From contig NC_000917.1 in NCBI RefSeq assembly GCF_000008665.1, forward strand, positions 1,350,001 through 1,382,000: a stretch of DNA of 32,000 bases, in the 5' to 3' direction. Source of the DNA: Archaeoglobus fulgidus DSM 4304 (GTDB taxonomy: Archaea; Halobacteriota; Archaeoglobi; Archaeoglobales; Archaeoglobaceae). A program made the translations under genes and the position numbers. This document shows positions 1 to 32,000 of the stretch, piece by piece. The notes beneath the pieces are model-generated. The model worked only from the letters and a program-made list of their open reading frames with translations. It did no database searches and had not been told where the DNA came from. The stretch's first letter is position 1, and every line of letters starts with the position of its first letter.

Positions 1-162
1 TTAATTTTTTGTAAAAATTTAAAATTTTTAGATATATTTCTTTTCTGCGATTTTCATTTTTCCCTCATCCCAACATTGCATCAACATCTTAACTTCGTTC
101 CCATTTAGGGGCTTGCAGACATCACATGTTTGAGAAAATATTGTTCTGATGGAAGTTCGATA

Positions 163-180
163 GAAAAGTATATATATACC
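163..180 (+). promoter_or_regulatory. BRE/TATA promoter of the histone gene
   Basis: The sequence gaaaagtatatatatacc is an A-rich BRE-like stretch followed by TATATATA. It lies about 50 nt upstream of ATG 224. This predicts a leader of about 24 nt carrying the SD GGAGGTG at 211-217. Confidence 0.5.
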
Positions 181-223
181 TAATACTAAATTTTGTATCG
201 AAAAGAGATAGGAGGTGTGTTGG

Positions 224-427
224 ATGGCTGAGTTGCCGATGGCACCGGTTGACAGATTGATTAGGAAGGCTGGGGCTGAGAGAGTAAGTGCAGATGCAGT
301 GGAAAAGATGGTCGAAGTGCTTGAGGACTACGCAATTACCGTTGCTAAGAAAGCTGTGGAAATTGCGAAGCACTCTGGCAGAAAGACCGTCACTGCGGAC
401 GACATTAAGCTCGCTCTCTCGATGTAA
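224..427 (+). CDS. Archaeal histone (HMf/HAf family, single histone fold)
   Basis: I trimmed the track ORF 215..427 (GTG) to ATG 224, which lies 6 nt after [29 protein letters not shown]...[18 protein letters not shown] is a typical 67-aa archaeal histone with the RKTV..DD loop signature. Confidence 0.93.
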
Positions 428-454
428 AAATTTTAAATTTACCTTAAATTTTTT
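428..454. terminator. Shared T-rich termination zone between convergent histone and pgiA
   Basis: The 25-nt gap contains T4 (431-434), T3 and T6 (449-454) on the plus strand and matching A/T runs on the minus strand. Oligo-T tracts are the usual archaeal terminators. Confidence 0.35.
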
Positions 455-1160
455 AGACGACTTCAAAAGCGTTTTCGAAGATTTCCTGATGCTCGTGGGG
501 CTTGACCAGAAATTCTAGCTTTTCTATGGTGTAAACGAGGTCGTACATGTCCCCCTTAACATCCAGCACGTTTTTGGGTTTCGCAAACCTTATTTCTGGA
601 GCATCATCGTAGTTCCTGTTTCTGACCCACTCCCCGTTGATGTAGTAGTAGCAAGCGCCCCTCCTCTTCGTGTAGGGTTCGTAGATGGAGCTGAAGTTCC
701 TGCACACCCAGTTTGCGGTGATTAAATCGCTCTCAGTCGGGTTAATGGTCACGTGACCGTAGTTTGGTGGAATTATTACTGTGTCCCACTTCTTCCCCTC
801 AACGACTATCACATCCTCGATTTTTCCGTTTGAAGGCTTTTGCAGTATGAAAAGGGCCTCTCCCTCAAGCACCTGGTAAACTTCAGGATAGGTAAAGCCC
901 CTTACAACTTCCGGATGATAGTGGCCGTAAGTTTTAATGCTCTCTCCACCTATGTTGTTTGGCGGTATAACCGTGTAGTCGTATCTCAGCCCTGCATTTC
1001 TGATAATCTCCGCCTCCTCGTCTGTTTTGAAGGAATCCCTGAACATGTAGTAAGCGTCAAAATCTTCCTTAAGTGCTTCGGGAAAAGCAAGAACGGGTTT
1101 TAAATCAGAGGCTTTTCTAACCTCTGACTGAAAAACCTTCTTTCCGAAAACAAACTCCAT
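453..1160 (-). CDS. pgiA: Cupin-type glucose-6-phosphate isomerase (cPGI)
   Basis: 235 aa. Cupin metal motifs are present: TYGHYHPEVVRGFTYPEVY and PPNYGHVTINP. Length and overall sequence resemble the Pyrococcus/Archaeoglobus cPGI. ATG 1160 lies 26-27 nt from the TATA at 1183-1190. Confidence 0.85.
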   Translation of the reverse strand: MEFVFGKKVFQSEVRKASDLKPVLAFPEALKEDFDAYYMFRDSFKTDEEAEIIRNAGLRYDYTVIPPNNIGGESIKTYGHYHPEVVRGFTYPEVYQVLEGEALFILQKPSNGKIEDVIVVEGKKWDTVIIPPNYGHVTINPTESDLITANWVCRNFSSIYEPYTKRRGACYYYINGEWVRNRNYDDAPEIRFAKPKNVLDVKGDMYDLVYTIEKLEFLVKPHEHQEIFENAFEVV

Positions 1161-1182
1161 GATTAAAAAAAGAGCCGGATGT

Positions 1183-1211
1183 ATTTAAAGCTTGTTCAGA
1201 AAGGTATTATA
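1183..1211. promoter_or_regulatory. Back-to-back TATA boxes forming a bidirectional leaderless promoter
   Basis: tttaaata (minus sense, 1183-1190) is centred 26.5 nt from pgiA ATG 1160. gtattata (1204-1211) is centred about 26.5 nt from archease ATG 1234. No SD lies in between. Confidence 0.55.
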
Positions 1212-1233
1212 GCAGGTTGTGTGAAGAATTAAC

Positions 1234-1647
1234 ATGAAATACAGATTCATAGACCACACCGCAGACATAGCCTTCGAGGTTTACGGTTCAAACTTGAGGG
1301 AGTTATTCGAGAATGCTGCTCTCGCCTTTTATGATGCTTTTGTTGACACATCAGGAATTGGAATAGAAAGGGAAGTTGGGGTTGAGTGCGAGGGGGAGGA
1401 TGTGGAGATCACGCTTTACAGATGGCTGAACGAGCTGCTCTACCTCTTTGACACCGAATTCTTCGCCGCAAAGGATGTGGAGGTTGAGGTTGAGGAGGGT
1501 GATGGGGTCAAGGCGTCGGGAAAGCTCAGGGGAGGGAGGTTCAGCGCCGAAATGGTCAAGGTTGAGCCCAAGGCGATAACTCTGCACAAGTTCAGAGTGG
1601 AGAAAACAGATAAGGGATACGTTGCTTTCGTCGTTGTGGACATATGA
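1234..1647 (+). CDS. Archease
   Basis: 137 aa. The N-terminus MKYRFIDHTADIAFEVYG carries the DHTAD(I/V) archease signature. The C-terminal AITLHKF...VVVDI is typical of the family. Confidence 0.9.
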   Translation: MKYRFIDHTADIAFEVYGSNLRELFENAALAFYDAFVDTSGIGIEREVGVECEGEDVEITLYRWLNELLYLFDTEFFAAKDVEVEVEEGDGVKASGKLRGGRFSAEMVKVEPKAITLHKFRVEKTDKGYVAFVVVDI

Positions 1648-2705
1648 AGGAAATCTATCTTCCCCTGCACCACGGAAAGGCACCTCACTGGCTGCTCAGC
1701 AGAATGAAAAAGCTGGCAAAGCCCATAGTCAAGCTAATAGTCCTCGAATACGGAGAAAGGGAGTTTCTCGAAAGGCTTTCCAATCCTATATTCTTCCAGT
1801 CTCTTTCAAACGTCCTCGGATTTGATTGGAATTCAAGTGGTGTTACGACGGTCCTTACAGGAGTTCTGAAAGCGGTAATCAACAACGAGGAATTCGACAT
1901 AAGGATTGCAGGGGGCAAGGGAGGCAATGCTCTCAAAACACCAGAGGAGATTATGAATTACTCTGAGCAGATCGGGGCTGATGGGGAAAAGCTGGTTGAG
2001 TTCAGCAGGCTGGCGGCAAAGGCTGACAACGCTGCTCTCATCGACGGCTACTCCCTCTACCATCACGCGGTAATATTCACGCCGAGGTACTTCACCGTCA
2101 TTCAGCAGGGGATGAACGAGACTGAAAGAATGGCTCGCAGATACCACTGGAACGTTTACTCAAGCGTTCCCGAGCTGGAAAACGTGCACGAAGGAATCAT
2201 TACCGAGAGAAGAGAAAATGAAGTTGTGAACATGCTCTCCGACATCAGCAGAGATGCTAAAAGGCTCTGTGTTGATATTGTCAGGGACGGAAGTTTCAGG
2301 AGGGACTACGAGCGGATGATTTCGGTTTTGAGGTGGAGAAAAGGGCTGAGAGTCCCTAAAAAGCTCGACTGGAAAGTGGTTGAGAGGGCCTACAACCTAC
2401 AGCCGGAGCGGTTCGAGGAGTTGCTTTTGATTAGGGGCTTTGGGAGAGAGACGATTCGAGCTCTCGCCCTTGTTGCTGAGATTATTTACAACACTGAGTA
2501 CGACAAGACTGATCCGGCAAAGTACTGCTTTGCTGTTGGCGGTAAGGACGGAGTGCCCTTTCCGGTAAGAAGGGACATTTACGATGAAATTATTGAGTTC
2601 ATGCGCGAGACTGTTAAGCAGGCCGAAATCGGCGATTTTGAAAAGAAAAAGATGCTGGAGAGGCTGAGCAGATATGGATGTGATTGTCAGGAAAGGCGAG
2701 ATTAG
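1644..2705 (+). CDS. DUF763-like protein of unknown function
   Basis: 353 aa and soluble. The ATG overlaps the archease stop (ATGA, 1644-1647). PLHHGKAPHWL, GGKGGNALKTP and a C-terminal HhH-like IRGFGRETIRALALVAE plus FAVGGKDGVPFPV resemble DUF763 as I remember it. Confidence 0.6.
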   Translation: MKEIYLPLHHGKAPHWLLSRMKKLAKPIVKLIVLEYGEREFLERLSNPIFFQSLSNVLGFDWNSSGVTTVLTGVLKAVINNEEFDIRIAGGKGGNALKTPEEIMNYSEQIGADGEKLVEFSRLAAKADNAALIDGYSLYHHAVIFTPRYFTVIQQGMNETERMARRYHWNVYSSVPELENVHEGIITERRENEVVNMLSDISRDAKRLCVDIVRDGSFRRDYERMISVLRWRKGLRVPKKLDWKVVERAYNLQPERFEELLLIRGFGRETIRALALVAEIIYNTEYDKTDPAKYCFAVGGKDGVPFPVRRDIYDEIIEFMRETVKQAEIGDFEKKKMLERLSRYGCDCQERRD

Positions 2706-3924
2706 AGGGAAGGCGAAACCGCCCGCCTCCAAAAGCTACACGCACAGAGCGTTCATAGCTGCATCCCTCTCCCCATCGGCAAGAGTTGTGAATCCGCTAA
2801 TCTCCGAGGACACGATTTCCACGCTCAATGCATGTAAGAGAATTGGAGCGGCTGTGCTAAAAAAAGGAAACGAGTGGCTTTTCAGCGGAGTTGATGGTGT
2901 TGAAGCTGAAGGGTACTTCAACTTCGCGAACTCGGGAACGACCTTGAGAATTTTCACAGGTCTTCTCTCCCTGTCGCCCTTCAGAAGCGTTGTTGATGGC
3001 GACGAGTCTCTGAGGAAGAGGCCAAACGGGGAGCTTGTGCTCGCACTCTCCAAACTCGGTGCAAGGTTCAAGGGTAGGGAGCCTTACACACCACCCTTCT
3101 CGGTTCAGGGGGTGATTAAGGGAGGAGAGGTGGAGATTGAAGCTCCGAGCTCACAGTTCGTCTCTTCCCTCCTCTTTGCGCTGTCGCTGGCTGAGGGCGA
3201 TTCTTCGCTTAGGGTGGAGAAGGTGAAATCACAGCCATACATAGACGTGACTCTCGACGTTCTCAGGGAGAGCGGCGTTAAGGTTGAGAGAGAGGGGAAT
3301 TTTTACCACATACCCGGCTCACAGAGCTTCAAGCTGCGGAGATATGACGTCCCGGCGGACTTCTCTTCTGCAAGCTACCTCATCGCTGCTGGTTTGATTG
3401 CAGGAGAGGTCGTTCTGGAGGGCATGTTCGAGTCCGCTCAGGGCGACAGAAAAATTGTCGACATCTGCAGGGAAATGGGTGGCAGCGTGGAGTGGGATAA
3501 AAAGAGAGGTGTCATCAGAGCGGAGAGGTCGGAGCTGGAGGGCGTTGAGGTTGACGCTTCTGACATCCCCGACCTCGTGCCAACAATCGCCGTTCTGGCT
3601 GCTGTGGCCAAAGGAAAAACGAGAATTTACAACGCCGAGCACCTGAGGATAAAGGAGATAGACAGGATAGAGGGAATCCATCAGAACCTGAAGGCCTTGG
3701 GTGTTGAGTCGAAACCCCTGAAGGATGGATTAATCATAAAAGGGGGCAAGGGGGAGTTCAGGGGAGTGGTGGACTCATTCGGAGACCACAGAATGGCCCT
3801 TGCCTTCTCACTCCTCGGCCTTCTCGGGGAGGTGAAATGCAGGAATGCGGAGGTCGTTTCTGTCTCGTTTCCGGGCTACTTCAGAGTGCTTGAGTCCTTG
3901 GGAGCCAGCGTAATCAGACTCTGA
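2674..3924 (+). CDS. aroA: 3-phosphoshikimate 1-carboxyvinyltransferase (EPSP synthase)
   Basis: 416 aa. Motifs seen: PPASKSYTHRA (K-S-x-x-H-R), LRKRP, SSQFVSSLL, DHRMALAF. It overlaps the upstream gene by 32 nt. Confidence 0.93.
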   Translation: MDVIVRKGEIRGKAKPPASKSYTHRAFIAASLSPSARVVNPLISEDTISTLNACKRIGAAVLKKGNEWLFSGVDGVEAEGYFNFANSGTTLRIFTGLLSLSPFRSVVDGDESLRKRPNGELVLALSKLGARFKGREPYTPPFSVQGVIKGGEVEIEAPSSQFVSSLLFALSLAEGDSSLRVEKVKSQPYIDVTLDVLRESGVKVEREGNFYHIPGSQSFKLRRYDVPADFSSASYLIAAGLIAGEVVLEGMFESAQGDRKIVDICREMGGSVEWDKKRGVIRAERSELEGVEVDASDIPDLVPTIAVLAAVAKGKTRIYNAEHLRIKEIDRIEGIHQNLKALGVESKPLKDGLIIKGGKGEFRGVVDSFGDHRMALAFSLLGLLGEVKCRNAEVVSVSFPGYFRVLESLGASVIRL

Positions 3925-4792
3925 CGTACTTCCCGTCTTCTTTTCTTACCCTCCCTTCCATTTCGAGCTTTTCGATGTGCTTCTCAATCATAACCCTCTC
4001 AAAGAAGTCCAGTATCTCCTTTGCGTAGGGCTTTCTCCCGTAAATGGGGGAAAGCTCGACGAGCTCATCCAAGCTCTTCGGTTCCTCAAGAAGACTTAGA
4101 ATTATCTCTTCCCTCTCTTTTATCTTCCTCTTGAACTCCAAGATTCTTCCCTCAGCCTCCTCCTTTCCGAATACTGGCTTCGAATGGGCCGACACGAAAA
4201 TCTCGAAGTCGATGTCGAGGAGCTTGTCCATTTCCCTCTCAAAGAGGTAGGGATCTGCTTCTGGATTCCCGTAGAAGGGTCCAAAGGAGGTTAAATCAAC
4301 ATCGGCCCCAAAAAGAACCTTCTGCTCGATCAGAAAAACGTGGTGGTCCATGGTGTGACCTTTAACGGGTACTGCAACTATTTCGGGCTCCTTTACAACA
4401 ACACCCTCCTCGTATCTTTCACACTCAAACTCCCTCAGCCCTGTGGCGGCGCTTATAAACCTCTTCCAGCTTTCTACCAAATCGGGTGCAACAAAGCGCC
4501 TTGCGAGGGTGTCGAGCGTAATCCTGCCCTCCGCAGGAGCCAGGACGTCTTTAAAGAGCCATGCACCACTGGAATGATCAGGGTGGAGGTGGGAAAGGAC
4601 TAGCAAGCTCGCGTTGACTTTCCTCATAACCTCAAGTCCTGCTCCGGCGTCGATAACCACATCCCCAACCACGACAACGTTGCAGTAGGGAAATCTCCCC
4701 CCGTTCATACCCTCGATAACTCTAACACCTCTCATTACTTCCATTGCATTCCCCAACAACTTATTGTTGAAAACACTATCGAACGCGGCCAA
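3914..4792 (-). CDS. MBL-fold metallo-hydrolase
   Basis: HxHxDH motif in LSHLHPDHSSG, followed by GHTMDH. The start is uncertain: the track start 4792 is TTG, and ATG 4744 (MEVMRGVRVIEG...) is an equally good candidate. The 3' end overlaps aroA convergently by 11 nt. Confidence 0.8.
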   Translation of the reverse strand: MAAFDSVFNNKLLGNAMEVMRGVRVIEGMNGGRFPYCNVVVVGDVVIDAGAGLEVMRKVNASLLVLSHLHPDHSSGAWLFKDVLAPAEGRITLDTLARRFVAPDLVESWKRFISAATGLREFECERYEEGVVVKEPEIVAVPVKGHTMDHHVFLIEQKVLFGADVDLTSFGPFYGNPEADPYLFEREMDKLLDIDFEIFVSAHSKPVFGKEEAEGRILEFKRKIKEREEIILSLLEEPKSLDELVELSPIYGRKPYAKEILDFFERVMIEKHIEKLEMEGRVRKEDGKYVRV

Positions 4793-4832
4793 GCAGTTGA
4801 AGAAGGAAAGGAGTCTGCTCGGAAACGCGTAT

Positions 4833-5537
4833 ATGGCTGCCCTTCTGTTCTACATTTCAGCTATCTTCGTTCCTGAGGCAATATGGCTTCTCTGGAGCTT
4901 CCCACACTGGGAAACCATGCATGTATGGAATTCTCTCAGCGAGATACCCACCGCCTATGTTACGGCTTTCATTTCTGGAGACGCTTTGCTCGCTGTAATC
5001 GGCTTCTGGGTTGCAGCAAAGCTAATAAGGTCCGGGAGAGATTACGCAGCCCACATCCAGTGGATAGCCGGATACTTCGCCTTTTTCTTCGTTTTGGCTC
5101 ACGGATGGGATGGAACGGGATGGCAGAGGTTCACTTGGGACCCCACGGTGACGGGCATGCCATGGGAGCCGGGGAGAACGATGTGGGTGGATTTTGCAAC
5201 GAGCAACGTTGCCATTACGCTTTACGCAATGGCCCTGCCGACGATAGTCCCGATGATTGCTGGAGGCTACATCTGGCTCAGGAACGGTCACATTCTTGCA
5301 GGTTTGGATGGGGCAAGAGCCTCCAGTTTGGCTGTGAAGGGAGTTGCTATATATCTCCTCGGAGTCTTCGTGGCTTTTCTGATGGCCGCGTGTGCGACAG
5401 TAATTTCGCTGCACCTCACCACGCAGGCAGGGATGCTGGTTGGAGTGATTGTCACAATTACCGTAGCCTACGCTCTGGCCTTCAGAAGGGGAGGAATTCT
5501 TCAAACCGCAATTTCTAGAGGATTTAACTTGACATAA
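4833..5537 (+). CDS. Polytopic membrane protein, unknown function
   Basis: About 6-7 hydrophobic segments and Trp-rich loops (GWDGTGWQRFTWDPTVTGMPWEPG). The track start 4764 is TTG, so I moved it to the first ATG (4833, MAALLFYISA). No clear promoter or SD is visible, so the start remains uncertain. Confidence 0.6.
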   Translation: MAALLFYISAIFVPEAIWLLWSFPHWETMHVWNSLSEIPTAYVTAFISGDALLAVIGFWVAAKLIRSGRDYAAHIQWIAGYFAFFFVLAHGWDGTGWQRFTWDPTVTGMPWEPGRTMWVDFATSNVAITLYAMALPTIVPMIAGGYIWLRNGHILAGLDGARASSLAVKGVAIYLLGVFVAFLMAACATVISLHLTTQAGMLVGVIVTITVAYALAFRRGGILQTAISRGFNLT

Positions 5538-5552
5538 CTTTTAAATAGTTAT

Positions 5553-5560
5553 TTTTATAA
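5553..5560 (+). promoter_or_regulatory. TATA box of the Roadblock operon (leaderless)
   Basis: ttttataa is centred 26.5 nt upstream of ATG 5583. Confidence 0.5.
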
Positions 5561-5582
5561 CACTTTTATTGCTGGTGATAAC

Positions 5583-5927
5583 ATGTTCGAAAACGTGATA
5601 GCCGATATGCTCAGTGTTAATGGTGTTAAAGGTGTGTACATCGTTGATGCTGAGGGGGCCCTGATCGAGGCCGAGTCGATTTTTTCTGACGATGATGAGG
5701 TCTATGCTGCCCTGATTGCCGACGCTTTTAACAAAGCCTCAGAAGTTTTGAGTAAAATATCCTCCGATGAGCCGGAGCTTTTGATGATAGACGGTAAAAA
5801 AGACCGGATTGTGGCTTCAAGGGCGGGGGACTTAATCTTCGGCATAATTGCCGACCAGAAAACCAATTATGGATTGCTGAAAATAGAAATCAAAAAGGCG
5901 GTTGAAAAAATAACGGCCATGGTGTAG
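5583..5927 (+). CDS. Roadblock/LC7 (MglB-like) domain protein
   Basis: 114 aa. VNGVKGVYIVDAEGALIEAES and LLMIDGKKDRIVASRAGDLIFGIIAD fit the Roadblock/LC7 alpha-beta-alpha pattern. Confidence 0.8.
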   Translation: MFENVIADMLSVNGVKGVYIVDAEGALIEAESIFSDDDEVYAALIADAFNKASEVLSKISSDEPELLMIDGKKDRIVASRAGDLIFGIIADQKTNYGLLKIEIKKAVEKITAMV

Positions 5928-5931
5928 AGCT

Positions 5932-6675
5932 ATGATGATTCCGAAGGGAGAGGTAGTGGAGCTTGGCAAGAGGGGGAACTTCAGAGACATTCTTAAGGAA
6001 TTATCCGCTACGGGGTTTACCGGCTATTTGGAGGTCTCGTACAAAAAAGGAGAGCTTTCCAGGGCCAAGGTACTTTTTAGCAACGGTAAAATTGTTGCTG
6101 CCGGTATCAAGAGGGTGATAAGCAAAAGTGAAATCGTAGGAGAAAAGGCGCTTGAAGAGTTGCTCGGCCTTGAAAGCTGTGTTGTTGACGTCTACGCCCT
6201 CGATGAAGGAAAGGTGGCAAAGGCTCTCGAGTGGAACAGGAATGCTGTGGTGGAGCACCTCCCCGAAACGGAGGTTGAGGTAGAGGGTGGGCTGACAGAG
6301 GAGATTATAACCACCCCCGACGAGAGGGAAGCAATTCTCAAAAAGTACGGAATAAAAATGCCTTCCGAAGAAGAGATCGACCAGATAATCATGAACGCCC
6401 TCGATGGCAGCTACGATGTCATTGCCGCCACAACCTCTGCTCCCGGCGATTTCGAATCCCTCAAGAATTCGCTTATAAGCACGGCCGAGCTTTATCTCGG
6501 AAAAATGTCCAAGAAGGTTGTTGATGTGATAAACGACTGCAAGTCGGCTGAGGAGCTTGTGGAGAGGTTTGACGAAATTAGAAGCGCTGCAAAATCTTTG
6601 GTCATTTTCATCCCGAGGAAAAAAATAGATGAGATGCTCTCCGAAATGGAGAGGCTAATCGGGGAGAGTATTTAA
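5932..6675 (+). CDS. DUF4388/DUF2226-like protein with acidic linker and helical C-terminal module
   Basis: 247 aa, starting 4 nt after the Roadblock stop. The N-terminus GNFRDILKELSATGFTGYLEV...VLFSNGKIVAA...GEKALEELL follows the DUF4388 (PATAN-associated) pattern. A Glu-rich linker and a helical tail follow. Confidence 0.6.
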   Translation: MMIPKGEVVELGKRGNFRDILKELSATGFTGYLEVSYKKGELSRAKVLFSNGKIVAAGIKRVISKSEIVGEKALEELLGLESCVVDVYALDEGKVAKALEWNRNAVVEHLPETEVEVEGGLTEEIITTPDEREAILKKYGIKMPSEEEIDQIIMNALDGSYDVIAATTSAPGDFESLKNSLISTAELYLGKMSKKVVDVINDCKSAEELVERFDEIRSAAKSLVIFIPRKKIDEMLSEMERLIGESI

Positions 6676-6878
6676 CCCTCTTTTTCAAGCCTTTCCTCGA
6701 CTATTTCGACATACTCCCTAAGCTCCTTGTTCATTTTCAGAACGCTGAGAATTTCCTTGTAGTTTGAGTCGTCCACGTCATCGTAGCCCAAACTTTCCAT
6801 TGCCTTGTTCAGGAAGATTTTTGCGATCGGCCCGATTTCCTTTTTGAGCTCATCTAAAAGTTTTTTGTAGGTTATCAT
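6672..6878 (-). CDS. 68-aa all-helical protein, unknown function
   Basis: Its start overlaps the stop of the HAMP gene (ATGA, 6875-6878). Its stop shares TTAA (6672-6675) with the convergent gene. LLDELKKEIGPIAKIFLNKAMESLG is a predicted helical hairpin. Confidence 0.6.
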   Translation of the reverse strand: MITYKKLLDELKKEIGPIAKIFLNKAMESLGYDDVDDSNYKEILSVLKMNKELREYVEIVEERLEKEG

Positions 6879-7891
6879 TTCAGTGCCTCCTCAAGGCTCT
6901 CCATGGCGACCTTGAGGCTCCTTCTCAGCCTTTCGATACTCTTTGCAAGAATACCGATTTCATCAGCCCTGTTCTGGTGCGGAACCTCAGCCTCAAGGTT
7001 TCCTTCGGCAATCTTGTCGGCAGTGTTGCTCAGCTCGATTATGGGTCTCGTAATGGTCGAGGTTGTGAACACCGCCAGAACGATGACGAAAACTATAGCA
7101 ATTGCCGCTGCAATACCCAAAGCGTAGTAAACCTGCTGAATTGCACCCTCAACACTCTTGCTTATCTCACTGGCGATGTTCTCTGCAGGATTGGCGGGGT
7201 TCTGGGTGAGGTACTGGAAGTAACCGTCGATGTAGGCTGAGGTTCCCACAACAACCCACAGCTGACCCTTGGAAATCGGGTCATAGACCTTTATGGTCGT
7301 GGGATAGTGGCAGAGATATTTCGGAATTTCTTCCTTTTCAGGTGTTTCGGGGTCATCCCAGTGGTAATAGCCACAAACCGGCTTTGGAGCTTCAGGGTTT
7401 TCGGTTATTTTGAGGAGCAGGTTGTAAAGCTCAGGCATTGTTTCGTTCCATCTCAGCATCGCAACGTCAACACCAAGGTACTTTTCGTACTGTCCGGTGA
7501 AGGCGGGATGCGTTAGGATAACTGCCACATCCCTACCCGCAACTTTGTTACCAGCACCAACCCAGGTGTACTCCTTCGCACCCCAGCGTTGTGCTCCAAG
7601 ACTTCTGAACTTCGGGTCTTGAATTAAGTCAAAGGTTGTGAGCATGGTTTTGTTCTCGAGTTTCATCTTTGCCTCAATGTAGGTCTGAACTGCCAAGGCC
7701 AAATCCTGTGCCTTCATCCTGACAGCTTCCTCACCGGCCTTGGTCAGGTATTCCTGGCTGACTGTTGTAACGCCCTGCTTCGCCTCTTCAGCAGAGGATG
7801 TCATCCCAGCTATGGTAAGATAACCAAGAACGCTCAGGGGCACAAGGCTTGCAACAACCACTATCAAAACAATTTGGGGCGTCAACTTCAT
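6875..7891 (-). CDS. Two-TM receptor with extracytoplasmic Cache-like domain and HAMP domain, no output domain
   Basis: TM1 is IVLIVVVASLVPLSVLGYLTIAG. An outside domain of about 230 aa follows, then TM2 (LGIAAAIAIVFVIVLAVFTT). The HAMP domain is ITRPIIELSNTADKIAEGNLEAEV...ADEIGILAKSIERLRRSL, and the protein ends 15 aa later. Confidence 0.8.
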   Translation of the reverse strand: MKLTPQIVLIVVVASLVPLSVLGYLTIAGMTSSAEEAKQGVTTVSQEYLTKAGEEAVRMKAQDLALAVQTYIEAKMKLENKTMLTTFDLIQDPKFRSLGAQRWGAKEYTWVGAGNKVAGRDVAVILTHPAFTGQYEKYLGVDVAMLRWNETMPELYNLLLKITENPEAPKPVCGYYHWDDPETPEKEEIPKYLCHYPTTIKVYDPISKGQLWVVVGTSAYIDGYFQYLTQNPANPAENIASEISKSVEGAIQQVYYALGIAAAIAIVFVIVLAVFTTSTITRPIIELSNTADKIAEGNLEAEVPHQNRADEIGILAKSIERLRRSLKVAMESLEEALK

Positions 7892-8484
7892 CTCCTAACC
7901 ACCTCCACAAAGTCGTTAACCTTAACACCAAGCTTCTCCCTAACCCACGTGGGGACAACAATAAATCCCTCCTTGGAGTAGGGTAAAACCCTCAGGTTCA
8001 CGGTTCCATTTTTCTTAACGCTCACGTACTCACCCTCTTTGACGCCAATGGCGTTCATGATGTCCTCCGCCAGAAAAGCAACGTCGCTTCCCTCATAATC
8101 GTACTTTTGTGTGAAGGTGAGGTCAACACCAACCTTCGTCTTTGCCGCACCCGTTATGGTTGATATTGTTTTTTCAATTTCTTTTTCGGCTTTTGAGACC
8201 TCTTCCTCGACCGAGGCTATTTCCTGCCTGACGTCATTAACTGTTTTCTTGGCCTCAACCTGTCCTGTTGACCCTTTCTCCCTCAGATACCTCCCTATTT
8301 CTATGATCATCTGTTCTGGTGGAAGCTTCACGAACTCTTCCAGAACATCATCGGGTATTATTCCTTTATAAACTTCTCTAATCTCGTAGGATTTTAACTT
8401 TGCTTCAAGCTCCTTGACTTTTTCTTGAAGTTCTCTGATAATAGCCTCTTTCTCTGCCAGCAATTTTTGACATTCGTCGTCCAT
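7888..8484 (-). CDS. Coiled-coil protein with C-terminal VAT-N/AbrB-like (cradle-loop barrel) domain
   Basis: I trimmed the track GTG 8493 to ATG 8484, which follows GGAGG after an 8-nt spacer. The N-terminal part has heptad-rich helices (LLAEKEAIIRELQEKVKELEAKLK; EEEVSKAEKEIEKT). The C-terminal FLAEDIMNAIGVKEGEYVSVKK...VVPTWVREKLGVKVNDFVEV repeats the pattern lG-v-x-GD-x-V. Confidence 0.65.
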   Translation of the reverse strand: MDDECQKLLAEKEAIIRELQEKVKELEAKLKSYEIREVYKGIIPDDVLEEFVKLPPEQMIIEIGRYLREKGSTGQVEAKKTVNDVRQEIASVEEEVSKAEKEIEKTISTITGAAKTKVGVDLTFTQKYDYEGSDVAFLAEDIMNAIGVKEGEYVSVKKNGTVNLRVLPYSKEGFIVVPTWVREKLGVKVNDFVEVVRR

Positions 8485-8537
8485 GTACAACACCTCCTAA
8501 TAATTGTAATGTGTTTGGTGGTCTTCAAATAAAAACT

Positions 8538-9698
8538 TTATGCAATTAAATATGCCAAAACCACAACGGCTGTTGTTCCAACGATGTCTGTTAGCGTTGT
8601 GGTGAGTGGGATTCCGCCGTTATCTGGGTCAACACCCACTCTGTGAAGCCAGATTGAAAGCGTTGTTGAGAAGAGCAGAACGAAGGCAGCTAATGCAAGG
8701 TAAACAATCATGAAGTAAAGGAAATCTTTCGCTTCTGGAAAAGGCGCTCCTGTAAACGTGCTGGCGAAAAGAGAGGCAAGAACGTATATTGTTGGAGCTA
8801 TCACCACTGAGGTGAGAAACACGTAGGGTGCATCGCTTAGCTTTCCGACCGACAACTCCCCGAGATGCAGCTTTGTTGAGGTTCTCGCAACCATAATGCT
8901 CCCGTAGTTTCCTATGCTCCCTATTACCGCAGGATAGGCAAAGCTCAGAAACAACGCCCTGTGTATCACTTCGCTGAACTCCTGCAGAACGTTACCAGTA
9001 ATGCTCTGGATGAGCGCGAGCAGGGAAACTATCAAAAGCGTCTCCTTGTACGCTTTTCCGTCATACCCTCCCCTTATTGAAAGGTAAACAGACATTGCGA
9101 GAGCAATTACGCATGCAACGGTTGAAATCCACGCTCCTGTGTACCTTTCAAAAAGGAAGATGAAGAGCACGATTGAGGGTATTGAAACCAAGTCTGCGAA
9201 GGTCGTTACTGCTGGGCCCATTATGTTGTCCGGGTCAAGACCTCTCCTGAAGCTTCCGATTACAATTAATGCAGTCATAACAGCGAGAATTGCAGAAATT
9301 ACAACGCTGGAATCGAGAATCACCTGAAAAGATGTTGTTAACCCCTCTTTTCCGAAGAACTTCAGCGCAGCGATGAGGAAAAGAATTAGGGCGGGAATCG
9401 TCGCAGCCCAGATGCTGAAAAAGACGTTTTTTGAGACGTACTCATCCTTGATTGTTGGATCTGACGAGCCGAGGTAGAGGGATGTGGAAATCCTTGAGCC
9501 AAGAGAGCCGAAGACGTTGCCCCTCAGCCCCATCAAACCCGGAATCACGATGAGGATTTCGGGGTAGGTTGTGAGAAGCTTTTCGAAGCTGATTCCAAGG
9601 AAGATACCGGCCCCTAAGTCGAAAATAAGGCAGAGGGCTAAGGGAACAAGAACCTGCTTAAGTGCAGAAGATATTGTAAGCTCTCTCTCTGGCTGCAA
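8538..9698 (-). CDS. Tandem MgtE-type (SLC41-like) divalent cation transporter membrane protein
   Basis: 386 aa. It contains two copies of the MgtE membrane module: PGLMGLRGNVFGSLGSRIST...GLDPDNIMGPAVTTFADLVS and PAVIGSIGNYGSIMVARTST...GVDPDNGGIPLTTTLTDIVGT. The start is TTG 9698, 5 nt after GAGGTG. There is no cytosolic N or CBS domain. Confidence 0.75.
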   Translation of the reverse strand: MQPERELTISSALKQVLVPLALCLIFDLGAGIFLGISFEKLLTTYPEILIVIPGLMGLRGNVFGSLGSRISTSLYLGSSDPTIKDEYVSKNVFFSIWAATIPALILFLIAALKFFGKEGLTTSFQVILDSSVVISAILAVMTALIVIGSFRRGLDPDNIMGPAVTTFADLVSIPSIVLFIFLFERYTGAWISTVACVIALAMSVYLSIRGGYDGKAYKETLLIVSLLALIQSITGNVLQEFSEVIHRALFLSFAYPAVIGSIGNYGSIMVARTSTKLHLGELSVGKLSDAPYVFLTSVVIAPTIYVLASLFASTFTGAPFPEAKDFLYFMIVYLALAAFVLLFSTTLSIWLHRVGVDPDNGGIPLTTTLTDIVGTTAVVVLAYLIA

Positions 9699-9745
9699 CC
9701 AAGCACCTCAAAAAATAGAAGTGGTTCAAATATATTTCAGTTTTG

Positions 9746-10777
9746 TTAGATAATCTTCTCCTTTATCATCAGTTCAGCGTTAAGGATGCTTGCTCCCGCT
9801 GCTCCTCTGACGGTGTTGTGGCCCAATACTATGTACTTCAGCCCCCTCTCACCATCCTTCCTTATCCTGCCAACCGTGATGCTCATCCCGTTTCCAGCAT
9901 CCCTGTCGAGTCTGGGCTGGGGCCTGTCCGGCTCCTCCCTGACAATTATGACCTTCTCTGGCGAAGTTGGCAGGTCGAGGGGCTTAAGGGACTCGAAGGC
10001 TGCCTTGGCCTCTTCAACGCTCACCTCCCGGTCAAACTCAACCCAGACAGCTTCAGTGTGACCATCAATGACGGGGACTCTGTGGCAGGAGGCTGAGACT
10101 TTTATGTCCGCAAACTCAATCTTCCGGCCGTTAAACTTGCCGAGAAGCTTGAGCGGCTCCTCCTCCACTTTGTCCTCCTCACCCTTTATGAAGGGAATCA
10201 CGTTGTCGGTTATGGCGAGGGAGGGGACGCCAGGATAACCTGCACCGCTCAAGGCCTGCATTGAAGCAACCCTCACAGTCCTGAGGCCGAGGTCCATCAG
10301 CGGCTTCAGCGAGAGGACGAGAACGATGGTCGTGCAGTTGGGATTCGTCACGATGAAGCCATCCCAGCCCCTGTTTTTCTTTTGCACTTCAATCAGGCCG
10401 AGATGCTCGGGATTCACCTCAGGAATGACAAGGGGGACGTCTTCAGCCATTCTGTAGGCTGATGCATTGCTCGCAACGACAAATCCAGCCTCGGCAAACT
10501 TCGGCTCAACCTCTCTTGCGATGTCTGAGGGCAGCGCTGAGAAGACGATGTCAGCATCCACATGCTTAGGGTCCATTGGCACCATTTCGATGTCCTTGGC
10601 AATGTCCGGAACCTCTCTGGAGACTATCCAGTCCACTTCTTCACCATACTTCTTCCCCACTCTTCTTTCCGACGCTGCAAGGCTCGTCAGCTTGAACCAG
10701 GGATGCTCTGCAAGCATCTGGATGAACTTCTGCCCCACCATTCCGGTAGCCCCAAGTACTCCGACACTGTATCGCAT
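9746..10777 (-). CDS. asd: Aspartate-semialdehyde dehydrogenase
   Basis: 343 aa. [11 protein letters not shown] is a Rossmann motif. The active-site Cys is in TNPNCTTI, and His in [13 protein letters not shown]. Confidence 0.88.
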
Positions 10778-10807
10778 GGTTGAAGGACAGGGGGCAATTT
10801 AAAAAAG

Positions 10808-11146
10808 TTAGTGGTGCAACTCCTTCTCCTCTGCCCCGTTCAAAGCGAGCATTATGTTTGCCCTCAGAGTCATCTCGAAGTAAAGCTTGTCGGGCTCAAG
10901 GACGACGAACTTCTTCGGAATTGGTACGAGAAGTGTCTCATCGCAGCGGTAGCAGTGATTCCCGTTGGAGTCCACATAAATCTTCGGTGATTCGGGCTTA
11001 CTTCTCTTCACGCAAAGGTAAACCGACTTATCCTTGTTTTTCCTTACCGTTTGCATGATTTCCTCGATGGTATAGACCTTCATCAGGTTTTCCATGATAG
11101 TATCAGCAAGCTTCGAGTTGGTATCCGTCTCCTCAACAGCTTCCAT
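10808..11146 (-). CDS. Hypothetical protein
   Basis: 112 aa with no family recognised. The TATA atttatct (minus sense, 11172-11179) lies about 29 nt upstream of ATG 11146, which supports expression. The gene sits 30 nt upstream of asd. Confidence 0.5.
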   Translation of the reverse strand: MEAVEETDTNSKLADTIMENLMKVYTIEEIMQTVRKNKDKSVYLCVKRSKPESPKIYVDSNGNHCYRCDETLLVPIPKKFVVLEPDKLYFEMTLRANIMLALNGAEEKELHH

Positions 11147-11208
11147 CTGATGTGATTGTAAGCGAGGCTAAAGATAAATCTTCTGGTTGTTTGTGCATAG
11201 CTGAACAC

Positions 11209-12651
11209 TCACCAGACAGGCCACTTATCCTTCCCAAATTCCCTTTCCATGTAGTCTATCCACGCCTCCAAACCCGATATACCGTCTTTCGCAATTATAT
11301 CTGCCACCTCTCTCTTTAAAGGTGCTATTCTTATGAAATCAAGGATACCGTAGGCAAAGCTGCCGTGAACGAAGCTCCAGTAAATGGCAAATAGAATCAC
11401 CCCGATAGAAAGCAGAGCTGCGGTGAGAGGTTCATGCTGTGGTATCGAAGTCACGAACCTCGGCCACCAGTCCGGATCGTGGAAGAGGATGAAGTAATTC
11501 AGGGCCGTCAGGGGGCCAAAAATACCAATCCTTTTCCAGTTGAATTTTCCAACGGAAATGCCGTCAAGAGAACTGTCGAGAATTCCCGCCCTTGCAAGCT
11601 TTCTCCTTACCCTCATCATCGGGTAGAGAACTATTGGAGTTGACGAAAGGAAGGCTACGGTCATTACTGGAAGCACGAAGGCGTTTAACAGATTGACAAC
11701 ACTCTCATCCAGCTCCACCCAACCCAGCTCAACCAGATAGCCCGGAACAGCCAGAGCCCTGCTGAGCGTTACGAGCAGCATCACGGTCGCCATCGCCATC
11801 TTAATGTAGTACTGTCTCACGTAGGTTGTTCCAACAGCCCCAATCTGCACACCAATGAGAGACGTTGCAAGAATCAGCGTTGTCAGTCTCAAATCCACCG
11901 CTCCGAGTAAGTAAATCCACGTGAATGTTCCAGTTGAGCCCATCACAAAGGCTATACCCAGCTCAGTTCCACTGGCAACAGCACTCGAAGCGCCAATGAG
12001 GTAAATCATCGAAGGCACTCCAATAAATCCTCCAACAGCAATGGTTGCAGCAAGAAATCCCGTTCCAAAGCCGAGAGGGATGGTTAGCCACGCAGACTGC
12101 TCCCTCCCGACGATGTTGAACTTAATCACTGGTGGGATTCTGAACTTCTGCTCCAGCTTGGCTGCAAAGCGAGGTTCGAGGTCAGAAATTCCCATCCTCC
12201 TCGCTTTCACGACATCCCTTATTAGAACTGCCGCAACAGTTGGTAAAACAATTAGGAAAGCAACACTTACGTAAAGATTCGTTCCAGTAGGTCCTAAAAG
12301 CTCATAAATGTGCTTTTGAACCTGAATACCAACCTGAACGCCAAAAATAGCAGAGGTGGCCATTAAAAGAGCGAGCTTCGGGTCGAGCTGCCTCAGCTTA
12401 TACCTTCTGTAAGCACCAATCATCGCCTTGGGGAACTTGTGGCACATGTTGGATGCAACAGCAATGGGCCCGGGAGTGCCGATGGACATCATCCCCGGAG
12501 TTAAAACGAAAGCTCCTCCAGTTCCGATAAAACCGCTCAGCATCCCGCCAAAGAAGCCGAGAGCTAAGAGAAAGAGTGCCTCAAAGGGGCCAATATGTAT
12601 GAACATGTCGGGCGTCATCGCACTTCCGCCCTGAGCGAATGCACCACCCAT
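11209..12651 (-). CDS. TauE/SafE-family anion exporter with about 170-aa C-terminal membrane extension
   Basis: 480 aa. GFIGTGGAFVLTPGMM and AVGGFIGVPSMIYL are TauE-type half repeats. The TATA atttatca (12674-12681, minus sense) is centred 26.5 nt from ATG 12651. Confidence 0.75.
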   Translation of the reverse strand: MGGAFAQGGSAMTPDMFIHIGPFEALFLLALGFFGGMLSGFIGTGGAFVLTPGMMSIGTPGPIAVASNMCHKFPKAMIGAYRRYKLRQLDPKLALLMATSAIFGVQVGIQVQKHIYELLGPTGTNLYVSVAFLIVLPTVAAVLIRDVVKARRMGISDLEPRFAAKLEQKFRIPPVIKFNIVGREQSAWLTIPLGFGTGFLAATIAVGGFIGVPSMIYLIGASSAVASGTELGIAFVMGSTGTFTWIYLLGAVDLRLTTLILATSLIGVQIGAVGTTYVRQYYIKMAMATVMLLVTLSRALAVPGYLVELGWVELDESVVNLLNAFVLPVMTVAFLSSTPIVLYPMMRVRRKLARAGILDSSLDGISVGKFNWKRIGIFGPLTALNYFILFHDPDWWPRFVTSIPQHEPLTAALLSIGVILFAIYWSFVHGSFAYGILDFIRIAPLKREVADIIAKDGISGLEAWIDYMEREFGKDKWPVW

Positions 12652-12712
12652 AATAAACTGTAGGAAGAAGTAATGATAAATCTTTCCATTTATTAAAAAT
12701 TAATACGAAAAA

Positions 12713-13501
12713 TTATGGAAAAACTCTGCCCTCAAGGCTCGGGTCGTGGCCGGGAAGAATGTTTGCCTTCTTCGCCACACTCAACGCCTTAAAGCAGCTT
12801 TCGTACCACTCAGATAGGTCAACATGAAGCCCCGGCGGGAGGAAGGGGAGGGGTGAGGTGGGAATCTCAACGGTGTTTCCTGCAGTGTCGGTCATCTGAA
12901 TGGGCTGCTTTGGCGGGAAGAAGTTGAAGTAGGTGTAGAAGTGGTCTGCAGCGAGCAGGTATGTCCCTTTCTCCGTCTCCACAGCTACTCCCTGCAGCCC
13001 CTTGGTGTGTCCCGGCAGCAGCACAGCCTTAACTCCTTCGGCAATCTCCACATCGCCGTCAATTAAGCAGAGGTCCATCTCCTCAAGTGGATAAAGCATG
13101 CTTGAATCGTAGGTCTGGCGGTAGTGCAGAGGAGGGTTTAGGGCAGACTCCCACTCCCTCTTTTGCACGTAAATCCTCGCATTGGTGAAAAGCTTGGCAT
13201 TGGCAGCGTGGTCGAAGTGAAGGTGCGTGATTATGAGCTTGTCAACATCCTCAGGCTTTAGATTTACCTTCTCCATAGCCTCTCTCAAACCCTTCTCTCC
13301 CCCACCTTTTCCCGGAAATCCGTGGAACATTCCGTTCTTAGCCTCCTCAACTCCTGAATCCACAACTATCTTCTCATCCCCGCCATCAATAACCCAGACG
13401 TAAACGGGTCCAGTGGCCATAACTCTCATGTCCCCCATCATGATAGTTACTCCAAGGGGGACGCTTATTTCAGCAACCTTCAAAGGCATTATCTTATACA
13501 T
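12713..13501 (-). CDS. MBL-fold hydrolase (lactonase-like)
   Basis: ITHLHFDHAANA (HxHxDH) and LLPGHTKG are present. The ATG directly abuts the stop of the upstream ligase (TGAATG), with GGAGGTGG just upstream. Confidence 0.8.
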   Translation of the reverse strand: MYKIMPLKVAEISVPLGVTIMMGDMRVMATGPVYVWVIDGGDEKIVVDSGVEEAKNGMFHGFPGKGGGEKGLREAMEKVNLKPEDVDKLIITHLHFDHAANAKLFTNARIYVQKREWESALNPPLHYRQTYDSSMLYPLEEMDLCLIDGDVEIAEGVKAVLLPGHTKGLQGVAVETEKGTYLLAADHFYTYFNFFPPKQPIQMTDTAGNTVEIPTSPLPFLPPGLHVDLSEWYESCFKALSVAKKANILPGHDPSLEGRVFP

Positions 13502-15160
13502 TCAACCACCTCCCTTCTCCAATTTCTCCTTCTCCCTTTCCTGCAGCAACCTCCACAAAATCTTACCAGCCCCGCTCTTCGGAAGCTCATCATCAAACTC
13601 TACAATCCTCGGATACTTGTATGCGGCCATCTGCTGCTTCGCCCACTGGATTATCTCTTCCTCTGTGATTTTGCCCCTGTACTCAGGATTGACGACGATG
13701 AAGGCCTTAACCTCCTCAACAACCCTCTCATCCGGAACTCCTATAACACAGACCTCCTTAACTGCGGGATGCTTGTAGAGAACCGCTTCAACCTCTGCAG
13801 GCCAGACTTTGAAGCCAGAACGGTTAATCATCCTCTTAATCCTGTCAACAATGAAGAAGTAGCCGTCTTCATCCATGTAGCCGAGGTCTCCCGTTCTGAA
13901 GTATCTCTTCCCATCTATCTCAATAAATGCCTTTTCCGTCTCCTCAGGCTTGTTCCAGTATCCCTTGAAAATCTCAGGCCCTGAAACAACTATCTCTCCT
14001 TCCTCGTTTGGTGGGAGCGGCTTTCCCGTCTCGATGTCAATCACGAGGGCATCAACACCAAAATCAGGAATGCCAAGGCACTGAAGCTTTGGATTTTGGG
14101 GAGGGTTCATGTGCGTCTGGGAGATGGTCTCGGTTAAGCCGTAACCCTCCATGTACCTTATCCCCGTAAGCTGATACAGCTTCTCAGCCACGGCTTTGGG
14201 CATCGGCGCTCCCCCACCACCAACTACAAGCAGAGAGCTCAAATCCCTCTCAGCAATTTTCGGGTCGCTGAGCAGGTCAATTACCATCGTCGTTATGTTC
14301 ACCCAGTGGGTGCAGCGATACCTCTCAATCGCCTGCAAAGCTGTCTCCCTGTCCCATCTCGTAAGCAAGACCATTGTGGCACCTATGTAGACCGGAGCGA
14401 GCATTGAATGCACCATTCCTGTGACATGGAAAAACGGCAGGGTTGCCAGTGATATGGCTGAGGGGGTGAGGTTAAACCAGTGAACTGAGCTCAGAACGTT
14501 TGCTATTGCTGTAAAATGCGTGTGCATGCAGCCCTTCGGTAACCCAGTTGTGCCCGCTGTGTAGGGAATCAGGGCAAGGTCATCGCTTCCTACCATAACT
14601 TCAGGCGGATTTCTCTCCTTCATTGCCTCACTCCAGCTTGTTGTCCCCTCAACGTCAATTTTTAGCTTGGCAAAGTCTGGAACTGGCAGTGTGGGCTGCT
14701 CGGGTATGAAGTCAGAGAGGTTTCCGCAAACCACCTGAATTCCAAGCTTCTTTGCCACAGGCAGAACCCTGCCTGCAAGCTCTGAAGTTGCTACAACAAG
14801 CTTGCTGCCAGAGTCGCTCAGAACGTACTCAAGCTCCCTCTCAACAAGCATCGGATTAACTGGCACGACAGCAGCATTGGCTCTCATTATTCCGAAAAAT
14901 GCGATTACGAACTGCGGGGAGTTCTGGGCGTAGATTGCCACTCTGTCCCCTTTCTCAACCCCGGCATTGCTTAAAAAAGTGGCAAATCTCTCAACAGCGT
15001 CAAGAAGCTCATTGTACGTTATCTCCCTGCCATAGTAGATTATTGCAGCCTTATCGCCAAATCTCCTCGCAGACGTCTCGACAAACTCAAAGAGGGGAAC
15101 CCTTGGGTAGTCAAGTGTTTTTGTCAAAAGAGGGGGCCAGTGCCTGAACCAAGGTTTCAT
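13502..15160 (-). CDS. AMP-forming acyl-CoA synthetase (fatty-acid/medium-chain CoA ligase family)
   Basis: 552 aa. Motifs seen: YTAGTTGLPKGCMHTH (A3), GYGLTE (A5), YFRTGD (A7), PKSGAGKILWR (A10, Lys533, codon 13562-13564). Confidence 0.9.
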   Translation of the reverse strand: MKPWFRHWPPLLTKTLDYPRVPLFEFVETSARRFGDKAAIIYYGREITYNELLDAVERFATFLSNAGVEKGDRVAIYAQNSPQFVIAFFGIMRANAAVVPVNPMLVERELEYVLSDSGSKLVVATSELAGRVLPVAKKLGIQVVCGNLSDFIPEQPTLPVPDFAKLKIDVEGTTSWSEAMKERNPPEVMVGSDDLALIPYTAGTTGLPKGCMHTHFTAIANVLSSVHWFNLTPSAISLATLPFFHVTGMVHSMLAPVYIGATMVLLTRWDRETALQAIERYRCTHWVNITTMVIDLLSDPKIAERDLSSLLVVGGGGAPMPKAVAEKLYQLTGIRYMEGYGLTETISQTHMNPPQNPKLQCLGIPDFGVDALVIDIETGKPLPPNEEGEIVVSGPEIFKGYWNKPEETEKAFIEIDGKRYFRTGDLGYMDEDGYFFIVDRIKRMINRSGFKVWPAEVEAVLYKHPAVKEVCVIGVPDERVVEEVKAFIVVNPEYRGKITEEEIIQWAKQQMAAYKYPRIVEFDDELPKSGAGKILWRLLQEREKEKLEKGGG

Positions 15161-15184
15161 TATTAAACGTGAAAAAGTAAGTAT

Positions 15185-17830
15185 TTAACTGTTGCGCCTT
15201 ATGCGAATCTTGGCGTCAACAACCTCCGCACCACTTGAACTCACCATGACCGGATTGCAGTCCATTTCAACGATTTCCGGAAACTCCTCTATCAGGTAAT
15301 TTATCCTGAGTATCGTTTCAATGAAAGCCTCAACGTTGGCCTTCTCCCCACCCCTGTATCCCTCAAGAAGCCTGTATGCCTTTAGCTCCCTGACCATCTC
15401 CACCGCGTCCTGCCTCGTTATCGGCGTAACCCTCACAGAGACATCCTTCATGAGCTCAACAAGAATTCCCCCAGCCCCGCACGTAATCAAAGGCCCGAAG
15501 GACGGGTCTTCGGCGACACCTACGAACATCTCCACTCCTCTGCTCATTCTCTGCACGAGAAAGCCCTCGACCTCACCAATTCTTTTCAGCATTTCCTCGG
15601 CTTCTTTCTTGGCCTCTTTCGGAGTGAGGTTTACTTTCACAGCCCCCTTCTCGGTTTTGTGTATCAGATTTGGAGCGTGAGCCTTCAGCGCCACCCTTCC
15701 AAACTTTTTCGCGGCTTCGTAAACCTCCTCGGGTGTTTTCACGTACTCGTACTCAGGGAACGAAATGCCGAAGCATCTCAGAAGCTCGAAAGCCTCAGGC
15801 GGAGATAGCCACTCCCTCCTGCCTATTGCCTCCGCGATTATCGACGCCGCTCTTGCCCTGTCCACCTCAAATGTTGGAACGGGCTCGACGCTCTTTTCCC
15901 TCCACTTTGCATACTCTACAACCTTCCCAAGAACCTTTGCCGCTGTGTTCGGGAAGACGTAAACCGGAACCTTGACCTCATCACCTATGACGCCATCCTT
16001 CGAGTCGCTGCTTATGTAGATGTAAACAACAGGCTTCCCTACGGAATTTGCGTACTTTGCGGCGGAGATTACCGCCTTCTCGACCTCCTCGCTCTTCTCC
16101 TCACTCACCGCAGCGACGAAGATGCAAATTATCGCATCAACGTTCTCGTCTTCCGCCACTGTTTTCAGCGTTTGTCCATACATTCTGACGTCTGCCGATG
16201 CGGTCATGTCAACGGGGTTCTTCACGCTCGCTATTTCCGGCAAAAGATTTCTGAGCGATTCCTGCGTTCTCTCACTCAGCTCGGCGATTTCGAGGCCTAC
16301 CTGATGGCACCAGTCAGAGGTTATTGCGCCCAGCCCCCCACCGTTCGTGACGATGCAGACTCTGTTTCCCTTGGGCAACGGCTGATGGAGAAGGAATTCC
16401 GAGATTGAGAAGAGCTCGTCAATCGAGCTTGCCCTGATTATGCCTGTCTGCTTGAAAAGCGCATCAATTGCTATTCCTGACGACGAAACAATGGCTCCGG
16501 TGTGTGACGCGACCGCCTTTGCTCCTGCGGGAGTTACTCCTGAAGCGATGGCGAGTATCGGCTTTTTCTTCGAAATTCTCTTAGCCAGCCTTGCAAACTT
16601 TCTCGGATTGGGTATGGATTCTTGGTAGAGCATTATCAGCTTCGTCCTCCCATCCTCCTCCCAGAACTCTATGAGGTCGTTGCTCGTAATGTCTGCACTG
16701 TTGCCAAGTGAGACGAAGTACGATAAACCGAGGCCGTAGTTGTTAACCCTGTCCATTAAGGCGAGTCCTACCGCACCGCTCTGCGAGGCAAAGGCTATGC
16801 TCCCCTCATTCGGTGGGGTGGGGGCAAAGGTGGCGAGGAGCCTTGTTTCGGGAGCCGTGTTGATGATACCCATGCAGTTCGGCCCAATCAGCCTCATTCC
16901 GTACTTTCTGCAGATTTCCACCAGCTTTTTCTGCCTCTCCACACCCTCTCCGCCAACCTCAGCAAAACCAGCGGTCAGGACGAGGAGGGCCTTAACCCCT
17001 TTTTTACCGCACTCCTCGGCGACTTCAAGGGCGTATTTCACCGGAACTGAAAGGACGGCAAGCTCAACTTCGTCAGGCACCTCGGAGATTGTCGGGTAGG
17101 CTCTCACACCCATTATCGCCTTGGCAGCCCTGTTTACGGGATAAGCGACACCGTTGAACCTGTATGTGAGGAGATTGTAGAAGGTCCTTCCCCCGACCTT
17201 CTCAACATCCCTCGAAGCGCCTATTACTGCAACCGATTCCGGGTTGAAGAAGTGCTTCAGAGCGTTGAAAGTTGCGATTTTCTCCCTTTTCTCGAAGTAC
17301 TCAATCACATTCTCCGTCAAAGAGGTTGACATCCTAATTCTTATCTTCCCCCCCATTGGTGTTATCTCAACCGGAAATCCCGATTCCTTGAAGACTTCAA
17401 TGATGGCGTAGTTGTCCGCCCTCACATCAGCTTCAAAAATCTTTATTCCTCTTTTTTCCGCAATCTCTGCAAGCGCTCCGAGGAGTATCGTTCCCAAACC
17501 CCTCCCTTGAAACTCTTCCCTGACCACAAACCCCACTTCCGCGGAATCTCCGGAAGTTTTTCTGTAAACTGCGTGCCCAACAATTTTGTCTCCTAAGAGA
17601 GCTACAATTCCGAATTCGTCCTCACTGCAGACAAGATAAGATTCTACGATTTTGCAGACCTCCTCCTCGCTTGGAGTGTAGGAGAATCTCATTTTTAGCG
17701 ATTCGGTAGAGAGCGAGAGATAGAGGTCCTTTAGGCCCTCATAATCTTTCTCGTTCACAGGCCTTAAGCGAACAACGCTTCCGTCTTTGAGATAAGCTTC
17801 TCCTTCCAGACCGTAGAGTTTGACTCTCAT
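15185..17830 (-). CDS. Fusion of N-terminal GNAT acetyltransferase with ADP-forming acyl-CoA synthetase (alpha plus beta/ATP-grasp) domains
   Basis: 881 aa. The GNAT motif A is REEFQGRGLGTILLGALAE (about aa 15-165). The CoA-binding part is FFNPESVAVIGASRD and the phosphohistidine-type loop is AVASHTGAIVSS. The C-terminal ATP-grasp part is EAFELLRCFGISFPE...ALKAHAPNLIHKTEKGAV. Confidence 0.85.
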   Translation of the reverse strand: MRVKLYGLEGEAYLKDGSVVRLRPVNEKDYEGLKDLYLSLSTESLKMRFSYTPSEEEVCKIVESYLVCSEDEFGIVALLGDKIVGHAVYRKTSGDSAEVGFVVREEFQGRGLGTILLGALAEIAEKRGIKIFEADVRADNYAIIEVFKESGFPVEITPMGGKIRIRMSTSLTENVIEYFEKREKIATFNALKHFFNPESVAVIGASRDVEKVGGRTFYNLLTYRFNGVAYPVNRAAKAIMGVRAYPTISEVPDEVELAVLSVPVKYALEVAEECGKKGVKALLVLTAGFAEVGGEGVERQKKLVEICRKYGMRLIGPNCMGIINTAPETRLLATFAPTPPNEGSIAFASQSGAVGLALMDRVNNYGLGLSYFVSLGNSADITSNDLIEFWEEDGRTKLIMLYQESIPNPRKFARLAKRISKKKPILAIASGVTPAGAKAVASHTGAIVSSSGIAIDALFKQTGIIRASSIDELFSISEFLLHQPLPKGNRVCIVTNGGGLGAITSDWCHQVGLEIAELSERTQESLRNLLPEIASVKNPVDMTASADVRMYGQTLKTVAEDENVDAIICIFVAAVSEEKSEEVEKAVISAAKYANSVGKPVVYIYISSDSKDGVIGDEVKVPVYVFPNTAAKVLGKVVEYAKWREKSVEPVPTFEVDRARAASIIAEAIGRREWLSPPEAFELLRCFGISFPEYEYVKTPEEVYEAAKKFGRVALKAHAPNLIHKTEKGAVKVNLTPKEAKKEAEEMLKRIGEVEGFLVQRMSRGVEMFVGVAEDPSFGPLITCGAGGILVELMKDVSVRVTPITRQDAVEMVRELKAYRLLEGYRGGEKANVEAFIETILRINYLIEEFPEIVEMDCNPVMVSSSGAEVVDAKIRIRRNS

Positions 17831-18579
17831 TGGCTCTCAGCTTCCCGGTTTGTTAAAATACCTTTCTCGTCTTTTCCCGACAGAATCCTGAGCAGTAAAA
17901 GTCCCACCTCGTACATGATAATGAAAAGGGCAAGGCTGGCAATCTGGGTTAAACCTGTAAAATCCATCGTCAGATTTGTTATAAAAACCAGGATGAGGAT
18001 GTAGACGGGAATTCTTAAGCTCCTGTAGGTGGAGTACTTTACCACACCAAATCTGTCGGACAGCACCATGAAAAGCGGTATCTGGAAGAAGAACCCGAAG
18101 GAAATCAGCAGCTTGAAGGCGTTTGTCAGCGTTTTCTCGGCAGAGAGGTAGGGGTCGGCAGCACTTGTTAACGCAATGCTGTAAATTGTCGGAACAACGA
18201 ACTTGTAGGCAAAAAATGTTCCGAAGAGGAATATTCCGTAGCTTGGAATCAGAATGGCCTTCAAGAACCTCCTTTCGTGCTCGTAAAGCCCCGGTTTGGC
18301 AAAAAGGTAGAGCTCGTAGATAACGTACGGATACAGGAAGATAAGGGATGTGATTAATGAGAAGCCCAGCCTGATCACGACCCATTCAATGGGGGAAAAC
18401 ACGTAGATTGGGTTCTCTCCAACAAGCGAGTACCAGAAGGCCAGCAGATACGGGTAGGAAACGTAGTAAGAAATCGATACCGCTACAATCAGGATTATAC
18501 ATACCCTCAACAACCTTTTTCTGAGTTCCTCAATGTGCTCCCTCAGCTCAAGTTCTCTGTCCTCAGGCGGGCCACTCAC
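17827..18579 (-). CDS. tatC: Twin-arginine translocase subunit TatC
   Basis: 250 aa with 6 TM segments. LREHIEELRKRLL at the N-terminus is typical of TatC. The start is GTG, about 24 nt from a TATA (18600-18607). The stop overlaps the downstream ATG (ATGA). Confidence 0.85.
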   Translation of the reverse strand: MSGPPEDRELELREHIEELRKRLLRVCIILIVAVSISYYVSYPYLLAFWYSLVGENPIYVFSPIEWVVIRLGFSLITSLIFLYPYVIYELYLFAKPGLYEHERRFLKAILIPSYGIFLFGTFFAYKFVVPTIYSIALTSAADPYLSAEKTLTNAFKLLISFGFFFQIPLFMVLSDRFGVVKYSTYRSLRIPVYILILVFITNLTMDFTGLTQIASLALFIIMYEVGLLLLRILSGKDEKGILTNREAESQ

Positions 18580-18650
18580 AGAAACAATCTGGTTGAGAAT
18601 AATAAAGCTTTGATTTTGGTGCAGTCGTTTAGAAAATAATTCGAAAAAAG

Positions 18651-19235
18651 TTAGGAAGAGTATGCTACTAGGTAGGTGTCTCCGTCGTCAGCAAGCTCCT
18701 GGGGAGCTACGTTGTATCCGTACCTCCAGCTCCATCCCGGATTCTGGTCGATGTCGGGCCCACCATTGGCCTTGTAAGCAGCCCAGATCAGCTCGCTGCA
18801 ATAGTAGCTTTTTCCGTAAACCTCCTTTCCTCCAACGTAGGTCAGCCACTTGTAGTCGTAGGGAAGGCCAACCTTCGTGAGGGCCCAGCTAACGGCCTTG
18901 GACTTTATATCATTGCTGGTCTTCACCCTGTAAACAGCAACCTCATCAGCATTTCTCGCCATGCTGACCGAAACAACCCTCACGCCATCCTTCCACGCCT
19001 CAACCATCTGACCGTTGCCTATGTACATCGCAGCGTGGTGCCAATGGCCGACGATGTTGCCAAACGTGTCCTCAAGCCATCCCGCACAGCCCCTGCAGAG
19101 CAGAATGTCGCCTGGCTGCAAAACACTCAAATCGAGGTTGTTACCGTCACCCGTCCAATCGCCGGGAATCAGCCCCATTGCAGGTGCTGCCGAAACCACC
19201 AACACCAACAGACCGAGCAGCAATTTCCGCATCAT
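18651..19235 (-). CDS. Secreted permuted papain-fold (YiiX/YaeF, C92, NlpC/P60-related) protein
   Basis: The signal peptide is MMRKLLLGLLVLVVSAAPAMG. PGDILLCRG, HHAAMYIGNGQMVEA and YYCSELIWAAY place His before Cys, which is the permuted order. The TATA (19258-19265) is centred 26.5 nt from ATG 19235. Confidence 0.7.
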   Translation of the reverse strand: MMRKLLLGLLVLVVSAAPAMGLIPGDWTGDGNNLDLSVLQPGDILLCRGCAGWLEDTFGNIVGHWHHAAMYIGNGQMVEAWKDGVRVVSVSMARNADEVAVYRVKTSNDIKSKAVSWALTKVGLPYDYKWLTYVGGKEVYGKSYYCSELIWAAYKANGGPDIDQNPGWSWRYGYNVAPQELADDGDTYLVAYSS

Positions 19236-19384
19236 GAATTTCCCGATAAATAATTACTATTTAAAGTTTTCCTTTCTTTTTTGATTGATTATTATACGAA
19301 TAAAACATGAGTTTTTATGCTTGCTTTTTTGGAAATTCCACAGAAGTAATTTTCCGGTAAGATTCAACAGCCAAGATACAACAG

Positions 19385-19466
19385 CGCCGGGGGTGGGATT
19401 CGAACCCACGCGGGCGAACGCCCACACGCTCTCCAGGCGTGCGCCTTACCGCTCGGCAACCCCGGC
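19385..19466 (-). tRNA. tRNA-Ser (anticodon GGA), class II, CCA not encoded
   Basis: I folded it by hand. The acceptor is GCCGGGG/CCCCGGC plus discriminator G. The D stem is 3 bp (GCC/GGC). The anticodon stem is CACGC/GCGTG with loop CTGGAGA. The long variable arm is GGGCGTTCGCCC and the T arm is GTGGG-TTCGAAT-CCCAC. Confidence 0.9.
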
Positions 19467-19492
19467 CTAACGCCTCATAGCCGGGGCTGAAT

Positions 19493-19759
19493 TTAATATT
19501 TTGCTTGTCCCTCAACCTCAATCCTGAAGTAAAATTCAAACTGGTTTACCGAAATCTTCAGATTGGCGCCTCTGTTGCACGCGTAAACCTCCCACGGCTT
19601 TTCACCGCAACAGTAAACCTCCGGCGCTCTGTACCCTGTCTTTGAGTCGTGCACCGATAAAAGAATCCCATCACCGTACTTTGACGCTATGTTCTTTGCA
19701 TACCTCTCAGCCTCTTCCAGCGAAACCTCCTTCTGCAGGTTAACTTTAATCTCATCCAT
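19493..19759 (-). CDS. Hypothetical small protein (88 aa) with CC-x11-C cysteines
   Basis: I trimmed the track GTG 19768 to ATG 19759. That ATG lies 26.5 nt from the centre of the TATA ttttatat (19782-19789, minus sense). No family was recognised. Confidence 0.55.
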   Translation of the reverse strand: MDEIKVNLQKEVSLEEAERYAKNIASKYGDGILLSVHDSKTGYRAPEVYCCGEKPWEVYACNRGANLKISVNQFEFYFRIEVEGQAKY

Positions 19760-19828
19760 GATTTCCACTTTGGCTTATAATATATAAAAGCCTTTTTCCG
19801 CTTTTATAAGTTTGAAAACCGGAAATCG

Positions 19829-19858
19829 CTTAAGAAAACTACTTAAGCAAAAAACTAC
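19829..19858. repeat. Tandem direct repeat CTTAAG-(C)AAAA(AA)CTAC x2 in divergent intergenic region
   Basis: cttaagaaaactac (19829-19842) is immediately followed by cttaagcaaaaaactac (19842-19858). Each copy contains the palindrome CTTAAG. Confidence 0.6.
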
Positions 19859-19900
19859 TGTGGAGTTTATACTTTTAAAAAAAGGCGTTTTTAGCGAGAA

Positions 19901-19968
19901 ATAATCCCCAAACGACATAATCCCAAATAAAAAGCTTTATAAAAACAAACAGTCGAACATATGTTCGA
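19901..19968 (+). promoter_or_regulatory. Histidine-kinase promoter: two ATAATCCC boxes, BRE/TATA, and a 16-bp perfect palindrome at the predicted TSS/start codon
   Basis: ataatccc occurs at 19901-19908 and 19917-19924. aaaag ctttataaa places the TATA at 19936-19943. TCGAACATATGTTCGA occupies 19953-19968 and ends on the A of ATG 19968. Confidence 0.5.
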
Positions 19969-20984
19969 TGGAACTCTCAATGGACTGGAAAACAGTGGTT
20001 GACGAGGCTCCTGTCGCGATGATTATAATCAACAGTAGAGGGCAGGTGGTTTACGTTAACAAAGTCCTTCTTGAGCGAAGCGGGCTCAGCTTTGAGGAGG
20101 CTACCAAACACCCGGAAAAGTTTTTCCCGCCTGAAGACTTCGAGAAGCTTTTCCAATACGTTCTTGAAACTTTTCTTAAGAAAAGGAAGAATCCTGACCC
20201 GGCTATCACCATTCGAGGCTTGTCTGCTACCGAGGGAGAAGTCTGGCTGGAGGCGAGAGCGAGGTATGCGGAGATAGGGGGAGAGCCCTACTGCCTGCTC
20301 GCCTACACCGACGTTAACCAGAGGGTCAGGCTGCAGAAGCAGGTGGAATCGCTAAACGAGTATCTGAAGTTCCTGAACAGCATGCTCCGCCACGACATTC
20401 TGAACATCTTCACGAGGATGCAGGCCTACTGCGAACTCCTGGAGGAGGAGTTCAAGCCAGAGTATCTTGAGAAAATTAAGGAGAGCATCGAATCCGGAGT
20501 CAGGCTCATACACAAAATAAGAGAGCTTGAATCCTCAACCACTGAGGATAAGAAGTCCTACAGGCTTTCGGAGGTGATAAAGGAGGTCTCCAAGGGCTTC
20601 GACGTTAAAGTGAACTTGAAAGGGGATGCGGTAATCACGGCGAACGATGGGATTTACAGCGTATTCGAGAATCTGATCGGAAATGCCGTGAAGCACGGAG
20701 GAGCCACCGAAGTTAGCGTGGAGGTAAGGGATGAGGGAGACCACTGCGAGGTGATTTTCAGAGACAACGGCAGGGGCATACCTGAGGAAATCCGGGAGAA
20801 AGTTTTTGAGAAGGGCTTCACAACCGGCAGGGGAAGCGGACTTGGCCTGTACATCGTGAAGAAGCTGATAGAAAGCTATGGGGGAGACATAGAGCTTTTA
20901 GAGGGGAAGGGAGCGGCTTTCGTTATCAGGCTGCCTAAATCACAACCTTCAGGTCTGGATTCCTCAGAAAAACCTTCCCGTTAA
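19968..20984 (+). CDS. Cytoplasmic PAS-domain sensor histidine kinase
   Basis: 338 aa with no TM segment. The PAS-like N-terminus is APVAMIIINSRGQVVYVNKV. The H box is LNSMLRHDILN, the N box ENLIGNAVKHG, G1 DNGRGIP and G2 GSGLGLYIV. No response regulator is adjacent. Confidence 0.88.
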   Translation: MELSMDWKTVVDEAPVAMIIINSRGQVVYVNKVLLERSGLSFEEATKHPEKFFPPEDFEKLFQYVLETFLKKRKNPDPAITIRGLSATEGEVWLEARARYAEIGGEPYCLLAYTDVNQRVRLQKQVESLNEYLKFLNSMLRHDILNIFTRMQAYCELLEEEFKPEYLEKIKESIESGVRLIHKIRELESSTTEDKKSYRLSEVIKEVSKGFDVKVNLKGDAVITANDGIYSVFENLIGNAVKHGGATEVSVEVRDEGDHCEVIFRDNGRGIPEEIREKVFEKGFTTGRGSGLGLYIVKKLIESYGGDIELLEGKGAAFVIRLPKSQPSGLDSSEKPSR

Positions 20985-21594
20985 GGTATTCAACCTGAAT
21001 CGACCTGAACTCGACGTTTTTAGACCGCTTTATCAGCCTGTAAAGCTCCTCATCCCCTTCTCTGTTGGGCATGAAGGCCCTCACTGATGGCAATGCCGCA
21101 ACGAACACAACCAAAGCTCTTGACCTCTTCCCTATCTCCTCAAGCAGCCTGAGGTGCTTTCTACCCCTTGCGGTGGGGCAGTCGGGGTACATCGCATAGA
21201 TTCCCTTCTTGAGGGCAGCACTTTTAAGCTCCACGTAGCTCTCTCCAATGCGGTAATCGATTATGGAGTTTCCAACTTTAACGTTTCTCCTAACCTCTCC
21301 ATCAAGCCAGCTTATTTTCGGAATGGCTACCTCAAAGGCTCTCATCTGAAGCTGTGTATCTATCAGAGCGTAACCGCCTTCGCAACTGACAGCAAAAAGC
21401 CTGTACGAGAGCTTTCCACCTCTTTTGGTCAAACATTTCCCCACATTACCCTCAAAAATGAGCTCCTTCAGCCTTCCCGTGTTGTTTATGTAAGCCCTTT
21501 CCCTCCTCCCATCCACCTCAACATCCACCACAAACCTGTTCACTCTGCCAATTATCCTGCAATCCACGGCGTTCTCAATCTCAAAAAGCTTCAT
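20935..21594 (-). CDS. sfsA: SfsA-family protein (sugar fermentation stimulation protein homologue; OB plus nuclease-like fold)
   Basis: 219 aa. GRVNRFVVDVEVDGRRERAYINNTGRLKELI is the characteristic SfsA N-terminus. The start overlaps the GNAT stop (ATGA). Confidence 0.85.
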   Translation of the reverse strand: MKLFEIENAVDCRIIGRVNRFVVDVEVDGRRERAYINNTGRLKELIFEGNVGKCLTKRGGKLSYRLFAVSCEGGYALIDTQLQMRAFEVAIPKISWLDGEVRRNVKVGNSIIDYRIGESYVELKSAALKKGIYAMYPDCPTARGRKHLRLLEEIGKRSRALVVFVAALPSVRAFMPNREGDEELYRLIKRSKNVEFRSIQVEYLNGKVFLRNPDLKVVI

Positions 21595-22079
21595 ATCTCT
21601 TTTTCAAGCTCGAGGTAGTCCGCATCCCTCTCCGCTACCTTAAATCCCAGCCTCCTGTAGGTTTCAACGGCCCTTCTGTTTGTTCTCTCAGTTATGGCCT
21701 TTAGCTTCTTTATCCCCTTTTCCCTCAAGAACTTCGTGGCGAACCTTATCAGCTCACTGCCTATCCCCCTGTCCTCGTAGTCCTGATGCATGAAAATTGC
21801 AAACTCCGCCTCCTCGCCAACCGGAACGGCAGCAATGTGCCCTATAATTTTATCTCCCCTCTTCGCGATGAAGCCGTAGCCGTTCTCGTGCAAGCCGTCA
21901 ATCCAAACCTCTATTCCCTTCCTTGTGGCAGGCGGCAGTCCACAGCAGCGCCTATCAGGGCTGAACTCTTCGTACATCTTTATCAGGTTCTCCCTCTCCT
22001 CGGGAACGAAAATTGTGACGAATATTATTTCTCCTTCTTTGTCCTCATAAAACTCGGAGTAAAGGTTATCGTTAGCCAT
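21591..22079 (-). CDS. GNAT-family N-acetyltransferase (Pat-type)
   Basis: 162 aa. Motif A is HQDYEDRGIGSELIRFATKFLRE. The overall pattern parallels the GNAT domain of the 881-aa fusion at 15185-17830. Confidence 0.8.
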   Translation of the reverse strand: MANDNLYSEFYEDKEGEIIFVTIFVPEERENLIKMYEEFSPDRRCCGLPPATRKGIEVWIDGLHENGYGFIAKRGDKIIGHIAAVPVGEEAEFAIFMHQDYEDRGIGSELIRFATKFLREKGIKKLKAITERTNRRAVETYRRLGFKVAERDADYLELEKEI

Positions 22080-22103
22080 GAGGAAACTCAGGACAAAAAA
22101 ATA

Positions 22104-22682
22104 TTAAGATTTTCCGAAGTGTTTTCTGAACACCTTGGGTATGTCTTCGGGCTTCTCCAAAATTGTCACGCCGTCCATCTGGGCGAGCTTTCTTACGTGC
22201 TCAACGTCCTCCTTCCTGACTCTCAGCCTCAAATCCCTGCCGTCGGGAAGCTTTGTAATCACCTCCCCCTCCTTGTAGTCGGAGGGCATTATGTAAAGCG
22301 GAACGTAGGCCTTCAGCCCCATTATCGCTGCGTTGGCGAGAAGTGAGTCAGCTATGCCCATCGCAATTTTCGCAACGGTGTTGGACGTTGCAGGAGCAAT
22401 TAGAAGGAACTCATACCTTCCAACCTGAATCTGACCGGCGAGGAAGGGAGTGTTTGCGTCTATTTCAACTCTAACAGCCCCGAAGTTCTCCTTCAGTGTG
22501 TCCATGAGCTTGTAGTATTTGACAACCTGGGCCCCTGCCTTTGACAGGTAAACTGCAATCTCAACGTCGGGAAACTCCTTTTTAACCTCAAGCATCACGT
22601 CAACAGTTTCCGGCAACCTGTCTCCGCTTCCAGTTATTCCCCACGCAACCCTCTTCTTTTTCTTCTCCTCCATTTCAAACAC
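22104..22682 (-). CDS. afpA: Archaeoflavoprotein AfpA (FMN-binding, HFCD-related flavoprotein family)
   Basis: 192 aa. KRVAWGITGSGDRLPETVDVM is the flavoprotein-family N-terminus. From memory it resembles the A. fulgidus AfpA whose structure was solved. Confidence 0.7.
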   Translation of the reverse strand: MFEMEEKKKKRVAWGITGSGDRLPETVDVMLEVKKEFPDVEIAVYLSKAGAQVVKYYKLMDTLKENFGAVRVEIDANTPFLAGQIQVGRYEFLLIAPATSNTVAKIAMGIADSLLANAAIMGLKAYVPLYIMPSDYKEGEVITKLPDGRDLRLRVRKEDVEHVRKLAQMDGVTILEKPEDIPKVFRKHFGKS

Positions 22683-23262
22683 CTTCCATCTTTTCTAACA
22701 TCTCAGCAAACCTCTTAACCGTCTTTCTGAGACTTCTAAAACCTTCCTCATCCTCTTTAACACCTTCAAGCGTGTCCCTGCTCCAGAAGGTTGCCCCGAT
22801 GTTTGCGCCGAAAGAGCCCCCGCTGACTGGAATAACTCCGTTGAGAATGTAAAAGGTTAAAATCTGCTGTATCGCCAGCTCCTGTCCTCCAATTCTGTCT
22901 CCCCCAACGGCTATGGCCATCCCAACCTTTCCCCGGAAAAAGTCGTAGTCCGCAGCCACCAAAGCCCTGCAGCGGTCCATTACAGCCTTAATCTGCGCAC
23001 TAACACCGCCGTTGTAGACGGGAGTGGCCATCACTATGCCCTTCGCATCTTTCAGCATCTCGTAAAGCTCAAACATGTCGTCCTTGATTCTGCACTCCTT
23101 ATGCTTCAGACAGTAATCGCAGTGCTGGCACGGGCTTATTTTCTTACCTCTGACGGTAAAAAATTTGGTTTCGAAGCCCCTTTCCTCGAGCATTTTCAGA
23201 GCTTCGCCGAGAACGAACTCCGTTGCTTTCCTGCGCGGGCTTCCGCTTATTCCTACAATCAT
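22675..23262 (-). CDS. isf: Iron-sulfur flavoprotein (Isf; NADPH-dependent FMN reductase fold)
   Basis: MIVGISGSPRRK is a flavodoxin-like start. The compact cluster motif CQHCDYCLKHKEC (C-x2-C-x2-C-x5-C) is typical of Isf. Confidence 0.8.
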   Translation of the reverse strand: MIVGISGSPRRKATEFVLGEALKMLEERGFETKFFTVRGKKISPCQHCDYCLKHKECRIKDDMFELYEMLKDAKGIVMATPVYNGGVSAQIKAVMDRCRALVAADYDFFRGKVGMAIAVGGDRIGGQELAIQQILTFYILNGVIPVSGGSFGANIGATFWSRDTLEGVKEDEEGFRSLRKTVKRFAEMLEKMEGV

Positions 23263-24428
23263 CGTGCCAGCTCCCTTCCTAACTCGAAAGCCTTCTGCAG
23301 CTCCTCTTCGGATGGCTTGAACTTCACCATGAACGGTTCGAGGGTCTCGAACTTGAGCTCCTCAAGCACCTTCTGAACTTCCTTGACCGCATTCCCGTTC
23401 CAGCCGTAGGAGCCGAAAGCCAGAGCTTTTTTATTTTGTGGCTTCAGGCCCTTAAGGTATGTGAGAAAGCCGGCAACTGTCGGGAACAGGCCGTTGTGGA
23501 TTGTGGGTGAGCCAACAGCAATTGCCTTGGCGTCGAGGATCTCGGTAACAATGTCAGTCCAGTAATCCTTCCTGATATGCATCACTCTGACGTCAGCCCC
23601 TTCACTTCCCGCCCCTTCGGCGATTGCCATCGCAAGCTTCTCCGTCGAGTGCCACATCGAATCGAAGACGATAACGACCTTGTTTGTTGGCTCGAATCTT
23701 GACCAGCGGTCGTAGGCTTCGATTATCCTTCCGGGATTTTTCCACACAACTCCATGACTTGGGGCGATTATGTCAATCTCAAGCCCCGACTCCTTTATCT
23801 CCTTCAGCTTCTTTTGAATCAGCCCTCCGAGGGGCATGAGAATGTTTGCGTAGTAAACTTTGGCCCACTTCAACGCTTCTTCAACTCCGATTTCCTCATC
23901 AAACCTGTATTCGCTTGCAACATGCTGCCCGAAGGCATCGTTTGACAGCAAGATTTTGTCCTCGTTTATGTACGTTGCCATGCTGTCAGGCCAGTGGAGC
24001 ATGGTCATGTCTATGAACGTTAAGGTCCTCTTTCCGATTTTCAGTGTGTCTCCTCCCTTGACAACCTGAATGTTCCAGCCGTCGCAGTCGTAGTACTTGC
24101 AGATTCCATCCTTTGCTCTCTGCGTGCAAACTACGGTTGCATCCTTCGCAATCCTCATCGTGTCCGGCAAACCGCTTGAGTGGTCCGGCTCAATGTGGTT
24201 AACGATGACGTAGTCTATCTGCGAAGGGTCCACAAGCTTTCTTATCCTTTCCATAGACTCTTTCACGAATTTGTGCTTTACCGTATCAACGAGAACCACC
24301 TTATCATCCACTATGAGGTAGGAGTTGTACGTCAGCCCCCTTGCCGTAACGAAGTTGTGAAAATCCCTCTCATCCCAATCGATTGCCCCCACCCAAAATA
24401 CGCCGTCTTTCAACTCAACAGGTTTCAT
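23259..24428 (-). CDS. fprA: Flavodiiron protein (type A flavoprotein FprA; O2/NO reductase)
   Basis: I trimmed the track ORF (to 24725) to ATG 24428 (MKPVELKDGVFWVGAIDW). The TATA ttttatag (24451-24458, minus sense) is centred about 27 nt upstream. The diiron motif is NHIEPDHSS. A C-terminal flavodoxin domain is present (KVVIVFDSMWHSTEKLA). Confidence 0.88.
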   Translation of the reverse strand: MKPVELKDGVFWVGAIDWDERDFHNFVTARGLTYNSYLIVDDKVVLVDTVKHKFVKESMERIRKLVDPSQIDYVIVNHIEPDHSSGLPDTMRIAKDATVVCTQRAKDGICKYYDCDGWNIQVVKGGDTLKIGKRTLTFIDMTMLHWPDSMATYINEDKILLSNDAFGQHVASEYRFDEEIGVEEALKWAKVYYANILMPLGGLIQKKLKEIKESGLEIDIIAPSHGVVWKNPGRIIEAYDRWSRFEPTNKVVIVFDSMWHSTEKLAMAIAEGAGSEGADVRVMHIRKDYWTDIVTEILDAKAIAVGSPTIHNGLFPTVAGFLTYLKGLKPQNKKALAFGSYGWNGNAVKEVQKVLEELKFETLEPFMVKFKPSEEELQKAFELGRELAR

Positions 24429-24450
24429 ATGATTAACTTCATTCCCTCTC

Positions 24451-24530
24451 CTATAAAACTTTCTCTCGATTTTCGAATTTTTCAATTCCGAATGCAAAAT
24501 TAACCTTAAAAAGAATCGAAAAGATTTAAA
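24451..24530. promoter_or_regulatory. Divergent promoter region (fprA operon leftward; small ORF plus macro-domain gene rightward)
   Basis: A TATA for fprA lies at 24451-24458. The TATA gatttaaa at 24523-24530 is centred 26.5 nt upstream of ATG 24552. TTCGAA/TTTTCGA-like half sites occur between them (24466-24520). Confidence 0.5.
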
Positions 24531-24551
24531 GGAGTGCGGCTTAGGGCAGCC

Positions 24552-24737
24552 ATGTACCTCGAAGTTTGGGTCAACCATCTTGAGAGGGAGAAAGCCTTGG
24601 AGAAGCTGAAGGAAATTTGCGAGGAGGTGCACGAGGTTTTTTACGACTACGACTACATCGTCAGATACTCTGGCAGTGAAGAGGACTTGCTGAAAGTTGA
24701 AGGTGTGAAAAGGGTGAGGAGACACTACAACTGTTAG
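24552..24737 (+). CDS. Hypothetical 61-aa protein upstream of the macro-domain gene
   Basis: MYLEVWVNHLEREKALEKLKEICEEVHEVFYDYDYIVRYSGSEEDLLKVEGVKRVRR. The ATG sits exactly at the leaderless distance from the TATA. The gene ends 36 nt before the macro ATG, which has no TATA of its own. Confidence 0.5.
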   Translation: MYLEVWVNHLEREKALEKLKEICEEVHEVFYDYDYIVRYSGSEEDLLKVEGVKRVRRHYNC

Positions 24738-24773
24738 CGAAAGACCTTTTTGATGGAACGGCGTACTTTAATC

Positions 24774-25352
24774 ATGGAGGTGCTTTTTGAGGCCAAGGTT
24801 GGGGACATCACTCTGAAGCTCGCTCAGGGGGACATCACCCAATACCCGGCAAAGGCAATTGTCAACGCGGCCAACAAGAGGCTGGAGCACGGCGGAGGGG
24901 TGGCTTATGCCATCGCAAAAGCGTGTGCAGGAGATGCCGGGCTCTACACGGAAATCAGCAAAAAGGCCATGAGAGAGCAGTTTGGAAGAGACTACATCGA
25001 CCACGGCGAGGTCGTTGTTACACCGGCCATGAACCTCGAGGAGAGGGGAATAAAGTACGTTTTCCACACCGTGGGGCCGATATGCAGCGGCATGTGGAGC
25101 GAAGAACTGAAAGAGAAGCTTTACAAGGCTTTTCTTGGCCCGCTGGAGAAGGCGGAGGAGATGGGCGTCGAATCCATAGCCTTCCCTGCTGTGAGCGCTG
25201 GGATATACGGCTGTGATCTGGAAAAGGTTGTTGAGACGTTCCTCGAAGCTGTGAAGAACTTCAAGGGTTCGGCTGTCAAGGAAGTCGCGCTTGTAATCTA
25301 CGACAGAAAGTCTGCGGAGGTGGCGCTGAAGGTCTTTGAGAGGAGTCTTTGA
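24774..25352 (+). CDS. Macro-domain protein (MacroD-type ADP-ribose binding/hydrolase; Af1521-like)
   Basis: I trimmed the track start 24750 to ATG 24774, giving 192 aa. MEVLFEAKVGDITLKLAQGDITQYPAKAIVNAANKRLEHGGGVA and IAFPAVSAGIYG are the canonical macro motifs. From memory it matches Af1521. Confidence 0.93.
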   Translation: MEVLFEAKVGDITLKLAQGDITQYPAKAIVNAANKRLEHGGGVAYAIAKACAGDAGLYTEISKKAMREQFGRDYIDHGEVVVTPAMNLEERGIKYVFHTVGPICSGMWSEELKEKLYKAFLGPLEKAEEMGVESIAFPAVSAGIYGCDLEKVVETFLEAVKNFKGSAVKEVALVIYDRKSAEVALKVFERSL

Positions 25353-25422
25353 TTATTTTTTCTTTTGGCTTTGGCCAGTTTCACCAGCATAGCTTTTTAA
25401 CCCTCCTTACCTAATATGCCCA

Positions 25423-27720
25423 ATGACCGTTCGCAGTCTTCTTGAAGAGGTTTCAAAGGCGGCGGAAATCGCTGCCAGCAATCGACACAGGTTTATGGTC
25501 ATTCTATGCTCAAAGGAGCTCAACGACAGGGTTGTTAAAATAGCCAAGAGGATTTACAAAAAGCACAGAAAAAGGATGAACGAGGACAACCTCCTCATTG
25601 CGGGGAGGAGCGATTTTCTTGATATCACCCGAAAGTACTTTGAGGGGGAGTTTCTGCACTACAAGGACTCGCCGAAGGTGCTTGGCCAGACCTACTCCTC
25701 CCTTTTGATAGACTTCACCGAAGGTTTTCATCCCAACGATTTGGGAATAATCGTTGAGACGATCAAGGAGGGTGGAATAATCATAGCCTTCTCCCCGCCC
25801 ATCGAGCAGTGGGAGAATCTGAAGAGCAGGTGGCACGAGGAGCTTGTTTCCGAGCCCTACACAGTTGAGGACGTAACAGGGAGGTTTTTTGCGAGGTTCA
25901 TGAGGAGGACGCTTCAGGCGGAGGGCATAATTATCTTCGATGCGGACAGAAGAAAAATCATCAAGCACTACGAGTTTGAGCCGAAGGAAATTTCGAGAGA
26001 GGAAATCGTAATTCCCGAAGACATTGAAATCAAGAGGAAGCTATACAAGCTCTGCGCAACTCAGGACCAGGTCAGAGTTCTGCAGGTCTTCGAGCGATTT
26101 TTTGACAGAAAGAGGGAGAGGAAAGCTGTTGTGATTACGGCCGACAGAGGGAGGGGAAAGACGGCCATTTTGGGCATCGCCACACCCTACATAATTTCAA
26201 GGATGGAGAGGCTGCTCAAGAGGCCTGTGAGGATTATGGTTGTGGCTCCAACCCCTCAGGCGGTACAGACCTACTTCAGATTTCTCCTCAAGGCGATGGT
26301 AAGGCAGGGGATGACGAAGTACTTCGCAAAGGAGACAAACGGCCTGATAACGGTTGTCAACAGCAAGTACGCAAGGGTTGAGTACGTTGTGCCGAGAAGG
26401 GCGATGCTGGAGAAAGACACTGCGGATGTAATCATAGTCGATGAGGCTGCAGGGATTGACGTGCCTGTGTTGCTTAAAATCACTGAAGGGGTCAGGTACA
26501 TGATTTTCTCCACGACAATTCACGGTTACGAGGGCACGGGAAGGGGATTTGCCATCAGGTTTTTGAAAAGGCTTGAGAGTGACGAGACGGTTGAAATCGA
26601 AAGAATCCACATGGAGGAGCCAATCAGGTACGGTAAGGGAGATCCGATAGAGAAGTGGCTTTACGATGTGCTACTACTTGACGCTCAGCCGGCAGAGCTC
26701 GATGATGAGGATGTCGAAGCTATAAAGCAGGGGAAGCTTGAGTTCAGGGAGGTGGACAAGGATGCGCTGGTGAACGATGAGAAGCTCCTGAGAGAGTTTT
26801 TCGGAATCTACGTGCTCGCTCACTACCGAAACCGTCCTTCAGATTTGGCAATACTCCTCGACATGCCGAACCACCTTCCATTCATTGTTACGGTGAACGG
26901 CAAACCCGTTTGCTCCCTTCACATCGCAGTTGAAGGGAACCTCGACGATGAAACAATCGAGAAAATAAAAGAAGGCTACAAGCCGAAAGGACAGATAATC
27001 CCCGACCTGATGCTGAAGCACTACTGGGACTTCGAGTTTCCGAAACTTGTAGGCGCGAGGGTGGTGAGGATAGCAACCCACCCGTCTGTTATGGATATGG
27101 GGATCGGGAGCTTTGCCCTGGCGAAGATAGTTGAGTGGGCCTACGGCAGAGACATGGACTGGGTTGGTTCGGGATTCGGAGTTTCACCGGAGCTTCTCCG
27201 CTTCTGGGCTAAGAACCACTTTACACCCGTGCACATAACACCTCAGAGGAACGAGGTTAGCGGAGAGCACACCTTAATCGTTCTAAGGGCTTTGAAGTAC
27301 GATGTAGAGGATGTTGTTGAGAAGCTCAATTCGGAGTTCACGAGAAGGCTGATTGAATACCTGGCGGACGAGCTTTCAGATTTGGAGACCGAGACGGCGG
27401 TTCTTCTGCTCAGGTCTCTTAGAAGGAGCTTTGAAATTCCTTCCCCCAGATTCGGAAAGGTGGAAAGGAGGAGAATGAGCAAGTACTTCCAGGGCATGAG
27501 CCTTTACGAGTACGTTTCGGACATAATAAGGCCGCTCGTAAGATATTACTACTCCAGAACTGACAGAGACGAGCTTGAGGAGGTTGAGGAAGAGGTTTTG
27601 ATTGGAAAGTGTCTGCAGCTAAAGCACTGGTCCGAGCTGCCGGGGGAGGGGTATAAGAAGTACAGAACACTCCTGAATGCCGTGAAAAAAGTCTGGAGAT
27701 GGTACTATGGAGAGGATTAA
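25423..27720 (+). CDS. tmcA: tRNA/RNA cytidine N4-acetyltransferase (TmcA/Kre33/NAT10 homologue)
   Basis: 765 aa. It has a DUF1726-like N-terminus, a helicase P-loop (TADRGRGKTA), a Walker B motif (VIIVDEAAGI), a GNAT domain (RIATHPSVMDMGIGSFAL) and a tRNA-binding tail. The TATA at 25393-25400 is centred 26.5 nt from the ATG. Confidence 0.88.
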   Translation: MTVRSLLEEVSKAAEIAASNRHRFMVILCSKELNDRVVKIAKRIYKKHRKRMNEDNLLIAGRSDFLDITRKYFEGEFLHYKDSPKVLGQTYSSLLIDFTEGFHPNDLGIIVETIKEGGIIIAFSPPIEQWENLKSRWHEELVSEPYTVEDVTGRFFARFMRRTLQAEGIIIFDADRRKIIKHYEFEPKEISREEIVIPEDIEIKRKLYKLCATQDQVRVLQVFERFFDRKRERKAVVITADRGRGKTAILGIATPYIISRMERLLKRPVRIMVVAPTPQAVQTYFRFLLKAMVRQGMTKYFAKETNGLITVVNSKYARVEYVVPRRAMLEKDTADVIIVDEAAGIDVPVLLKITEGVRYMIFSTTIHGYEGTGRGFAIRFLKRLESDETVEIERIHMEEPIRYGKGDPIEKWLYDVLLLDAQPAELDDEDVEAIKQGKLEFREVDKDALVNDEKLLREFFGIYVLAHYRNRPSDLAILLDMPNHLPFIVTVNGKPVCSLHIAVEGNLDDETIEKIKEGYKPKGQIIPDLMLKHYWDFEFPKLVGARVVRIATHPSVMDMGIGSFALAKIVEWAYGRDMDWVGSGFGVSPELLRFWAKNHFTPVHITPQRNEVSGEHTLIVLRALKYDVEDVVEKLNSEFTRRLIEYLADELSDLETETAVLLLRSLRRSFEIPSPRFGKVERRRMSKYFQGMSLYEYVSDIIRPLVRYYYSRTDRDELEEVEEEVLIGKCLQLKHWSELPGEGYKKYRTLLNAVKKVWRWYYGED

Positions 27721-28018
27721 CTTTGATTCGGAGTTTGTTGAAAGAATAATCAACGGAGAGAAGATTACCACCGTAAGGAGGGGGATAAAGAGCTATCCGG
27801 TCGGAAGAATTGTCGAACTCACAGCAAACGGGGAGAGGTTCGCTCTGGCGAAGGTGAAAAAGGTGGTAGTGAAGAGGGTGAGGGAACTAACTGATGAGGA
27901 TGCCATAAGGGACGGTTTCAAAAGCCGAGAAGAGCTGATTTCTGCGTTAAAAAGAATATATGGGGACATAAGGGATGATGAGTTCGTAACCGTCGTTCAT
28001 TTCGAGGTCGTGAAATAA
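27707..28018 (+). CDS. ASCH-domain protein
   Basis: 103 aa. The ATG lies inside the last 14 nt of tmcA. FVERIINGEKITTVRRG matches the ASCH motif G-x-K-x-x-T-x-R. DEDAIRDGF...LISALKRIYG is typical of the family. Confidence 0.8.
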   Translation: MERINFDSEFVERIINGEKITTVRRGIKSYPVGRIVELTANGERFALAKVKKVVVKRVRELTDEDAIRDGFKSREELISALKRIYGDIRDDEFVTVVHFEVVK

Positions 28019-28022
28019 ACAC

Positions 28023-28274
28023 TCATCTGAAAGCAAGGTAAAGGGCAACGGCCATCTCGATGAGCACAGCTACTGTCAAAATTGCCGTTTTTCTGGAAGA
28101 GAACGGGAGAATTAGAATCAAACCGATGGCGGGAATGAGTGTAAGGAGGAAGACCAGCAAAGGCGAAAGAGATGTTCCAAAAAGCTTATCCAAGGCATAC
28201 GAGACAATCAAAGCTGCAAACACCGCGAAAAAGCTGTATTCGACAAATCTGGCAAACAGTCTGTCTTCCCTCAA
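28023..28274 (-). CDS. Small membrane protein (3 TM) coupled to TauE/SafE, possibly DUF1634-like
   Basis: 83 aa and hydrophobic. The start overlaps the TauE stop by 4 nt. The family call is only a weak recollection that TauE genes often carry such a partner. Confidence 0.5.
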   Translation of the reverse strand: MREDRLFARFVEYSFFAVFAALIVSYALDKLFGTSLSPLLVFLLTLIPAIGLILILPFSSRKTAILTVAVLIEMAVALYLAFR

Positions 28275-29128
28275 CCAAACACCCCCGTCAGCCCCTTATA
28301 GATGTTGGTTGATGCCGCTATGAGGAGGATGATTAGCACAACCTGCCTTATAACCGCGGGTCTAACTTTGAGAGCCAGTGATGCGCCAAGTTTCGAGCCT
28401 AACGCCATTCCAACCGTTGCGGGAACTGCAATATCCGGCAAAACAGCCCCCTTTGCAATGTAAACCCATCCTGCGATTGAGGTGTTGAGGAGAATTATCA
28501 GCATGCTTGTGGCAACTGCCACCCTTATTGGCAGCAGCATGACGAGATTCAAAACCGGAACGTTTGCCCACCCCGCCCCGAGACCGAACATTCCCGCGAT
28601 TAAACCGACGAAGGCGAACATAAGCAAGGCAACAGGGGTATTGGAGGCGTGGTAGCTTATTTCCTCCCCTAAACTCGGCTCAAAGCAAGCACCCCTCATT
28701 TCAAAAAACCTGCCAATTCTGTCCTCCTCCTTACTTTCGGGAAACTCCAGCCTCTCGGTTGTAAGCATTATCATCAGTATTACACCGAGAAGAATTCCGA
28801 GGAGCAGTGTAATGTAGTGTTTCCCCTCAGGGAACTCCCTTGAGATGTAAAGTCCCAGATAACCACCAGCAAAGGCCGTTAGATTGGAAACTAAAACGAG
28901 TGGAAGAACCATTCTGAGGTTGGTGAAACCCCTCATCATTACTGCTGGAGAGGAGACGAGGGCGCTGGTCAGGGCAACTATTACACCCCCTCCCCTTATG
29001 TAGTCAACATCGAACTCCGAGAAGGCTGTGAGCAGAGGTACGAACATCACCCCTCCACCCACACCTGAAAGGGGGGCGAGGATTCCTATTAAGAGGGAAA
29101 ACAGGAAGATAAAGACTGCCGAGTACAT
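28271..29128 (-). CDS. TauE/SafE-family sulfite/anion exporter
   Basis: 285 aa with 7-8 TM segments. PLSGVGGGVMFVPLL and GLGAGWANVPVLNLV are the paired TauE motifs. Confidence 0.8.
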   Translation of the reverse strand: MYSAVFIFLFSLLIGILAPLSGVGGGVMFVPLLTAFSEFDVDYIRGGGVIVALTSALVSSPAVMMRGFTNLRMVLPLVLVSNLTAFAGGYLGLYISREFPEGKHYITLLLGILLGVILMIMLTTERLEFPESKEEDRIGRFFEMRGACFEPSLGEEISYHASNTPVALLMFAFVGLIAGMFGLGAGWANVPVLNLVMLLPIRVAVATSMLIILLNTSIAGWVYIAKGAVLPDIAVPATVGMALGSKLGASLALKVRPAVIRQVVLIILLIAASTNIYKGLTGVFG

Positions 29129-29129
29129 G

Positions 29130-29567
29130 CTATCCCCTGCAAATCAGCAAGCTTGCCTTTGACTTTTTAAGCAGAACCTCGCACGGGTCTTTGCCGAAAA
29201 ACCCCCCGATTACCCTCTTCAGCAATCCACCCTTAAACCCCACAACGATCAAATCGGGCTTTATCTGCTTCTCCACAAGCAGCAATCTGTCCGCGTACTT
29301 TCCGAAAACAACGCTGACGTCAGAAACTTTCAGTCCGGCTTTTTCAAGTTGGTTCTTGAACCCCTCCAGCTTCTTCATCGATTGTGTCATCAAGCGGTGA
29401 TACGCTGCAAGCTCCTTCTCCTCGGGAACAAAAGGCGGGACCTCCATTTCCCTGATATAGAGAATGTAAACCTCCCCCCTCAATCCGTCCTCTGCCAGCT
29501 TTTTCAGCTTCTGGAAAGCAATCTCTCCCCTACCGGTGTCGTCGAGAACGAGAAGGATTCGCTCCAT
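29130..29567 (-). CDS. Universal stress protein (UspA) family
   Basis: 145 aa. MERILLVLDDTGRGEIAF, the LIVVGFKGG...GKDPCEVLLKKSKASLLIC layout and the length fit Usp. The ATP-binding G-x2-G-x9-G(S/T) motif looks degenerate. Confidence 0.7.
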   Translation of the reverse strand: MERILLVLDDTGRGEIAFQKLKKLAEDGLRGEVYILYIREMEVPPFVPEEKELAAYHRLMTQSMKKLEGFKNQLEKAGLKVSDVSVVFGKYADRLLLVEKQIKPDLIVVGFKGGLLKRVIGGFFGKDPCEVLLKKSKASLLICRG

Positions 29568-29575
29568 GTTCCCCC

Positions 29576-30892
29576 CTACTGCAATCCCTCTACGTATTTC
29601 ATAAGCTCTTCTTCCGATAACTTAACAAAGCGGTTGTACATCTCCCTTATCTTCTCAACTGGGCTTAGCTCAACCTGATAGAGGTTGATTACTCCAAGGA
29701 GGTCATCTTTTTCTATCTTTCCATCAAAAAGCGGTAAAAAGATTGCCTCATCGACCTTCCCCCCCTCTTCAACTCTCCAGGGCAAATCAGATACAAGGTC
29801 GATGAGCACTCCATCAGAGTGGCGCATGATCTCCATTGGATAGACGATCGTGTTTGCTGGAATTTTTATTTTCTTTATTTTAACTCTAACTGGCTTGTTT
29901 TTAGTAAGCTCCTTGTCCTCTGCTGCGACGACAACTTCCCACCTCGCTACAGGGCTCCTATGGTAGCCAAAAGGAGGGAGATGCACCTTCTTTCTAATGA
30001 TTTTTTCTTCCTTCCTGTAAACCAGGGTAAAATCCTGAGGCTCTTTGGTTGCAATCAGCGGCTCGAGTTTCTTTAAACCAACGTAGTAAACATTGATAAC
30101 ACCCAGTAAATCCCCCCTCTTTATTTCCCCATCATCAACAGCAAGAAATACAGCCTGCTCAATATTCTTTGGCTCCTCAACTCTTCTCGGTTTTCCAAGC
30201 TGCACAACGTCAACTACAACTCCGTAGGGATTTCTGGATATGGAAAGCGGAACGACCACAGTGTTTGGGGGTAACTCAACGTTTCTGATTTTCACTCTCA
30301 AAACATCCCCAGCCCTCACCCCAACATCTTCGTCCGCAACCAGGGGCTCCCAAACTCCCACATGTGTTCTTGTGTACCCAAAAACTTTCGTAGAAATTTT
30401 CTCCCTGTAAATGTTTCCGTCGTCCCTCCACGTAATGTTTGCCTCAACAATCTCTTCCCTCAGCTCAACCTTGGTCGGTTTGAGGTTAAAGAGCCTCGAA
30501 ATTAGGCCCGTTTTTATGAAAAACACCTTCAGAACACCGACTATATCACCCTCCCTTACCACACCATCATCAACAGGGAGAAAAACCACTCTCTGGATGC
30601 ACTTTTCGTCCTCAACCCTCGTCGGTATTCCGCATTCGACGACATCCAGCACGGTGCCAAGAGCGTGTCTCATAATGTGCAGGGGGCCGACCATAGTCCC
30701 CCCGGGAATTGTGAAGGGTCTTACCTCAATAATCTCGGGCTCCCCTTTTTTCACCTCGACGTCATCCATCGCGATCAGCGTCTTCCACTGAGTCAAAGGA
30801 ATGATTCTGTAGCCAAAAGGCTTAAGCTCAACCTTGAGGCTACCCCTCTCACCCCCAACCTCGTCTGTCCAGTACTTCATCTTTACGGCCAT
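29576..30892 (-). CDS. 438-aa soluble protein built from three tandem homologous modules, unknown family
   Basis: An FGY...W...V.....IP..T.V.P..I.R...GV..D.V......RVEE......A.FL...DG.I...D..GV.N.Y pattern recurs three times (FGY at aa 26, 171, 308). A GGTGG SD precedes the ATG, and a TATA-rich box lies at about 30931-30950. Confidence 0.8.
   Translation of the reverse strand: MAVKMKYWTDEVGGERGSLKVELKPFGYRIIPLTQWKTLIAMDDVEVKKGEPEIIEVRPFTIPGGTMVGPLHIMRHALGTVLDVVECGIPTRVEDEKCIQRVVFLPVDDGVVREGDIVGVLKVFFIKTGLISRLFNLKPTKVELREEIVEANITWRDDGNIYREKISTKVFGYTRTHVGVWEPLVADEDVGVRAGDVLRVKIRNVELPPNTVVVPLSISRNPYGVVVDVVQLGKPRRVEEPKNIEQAVFLAVDDGEIKRGDLLGVINVYYVGLKKLEPLIATKEPQDFTLVYRKEEKIIRKKVHLPPFGYHRSPVARWEVVVAAEDKELTKNKPVRVKIKKIKIPANTIVYPMEIMRHSDGVLIDLVSDLPWRVEEGGKVDEAIFLPLFDGKIEKDDLLGVINLYQVELSPVEKIREMYNRFVKLSEEELMKYVEGLQ
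29669..30031 (-). repeat. Intragenic protein repeat 3 (aa 288-408)
   Basis: FTLVYRKE...PFGYHRSPVARW...IPANTIVYPMEIMRHSDGVLIDLV...RVEEGGKVDEAIFLPLFDGKIEKDDLLGVINLYQV. Confidence 0.7.
30077..30442 (-). repeat. Intragenic protein repeat 2 (aa 151-272)
   Basis: ANITWRDD...VFGYTRTHVGVW...LPPNTVVVPLSISRNPYGVVVDVV...RVEEPKNIEQAVFLAVDDGEIKRGDLLGVINVYYV. Confidence 0.7.
30512..30877 (-). repeat. Intragenic protein repeat 1 (aa 6-127)
   Basis: KYWTDE...PFGYRIIPLTQW...IPGGTMVGPLHIMRHALGTVLDVV...RVEDEKCIQRVVFLPVDDGVVREGDIVGVLKVFFI. Confidence 0.7.
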
Positions 30893-31024
30893 ACAACCAC
30901 CTTTTCAACAATAGATTATGTTAATTTTTTGTTATATATAAATATTTCCTCAACGGAGCGGTACTAACGGGCAAGTGCGTTCACATAATTTCGCAAAGTT
31001 TTTATCTCACTTTTTAACACTTTA

Positions 31025-31444
31025 TCAAAGAAAAACTACGAGCCTCGAAATGAGGTCGAGTGAAACGAAAAGCAGTCCTATCTCTACGCCGAAAACAGAC
31101 ACGGCTACTGGGGCAAGGAAAAGTAGGGCTGCCCTGAAACCTCTTGGAAGCATAGAAAGTGCCGCTGAGCAAGCCGTTTCCCTAAAGCTCAGTTTTCCTG
31201 CCCTGTACATCGCAGATAGTGACGAAATCCCAACTATCGGGTGAATTAAGAATGACGCTATGGCAAATCCGCTTTTCAGCTTTGAGAACCTTATGAGGTT
31301 GTTTATGAACTCACCAACCCTGCTGAACTGGGGGAGGGAAAAGGGGGCGTTTGATAGTATTAGGCTGACAAGCATTATCGGAACTACCTTTGACATTAGC
31401 GTTAGTGTTTGCAGCAGGGCGTAGTTCACGTCCACCCTCCCCAA
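31025..31444 (-). CDS. Membrane protein, possibly nucleoside-recognition (Gate) domain type
   Basis: About 139 aa with 4 hydrophobic segments. AIASFLIHPIVGISSLSAMYRAGKLSFRE recalls Gate-domain proteins. The start is ambiguous: TTG 31444, GTG 31435 or ATG 31396. Confidence 0.4.
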   Translation of the reverse strand: MGRVDVNYALLQTLTLMSKVVPIMLVSLILSNAPFSLPQFSRVGEFINNLIRFSKLKSGFAIASFLIHPIVGISSLSAMYRAGKLSFRETACSAALSMLPRGFRAALLFLAPVAVSVFGVEIGLLFVSLDLISRLVVFL

Positions 31445-31632
31445 TCGCCTTGGGGTTTATTAAGCTTTGAACTCCTGCCGAACTCACAGTTCTTTGACGA
31501 TGGAAAATTACCCCTAACCGCGTCTATACTAAAGGTATTAAGCTTCTACCAAACTCAACTGTAACCAACCCTTTAATCCATTTGCAAAAAGCCTTAAATA
31601 TACTTCCGGTGTCAGTGAGAAGGGGATCGACA

Positions 31633-31926
31633 ATGGGATGGAAGTCACACGGTTTCAGGTTCAAATCGGGAAGAAAGCTCAGAAAGAAGGTCAGGGAAAA
31701 GGGAGTGAGAATCAGGAAGTTCCTTCAGACCTTTGACGTTGGCCAGAGAGTTCACATAGACATCGAGCCCGCATCTCAGAAAGGGATGCCGCATCCAAGA
31801 TTTCAGGGGAGAACTGGTGTCGTGATAGGACAGAGGGGCAGAGCCTACCTCGTGCAGGTTAGGGACGGGGGAAAAATGAAGACCCTGATTGTAAGGCCCG
31901 AGCACCTCAAACCACAGAGTGGTTGA
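31633..31926 (+). CDS. rpl21e: 50S ribosomal protein L21e
   Basis: I trimmed the track start 31582 to ATG 31633 (97 aa). MGWKSHGFRFKSGRKLRK...FDVGQRVHIDIEP...PHPRFQGRTGVV is unmistakably L21e. The TATA cttaaata lies at 31593-31600. Confidence 0.92.
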   Translation: MGWKSHGFRFKSGRKLRKKVREKGVRIRKFLQTFDVGQRVHIDIEPASQKGMPHPRFQGRTGVVIGQRGRAYLVQVRDGGKMKTLIVRPEHLKPQSG

Positions 31927-31927
31927 A

Positions 31928-32000
31928 ATGTTTAAAGAGGTTAGGGATTTTGAATACATCACAATTTCTGAAGCGAAAGAAATAATGGAAGAAATAGCCA
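31928..32000 (+). CDS. rpoF: DNA-directed RNA polymerase subunit F (Rpo4), 5' fragment running off the window
   Basis: The ATG lies 1 nt after the rpl21e stop. MFKEVRDFEYITISEAKEIMEEIA matches the Rpo4/F N-terminus (..YITI.EAKE..). The rpl21e-rpoF order is conserved in archaea. Confidence 0.6.
   Translation, partial: MFKEVRDFEYITISEAKEIMEEIA

What the first reader, a model, noticed from the sequence alone, without database searches (positions are those of the whole stretch)
5583..8493. Convergent five-gene cluster of signalling adaptors with a sensor but no enzymatic output
Two transcription units face each other so tightly that their stop codons share the tetranucleotide TTAA (6672-6675). 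The plus unit is leaderless (TATA 5553-5560). It encodes a Roadblock/LC7 protein and, 4 nt later, a 247-aa protein with a DUF4388/PATAN-associated N-terminal pattern. The minus unit is SD-led and both of its gene junctions are ATGA overlaps. It encodes a coiled-coil protein ending in a VAT-N/AbrB-like barrel, a two-TM Cache-like receptor that stops right after its HAMP domain, and a 68-aa helical protein. Roadblock/MglB proteins normally partner small Ras-like GTPases. HAMP domains normally feed a kinase, MCP or cyclase module. Neither a GTPase nor any such output is encoded here or in the flanking genes (a membrane protein on one side, an MgtE-like transporter on the other). The helical tail of the 247-aa protein (SLISTAELYLGKMSKKVVDVIND) and the 68-aa protein (ELKKEIGPIAKIFLNKAMESLG) look weakly alike, which hints at a shared interaction module. 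Together this reads like a self-contained, non-canonical envelope-to-cytoplasm signalling complex that I cannot match to a described system.
Basis: partly seen in the sequence, partly recalled or inferred. Interest (0 to 1): 0.8.

Follow-up and report, generated by a model that had tools for sequence, protein, structure and literature searches.

The report
Af1503 receptor cluster with Roadblock partner
This is the neighbourhood of Af1503, the textbook output-less HAMP receptor of Archaeoglobus fulgidus, and across its relatives the receptor genes stay locked tail-to-tail to an orphan Roadblock/PATAN-like gene pair, which gives testable candidates for the receptor's unknown downstream partner.

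Summary
The five ORFs, the shared TTAA stops and both ATGA overlaps are real. The window is Archaeoglobus fulgidus DSM 4304, and the genes are Af1500–Af1504.

- The 338-aa receptor is Af1503, the model HAMP protein with many PDB entries.
- The 68-aa protein is Af1502, a STAC four-helix bundle (PDB 5A1Q).
- The literature already describes an "Af1505–Af1502 operon" and proposes that it regulates solute transport.

The other three proteins:
- Af1504 is a coiled coil plus a VAT-N-type double-psi β-barrel.
- Af1500 is a published orphan MglB-family Roadblock protein.
- Af1501 is DUF2226, with a PATAN-related N-domain.

I found no published account of the linkage between the two units. In 14 of 16 distinct Archaeoglobi loci carrying an Af1503-like gene, DUF2226 lies convergent and adjacent to it, usually with overlapping stops. 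This holds across at least five different flank contexts. The MgtE transporter is adjacent in only about five loci. No small GTPase or kinase lies beside the cluster genes in any of 33 fetched loci.

Not supported: the "leaderless" call, the "Cache-like" call and the Af1501-tail/Af1502 similarity.

Best reading: a receptor read out in trans by small adaptors coupled to a Roadblock/PATAN platform. The coupling is inferred, not shown.

The parts
4764..5537 (+). Af1499-family membrane protein. Context only, not part of the conserved core.
   Evidence: No family in my Pfam copy. Orthologues carry the precomputed family PF27259 AF_1499. It is adjacent only in Archaeoglobus-genus loci.
5541..5556 (+). 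Promoter-like A/T block TTAAATAGTTATTTTT upstream of the plus unit.
   Evidence: Invariant in 8 aligned loci, including loci with a different upstream gene. Function is inferred.
5574..5579 (+). GGTGAT, a Shine-Dalgarno-like motif 4 nt before the ATG of Af1500.
   Evidence: GGTGrTA is invariant in 8 loci. This argues against a leaderless mRNA.
5583..5927 (+). Af1500: Roadblock/LC7 protein of the MglB family, 114 aa, with no partner GTPase.
   Evidence: Robl_LC7 at 6.7e-20. Closest solved relatives are M. xanthus MglB at 5.8e-5 and LAMTOR2. Listed as 'AF1500 MglB>' with no coupled MglA in PMC4316618 supplement.
5932..6675 (+). Af1501: DUF2226 protein, 247 aa. It has a PATAN-related N-domain (aa 1-105), a conserved ILKKYGIxxPSEEEIDxxI hairpin (aa ~129-157) and a C-terminal helical domain (aa 174-246) with an LGKxSKK motif.
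   Evidence: DUF2226 at 1.6e-79; DUF4388 at 6.4e-5, sub-threshold. 18 of 28 family members hit DUF4388, and one member passes its cut-off. AF2 model. The C-domain occurs as a separate 71-aa ORF elsewhere.
6672..6675 (.). TTAA shared by the two convergent stop codons: TAA of Af1501 at 6673-6675 and TAA of Af1502 on the minus strand at 6672-6674.
   Evidence: Read directly. The 4-nt stop overlap is conserved in L001, L002, L004, L012-L016 and L021; the overlap is 8 nt in L006 and L007.
6672..6878 (-). Af1502: stand-alone STAC domain, a four-helix bundle of 68 aa.
   Evidence: PDB 5a1q 'AF1502' at 1.3e-38. Described in PMC4834066.
6875..7891 (-). Af1503: two-TM receptor of 338 aa that ends about 10 residues after its HAMP domain.
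   Evidence: P0063 is 100% identical and lies on a 2,178,400-bp contig. PDB 4cq4 covers aa 30-338 and differs only in the engineered TM2; about 16 further Af1503 entries were found.
6911..7066 (-). HAMP domain of Af1503 (aa 276-327).
   Evidence: PF00672 at 1.4e-12. PDB 2l7h, 2y0q and others cover aa 278-331.
7888..8484 (-). Af1504: 198 aa from ATG 8484 (201 aa from the ORF-list GTG at 8493). It has an N-terminal coiled-coil helix (aa 2-39), a small helical region, a low-confidence helix and a C-terminal double-psi beta-barrel (aa 112-198, window 7891-8151).
   Evidence: CDC48_N at 1.4e-6 and AbrB at 3.8e-5, both sub-threshold. AF2 pLDDT 78. Foldseek matches DPBB domains of VCP-like ATPases at E down to 1.6e-7 and designed barrels at 2.5e-8. 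Orthologues start MDDEC.
8491..8497 (-). GGAGGTG Shine-Dalgarno motif 6 nt upstream of ATG 8484.
   Evidence: Read directly. Conserved in orthologous loci.
8525..8539 (-). AAAGTTTTTATTTGA, a promoter-like block upstream of Af1504 that overlaps the MgtE stop codon.
   Evidence: Conserved whether the upstream gene is MgtE or asd. Function is inferred.
8538..9698 (-). Af1505: MgtE/SLC41-type transporter. The literature treats it as the first gene of the operon, but its linkage is not conserved.
   Evidence: MgtE at 2.2e-36; PMC4834066. It is adjacent only in the window, L002/L003/L016, L012, L013 and weakly L015. It is absent in L001, L004-L007, L014, L018, L019 and L021.

Best explanation
The locus is Af1500-Af1504 of Archaeoglobus fulgidus.

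Shown:
- Af1503 is a dimeric transmembrane sensor whose only cytoplasmic part is a HAMP four-helix bundle.
- It is translationally coupled (ATGA overlaps) upstream to Af1504, a coiled coil plus a VAT-N-type double-psi barrel.
- It is coupled in the same way downstream to Af1502, a STAC four-helix bundle.
- Facing it, with overlapping stop codons, is an ancient archaeal gene pair: Af1500 (MglB-family Roadblock) and Af1501 (DUF2226, with a PATAN-related N-domain and a helical C-domain).

Inferred:
- Because the HAMP domain has no covalent output, its conformational state is read in trans by these small cytosolic proteins.
- Af1502, the Af1504 coiled coil and/or the C-terminal helical module of Af1501 would bind the receptor in a state-dependent way.
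- That binding would recruit or release the Roadblock/PATAN platform at the membrane.
- Platforms of this kind act elsewhere on P-loop NTPases that position or drive surface machinery.
- The final effector is encoded elsewhere. It could be an NTPase, or a transporter such as the MgtE next door.
For: Identity of the parts.

Gene-order conservation:
- Of 16 distinct Archaeoglobi loci with an Af1503-like gene, 14 have DUF2226 convergent and adjacent, 15 have STAC, 12 have Af1504 and 12 have Roadblock.
- The junction persists down to 35-40% identity of the DUF2226 protein.
- It persists across at least five flank contexts: Af1499/MgtE; Af1499/asd; Hef helicase/asd; a Cas4-like gene/IleRS; and acyl-CoA dehydrogenase/oxidoreductase.
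- It persists where other members are lost. L018 and L019 keep only DUF2226 facing STAC and the receptor. L011 keeps Af1504 and the receptor facing DUF2226 and Roadblock, without STAC.
- Among GTDB species representatives, 8 of 10 Archaeoglobi DUF2226 loci carry the receptor next door.
- MgtE is adjacent in only about 5 loci.

Transcription signals: each unit keeps its own conserved promoter-like block and SD motif.

The Af1501 C-domain is an autonomous module of about 70 aa. It is a separate ORF in L026-L028, matching the domain HMM at E 4e-6.

NTPase context elsewhere: DUF2226 genes outside Archaeoglobi sit next to MinD/ParA ATPases (L022-L024), and once next to PilB/FlaI-type T2SSE plus T2SSF genes (L025).

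Precedents: the Roadblock-PATAN association and the conservon (sensor plus Roadblock) are published. In CbrA, STAC docks on the cytoplasmic face of a membrane domain.
Against: - No physical interaction has been shown or modelled. No multimer prediction was available.
- Both units also occur alone. Roadblock-DUF2226 occurs without the receptor in L017, L020 and L025-L032. Receptor-STAC pairs occur without it in L008-L010, and one of these lies in the same MAG as a full cluster (L010 and L015).
- Convergent genes are not co-transcribed. Conservation within one class could partly reflect slow rearrangement and the difficulty of separating overlapping stop codons.
- The proposed docking role of the Af1501 C-domain has no statistical support. 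hhalign against Af1502 gives 1.3%, and Foldseek finds no PDB match at E<=1e-3, 5A1Q included.
- The downstream NTPase is unidentified, and none lies in the 32-kb window.
Confidence: 0.42

Rival explanations
1. There are two independent systems that happen to be neighbours. Af1504-Af1503-Af1502, with or without Af1505, is a transport-regulating sensor as proposed by Korycinski, Hartmann and Lupas: the STAC protein relays the receptor state to a membrane transporter. Af1500-Af1501 is a separate Roadblock/PATAN module serving some other NTPase.
For: - The published hypothesis and operon description.
- STAC docks under the SLC5 transporter in the CbrA cryo-EM structure.
- MgtE lies 44-53 nt upstream on the same strand in A. 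fulgidus and in four or five related loci.
- Receptor-STAC paralogue pairs lacking Roadblock/DUF2226 sit near ABC-transporter genes.
- The Roadblock-DUF2226 pair is widespread without any receptor.
- The two units have separate promoters.
Against: - MgtE is absent from most cluster-bearing loci, where asd or IleRS lies directly upstream of Af1504.
- The DUF2226 junction is kept in 14 of 16 loci, including loci that have lost Roadblock and Af1504.
- This reading leaves Af1504 unexplained.
- It is not exclusive with the main explanation.
Confidence: 0.35
2. It is a degraded MglA/MglB-type or conservon-type system that has lost its small GTPase and/or kinase module, and is therefore non-functional or vestigial.
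For: - Af1500 belongs to the MglB family, and A. veneficus has a coupled MglA-MglB pair.
- In the conservon, a HAMP-bearing membrane sensor kinase is paired with a Roadblock protein and a GTPase.
Against: - No small GTPase or kinase lies beside the cluster genes in any of 33 loci.
- All five proteins are well conserved over long divergence: STAC is 59-95% identical and Roadblock 59-93%.
- The translational-coupling overlaps are intact.
- 328 of 749 MglB homologues are orphans, so orphan status is common and is not a mark of decay.
- Af1503-like receptors end at the HAMP domain in all 37 homologue clusters.
Confidence: 0.05
3. Af1504 is the output. It would be an AbrB-like DNA-binding transcription factor that the HAMP receptor sequesters at or releases from the membrane.
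For: - Sub-threshold AbrB family hit (TIGR01439 at 3.8e-5, 23.3 against 28.3 bits) and a MazE_antitoxin hit.
- Translational coupling to Af1503.
- Af1504 is present in 12 of 16 receptor loci.
Against: - The model is a single-chain double-psi barrel of the VAT-N/Cdc48-N type, not a swapped-hairpin dimer. That fold class binds proteins or peptides in AAA+ N-domains (established knowledge).
- Af1504 is missing in L018, L019 and L008-L010, where the receptor persists.
Confidence: 0.08

Closest known systems
Af1505-Af1502 operon: the Af1503 HAMP receptor plus the Af1502 STAC protein (Hulko et al. 2006; Korycinski et al. 2015; PMC4834066)
   Same: It is the same DNA. The receptor and the 68-aa protein are Af1503 and Af1502 themselves. 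The literature already notes the missing effector module, the translational coupling and the receptor-STAC pairing.
   Different: The published operon includes MgtE and proposes transport regulation. It does not mention Af1500 or Af1501, at least in the literature I could read. Here MgtE linkage is weak across relatives, while linkage to Roadblock/DUF2226 is strong.
Actinobacterial conservon (CvnA sensor kinase, CvnB Roadblock, CvnC, CvnD GTPase)
   Same: A membrane sensor with a HAMP domain is encoded together with a Roadblock/MglB-family protein and a protein of unknown function. It is thought to form a membrane-associated heterocomplex.
   Different: This locus has no kinase catalytic domain on the sensor and no GTPase. 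The partner of unknown function is DUF2226/PATAN-like rather than CvnC. The units are convergent rather than in one operon.
MglA/MglB polarity switch with PATAN-domain partners (Myxococcus, Thermus; Makarova et al. 2006)
   Same: A Roadblock protein closest in sequence to MglB is encoded next to a PATAN-related protein. That association is already described.
   Different: No MglA-family GTPase is encoded at the locus, and none is listed for the A. fulgidus genome. In archaeal relatives the neighbouring NTPases are MinD/ParA-type or PilB/FlaI-type instead.
SLC5-STAC-histidine kinase transceptors (CbrA, CrbS)
   Same: A STAC four-helix bundle lies between a membrane module and cytoplasmic signalling.
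   Different: Here STAC is a free 68-aa protein, the membrane module is a HAMP receptor rather than a transporter, and there is no kinase.
VAT/Cdc48/p97 N-domain (double-psi beta-barrel sub-domain)
   Same: The fold of the Af1504 C-terminal domain: target TM about 0.8, rmsd about 2 A, and 17-27% identity to the archaeal VCP-like-ATPase barrels.
   Different: There is no AAA+ ATPase and no second beta-clam sub-domain. The barrel is attached to a coiled coil and encoded with a receptor.

Membership tests
HAMP domain receptors (Pfam PF00672); specifically Af1503 | A HAMP domain immediately after TM2, and sequence identity to the crystallised or NMR-solved protein. | tested here: met
   PF00672 scores 48.1 bits against a 25-bit cut-off, over aa 276-327. 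PDB 4cq4 aligns over aa 30-338 and is identical outside the engineered TM2; 2l7h and others also match. P0063 is 100% identical on a 2.18-Mb contig.
Two-component sensor kinases, MCPs and cyclases | A cytoplasmic output module (HisKA/HATPase_c, MCPsignal, GGDEF and so on) after the HAMP domain. | tested here: not met
   The protein ends 11 residues after the HAMP match. NCBIfam kinase and MCP models match only the TM2-HAMP stretch, far below their cut-offs. Full-length homologues are 322-354 aa.
Cache / PDC sensor domains | A sequence match to a Cache family, or a PDC fold in the extracytoplasmic domain. | tested here: inconclusive
   No Cache family appears at E<=1.
STAC domain | A four-helix bundle of about 70 aa with an LGPx(x)A motif, coupled to Af1503-like receptors or SLC5 kinases. 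| tested here: met
   Identical to PDB 5a1q 'AF1502' (1.3e-38). The IGPIAK motif is present. It is coupled to the receptor by an ATGA overlap. Defined as the family exemplar in PMC4834066.
STAC domain (candidate: C-terminal domain of Af1501) | Detectable homology or fold match to STAC. | tested here: not met
   hhalign of A2 against A3 gives probability 1.3% over 13 columns. An HMM of Af1502 orthologues hits no DUF2226 protein. A PDB profile search and Foldseek do not return 5a1q. Caveat: Af1502 is itself reported to be undetectable from other STACs by sequence.
Roadblock/LC7 (PF03259); MglB family | A Robl_LC7 domain match. | tested here: met
   71.1 bits against a 23-bit cut-off. The closest PDB relatives are MglB and LAMTOR2. 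Listed as MglB family in the PMC4316618 supplement.
MglA/MglB GTPase-GAP system | An MglA-family small GTPase encoded within a few genes. | tested here: not met
   No P-loop small GTPase lies in the 32-kb window or next to any orthologue. AF1500 is listed as uncoupled, and no A. fulgidus MglA is listed. The NCBIfam MglB equivalog scores 14 bits against a cut-off of 200.
DUF2226 (PF09987) | A full-length match above the gathering score. | tested here: met
   267.4 bits against a 22-bit cut-off, over aa 1-241. The family has only 68 representatives at E<=1e-3 among 1.84 billion proteins.
PATAN domain (DUF4388, PF14332) | A match above the gathering score. | tested here: inconclusive
   Af1501 scores 23.4 against 25 bits. 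18 of 28 diverse DUF2226 proteins hit it at E<=0.1, with a best of 3.3e-6, and no other family recurs. The second N-type domain of P0154 passes at 31 bits. No solved PATAN relative was found.
Double-psi beta-barrel of the Cdc48/VAT N-domain (PF02359) | The DPBB fold, or a sequence match above the cut-off. | tested here: met
   The sequence is sub-threshold in A. fulgidus (28.8 against 35.1 bits), but PF02359 is on record for most orthologues. The fold matches: Foldseek E 1.6e-7 to 7dg9 and 3.7e-7 to 7dg7, with target TM 0.78-0.81 and rmsd 2.1-2.2 A.
AbrB/SpoVT swapped-hairpin transcription factors | A match above the cut-off, or a swapped-hairpin dimer fold. | tested here: not met
   TIGR01439 scores 23.3 against 28.3 bits. 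The model is a single-chain DPBB, and the top 50 structural matches are DPBB proteins.
Conservon (CvnA-D) | A four-gene unit with a sensor kinase, Roadblock, CvnC (DUF742) and an MglA-group-2 GTPase. | tested here: not met
   Only the Roadblock component and a HAMP-bearing membrane sensor are present. There is no kinase domain, no DUF742 and no GTPase.

The most novel reading that the evidence does not exclude
Af1503-type HAMP-only receptors would signal through a non-covalent adaptor complex to a GTPase-less Roadblock/PATAN platform. This would be an archaeal, conservon-like or Ragulator-like membrane signalling assembly. In it, the autonomous helical module of about 70 aa at the C-terminus of Af1501 (a separate ORF in other archaea) acts as a STAC-like receptor-docking element. 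The platform in turn would control a MinD/ParA- or PilB/FlaI-type ATPase encoded elsewhere. That would supply the long-missing output of the most-studied HAMP domain and the first function for an orphan MglB.
Probability: 0.22. Interest if true: 0.75.

Novelty: new variant of a known kind. Interest (0 to 1): 0.5.

Why it matters
Af1503 has been the structural reference for HAMP signalling since 2006. It has many PDB entries and was a CASP14 showcase target. Even so, what it senses and what it signals to are unknown, because it has no output domain.

The published idea points to the neighbouring MgtE transporter via the STAC protein. The comparative data here show a different pattern. The MgtE linkage is patchy. 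The receptor genes are instead consistently locked to an orphan MglB-family Roadblock protein and a PATAN-related DUF2226 protein.

This gives concrete binding partners that can be tested with reagents that already exist: assigned HAMP NMR constructs, A291 state-locking mutants and purified Af1502. The authors of the MglB survey noted that no orphan MglB has been characterised, so this would also offer a first functional context for one.

If the coupling is real, it links HAMP receptors to Roadblock-type scaffolds without a GTPase or kinase at the locus. If it is not, the locus is simply two known modules side by side.

Tried and rejected
1. STAC homology of the Af1501 C-terminal domain was rejected as unsupported.
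   - hhalign of A2 against A3 gives 1.3%.
   - A PDB profile search does not return 5a1q.
   - Pfam shares no family between the two sets.
   - An HMM of Af1502 orthologues hits only Af1502 orthologues.
   - Foldseek of the Af1501 model finds nothing at E<=1e-3.
   - The idea is kept only as the novel case.

3. The search for related loci with very diverse DUF2226 alignments failed because no stretch was conserved enough. Narrower alignments worked.

4. A search for a hidden GTPase or MinD in the window found only three weak Walker-A-like motifs in unrelated ORFs. The neighbours are housekeeping genes.

5. Af1504 as an AbrB-like transcription factor was rejected on fold.

6. Literature searches for DUF2226, DUF8082, and AF1500, AF1501 or AF1504 returned nothing relevant. 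The primary STAC paper (J Mol Biol 2015) is not held, so I cannot exclude that it mentions the Roadblock neighbours.

7. Rfam and tRNA scans found only one tRNA-Ser, far from the locus.

8. My Pfam copy lacks the newest families (PF26309 DUF8082, PF27259 AF_1499), which appear only in the precomputed annotations.

Full report
**What is in the sequence**

- The five ORFs are at the stated coordinates.
  - Plus strand: 5583-5927 (114 aa) and, 4 nt later, 5932-6675 (247 aa).
  - Minus strand: 7888-8493 (201 aa from a GTG), 6875-7891 (338 aa) and 6672-6878 (68 aa).
- The two units end on the shared tetranucleotide TTAA at 6672-6675. Both minus-strand junctions are ATGA overlaps, read as TCAT on the + strand at 6875-6878 and 7888-7891.
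- Orthologues of the 201-aa protein begin MDDEC, and GGAGGTG lies 6 nt before ATG 8484. The true product is therefore probably 198 aa.

**Identity**

- The 338-aa protein is 100% identical to a protein on a 2,178,400-bp contig named Archaeoglobus.
- It aligns end to end with PDB 4cq4, "engineered version of transmembrane receptor AF1503". It also matches about 16 further Af1503 HAMP entries.
- The window is therefore A. fulgidus DSM 4304, and the receptor is Af1503. Af1503 gave the first HAMP structure and was CASP14 target T1100.
- The 68-aa protein is Af1502, PDB 5A1Q.
- The CASP11 target paper describes Af1503-like receptors as "lacking a recognizable effector module". It says they are genomically coupled to 60-90-residue STAC proteins. 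It names an "Af1505-Af1502 operon" starting with an MgtE/SLC41 transporter, and proposes a role in regulating solute transport.

**The other three proteins**

- Af1500 is a Roadblock/LC7 protein (6.7e-20).
  - Its closest solved relatives are M. xanthus MglB and LAMTOR2.
  - A published survey lists it as an MglB-family member with no coupled MglA. The same survey lists no MglA-family GTPase for A. fulgidus.
  - That survey found 328 of 749 MglB homologues to be orphans, none of them characterised.
- Af1501 is a full-length member of Pfam DUF2226 (1.6e-79).
  - The family is small: 68 representatives among 1.84 billion proteins.
  - Its N-domain is PATAN-related. Af1501 itself is just below the DUF4388 cut-off. 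However, 18 of 28 diverse family members hit DUF4388 and no other family recurs. One member passes the cut-off.
  - The AF2 model (pLDDT 72) has three parts: a confident alpha/beta N-domain (aa 1-105), a disordered linker holding the family's most conserved motif (ILKKYGIxxPSEEEIDxxI), and a confident helical C-domain (aa 174-246).
  - No solved structure resembles it.
- Af1504 has a long N-terminal helix (aa 2-39, pLDDT 88-96) and a C-terminal domain (aa 112-198).
  - The C-terminal domain is a double-psi beta-barrel of the VAT/Cdc48 N-domain type.
  - Foldseek E-values run from 2.5e-8 (designed barrels) to 1.6e-7 and weaker (natural VCP-like-ATPase domains), with target TM about 0.8 and rmsd about 2 A.

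**Sub-claims that did not hold**

- "Leaderless" is doubtful. Upstream of Af1500, a TTAAATAGTnATTTTT block and a GGTGrTA motif 3-9 nt before the ATG are invariant in eight loci. These include loci with a different upstream gene. A short SD-bearing leader is at least as likely.
- "Cache-like" has no sequence support. I could not test the fold.
- The resemblance between the Af1501 tail and Af1502 comes down to an hGK/hGP motif. hhalign gives probability 1.3% over 13 columns.

**Are the two units linked?**

I collected 33 loci from assemblies, GTDB species representatives and metagenomes. I scored them with blastp and phmmer. After removing near-duplicates there are 16 Archaeoglobi loci with an Af1503-like gene.

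| Gene next to the receptor | Loci out of 16 |
|---|---|
| STAC (Af1502-like) | 15 |
| DUF2226, convergent and adjacent | 14 |
| Af1504-like | 12 |
| Roadblock | 12 |
| MgtE | about 5 |

- The 4-nt stop-stop overlap is kept in the window and in nine further distinct loci (L001, L002, L004, L012-L015, L016 as a duplicate of L002, and L021). The overlap is 8 nt in L006 and L007.
- The junction survives at 35-40% identity of the DUF2226 protein.
- It survives across at least five flank contexts: Af1499/MgtE; Af1499/asd; Hef/asd; a Cas4-like gene/IleRS; and acyl-CoA dehydrogenase/oxidoreductase.
- It survives partial loss of other members. L018 and L019 keep only DUF2226 facing STAC and the receptor. 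L011 keeps Af1504 and the receptor facing DUF2226 and Roadblock, with no STAC gene.
- The block upstream of Af1504 (AAAGyTTTTATTTrA plus GGAGGTG) is conserved whether MgtE or asd lies upstream. Af1504-Af1503-Af1502 can therefore be expressed without MgtE.

Against obligatory coupling:
- Roadblock-DUF2226 pairs occur without the receptor in L017 (where an integrase gene follows), in L020, and throughout the non-Archaeoglobi members.
- Receptor-STAC pairs of 35% identity occur alone in L008-L010. One of these is in the same MAG as a full cluster (L010 and L015).

**Beyond Archaeoglobi**

- The Roadblock-DUF2226 pair is old. Roadblock lies immediately upstream of DUF2226 in L025-L028 and L030-L032.
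- None of these loci has a small GTPase or a kinase next door. The "degraded copy" criterion is therefore not met.
- The NTPases that do appear are of other kinds. MinD/ParA ATPases follow short DUF2226 genes in three loci: L022, L023 (Micrarchaeota) and L024 (Methanobacteriaceae). A PilB/FlaI-type T2SSE plus a T2SSF platform gene follow in L025.
- In L026-L028 a separate 71-aa ORF directly after DUF2226 matches the HMM of the Af1501 C-domain at E 4e-6. That domain is therefore an autonomous module in the size class of STAC proteins.

**Mechanism**

Shown:
- a HAMP-only receptor;
- translational coupling to a coiled-coil/DPBB protein and to a STAC bundle;
- conserved tail-to-tail linkage to an MglB-family Roadblock protein and a PATAN-related protein;
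- no GTPase or kinase at the locus.

Inferred:
- The HAMP state is read in trans. One or more of Af1502, the Af1504 helix and the Af1501 C-domain bind the receptor.
- The Roadblock/PATAN platform is thereby recruited or released.
- The effector lies elsewhere: an NTPase of the kind seen next to DUF2226 in other archaea, or a transporter.
- STAC docking on the cytoplasmic face of a membrane domain in CbrA and the conservon are the working precedents.

I put 0.42 on functional coupling of the two units and 0.35 on independent neighbours, with transport regulation as published. The degraded-system and AbrB-like-output readings get small weights.

**Verdict**

- The anatomy is real. The parts are known, and two are famous.
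- What appears to be new is that the Af1503 genes are tied to an orphan Roadblock/PATAN pair more faithfully than to MgtE. This offers testable candidates for the receptor's missing output.
- I could not read the primary STAC paper, so prior mention of this linkage cannot be excluded.
- Novelty: new variant of a known kind. Interest: 0.5.

Noticed in passing
L022 5534-8062; L023 7532-9981; L024 59-1474: Outside Archaeoglobi, short DUF2226 genes (about 180 aa) sit in a conserved string: NYN-domain protein, DUF2226, an unknown protein of about 150 aa, a MinD/ParA-type ATPase (GKGGVGKT) and an LSm protein. This is seen in an uncultured archaeon and a Micrarchaeota MAG, and in reduced form (DUF2226 then MinD) in a Methanobacteriaceae MAG. 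It suggests an ancestral DUF2226-MinD link.
   Followed up: partly
L025 5614-11300: A Roadblock-DUF2226 pair of the two-N-domain type is followed by a 138-aa ORF, a PilB/FlaI-like T2SSE ATPase (1.2e-38) and a T2SSF platform protein. This is one metagenomic locus only.
   Followed up: partly
L027 6813-7028 (also L028 and L026 1922-2188): A stand-alone 71-aa ORF directly after DUF2226 matches the HMM of the Af1501 C-terminal helical domain (E 4e-6). It is followed by a conserved FYVE-like zinc-ribbon protein, which is also present in L029.
   Followed up: partly
L017 8761-10201: In one Archaeoglobi MAG the cluster stops after DUF2226. A tyrosine-integrase-like gene (399 aa) follows where Af1502-Af1504 would be. 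This may be a mobile-element insertion or an assembly join.
   Followed up: no
L010 5014-6239 and L015 (same MAG, DAINRD01); L008 and L009: A second, 35%-identical Af1503-like receptor plus STAC pair exists without Roadblock, DUF2226 or Af1504. It lies near ABC-transporter permease and periplasmic-binding genes and, in L010, next to a PAS histidine kinase and two receiver proteins.
   Followed up: partly
L005 7504-8501; L015 5280-5513: There are apparent frameshifts in orthologues. The receptor is split into ORFs of 120 and 230 aa in L005, and Roadblock is truncated to 77 aa in L015. These could be sequencing errors or pseudogenes.
   Followed up: no
P0124, P0155, P0154 (DUF2226 profile hits): Three unusual architectures appeared. 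One has a DUF2226 N-domain fused to a Na/Ca-exchanger membrane domain (possibly a gene-call fusion). One has a weak CheX-like N-terminus. One has a second domain that passes the PATAN cut-off.
   Followed up: partly
window 6681-6685 and 6619-6625: Each convergent unit meets an oligo-T run (T5 on the + strand, T7 on the - strand) only inside the other unit's coding region. The two transcripts probably overlap by tens of bases at their 3' ends.
   Followed up: no
window 8484-8493: The mechanical ORF start (GTG 8493) lies inside the Shine-Dalgarno motif. ATG 8484 is the likely start. Some orthologues use TTG at that position (L012-L014).
   Followed up: yes
window 19384-19466: A single tRNA-Ser (GGA) gene on the minus strand is the only Rfam or ARAGORN hit in the window.
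   Followed up: yes

Follow-up and report, generated by a model that had tools for sequence, protein, structure and literature searches.

In E. coli PatZ and Salmonella Pat (YfiQ), the type I enzymes, a GNAT domain stands at the C-terminus of a chain that also carries the five subdomains of the ADP-forming synthetases (ACDs). PatZ lacks the catalytic His of the ACDs, having NTTAGM with a 5-residue deletion and L245 in place of H254; its homologous domain is a purely allosteric acetyl-CoA sensor, and ATP binding by full-length PatZ was not measurable (PMC12184503). The layout in which the GNAT comes first, known as type II, is that of Streptomyces lividans PatA (SlPatA) and has been described since 2013 (PMC4053389, PMC8556138). 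SlPatA acetylates AacS and SeAcs (PMC4053389), and a review regards the ACD-like domains of type II as inactive, with the catalytic His absent (PMC8556138). In the ACDs themselves two His residues have catalytic roles, exemplified by H256 and H535 of Nmar_0206 (PMC11494057). S. solfataricus Pat (3F8K), the Alba acetyltransferase, also comes from an archaeal host, and is a 160-aa stand-alone GNAT without an ACD module.

A GNAT-first fusion in Archaeoglobus fulgidus

The window, a stretch of 32,000 nucleotides from A. fulgidus DSM 4304, contains at 15185-17830 on the minus strand an ORF for an 881-aa protein, in which a Pat-type GNAT is followed by a full alpha-then-beta ACD. The protein is 100% identical to the A. 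fulgidus cluster P0001 of the homologue cluster search, and its locus name is probably AF1511, as obtained by counting genes from AF1521, which is located at 24750-25352, 7 kb from the fusion gene. The ORFs, the 24-nt spacing to the downstream ligase gene, the domains and the motifs given in the initial annotation were all found again by ORF calls, Pfam, NCBIfam and inspection of the sequence. The features of the locus are as follows.

12713..13501, minus strand: AiiA-like MBL-fold hydrolase, 262 aa (Lactamase_B of Pfam; AiiA structure matches)
13502..15160, minus strand: FadD-type AMP-forming acyl-CoA ligase, 552 aa (ORF, Pfam, PRK08314)
15161..15184, minus strand: 24-nt spacer ATACTTACTTTTTCACGTTTAATA from the fusion gene to the ligase (sequence)
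15185..17830, minus strand: GNAT-ACD fusion, 881 aa (ORF, Pfam, NCBIfam, AF2 model)
15200..15820, minus strand: ATP-grasp (ACD beta-type) part, aa 671-877 (ATP-grasp_5; alignments with 4xyl_B and 1wr2)
15911..17260, minus strand: ACD alpha-type part, aa 191-640, with CoA-binding, Succ_CoA_lig and Ligase_CoA_2 (TIGR02717; alignments with 2csu, 4xyl_A and 8wzu)
16481..16540, minus strand: swinging phosphohistidine loop GVTPAGAKAVASHTGAIVSS, aa 431-450, with the His443 codon at 16502-16504 (ACD alignments)
17366..17791, minus strand: Pat-type GNAT domain, aa 14-155 (Pfam, structure matches, motif residues)
17827..18579, minus strand: tatC (ORF, Pfam)

Pfam places Acetyltransf_1 at aa 67-152, in a GNAT region of about aa 14-155, and then CoA_binding_2 (199-324), Succ_CoA_lig (342-479), Ligase_CoA_2 (491-603) and ATP-grasp_5 (671-877, E 2.7e-68), the Pfam span of the ACD being aa 191-877. 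These coordinates bear out the order GNAT, ACD-alpha, ATP-grasp that had been proposed, and there is very strong evidence that the domain matches of the fusion, ligase and MBL ORFs are beyond chance. The AF2 model (pLDDT 87.7) resembles 8wzu (Foldseek TMt 0.88) and 4xyl A/B (0.83-0.87), and the protein aligns with the solved ACDs 8wzu (E 3.5e-124), 2csu, 4xyl_A/B and 9y43. All five subdomains that define an ACD, namely the CoA-binding, the two flavodoxin-like ligase-CoA and the split ATP-grasp subdomains, are present according to Pfam, AF2 and Foldseek. The fusion scores 602 bits against TIGR02717 ("acetate--CoA ligase alpha subunit"), above the trusted cutoff of 567.15 bits, compared with 451 bits for a classical Archaeoglobales ACD and 379, under the cutoff, for PatZ. 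It shares the complete fold, both His residues and the Glu/Asp/Asn set with ckcACD1 (4XYL), PH0766/PH1789, Nmar_0206 (8WZU) and Nmar_1309 (9Y43), the fused alpha-then-beta order also being that of Nmar_0206, and differs from them by 190 additional N-terminal residues that comprise the GNAT and a linker. NF045494, the model of the Archaeoglobus acetate-CoA ligase, matches the fusion not as a whole but in two stretches apart from each other, which points to a different subunit order in that ligase.

The N-terminal domain is, as judged from its matches and motifs, a GNAT of the Pat type. Its top structural match, and its best match in sequence, is the GNAT of SlPatA (4NXY/4U5Y, E 2e-15; Foldseek TM 0.84-0.89), the matching entries including one in complex with the Acs C-terminal domain; further matches are S. 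solfataricus Pat (E 2.8e-10) and MtPat. The catalytic Glu98 sits in AEVGF, aligned with AEVAF of SlPatA, and the acetyl-CoA P-loop, Q108-G-R-G-L-G113, conforms to the R/Q-x-x-G-x-G/A pattern; both the Glu and the acetyl-CoA motif are common to the two proteins. E98 is conserved in at least 90% of the GNAT-first family, although the nearest relative, P0002, has an Asp instead, and the Q-x-x-G-x-G motif is conserved as well.

The initial annotation had described the protein as Pat-like with an inverted order. The GNAT is indeed predicted to be of the Pat type, and the order is reversed with respect to PatZ, with which the fusion shares the single chain, the alpha-then-beta arrangement and 29% identity over 705 residues (Foldseek TM 0.68); with this order and with the catalytic His retained, the fusion is not of type I. 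The order is not new, however, having been published as type II for SlPatA, with the ACD-like part at the C-terminus (PMC4053389, PMC8556138). In contrast to SlPatA, the A. fulgidus protein is archaeal and thermophilic. The homologue survey found the GNAT-first architecture in more than 590 species, and all of the 120 best homologues have it.

Synthetase active-site residues and their retention

The segment AVASHTGAIVSS (aa 439-450) carries a His at position 443, which matches His254alpha of ckcACD1, H256 of Nmar_0206 and the PH0766 loop. GAKAVASHTGA of the fusion aligns residue for residue with GARAAASHTGS (4xyl_A), GAKAAMSHTGA (8wzu) and GARAASSHTGS (2csu), and SHTGA is thus the ACD phosphohistidine loop, as had been supposed. 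The low pLDDT at aa 432-439 fits a loop that moves. The second His, H724 (codon 15659-15661), occurs in LIHKTE, aligned with VVHKSD and IIHKSD (4xyl_B and 1wr2 alignments), and is the equivalent of His68beta of ckcACD1, His71beta of PfACD and H535 of Nmar_0206. Scoring of the catalytic residues, which had been suggested at the outset, found all six of them, E404, H443, H724, D857, N859 and D872, the last three in the ATP-grasp part. We take E404, D857, N859 and D872 to be acidic/Mg-site catalytic residues, after PfACD, ckcACD1 and SCS.

PatZ differs further in lacking the Asn859 equivalent. The Streptomyces PatA orthologue, 31% identical to the fusion, has a swinging loop that is six residues shorter and without S-H-T-G, and the equivalents of D857, N859 and D872 are gone. 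The inactive, His-less ACD domain by which type II has been characterized does not apply to the fusion, which has H443 in a canonical SHTGA loop; it applies to the Streptomyces orthologue but not to most family members, and the loss of the His is therefore a trait of the model enzyme and not of the architecture.

Retention of the His is, from the aligned sequences, the norm in the GNAT-first family. SHTG[AS] occurs in 117 of the 120 closest homologues, S442 is invariant and H443-T-G at least 90% conserved in most of the family, and 78 of 98 genome members have all six catalytic residues. In a comparison of 150 diverse clusters at 50% identity, the six were complete in 70 of 90 GNAT-first clusters versus 35 of 42 of GNAT-less ACDs. 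Of the eight orthologues from Archaeoglobi, P0005, P0011 and P0013 lack at least the beta-His, so ACD catalysis appears to be dispensable in this clade, and Dehalococcoidia have tandem active and degenerate copies, the second copies having lost catalytic residues. We regard the architecture, fold, residue conservation and family distribution as established.

The ligase and other neighbouring genes

The 552-aa neighbour has both AMP-binding (E 6e-102) and AMP-binding_C (E 1e-20) and scores 874 bits against PRK08314 (cutoff 705). Its PX4GK motif, PKSGAGK (P527-KSGAG-K533, aa 527-533), is encoded at 13562-13582, with the K533 codon at 13562-13564; the two domains and this A10 Lys identify it as an AMP-forming ligase of the ANL superfamily. 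The retained lysine had been read as a clue to acetylation; however, PX4GK is a general motif throughout the ligase family and its lysine is catalytic (PMC11619455), so the presence of K533 says little.

At 22-28 nt before the ligase ATG, overlapping the fusion gene's stop codon, is a TTAAATA sequence, which might serve the ligase as a TATA box of its own, judging by the consensus of archaeal promoters in general. The TGA of the ligase is directly followed by the ATG of the MBL gene (GGAGGTGG then TGAATG), in agreement with the earlier description of the two as abutting, and the MBL gene is predicted to be translationally coupled to the ligase; the nearest solved structures to its product are AiiA lactonases (E 2.5e-20). 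Upstream, tatC and the fusion gene share 4 nt (ATGA, 17827-17830), in which the start codon of the latter runs into the stop of the former, and tatC is likely co-transcribed with the fusion gene and functionally unrelated to it.

Missing ligase linkage in orthologues, which the initial annotation had named beforehand as refuting its proposal, is what the gene contexts given below show.

Possible functions of the fusion

That proposal was a dedicated operon, in which the GNAT would acetylate K533 of the neighbouring ligase, so that the ACD, which yields ATP, and the ligase, which consumes it, do not run as a futile cycle. The two genes lie on one strand with 24 nt between them, the ligase has PX4GK, the known substrates of Pat-type enzymes are AMP-forming ligases (PMC4053389), and the pair is retained in one close relative, on Archaeoglobus contig L090. 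However, an AMP-binding gene adjoins the fusion orthologue in 0 of 79 other genomes and lies within 7 kb in one, and no ligase is near the Archaeoglobi orthologues P0003, P0008, P0010, P0011 and P0013 (0 of 5 contexts). The third-codon-position identity of the two L090 genes is 0.45 versus 0.80, and because of this very different synonymous divergence either the pair is mosaic or the contig chimeric. This pairing is a genus-specific feature of Archaeoglobus, a local accident and no conserved module. Furthermore, a futile cycle presupposes common substrates, but the ligase is of the FadD long-chain type and need not have any in common with the ACD, which leaves the futile-cycle switch unsupported; the coupling of tatC means that adjacency here need not imply common function, the TATA-like box may provide the ligase with its own promoter, and the ligase would be coupled to the lactonase-like MBL gene, not to the fusion gene. 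We consider such an operon very doubtful.

The two other alternatives concern the ACD module. It is unlikely that the fusion is a purely regulatory Pat, with a non-catalytic acetyl-CoA/phosphate/nucleotide sensor whose His serves ligand binding or folding only, even though the regulatory domain of PatZ binds acetyl-CoA and phosphate as ACD1 does, without catalysis (PMC12184503), and type II domains have been called inactive (PMC8556138). The repeated loss of residues in Streptomyces, in the Dehalococcoidia second copies and in three Archaeoglobi implies that the fusion tolerates it, and Streptomyces PatA, in which the acetyltransferase is active although the ACD is degenerate, indicates that the GNAT needs no ACD catalysis. 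Yet the known regulatory-only domains have a shortened loop and no His, whereas GNAT-first proteins retain the six residues at the same rate as stand-alone ACDs, and the TIGR02717 score of the fusion points the same way; since a domain that only regulates can do without the full loop (PatZ, Streptomyces PatA), the strict retention of the loop elsewhere speaks for catalysis. Conversely, the fusion might be primarily a metabolic ACD isoenzyme with a GNAT that acts in cis, by autoacetylation and regulation of the ACD or partner ACD subunits, or on a small-molecule amine, and not as a global protein acetyltransferase. The ACD part is about 40-42% identical to GNAT-less ACDs, about the same as to distant GNAT-first proteins; a classical ACD lies 89 nt upstream of P0011, the tandem copies of Dehalococcoidia suggest hetero-oligomers, and de Diego Puente 2015 (cited in PMC12184503) states in its title that autoacetylation regulates PatZ. 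Against this, which makes the isoenzyme quite improbable, the best GNAT matches (SlPatA, S. solfataricus Pat, MtPat) are trans-acting protein lysine acetyltransferases, the targets of the sole GNAT-first enzyme characterised so far are other proteins (PMC4053389), and the gene-context comparison found no conserved metabolic neighbourhood.

On balance we lean towards a lysine acetyltransferase of the Pat kind whose ACD module is probably active, the ligase being one candidate substrate for acetylation. The 881-aa protein would be the A. fulgidus member of a widespread GNAT-first (type II) branch of Pat/ACD fusions, its GNAT serving as a lysine acetyltransferase domain and its C-terminal 690 residues forming a complete ACD predicted to bind acyl-CoA/CoA, phosphate and nucleotide. 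Because every residue of the phosphohistidine relay is kept, catalysis by this module (acyl-CoA + Pi + ADP <-> acid + CoA + ATP) has probably been preserved, and the earlier suggestion of a working ADP-forming synthetase is plausible, given the full residue set and a loop that PatZ has lost. The module may also be an acetyl-CoA/energy sensor that gates the GNAT, and K533 of the downstream FadD-type ligase may be among the sites modified; both activities, their coupling and the targets are what we infer. The literature search turned up no biochemistry of a His-retaining GNAT-first protein. The useful point is that the active-site residues of the synthetase, which the two models studied so far have lost, persist in most GNAT-first members.

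Gene Order at the Locus and the Neighboring Ligase

The gene under study encodes an 881-aa protein in which a GNAT domain precedes an ADP-forming acyl-CoA synthetase (ACD) part. It is surrounded by the following genes.

Genes of the locus (window positions, strand, and product, from ORF calling and Pfam matches)
17827-18579, minus strand, tatC
15185-17830, minus strand, GNAT-ACD fusion, 881 aa
13502-15160, minus strand, AMP-binding ligase, 552 aa
12713-13501, minus strand, MBL-fold hydrolase, 262 aa
11209-12651, minus strand, TauE-family permease

The locus and sequence features described in the initial annotation were confirmed, and the fusion product matches an A. fulgidus protein cluster at 100% identity. 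Counting genes back from AF1521, the fusion ORF is probably AF1511; a literature search on AF1510/AF1511 found nothing relevant. As the host is an archaeon, to which a sigma-70 promoter and terminator scan is inapplicable, the spacers between the genes were inspected by eye. The fusion start codon shares bases with the tatC stop codon in an ATGA at 17827-17830, so that the gene of a Tat translocase subunit is apparently translationally coupled to that of an acetyltransferase/synthetase; given this overlap, tight spacing at the locus is no proof of common function. On L090, a related Archaeoglobus contig, no tatC lies 5' of the fusion gene, and an AT-rich intergenic region is found instead. The gap between the fusion gene and the ligase is 24 nt. 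Overlapping the fusion stop codon, 22-28 nt 5' of the ligase start, is a TTAAATA sequence that may serve the ligase as a separate archaeal TATA box, so that the two genes are not necessarily co-transcribed. The translational coupling of the ligase is to the MBL gene, whose ATG directly follows the ligase TGA, with a Shine-Dalgarno sequence (GGAGGTGG) upstream, and a 61-nt AT-rich gap separates the MBL gene from tauE.

Three further genes within 10 kb of the fusion gene are related to acetylation or ADP-ribose: a stand-alone GNAT of 162 aa (21591-22079, minus strand) that matches S. solfataricus Pat weakly (E 5.5e-6), the macro-domain protein AF1521 (24750-25352, plus strand), and a TmcA-like RNA cytidine acetyltransferase of 765 aa (25423-27720, plus strand).

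The initial annotation had proposed that the GNAT domain acetylates K533 of the neighboring ligase and thereby prevents a futile cycle within a shared operon. The ligase is FadD-like (PRK08314, 874 bits), and K533 lies in a P527-x4-G-K motif; since this lysine is the catalytic one, its presence has no power to discriminate between hypotheses, and the argument drawn from an acetylatable lysine is uninformative. Linkage of the orthologues to AMP-forming ligases had been named there as one test of the model. ORFs were called in 80 genome loci (±7 kb), and phmmer and tblastn searches with the 552-aa ligase as query recovered it only in A. fulgidus itself, in L090, and, more than 3.6 kb away and nonadjacent, in L013. 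No AMP-binding gene occurs within 6 kb in the Pfam-annotated contexts of four Archaeoglobi orthologues (P0003, P0008, P0010, and P0011), nor is there one in that of a fifth, P0013 (L002). Single-linkage BLAST clustering of the neighbors across the 80 loci gave no partner consistent in position or strand, the clusters being mostly spurious long ORFs from high-GC genomes. Across these loci the fusion gene thus has no conserved neighbor, its pairing with the ligase does not extend beyond one genus, and the operon switch fails on conservation.

Even within the genus, the pair has diverged unequally. L090 keeps both genes (235-4494) with a 25-nt spacer, and identity to the A. fulgidus sequence is 76% (nt), 84% (aa), and 0.45 (third codon positions) for the fusion gene versus 92%, 97.5%, and 0.80 for the ligase gene, pointing either to recombination at the junction or to a chimeric metagenomic contig. 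The hydrolase resembles AiiA, with the fold of N-acyl-homoserine lactonases (E 2.5e-20), but lies far under the NCBIfam cutoffs. Its coupling to the ligase suggests that the two form a plausible catabolic pair for a lactone, hydroxy acid, or fatty acid, independent of the fusion gene. A possible MBL/TauE synteny with the P0008 locus was rejected: the MBL proteins show no relationship (E 0.015), and identity between the TauE proteins is only 29%. Some Archaeoglobi contexts contain acyl-CoA genes (thiolases, MaoC, ECH/3HCDH, PhaC), which are given little weight because such genes are abundant in these genomes.

Domains and Catalytic Residues of the Fusion Protein

The Pat proteins are the best-studied bacterial protein lysine acetyltransferases, but only part of the reason for their synthetase-like domain of 700 residues is understood; accounts of it present a defunct enzyme recruited to sense acetyl-CoA. 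In the A. fulgidus protein, the Pfam domains run in the order GNAT (aa ~14-155), CoA_binding_2, Succ_CoA_lig, Ligase_CoA_2, and ATP-grasp_5. It scores 602 bits against NCBIfam TIGR02717 ("acetate--CoA ligase alpha subunit"; trusted cutoff 567), whereas a classical Archaeoglobales ACD reaches 451 and E. coli PatZ 379. Among solved structures, the ACD part matches the 4-hydroxybutyrate-CoA ligase Nmar_0206 (E 3.5e-124), as well as PH0766, Nmar_1309, and both the alpha and beta subunits of ckcACD1; E. coli PatZ matches it at E 3e-84. TAL-effector matches were discarded as compositional artefacts, with zero qualifying stretches.

An AlphaFold2 model built from an alignment of 35 sequences has a mean pLDDT of 87.7 and a pTM of 0.83, with predicted disorder limited to the N-terminus and to residues 432-439, just ahead of the loop histidine. 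Foldseek aligned this model with 8wzu (TMt 0.88), with PatZ (0.68), and with the GNAT domain of S. lividans PatA (SlPatA; 0.84-0.89), including 4U5Y, in which the GNAT is bound to the C-terminal domain of Acs. The description of the GNAT as Pat-like was borne out, as all of its best solved relatives are protein lysine acetyltransferases: SlPatA (E 2e-15), S. solfataricus Pat (E 2.8e-10), and the Pat proteins of M. tuberculosis and M. smegmatis. It retains the catalytic Glu E98 (AEVGF) and the acetyl-CoA loop Q108-GRGLG, both of which are conserved family-wide.

By residue alignment, the SHTGA loop is the intact phosphohistidine loop of ACDs, as had been suspected: GAKAVASH443TGA corresponds column for column to GARAAASH254TGS of ckcACD1 alpha, GAKAAMSH256TGA of Nmar_0206, and GARAASSHTGS of PH0766. 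The second catalytic histidine is there as well: H724 (LIHKTE) falls in the same column as ckcACD1 beta His68 and Nmar_0206 H535. What H256 and H535 do in Nmar_0206 has been described (PMC11494057). Four other residues are also kept. As in PfACD and succinyl-CoA synthetase, E404 would be the Glu that stabilizes the phosphohistidine at site I, and D857, N859, and D872 would be the acidic/Mg-binding residues of site II. By contrast, the E. coli PatZ loop reads NTTAGM with a five-residue deletion, and a His occupies the N859 position, in agreement with published accounts of Pat and PatZ as devoid of the critical His and incapable of ACD chemistry (PMC3195501, PMC12184503).

Retention and Loss of the Catalytic Set in the GNAT-First Family

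The GNAT-first order, which the initial annotation had described as inverted relative to bacterial Pat, is not new: it characterizes the type II proteins already in the literature, for which SlPatA is the defining member and whose reversed arrangement has been under discussion since 2013 (PMC4053389, PMC8556138, PMC12184503). It was found in all of the 120 best database clusters, which come from Archaeoglobi, Chloroflexota, Acidobacteriota, Gemmatimonadota, and Actinomycetota and are 45-84% identical to the fusion, and in at least 592 confirmed loci (one genome per species), including those of Nitrosopumilales and another thaumarchaeon. As the thaumarchaeal loci L020 and L023 show, Nitrosopumilales too have GNAT-first fusions with the complete catalytic set; from this group come the closest solved relatives of the ACD module, namely the ADP-forming CoA ligases for 3-hydroxypropionate and 4-hydroxybutyrate that act in the carbon-fixation cycle.

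According to a review, type II proteins share with type I an ACD domain that is inactive because the catalytic His is missing (PMC8556138). The S. ambofaciens orthologue, whose GNAT is 97% identical to 4NXY, was used as a stand-in for SlPatA by aligning its 793-aa downstream part. Its identity to the A. fulgidus protein is only 31%, the shortened loop lacks S-H-T-G (ARHGGVAPQG------HAVRATRLPH), and the equivalents of D857, N859, and D872 are gone. No ACD part in the comparison was more degenerate than this one, in which two to three of the catalytic six are left. The statement is therefore true for the model enzyme. (In L089, 6001-9101, this orthologue is called as two genes of 240 and 793 aa, owing to a frameshift at the GNAT end, "LPAPTTR" versus "LPANNKMIKVF", probably an assembly error.)

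For the GNAT-first family as a whole, the absence of the catalytic His does not hold, judging from MAFFT alignment columns. SHTG[AS] is present in 117 of the 120 closest homologues, and the six-residue set is complete in 78 of 98 genome and cluster members. Among the best 150 representatives of 50%-identity clusters, all six residues were found in 70/90 GNAT-first proteins versus 35/42 GNAT-less fused ACDs, and the identities of the GNAT-less ACDs to the fusion (~40-42%) are interleaved with those of the GNAT-first proteins (35-40%), indicating that the ACD module has not drifted from real enzymes. This comparison shows that most GNAT-first fusions retain the predicted catalytic set at the same rate as stand-alone ACDs.

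Losses have nevertheless occurred repeatedly. The beta-His is missing in three of eight Archaeoglobi orthologues. One of these, P0011, from an Archaeoglobales MAG, is also without the loop His and D857 but keeps the GNAT Glu. In its locus (L088, 3786-5912 and 6001-8655), a gene for a classical beta-alpha ACD of 708 aa precedes the P0011 gene by 89 nt in the same orientation, which suggests a GNAT-ACD/ACD partnership in this lineage. Tandem GNAT-ACD paralogues occur in five Dehalococcoidia/Chloroflexota loci (L048, L059, L061, L072, and L078), the copies lying at about 4100-6900 and 6947-9673 in L059, L061, and L072. In one paralogue, both His residues and the GNAT Glu are intact. In its partner, QKTD/QRIE stands in place of the beta-His motif and AQIAF in place of the motif with the catalytic GNAT Glu, and the loop His has gone too (SQTSA/SQTGA/SETAA), except in L061, where the loop is still SHTGA. 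The degenerate copy looks like a pseudoenzyme partner subunit, and such pairs hint that ACD and GNAT activities may stand or fall together.

Proposed Function

Most likely, the A. fulgidus fusion acts as a lysine acetyltransferase of the Pat family whose activity is gated by its ACD module, which itself has probably remained catalytic. Elsewhere in the family the loop is strictly conserved, although it is dispensable in the purely regulatory domains of PatZ and the Streptomyces enzymes, which would be best explained by retained phosphohistidine catalysis. The protein would then make or consume acetyl-CoA through a His443/His724 phosphohistidine relay, and acetate, ATP/ADP, and Pi could directly drive or gate the acetylation of proteins. 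That the ACD module is both active and coupled to the GNAT, here and in most bacterial and archaeal GNAT-first fusions, is a tentative proposal, for which we put the chances at somewhat less than even.

The comparison shows the two model Pat proteins as seemingly degenerate exceptions among GNAT-ACD fusions. The bifunctional enzyme may be the ancestral state; GNAT-ACD proteins that appear to be bifunctional are widespread, and the characterized "regulatory domains" of PatZ and SlPatA seem to have degenerated from such a protein. The main interest of the finding is therefore at the level of the family, and a ligase switch specific to this locus, for lack of conservation, is of far smaller importance. 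A stable protein from the hyperthermophile A. fulgidus would offer a convenient and direct system for testing bifunctionality. An active ACD module would tie acetylation directly to the chemistry of substrate-level phosphorylation; if it is also coupled to the GNAT, the textbook view of type I and type II Pat domains as inactive sensors would be overturned, and the reason for the Pat-ACD fusion would be explained.

Follow-up and report, generated by a model that had tools for sequence, protein, structure and literature searches.

Within a 32,000-nt stretch of Archaeoglobus fulgidus DSM 4304 DNA (the window), a gene for an RNA cytidine N4-acetyltransferase, tmcA, overlaps a gene for a small ASCH-domain protein, and we consider it highly probable that the whole is best explained as a two-gene operon in which an amidohydrolase of the YqfB clade acts on the product of TmcA, N4-acetylcytidine (ac4C). 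The pairing of a writer with a deacetylase had been proposed from a sequence-only reading of this DNA, and the evidence supports that hypothesis as right but already known, since the activity and the operon are described in two 2026 preprints.

The longer open reading frame (ORF) is placed by the ORF list at 25423..27720 on the + strand, begins with ATG and encodes 765 residues. It had been read as a TmcA/Kre33/NAT10-type enzyme, with which three Pfam domains and the PDB matches agree. TmcA_N (PF08351, DUF1726; residues 9-173, E 8.2e-39), NAT10_TcmA_helicase (PF05127; residues 237-420, E 5.2e-57) and GNAT_acetyltr_2 (PF13718; E 9.6e-42) all match well beyond their Pfam cut-offs, and tRNA_bind_2 (PF13725) matches weakly at 19.9 bits (cut-off 27). 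The Walker A residues G243, R244, G245, K246 and T247 are invariant in the TmcA alignment (A1). Among PDB entries, there is similarity over the full length to Kre33/NAT10 (E 1e-69) and to the E. coli TmcA structure 2ZPA (E 1e-35). The NCBIfam model NF041296 gives 509.5 bits, under its cut-off of 700, a shortfall that is no argument against TmcA function, as the model name RNAactase_tcmA_Halo points to haloarchaeal TmcA. Judged by its sequence, the 765-aa ORF is a TmcA/NAT10-type RNA cytidine acetyltransferase.

The ASCH ORF occupies 27707..28018 of the + strand (103 aa, ATG start), and the 3' end of tmcA shares 14 nt with its 5' end (27707..27720, + strand), a geometry of the coupling type; the ASCH ATG can be seen directly in the sequence within the last 14 nt of tmcA, where it had been said to lie. 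The start codon is assigned at 27707 because homologues conserve the N-terminus MERINFD and because the primer used in published cloning starts from this ATG. The Pfam ASCH domain (PF04266) spans the whole protein (E 3.6e-19, residues 5-103). An AF2 model (pLDDT 95.6) finds its best PDB fold match in YqfB with ac4C bound (9KYH_B; TM 0.84, rmsd 1.8 A, 101 columns). Ranks 1-3 of this fold search are held by 9KYH_B and 9KYF (TM 0.83-0.84, rmsd 1.8 A), every one of the 17 PDB matches at E <= 0.001 is an ASCH or related DUF984 structure, and ASCH matches run to rank 21. A single-sequence phmmer search of the PDB with the ASCH protein retrieved no ASCH structure, and in a profile search YqfB was the sole ASCH structure retrieved (E 0.0044).

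Which residues of this fold would carry out catalysis? The GxK-x2-T-x-R spacing that had been pointed out is present in NGEKITTVRR, and the octapeptide G17-E-K19-I-T-T22-V-R24 aligns with G19, K21, T24 and R26 of YqfB by MAFFT, hhalign and profile. By analogy with YqfB, the core K19-I-T-T22-V-R24 (27761..27778, + strand) would supply the base (Lys19), the nucleophile (Thr22) and the oxyanion hole (Arg24); among 150 diverse family representatives, these positions hold K in 147, T/S in 148 and R in 148. The acidic stretch DEDAIRDGF, singled out for its C-terminal acidic residues, does contain Asp69 (27911..27913, + strand), the predicted general acid, which MAFFT and hhalign place opposite YqfB Glu74. 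Alignment with YqfB gives exact matches for Lys, Thr and Arg, and for Glu74, the acidic third member of the triad, a conservative, not identical, substitution; of the 150 representatives, 137 have Asp and 10 have Glu at the Asp69 position, and Glu is also found there in the distant tmcA-linked homologues P0373, P0376 and P0380. Tyr85 (27959..27961, + strand), the hhalign counterpart of YqfB Tyr89, may serve in substrate positioning and is Tyr in 148 of 150 representatives.

The NCBIfam equivalog for YqfB, NF003443 (PRK04980), gives the ASCH protein only 18.8 bits against a cut-off of 93, and this score weighs against a YqfB-like explanation, as does the loss of His70 and Asp27 of YqfB. From sequence comparison, the protein belongs to an archaeal subfamily of its own within the YqfB clade and is not an equivalog of enterobacterial YqfB. 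It has a pI of 9.0 and a basic strand, KVKKVVVKR, that is conserved in the family and not in YqfB, and together these could form an RNA-contact surface. Among the top 150 ASCH representatives, none is of the length expected of a TmcA-ASCH fusion.

AAB89733.1 of strain DSM 4304 and the ASCH protein have the same sequence, and the published primers mark the latter as the protein named Afu2ASCH, an ac4C amidohydrolase: the forward primer matches 27707-27724 with one mismatch, and the reverse primer, once reverse-complemented, agrees exactly with 28003-28017. The mismatch, AACCTT as printed for AACTTT in the genome, represents either Leu in place of the family-invariant Phe6 or a typographical error. 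In a preprint by Statkeviciute et al. (Feb 2026, bioRxiv 10.64898/2026.02.27.708502), Afu2ASCH hydrolyses free ac4C, with complete hydrolysis of the nucleoside within 4 h, and removes tRNA ac4C both in vitro and in E. coli. Its in vitro substrates include ac4C34 of E. coli tRNA and the stem-located ac4C12 of wheat-germ tRNA, it is among the most effective enzymes on tRNA, and when overexpressed in E. coli it lowers tRNA ac4C, overriding TmcA. The deacetylation predicted from sequence had already been measured, on nucleoside and tRNA alike. Strong activity on tRNA, including ac4C12 of the base-paired D-stem, speaks against a strict free-nucleotide enzyme. In the same preprint, Afu2ASCH is not listed among the proteins that bind tRNA by EMSA, tRNA ac4C is unaltered in an E. 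coli yqfB deletion, the activity of some ASCH proteins is cautioned to be possibly a remnant, and the introduction describes ac4C levels that shift with temperature in hyperthermophilic archaea; gene neighbourhood and tmcA linkage are not discussed. The operon is noted by Relier et al. (Aug 2026, bioRxiv 10.64898/2026.08.01.741249), whose Fig. S1a places YqfB-clade ASCH genes in a conserved operon with TmcA/Nat10 and whose text gives the range only as 'in several prokaryotes'.

How would the two genes be expressed together? A TATA-box-like TTTTTAA (25394..25400, + strand) ends 22 nt upstream of the tmcA ATG, and a cTTTTTAAccc element lies at equal distance from tmcA in the closest relatives (the window, L001-L007 and L010). 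By general archaeal promoter geometry, this TTTTTAA is the putative promoter from which tmcA and the ASCH gene would be transcribed together with almost no leader. Upstream of tmcA, on the same strand and across a 70-nt gap, lies the macro-domain gene AF_1521, which was weighed as a possible third gene of the unit and dismissed because the macro gene adjoins tmcA in the window alone among the compared loci and because tmcA has its own TATA-like element; the one other locus with a macro match (L025) has it ~5.6 kb away on the opposite strand. At the junction, a Shine-Dalgarno-like GGAGATGG (27695..27702, + strand) lies within the tmcA coding sequence, 5 nt upstream of the ASCH ATG, and an SD-like 4-mer is found at -18..-6 in 38 of 46 tmcA-ASCH junctions. 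Because this motif coincides with the codons of a conserved Trp-Arg/Glu-Trp in the TmcA C-terminus, its conservation possibly reflects coding constraint alone. The overlap measures 14 nt in 12 related loci and the window, 20 nt in eight, 23 nt in six (one of them with no identified ASCH start codon), 26 nt in four and 11 nt in two, all five lengths sharing one relative frame, and in distant archaeal loci it measures 1-4 nt. From this gene geometry, with overlaps of 1-29 nt and a convergent gene downstream of the pair, we infer co-transcription and translational coupling of tmcA and the ASCH gene.

A scan for tmcA loci with the patterns GFHPNDLG and KLYKLCAT, both conserved in Archaeoglobi TmcA, found the ASCH gene directly downstream of tmcA, and mostly overlapping it, in 44 of 73 usable species-level loci, a denominator that comprises Archaeoglobi and close outgroups only. 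The next-best conserved tmcA neighbour is found in 12 of 63 loci upstream (19%) and in 6 of 66 downstream, and with no other neighbour exceeding 12 of 63 the ASCH pairing is not a chance adjacency. Broader archaea were sampled by 12 context look-ups starting from ASCH homologues, of which six had an adjacent tmcA; by both samples, the adjacency noted in the window is conserved in archaea. The linkage persists where TmcA identity has fallen to 36-37% and ASCH identity to 28-39%, and in the distant linked lineages the flanking genes beyond the pair are wholly different. An adjacent ASCH gene is missing from 27 of the 73 tmcA loci (~37%), and on the TmcA tree these absences fall into about four clades. 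A search of the 27 loci lacking an HMM match for a divergent ASCH gene found none; the small ORFs that abut tmcA there are different, being NifU-like by the motif GACGxCP or, by inspection, ArgJ-like or eIF2-gamma-like. The ASCH gene is found also unlinked to tmcA, as with P0088, and the linkage is absent in all four sampled bacterial ASCH relatives, whose contexts are unrelated and include a defence-like ABC-ATPase/HNH/helicase cluster.

A central question is what would an enzyme made together with the writer do in the cell? We hypothesize a two-gene operon of tmcA and the ASCH gene, transcribed from a promoter of its own, in which ASCH translation would be coupled to the end of tmcA. TmcA would make ac4C in RNA from acetyl-CoA and ATP, and the ASCH protein, a YqfB-clade amidohydrolase that is small and needs no cofactor, would return cytidine and acetate. 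Its substrates would be ac4C nucleosides and nucleotides from the turnover of TmcA-modified RNA, together with exposed ac4C in unstructured RNA, and making the enzyme alongside TmcA would keep the capacity for removal in proportion to the amount of ac4C to be cleared. On this view the enzyme would not be a separately regulated switch that removes functional marks. We put the chance that clearing and recycling of released ac4C is the cellular role at about even. The lean towards salvage is based on the unaltered tRNA ac4C of the yqfB deletion and on EOLA1, the loss of which in human cells alters free ac4C and not RNA ac4C, structured RNA being protected. It is also based on the absence of Afu2ASCH from the EMSA tRNA binders, on a YqfB pocket that accommodates a single nucleotide and on the high kcat/Km of YqfB on acylcytidines, up to 2.8e6 M-1 s-1 (PMC6972931).

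An alternative hypothesis, which we judge unlikely, is that the ASCH protein genuinely erases RNA marks in the cell, deacetylating tRNA or rRNA in the folded state and possibly mRNA as well, such that writer and eraser set a dynamic steady state, perhaps dependent on temperature, or proofread TmcA off-targets. Antagonistic enzymes can be operon mates, as in the DarT/DarG pair, which counts for an eraser, but an eraser always made along with the writer would spend acetyl-CoA and ATP in a futile cycle unless extra regulation were present. Removal of ac4C34 and stem ac4C12 by Afu2ASCH in vitro, its dominance over TmcA on overexpression in E. coli, and the temperature dependence of ac4C levels in hyperthermophilic archaea (introduction, bioRxiv 10.64898/2026.02.27.708502) all favor action on RNA, as do the pI of 9.0 and the basic strand, which is conserved in the family but missing from YqfB. 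However, the tRNA assays were run on mesophile tRNA with enzyme in excess or overexpressed, Afu2ASCH was not reported as a tRNA binder in the EMSA, and RNA ac4C is unaltered on removal of YqfB from E. coli or of EOLA1 from human cells. A more specific proposal is that the pair forms a stoichiometrically coupled write-and-proofread module, in which ASCH strips off-target ac4C during deposition or resets acetylation when temperature falls; this appears improbable, and what probability it has derives from the basic strand and the reported activity on stem-embedded ac4C12.

Gene overlap would favor co-synthesis of the subunits of a complex, for which such geometry is common, and the ASCH fold is PUA-like. 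One could propose that the ASCH protein is mainly an RNA-binding or specificity subunit of TmcA, comparable to Tan1/THUMPD1 for Kre33/NAT10, with an activity that is a remnant of the kind cautioned for some ASCH proteins (bioRxiv 10.64898/2026.02.27.708502). The residues assigned to catalysis (Lys, Thr, Arg, Asp/Glu and Tyr) are nevertheless near-invariant in the 150 representatives and activity is published for Afu2ASCH, and on these grounds a non-catalytic TmcA adaptor was rejected; this protein is also not among the EMSA tRNA binders. Moreover, the ~37% of tmcA loci without ASCH and the existence of unlinked ASCH genes indicate that TmcA does not depend on ASCH in cis, and a partner role is very improbable. 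Even less probable is that the adjacency has no meaning, being synteny inherited within a narrow lineage, and that the substrates of ASCH are different N4-acylated or modified bases that have nothing to do with TmcA. The range of N4-acyl cytosines taken by YqfB (PMC6972931), the 27 ASCH-less loci and the unrelated, in part defence-like, bacterial contexts would fit such a reading, but the link holds in 60% of loci against at most 19% for other neighbours, survives to 36-37% TmcA identity amid entirely different flanking genes, and was reported independently by Aravind's group (bioRxiv 10.64898/2026.08.01.741249).

To our knowledge, ac4C is the sole acetyl mark on RNA, and hyperthermophilic archaea are heavy users of it. 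Whether ac4C is enzymatically reversible is an active question, and a deacetylase gene that overlaps the writer gene and is kept across deep archaeal lineages represents strong genomic evidence that the ASCH enzymes of this clade handle the product of the writer. The remaining value of the present analysis lies in the quantified conservation and in posing more sharply the question of eraser or salvage, for which the linked pairs of archaea offer a good test system. If a write-and-proofread module were true, it would be a natural archaeal RNA-acetylation cycle open to genetic study.

Among known systems, E. coli YqfB (1TE7, 9KYF/9KYH) resembles the ASCH protein of the window in being a single-domain protein of 103 aa with reported ac4C activity, and its gene is, we presume, not adjacent to tmcA. 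Residues K21, T24, R26 and Y89 of YqfB correspond to K19, T22, R24 and Y85, although identity is only ~21%, and by hhalign Glu74, His70 and Asp27 correspond to Asp69, Asp65 and Arg25. Of the three further residues that are 100% conserved in enterobacterial YqfB (Asp27, His70 and Tyr89), the archaeal protein keeps Tyr89 alone, and unlike YqfB it is basic with a Lys/Arg-rich strand. Alanine mutants of YqfB K21, T24 and R26 are inactive, whereas H70A lowers activity only ~10-fold and Y89A ~3-fold (PMC6972931). Human EOLA1, of the TRIP4-like clade, shares the ASCH fold and ac4C deacetylation and provides a model for a salvage role, but it belongs to another clade, carries the octapeptide GxKxxExR with Glu for Thr, and is only a weak fold match (5Y7D, E 0.04). 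Afu2ASCH is encoded by the same gene as the protein of the window, which agrees with the published description in carrying the GxKxxTxR octapeptide and in lacking a C-terminal HTH. Afu3ASCH and Pku4ASCH share the GKTR-type catalytic domain and carry in addition a C-terminal AAAD_HTH tRNA-binding domain, which the protein of the window lacks, with no tRNA binding reported for it; about one third of the top 150 profile representatives are 165-250 aa long, consistent with C-terminal extensions like these. The operon of TmcA/Nat10 and YqfB-clade ASCH genes in bioRxiv 10.64898/2026.08.01.741249 is the same association as the pair in the window, and beyond that report the present analysis quantifies, for Archaeoglobi and neighbouring archaea, its frequency (44 of 73), junction geometry, losses and relocations, and depth.

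The gene pair at the centre of this analysis consists of a 765-aa ORF (25423..27720, + strand) carrying the Pfam domains TmcA_N, NAT10_TcmA_helicase and GNAT_acetyltr_2, and a 103-aa ORF (27707..28018, + strand) covered over its full length by an ASCH domain (Pfam, E 3.6e-19), whose ATG lies 14 nt inside the end of tmcA. These coordinates and domains confirm the same-strand overlap claimed in the sequence-only reading, and the ASCH motifs quoted there are found in the window sequence. Since the gene 3' of the pair is on the opposite strand, the pair closes its transcription unit. A TATA-like TTTTTAA ends 22 nt 5' of the tmcA ATG and keeps this spacing in close relatives, which suggests that tmcA would be transcribed from a promoter of its own into a near-leaderless mRNA. 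Within the pair, GGAGATGG lies 5 nt 5' of the ASCH ATG; 38 of 46 tmcA-ASCH junctions have SD-like 4-mers, but these coincide with conserved TmcA codons, which could account for them by themselves.

Which protein does the short ORF encode? Its product is identical to AAB89733.1 (DSM 4304) and AIG98534.1 (DSM 8774), which, like the macro-domain gene AF_1521 5' of tmcA, marks the window as A. fulgidus. Statkeviciute et al. cloned three ASCH genes of A. fulgidus DSM 4304 (bioRxiv 10.64898/2026.02.27.708502, February 2026). The Afu2ASCH reverse primer, read as its reverse complement, agrees with window 28003-28017 at every base, and the forward primer, which has one mismatch, starts at the ATG at 27707; on these matches at both ends the ORF is identified as Afu2ASCH. 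The forward primer Afu2ASCH_F is printed as ATGGAGAGGATTAACCTT where the genome reads ...AACTTT (window 27707-27724; bioRxiv 10.64898/2026.02.27.708502 supplement), which is either a typo or, if printed correctly, means that the assayed protein carries F6L; Phe6 is an invariant position in the family alignment. The authors place Afu2ASCH in the GKTR (YqfB-type) octapeptide group and report that it fully hydrolyses ac4C nucleoside within four hours, that its overexpression in E. coli lowers tRNA ac4C, and that, treated with it in vitro, E. coli tRNA loses ac4C34 and wheat-germ tRNA loses ac4C12; the preprint makes no mention of the gene neighbourhood (bioRxiv 10.64898/2026.02.27.708502).

An AlphaFold2 model of the protein built from 40 homologues (mean pLDDT 95.6) has as its top three solved-structure matches chains of the E. 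coli ac4C amidohydrolase YqfB with or without ac4C (9KYH, 9KYF; TM 0.83-0.84, rmsd 1.8 A, 101 columns), which rank above every other ASCH structure, archaeal ones included. Likewise, YqfB is the sole ASCH match of the family sequence profile in the PDB (E 0.0044). The YqfB-like catalytic set proposed from sequence is borne out by concordant MAFFT and hhalign alignments, which pair K19 with K21, T22 with T24, R24 with R26 and Y85 with Y89 of YqfB, and D69 with E74, so that Asp takes the place of Glu. In YqfB, the K21A, T24A and R26A mutants are inactive, and activity falls 100- to 1000-fold in E74A, about 10-fold in H70A and about 3-fold in Y89A (PMC6972931). When 1.84 billion representative proteins were searched in full with HMMER, 2,262 clusters reached E <= 1e-3; in the best 150 of them, Lys is kept in 147, Thr/Ser in 148, Arg in 148, Asp/Glu in 147 and Tyr in 148, and this near-invariance, judged from sequence, indicates that catalysis is under selection. 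Separately, residues 50-96 (27854-27994), a C-terminal helix region with DGFxSxxELxxALKxIYG, show a weak, sub-threshold likeness to the N-terminal region of the RNA 2'-phosphotransferase Tpt1/KptA (E 0.03 by profile and 0.3 by single sequence against its structures), probably by chance.

The frequency of the adjacency, a question left by the sequence-only reading, was addressed by a TmcA alignment yielding 80 tmcA loci from a collection with one genome per species, nearly all from Archaeoglobi, with Methanophagales, Methanoxibalbensis, Hydrothermarchaeota and Pyrohabitans as outgroups. Adjacency is conserved: this ASCH gene lies directly 3' of tmcA on the same strand in 44 of 73 usable loci (60%), usable meaning that the end of tmcA is complete and is followed by 330 nt or more. 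It lies 171 and 1,545 nt away in two further loci and is absent from 27. As a control, the next best-conserved tmcA neighbour is present at 12 of 63 loci on the upstream side and at 6 of 66 on the downstream side. Junctions usually overlap, mostly by 14, 20, 23, 26 or 11 nt in one common relative frame. In a neighbour-joining TmcA tree (no support values), the absences fall into about four monophyletic groups and the deepest branches have the link, which suggests an ancestral linkage with later losses. One Archaeoglobi locus (L011) holds, besides a 107-aa copy, a second ASCH gene 1.8 kb 3' of tmcA (9817-10362, +; 181 aa), with Pfam ASCH at residues 4-98 and, beyond it, a C-terminal extension that may resemble Afu3ASCH and carry an HTH. 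In a hot-spring Archaeoglobaceae clade without the ASCH link, the place next to tmcA is taken by a small NifU-like ORF (GACGxCP motif) that abuts or overlaps its stop (L042:8238-8528, L044:4141-4434, L048:2852-3091, L055:2763-3071, L058:8247-8537, L062:8305-8544), and conserved ORFs of 138 aa and 192 aa come next.

When homologues of the ASCH protein were taken as the starting point, 6 of 12 context look-ups placed the homologue directly after tmcA (P0092, P0095, P0368, P0373, P0376, P0380). Three of these pairs are distant (identity to the window pair 36-37% for TmcA and 28-39% for ASCH), with 1-4 nt overlaps and all other flanking genes different. Two archaeal homologues are unlinked, one behind an encapsulin-like gene, and the remaining four are unlinked in bacterial-type contexts (Planctomycetota and Acidobacteria labels, two unlabelled). 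Therefore, the linkage is deep, and archaea-only in this 12-context sample, yet not obligatory. In an Archaeoglobaceae MAG (L084:1-731), an Afu2-type ASCH gene, 60% identical, lies away from tmcA and overlaps the end of the preceding gene by 1 nt. Of that preceding gene 139 aa are visible, and they resemble the C-terminal part of the Linocin_M18/encapsulin shell model; since the contig begins in it, it may be cut. Here the ASCH gene was apparently moved, not lost. In L095:1-4901 (Acidobacteria label), an ASCH-clade relative has an ABC-type ATPase on one side and an HNH protein on the other and overlaps both, with a DEAD-like helicase next; this has the look of a defence or restriction-type island, in agreement with contexts given by Relier et al. 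for other ASCH proteins (bioRxiv 10.64898/2026.08.01.741249).

Elsewhere in the window, the macro-domain protein AF_1521 (24750-25352, +; 428 bits to PDB 1VHU) shares the strand of tmcA and precedes it with a gap of 70 nt. It is an ADP-ribose glycohydrolase (PDB 1VHU/1HJZ); the listed ORF starts from a TTG, but the solved protein begins at Met9 inside it (24774). A macro gene adjoins tmcA in the window and in none of the other loci, the L025 match being about 5.6 kb off on the opposite strand. An ODP/metallo-beta-lactamase plus flavodoxin protein (23259-24725, -; listed as 488 aa from GTG), which we read as a flavodiiron-type architecture, has domains starting near residue 131, and inspection points to the Met within '...NHMKPVELKDG' as its probable true start. 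A 438-aa protein has three tandem DUF22 domains (29576-30892, -; Pfam E 9.5e-123). ARAGORN and Rfam find tRNA-Ser(GGA) (19384-19466, -) and no other RNA gene in the window.

Domains, fold match, catalytic residues, conserved adjacency and published activity together support the interpretation of an overlapping ac4C writer/deacetylase pair. The ASCH protein would act as a cofactor-free amidohydrolase converting ac4C to cytidine and acetate, with a Thr/Lys/Asp triad and Arg as a predicted oxyanion hole, and this chemistry is well supported. What would such an enzyme do in the cell? On the physiological substrate of the family in general, the two preprints are at odds (bioRxiv 10.64898/2026.02.27.708502; 10.64898/2026.08.01.741249). 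One hypothesis is that it serves as an eraser or proofreader of RNA, since Afu2ASCH is among the best enzymes on tRNA, a stem-embedded site included (bioRxiv 10.64898/2026.02.27.708502), and the archaeal subfamily is basic (pI 9.0) and has a conserved Lys/Arg strand absent from YqfB. However, an efficient RNA eraser obligatorily made together with the writer would set up a futile cycle, and the tRNA binders listed from EMSA do not include Afu2ASCH (bioRxiv 10.64898/2026.02.27.708502), so we consider this role the less probable one. For the same reasons we lean, at roughly even confidence, towards clean-up or salvage of ac4C nucleosides and nucleotides from turnover of TmcA-modified RNA; in the literature, moreover, loss of YqfB or of human EOLA1, a free-ac4C deacetylase of another clade, changes free ac4C and leaves RNA ac4C unchanged, and the YqfB pocket has room for a single nucleotide.

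Since Statkeviciute et al. described the enzyme and Relier et al. stated the operon of TmcA with YqfB-clade ASCH genes (bioRxiv 10.64898/2026.08.01.741249), both halves of the idea, pairing and deacetylase activity, are already known from preprints. The additions made here are quantitative, namely the frequency, geometry and depth of the linkage, its losses and relocations, and how far the catalytic residues are conserved. Compared with enterobacterial YqfB, the window protein has R25 and D65 in place of D27 and H70 and scores 18.8 bits against the NCBI YqfB equivalog model (cut-off 93); by these sequence comparisons it is placed not as an equivalog but in a subfamily of its own within the YqfB clade, one that is mostly archaeal.

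Follow-up and report, generated by a model that had tools for sequence, protein, structure and literature searches.

The window, a stretch of 32,000 nt from the genome of Archaeoglobus fulgidus DSM 4304, contains a tight cluster of four genes led by one for a three-fold repeated protein, and the question it raises is what such a protein does beside a Usp-family protein and an anion permease. All four ORFs of the cluster lie on the minus strand. The first encodes a 438-aa protein (29576..30892), identified by its Pfam PF01629 match and modelled with AlphaFold2, and is followed by those for a 145-aa Usp-family protein (29130..29567) and a 285-aa permease of the TauE/SafE (TSUP) family (28271..29128), both assigned by Pfam, and for an 83-aa protein (28023..28274), a predicted three-helix membrane protein. 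The DUF22 and Usp genes are separated by 8 nt and the Usp and TauE genes by 1 nt, and the last two genes overlap by 4 nt. This is exactly the layout given in a preliminary description of the locus, whose Usp and TauE/SafE assignments also agree with Pfam scores above cut-off for both proteins.

Direct reading of the upstream region gives a predicted TATA-like box, TTTATATATA (30933..30942, minus strand), some 40-50 nt ahead of the start codon of the DUF22 gene and at a position also flagged by a hexamer scan, as well as a putative Shine-Dalgarno-like motif, GGTGG (30897-30901). A scan for bacterial promoters and terminators returned counts not above those of shuffled sequence. None of the four proteins matched a PADLOC model at E≤0.01, and an anti-phage defence-system reading of the cluster was rejected on this ground.

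A triplicated member of the DUF22 family

The 438-aa protein had been described as belonging to an unrecognised family, which is not the case. It matches Pfam DUF22 (PF01629) with an E-value of 9.5e-123 (401.9 bits against a cut-off of 25) in three stretches, the best of which (aa 150-255) spans positions 1-106 of the 106-position model. Orthologues of 58-72% identity are already annotated as "DUF22 domain-containing protein" in public genomes, and the closest full-length database relative has 81% identity. Few Pfam domains of unknown function are older than DUF22. A literature search on it returned nothing relevant, and sequence and profile searches of PDB sequences found no solved DUF22 structure. 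Judged from its sequence, the window protein is thus a further member of a catalogued but never-studied archaeal family.

PF01629 was present in all 111 homologues examined, the named ones being from Archaeoglobus, Archaeoglobaceae or Archaeoglobales. A contig scan with a single sequence gave five loci and an alignment-based metagenome scan many more. Among representatives, 13 have three DUF22 stretches, a few have two, and many are single-module proteins of 120-166 aa from sources including MSBL1, Archaeoglobaceae, Nezhaarchaeales, Methanothrix, Methanoperedens and Thermoprotei. All named sources of DUF22 homologues are archaeal; the single-module homologues that the preliminary description had proposed to look for do occur in other archaea, and three-module forms were seen in Archaeoglobales only.

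The window protein is modular, possessing module 1 (aa 1-128; 30509..30892, minus strand), module 2 (aa 147-272; 30077..30454, minus strand) and module 3 (aa 286-410; 29663..30037, minus strand), followed by a C-terminal tail (aa 412-437; 29582..29659, minus strand). Modules 1 and 3 are delimited by strands E2-E128 and E286-E410 of the model together with the module alignment, module 2 by the best Pfam stretch and module alignments, and the tail by two model helices (H412-423 and H427-437) of lower confidence, the last blocks having pLDDT values of 61-87 in the AlphaFold2 model. The modules, of about 125 aa each, are 29-38% identical in pairwise amino-acid comparison and have in common the columns FGY, W, P..T.V.P..I.R...G...D.V, RVE, F.L..DG and D..GV, so that the conserved columns listed previously were found again. 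The polar motifs A-x-E-D, R-H, V-E-E and G-D-L-L-G can be followed through all three modules in the alignments. In module 2, "SRN" replaces the "MRH" of modules 1 and 3, and the homologue alignment shows that the His of the R-H motif is systematically lost from this module. Module 1 carries a Cys pair (C87/C98) bracketing the conserved RVE(D/E) loop, and the pair is kept in 29 of the 54 homologues compared.

A tblastn search of the protein against its own gene gave an internal self-match with an E-value of 2.5e-20, and with the three Pfam stretches as well, chance cannot account for the repeat. In codon alignments the modules are just 46-51% identical as DNA and no long DNA repeats were found among them, so the triplication is old. 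Across the 54 homologues, modules in the same position are 40-49% identical as against 35-37% across positions, and the triplication must therefore be older than the radiation of the three-module family. The earlier claim of a real, old and maintained three-fold repeat is borne out.

Predicted fold and resemblance to dUTPases

The AlphaFold2 model of the full 438-aa protein (pLDDT 90.3, pTM 0.90) is all-beta, as is that of module 2 alone (pLDDT 92.7). When the single module was compared with the PDB using Foldseek, the top 14 matches were homotrimeric dUTPases (probability 0.87-0.99, TM 0.37-0.44, E-value 0.018-0.14), and dUTPases and dUTPase-derived viral proteins also stood at the top in the BFVD library; these are sub-threshold matches, with TM of about 0.4 and none at E<0.001. 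The full three-module model was uninformative, with nothing below an E-value of 0.04. At the sequence level, a whole-protein search of PDB sequences gave chance-level matches only (E≥0.38), a module-profile search of the same sequences gave nothing at E≤10, and there was no Pfam dUTPase match at E≤1. Comparison by hhalign of DUF22 module profiles with a dUTPase alignment, made of E. coli Dut (sequence verified) and ten phage dUTPases, gave probabilities of 0.4-4% in two different registers. Homology to dUTPase is not claimed, as the hhalign result is non-significant and its register unstable. The likeness is one of fold only, and the module may have the jelly-roll beta fold of dUTPase subunits.

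The pTM of 0.90 indicates a fixed mutual arrangement of the modules. These most likely pack as one rigid single-chain pseudo-trimer, the pseudo-threefold symmetry being deduced only from this pTM and from how the proteins of matching fold oligomerise. The pseudo-trimer proposed in the preliminary description is thereby supported as probable by the pTM, the existence of single-module relatives, which would have to oligomerise, and the best fold matches, which are obligate homotrimers. A comparable arrangement is the dUTPase of Drosophila virilis, in which a domain found elsewhere as a single-domain protein is likewise present three times in one chain; however, its domains are about 88% identical (PMC12524310), as opposed to the 29-38% between DUF22 modules.

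The hairpin at the module end had previously been likened to those of barrel-sandwich-hybrid domains, in which case the modules would be biotinyl/lipoyl-like domains with a swinging-arm or hairpin function. The segment V-D-D-G-x-I-x-x-G-D-L-L-G-V does superficially resemble hybrid-motif hairpins, but the 50 best Foldseek matches in the PDB and the 50 best in BFVD include none to biotinyl, lipoyl, HlyD or EIIA-type domains, there is no Pfam match to such domains and the hairpin tip has no conserved modifiable Lys, all of which makes this reading extremely improbable.

Another possibility is that DUF22 is an enzyme, which could have diverged within the dUTPase/dCTP-deaminase superfamily or be a new hydrolase with the conserved Glu, Asp and Arg-His residues at work at the module interfaces. 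Its substrate would be a nucleotide or a compound carried by TauE, with Usp and TauE as metabolic partners and not regulated targets. The best fold matches are enzymes with active sites at subunit interfaces, the polar residues A-x-E-D, R-H, V-E-E and G-D are kept in the single-module relatives as in the three modules, one of the two hhalign registers brings these motifs into line with dUTPase motifs I-IV, and the D. virilis enzyme shows that a single-chain three-domain dUTPase can exist (PMC12524310). Against this, dUTPase families are unmatched at the sequence level, motifs I-V, with the catalytic Asp of motif III among them, are not recognisable in the DUF22 protein, direct reading of the sequence finds the Gly-rich motif V arm (an RG..GFGS-type segment) after no module, and the R-H motif is incomplete in module 2. 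Genomic partners differ too, those of DUF22 being Usp and a permease and not nucleotide metabolism. With these points considered, together with the diversity of partners described below, an enzymatic role is regarded as unlikely. On the preferred reading, the subunits of homotrimeric dUTPases are the closest structural relatives of each DUF22 module, an all-beta domain of about 125 residues, and since the catalytic motifs of dUTPases are missing, we infer a ligand-binding or signalling protein, not a dUTPase, that has conserved polar sites in every module.

Genomic partners of DUF22

The Usp gene product matches Pfam Usp (E-value 4.1e-14, 53.8 bits against a cut-off of 24, model positions 3-141 of 141). 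The canonical motif of the ATP-binding (MJ0577-type) Usp subclass, G-2x-G-9x-G(S/T), is absent from it, and GFKG-x11-GKD is found instead. Usp partners of single-module DUF22 proteins keep the motif; the form G.RG...LGS(V/I)(S/T) occurs in the Usp partners at two loci (L045, L046) and in both Usp domains of the fusion protein P0179. The lack of an ATP-binding motif in the Usp of the window's clade counts against the sensing model put forward below.

The permease matches Pfam TauE (E-value 5.9e-39, 134.6 bits against a cut-off of 32.6, model positions 1-234 of 237) and shares 75% identity with its orthologue in L006. No relevant paper on a TSUP structure turned up in the literature, and for one A. 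fulgidus TSUP homologue sulfite import has been proposed (PMC3949148). The 83-aa protein has three hydrophobic stretches on direct reading, and its gene is conserved after TauE in four loci (L001, L006-L008). It has no direct Pfam match, but an iterated local HMM joins it to TauE-adjacent proteins of 135-138 aa, and in alignment it covers the two ends of the 138-aa forms but not their central loop of about 55 aa. By this alignment it is a loop-deleted version of the small membrane proteins of about 135-150 aa which follow TauE elsewhere. The longer forms match DUF1634 weakly (E-value 1.3e-5 to 0.005) and carry the precomputed labels AF1633/AF_1016/DUF1634.

In the window's clade a TauE gene lies within 3.5 kb of DUF22 in 14 of 14 evaluable genes, compared with one of 13 in other clades, a contrast with a Fisher p of 7.5e-7 that ignores phylogeny, the TauE-linked loci all coming from one archaeal order and the samples being non-independent. 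The arrangement DUF22-Usp-TauE-mini, where mini denotes the small membrane protein gene, is found in the window and in L001, L006-8 and L013, while in L009, L015, L017, L018 and L043 tandem DUF22 genes are convergent with mini-TauE and accompanied by Usp. Single-module DUF22 is followed by Usp and TauE in L046 and preceded by a long TauE in L042 and L083, and L044 has the order TauE-229aa-Usp-DUF22-UspUsp. The pair of TauE and a small membrane protein recurs throughout the related loci. There is also a 238-aa protein after DUF22 in L010 and L024 that is possibly Usp-like, a weak lead. About 20 other three-module paralogues lie amid unrelated housekeeping genes and have neither a transporter gene nor a Usp gene in their neighbourhood. 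The TauE/Usp linkage is therefore specific to one clade; as noted in the preliminary description it is a feature of the locus, kept in orthologues and in rearranged paralogous loci, but it does not extend to most other three-module paralogues.

This distribution could mean that the adjacency is simply synteny inherited within one order, with no functional coupling to a DUF22 protein whose cytoplasmic role is unrelated. All TauE-linked three-module loci are indeed from Archaeoglobales, most other DUF22 paralogues are unlinked and TSUP genes are numerous in these genomes, with about 11 in that of A. fulgidus (PMC5840216). Nevertheless, with that number chance adjacency of DUF22 and TSUP genes is estimated at no more than a few per cent of loci. 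The linkage has also outlasted inversions, tandem duplication and a switch of TauE subtype, is seen again with single-module DUF22 genes and shows operon-like spacing in the window. It is further reinforced by Usp-DUF22 fusion proteins (P0176, P0179, P0181), which occur outside Archaeoglobales; the gene for P0179 lies 12 nt downstream of one for an anion transporter of the ArsB/CitMHS/Na_sulph_symp type, and one fusion is without a transporter neighbour. Synteny without coupling is accordingly considered very unlikely.

Short single-module DUF22 genes are also found directly after that for ATP synthase subunit D in three lineages, these being 32-47% identical, and one such pair is not preceded by atpA/atpB genes. 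The preliminary description had offered a gating or regulatory subunit or a substrate-handling enzyme as possible roles. A sulfite-specific enzyme is made less likely by the ties of other DUF22 proteins to ATP synthase subunit D and to an anion transporter unrelated to TauE, and a set of partners that ranges from TSUP permeases and an IT-superfamily transporter to ATP synthase subunit D and housekeeping genes fits poorly with any one substrate-specific enzyme. The subunit D context and the recurrent membrane-protein linkage in Archaeoglobales could point to a protein that helps to assemble, chaperones or structurally caps membrane complexes having three-fold or pseudo-three-fold elements, as opposed to a sensing regulator. 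However, the partner repeatedly fused to DUF22 is Usp, whose family is commonly linked to regulation and nucleotide binding, the strictly conserved polar motifs of each module suggest a small-ligand site and many paralogues have no membrane-protein neighbour, so that such a role appears quite unlikely.

A possible regulator of TauE-type permeases

The reading preferred here, held tentatively although it is a plausible one, is that DUF22 is a non-catalytic ligand-sensing pseudo-trimer which acts with Usp to regulate a TauE-type transporter. In the window's clade the protein would be made together with Usp, with an anion permease of the TauE/SafE (TSUP) family and with a small membrane subunit of DUF1634-like type. 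DUF22 and Usp would form a cytoplasmic regulatory unit sensing a small molecule or cell state, and this unit would adjust the activity of the TSUP permease, presumably through physical contact of DUF22 with Usp and TauE, in the manner of trimeric PII-type or Usp proteins acting on transporters encoded beside them.

Trimeric PII-type proteins are encoded with the transporters they regulate, examples being GlnK-AmtB and SbtB-SbtA. DUF22 would similarly be a small cytoplasmic trimer or pseudo-trimer in an operon with a membrane transporter, with ligand sensing proposed to lead to transporter control. Unlike DUF22, which is all-beta, PII has a ferredoxin-like alpha/beta fold, and there is neither sequence similarity between the two nor a Pfam P-II match; the likeness would be one of working principle only. 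TeaD is a Usp protein regulating the adjacent TeaABC TRAP transporter, and the Usp gene of the window likewise immediately adjoins a transporter gene. It differs in that a DUF22 partner is always also present, sometimes fused to Usp, and in that the window Usp has no ATP motif.

A broader and rather doubtful possibility is that DUF22 represents an undescribed archaeal class of trimeric or pseudo-trimeric signal proteins with a dUTPase-like fold, functionally analogous to PII and controlling membrane machines. A nucleotide or metabolite would be bound at the inter-module sites, and control would often be exerted jointly with Usp. In Archaeoglobales the targets would be TSUP permeases, in Hydrothermarchaeota an IT-superfamily anion transporter and in Methanothrix-like archaea, via subunit D, the A-type ATP synthase, the window protein being a covalently triplicated, asymmetric version of the regulator. 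If DUF22 proteins did regulate archaeal membrane machines generally in this trimeric form, a class known so far mainly from PII-like proteins would gain a new family.

The DUF22 cluster is a good experimental lead. The family is made testable by its all-beta model, the series from single to triplicated modules, the recurrent Usp partner and the recurrent membrane neighbours. Sulfate reducers have many TSUP/TauE permeases, of unknown substrate and regulation (PMC5840216), and a cytoplasmic partner dedicated to such permeases would offer a handle on them. Genes three and four of the cluster, for a TauE permease and a small membrane protein, resemble the pairs of TSUP permeases (TC 2.A.102) with DUF1634-type partners, but differ in that the small protein of the window is shortened to 83 aa with its central loop gone.

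Cluster layout and the DUF22 repeats

The cluster consists of four ORFs on the minus strand, coding in order for a 438-aa DUF22 protein (29576-30892), a Usp protein of 145 aa (29130-29567), a TauE/SafE (TSUP) permease of 285 aa (28271-29128) and a three-helix membrane protein of 83 aa (28023-28274), which are separated by 8 nt and 1 nt and, in the last case, overlap by 4 nt. Located 5′ of the DUF22 start codon are a GGTGG motif at 30897-30901 and a TTTATATATA box at 30933-30942. Also on the minus strand, 132 nt 5′ of the DUF22 gene, is a hydrophobic ORF of 139 aa (31025-31444) that has no significant match in Pfam or NCBIfam. As it is absent from the corresponding position in the orthologous Archaeoglobus locus L006, it is probably not a member of the cluster.

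The 438-aa protein was assigned to no recognised family in the preliminary description, which has to be corrected, as it possesses three matches to Pfam DUF22 (PF01629) with an E-value of 9.5e-123 and a score of 401.9 bits (cut-off 25). NCBIfam has no model for it, and no paper on DUF22 was found in a literature search; the protein is a new member of a family that is catalogued yet wholly uncharacterised. A search of 5.8 billion proteins identified 111 homologues, all with PF01629 and nearly all of 390-445 aa, the nearest full-length relative being 81% identical and every named one belonging to Archaeoglobus, Archaeoglobaceae or Archaeoglobales. Among 137 proteins recovered from 1.84 billion representatives with a profile of the module, 13 show three matched stretches and a few show two, most of the others being single-module proteins of 120-166 aa. 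Those with names belong to MSBL1, Archaeoglobaceae/Archaeoglobales, Candidatus Nezhaarchaeales, Methanothrix, Candidatus Methanoperedens and Thermoprotei. With such single-module relatives in other archaea, the three-module form resembles a covalently joined counterpart of a protein that has to oligomerise in other organisms; the Drosophila virilis dUTPase stands in the same relation to the ordinary trimeric dUTPases (PMC12524310).

The three-fold internal repeat is well founded, with amino-acid identities of 29-38% among the modules, the conserved columns described earlier, the three Pfam stretches and a tblastn self-match of the protein to its own gene (E-value 2.5e-20). In codon alignments the modules share 46-51% of their DNA positions, and long DNA repeats are absent. 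When different proteins are compared, modules of equivalent position are 40-49% identical and those of different positions 35-37%, which places the triplication before the radiation of the three-module family. Conserved polar motifs are kept in all three modules. Module 1 also has a cysteine pair (aa 87-98, 30599-30634) flanking the conserved V-E-E loop, VECGIPxRVE[DE]EKC, kept in 29 of 54 homologues; in module 2, the R-H of the other modules is replaced by R-N; and many relatives carry in module 3 the variant C-DC..PW[RK]VEEGG, which is absent from the window protein. These differences indicate that the three sites are not equivalent, and the asymmetry is in line with a specialised pseudo-heterotrimer.

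Predicted structure and resemblance to dUTPases

The AlphaFold2 model of the whole chain, built with a 54-sequence alignment (pLDDT 90.3, pTM 0.90), comprises all-beta modules at aa 2-128, 147-272 and 286-410 and two helices at the C-terminus. Such a pTM for a three-domain chain implies a fixed mutual arrangement of the modules, and pseudo-threefold symmetry would be in keeping with the model. Neither the 438-aa sequence nor the module profile matched any solved structure, and Foldseek with the whole-chain model gave nothing useful. With a single-module model from 57 module sequences (pLDDT 92.7), the best 14 PDB matches were all homotrimeric dUTPases (probability 0.87-0.99, E-value 0.018-0.14, TM 0.37-0.44, 19-23% identity), including Bacillus subtilis YosS and YncF, with Mycobacterium tuberculosis Dut ranked lower. 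Matches in BFVD were again headed by dUTPases and dUTPase-derived viral proteins; none of the structure matches reached E<0.001. The pseudo-trimer put forward in the preliminary description is therefore judged likely on the model and these matches. Its suggestion of a lipoyl-like hairpin at the module end appears to be wrong, and a lipoyl-like domain is considered highly improbable.

The matched structures are those of enzymes, and DUF22 may itself be one, although we consider this unlikely. Profile-profile comparison of the modules with our own dUTPase alignment was not significant (probability 0.4-4%, unstable register) and, unlike dUTPases with their motif V, the 438-aa protein has no Gly-rich segment after any module.

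Linkage to Usp and anion transporters

An orthologue with 72% identity has the same DUF22-Usp-TauE-85aa order with equally tight spacing, and its locus also encodes a second, divergent TauE accompanied by a small membrane protein. DUF22, Usp, TauE and small membrane protein genes were mapped in 66 loci with locally built HMMs. Counting de-duplicated genes with enough flanking DNA, a TauE gene lies within 3.5 kb, mostly within 500 bp, in 14/14 cases in the window's clade, as delimited by neighbour-joining ordering, against 1/13 elsewhere (Fisher p 7.5e-7, ignoring phylogenetic kinship). On the link to the transporter, the preliminary description was correct. Since the A. fulgidus genome contains about 11 TSUP genes (PMC5840216), a neighbour of this kind should seldom arise by chance.

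Besides DUF22-Usp-TauE-mini, where mini is the small membrane protein, the arrangements include tandem DUF22 genes convergent with mini-TauE and adjoined by Usp, single-module DUF22-Usp-TauE (L046), a long TauE with a single-module DUF22 gene after it (L042, L083) and TauE-229aa-Usp-DUF22-UspUsp (L044). Usp is also the sole recurrent fusion partner of DUF22, as Usp-DUF22 (P0176, P0181) and as Usp-Usp-DUF22 (P0179, from a Candidatus Hydrothermarchaeota). The latter, in the region L076 4703-9648, is encoded 12 nt 3′ of an ArsB/CitMHS/Na_sulph_symp-type anion transporter of the IT superfamily, unrelated to TauE, and 4 nt downstream of the fusion gene is one for an 820-aa protein with a spermine/spermidine-synthase domain. 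In L003, L004, L016 and L022, three-module DUF22 genes are likewise followed by a gene for spermidine synthase. For one Usp-DUF22 fusion no transporter was found among its neighbours. The persistence of the linkage through rearrangement, along with the gene fusions, argues for a functional connection of DUF22, Usp and transporter; synteny without function is improbable.

In the window and the other three-module loci, Usp has no G-2x-G-9x-G(S/T) ATP-binding motif; the Usp partners of single-module DUF22 and both Usp domains of P0179 retain it. The 83-aa protein aligns with both ends of the DUF1634-like membrane proteins of about 135 aa (labelled AF1633/AF_1016) that follow TauE in other loci, with the central loop missing. 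TauE and a small membrane protein thus make up a conserved pair, of which the window has a shortened form. None of the four proteins matched known defence systems.

We tentatively suggest, at somewhat under an even chance, that the modules form a single-chain pseudo-trimer with dUTPase-like topology, that sites at their interfaces would serve to bind a small ligand and not to hydrolyse dUTP, and that DUF22 and Usp would dock on and regulate the TauE/small-subunit permease. The interpretation in the preliminary description is partly supported, and the cluster is an experimental lead of moderate to good interest.

Other DUF22 contexts and flanking genes

Other three-module paralogues have unrelated neighbours and occur between Trm56 with adenylosuccinate lyase and spermidine synthase with AcnX, in the order RNR-LonB-DUF22-TldD/PmbA, with FmdE and a molybdopterin oxidoreductase, and with aminotransferases; single-module genes of other archaea have further, different contexts. 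Short single-module genes (123-131 aa, 32-47% identity) directly follow the gene for subunit D of the A-type ATP synthase, with a 3-10 nt gap, in all three lineages sampled (L080 4001-4387, L086 4001-4372, L087 4001-4396), which points to a specific tie between this subfamily and the rotor-stalk subunit. In L087, the AtpD-DUF22 pair stands alone without atpA/atpB upstream. These varied neighbours count against a sulfite-specific enzyme and speak for a generic partner or regulatory module that different membrane machines have recruited. The alternative of a structural or assembly factor is considered unlikely.

In the FmdE/molybdopterin oxidoreductase context, the paralogue overlaps by 4 nt the next gene (L010 7284-8000, L024 11272-11988), which encodes a 238-aa protein without Pfam match that resembles Usp weakly (hhalign probability 25%); it may be a degenerate Usp partner. 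The window has a second TauE-family permease of the long type (480 aa, 11209-12651, minus strand). In L042 and L083/L084 this type has a single-module DUF22 gene downstream of it, and none follows the window copy.

A convergent ASCH-domain gene (27707-28018) adjoins the downstream end of the cluster, whereas in L006 a Cbf5/TruB pseudouridine synthase gene (10883-11905) comes next and shares 4 nt with the cluster, so that the interior is conserved and the flanks are not. The 103-aa ASCH protein shows a weak NCBIfam match to N4-acetylcytidine amidohydrolase (E-value 0.0014) and its gene overlaps by 14 nt that of a TmcA/NAT10-type RNA cytidine acetyltransferase (25423-27720); the two could combine an ac4C writer and a putative reader or eraser.
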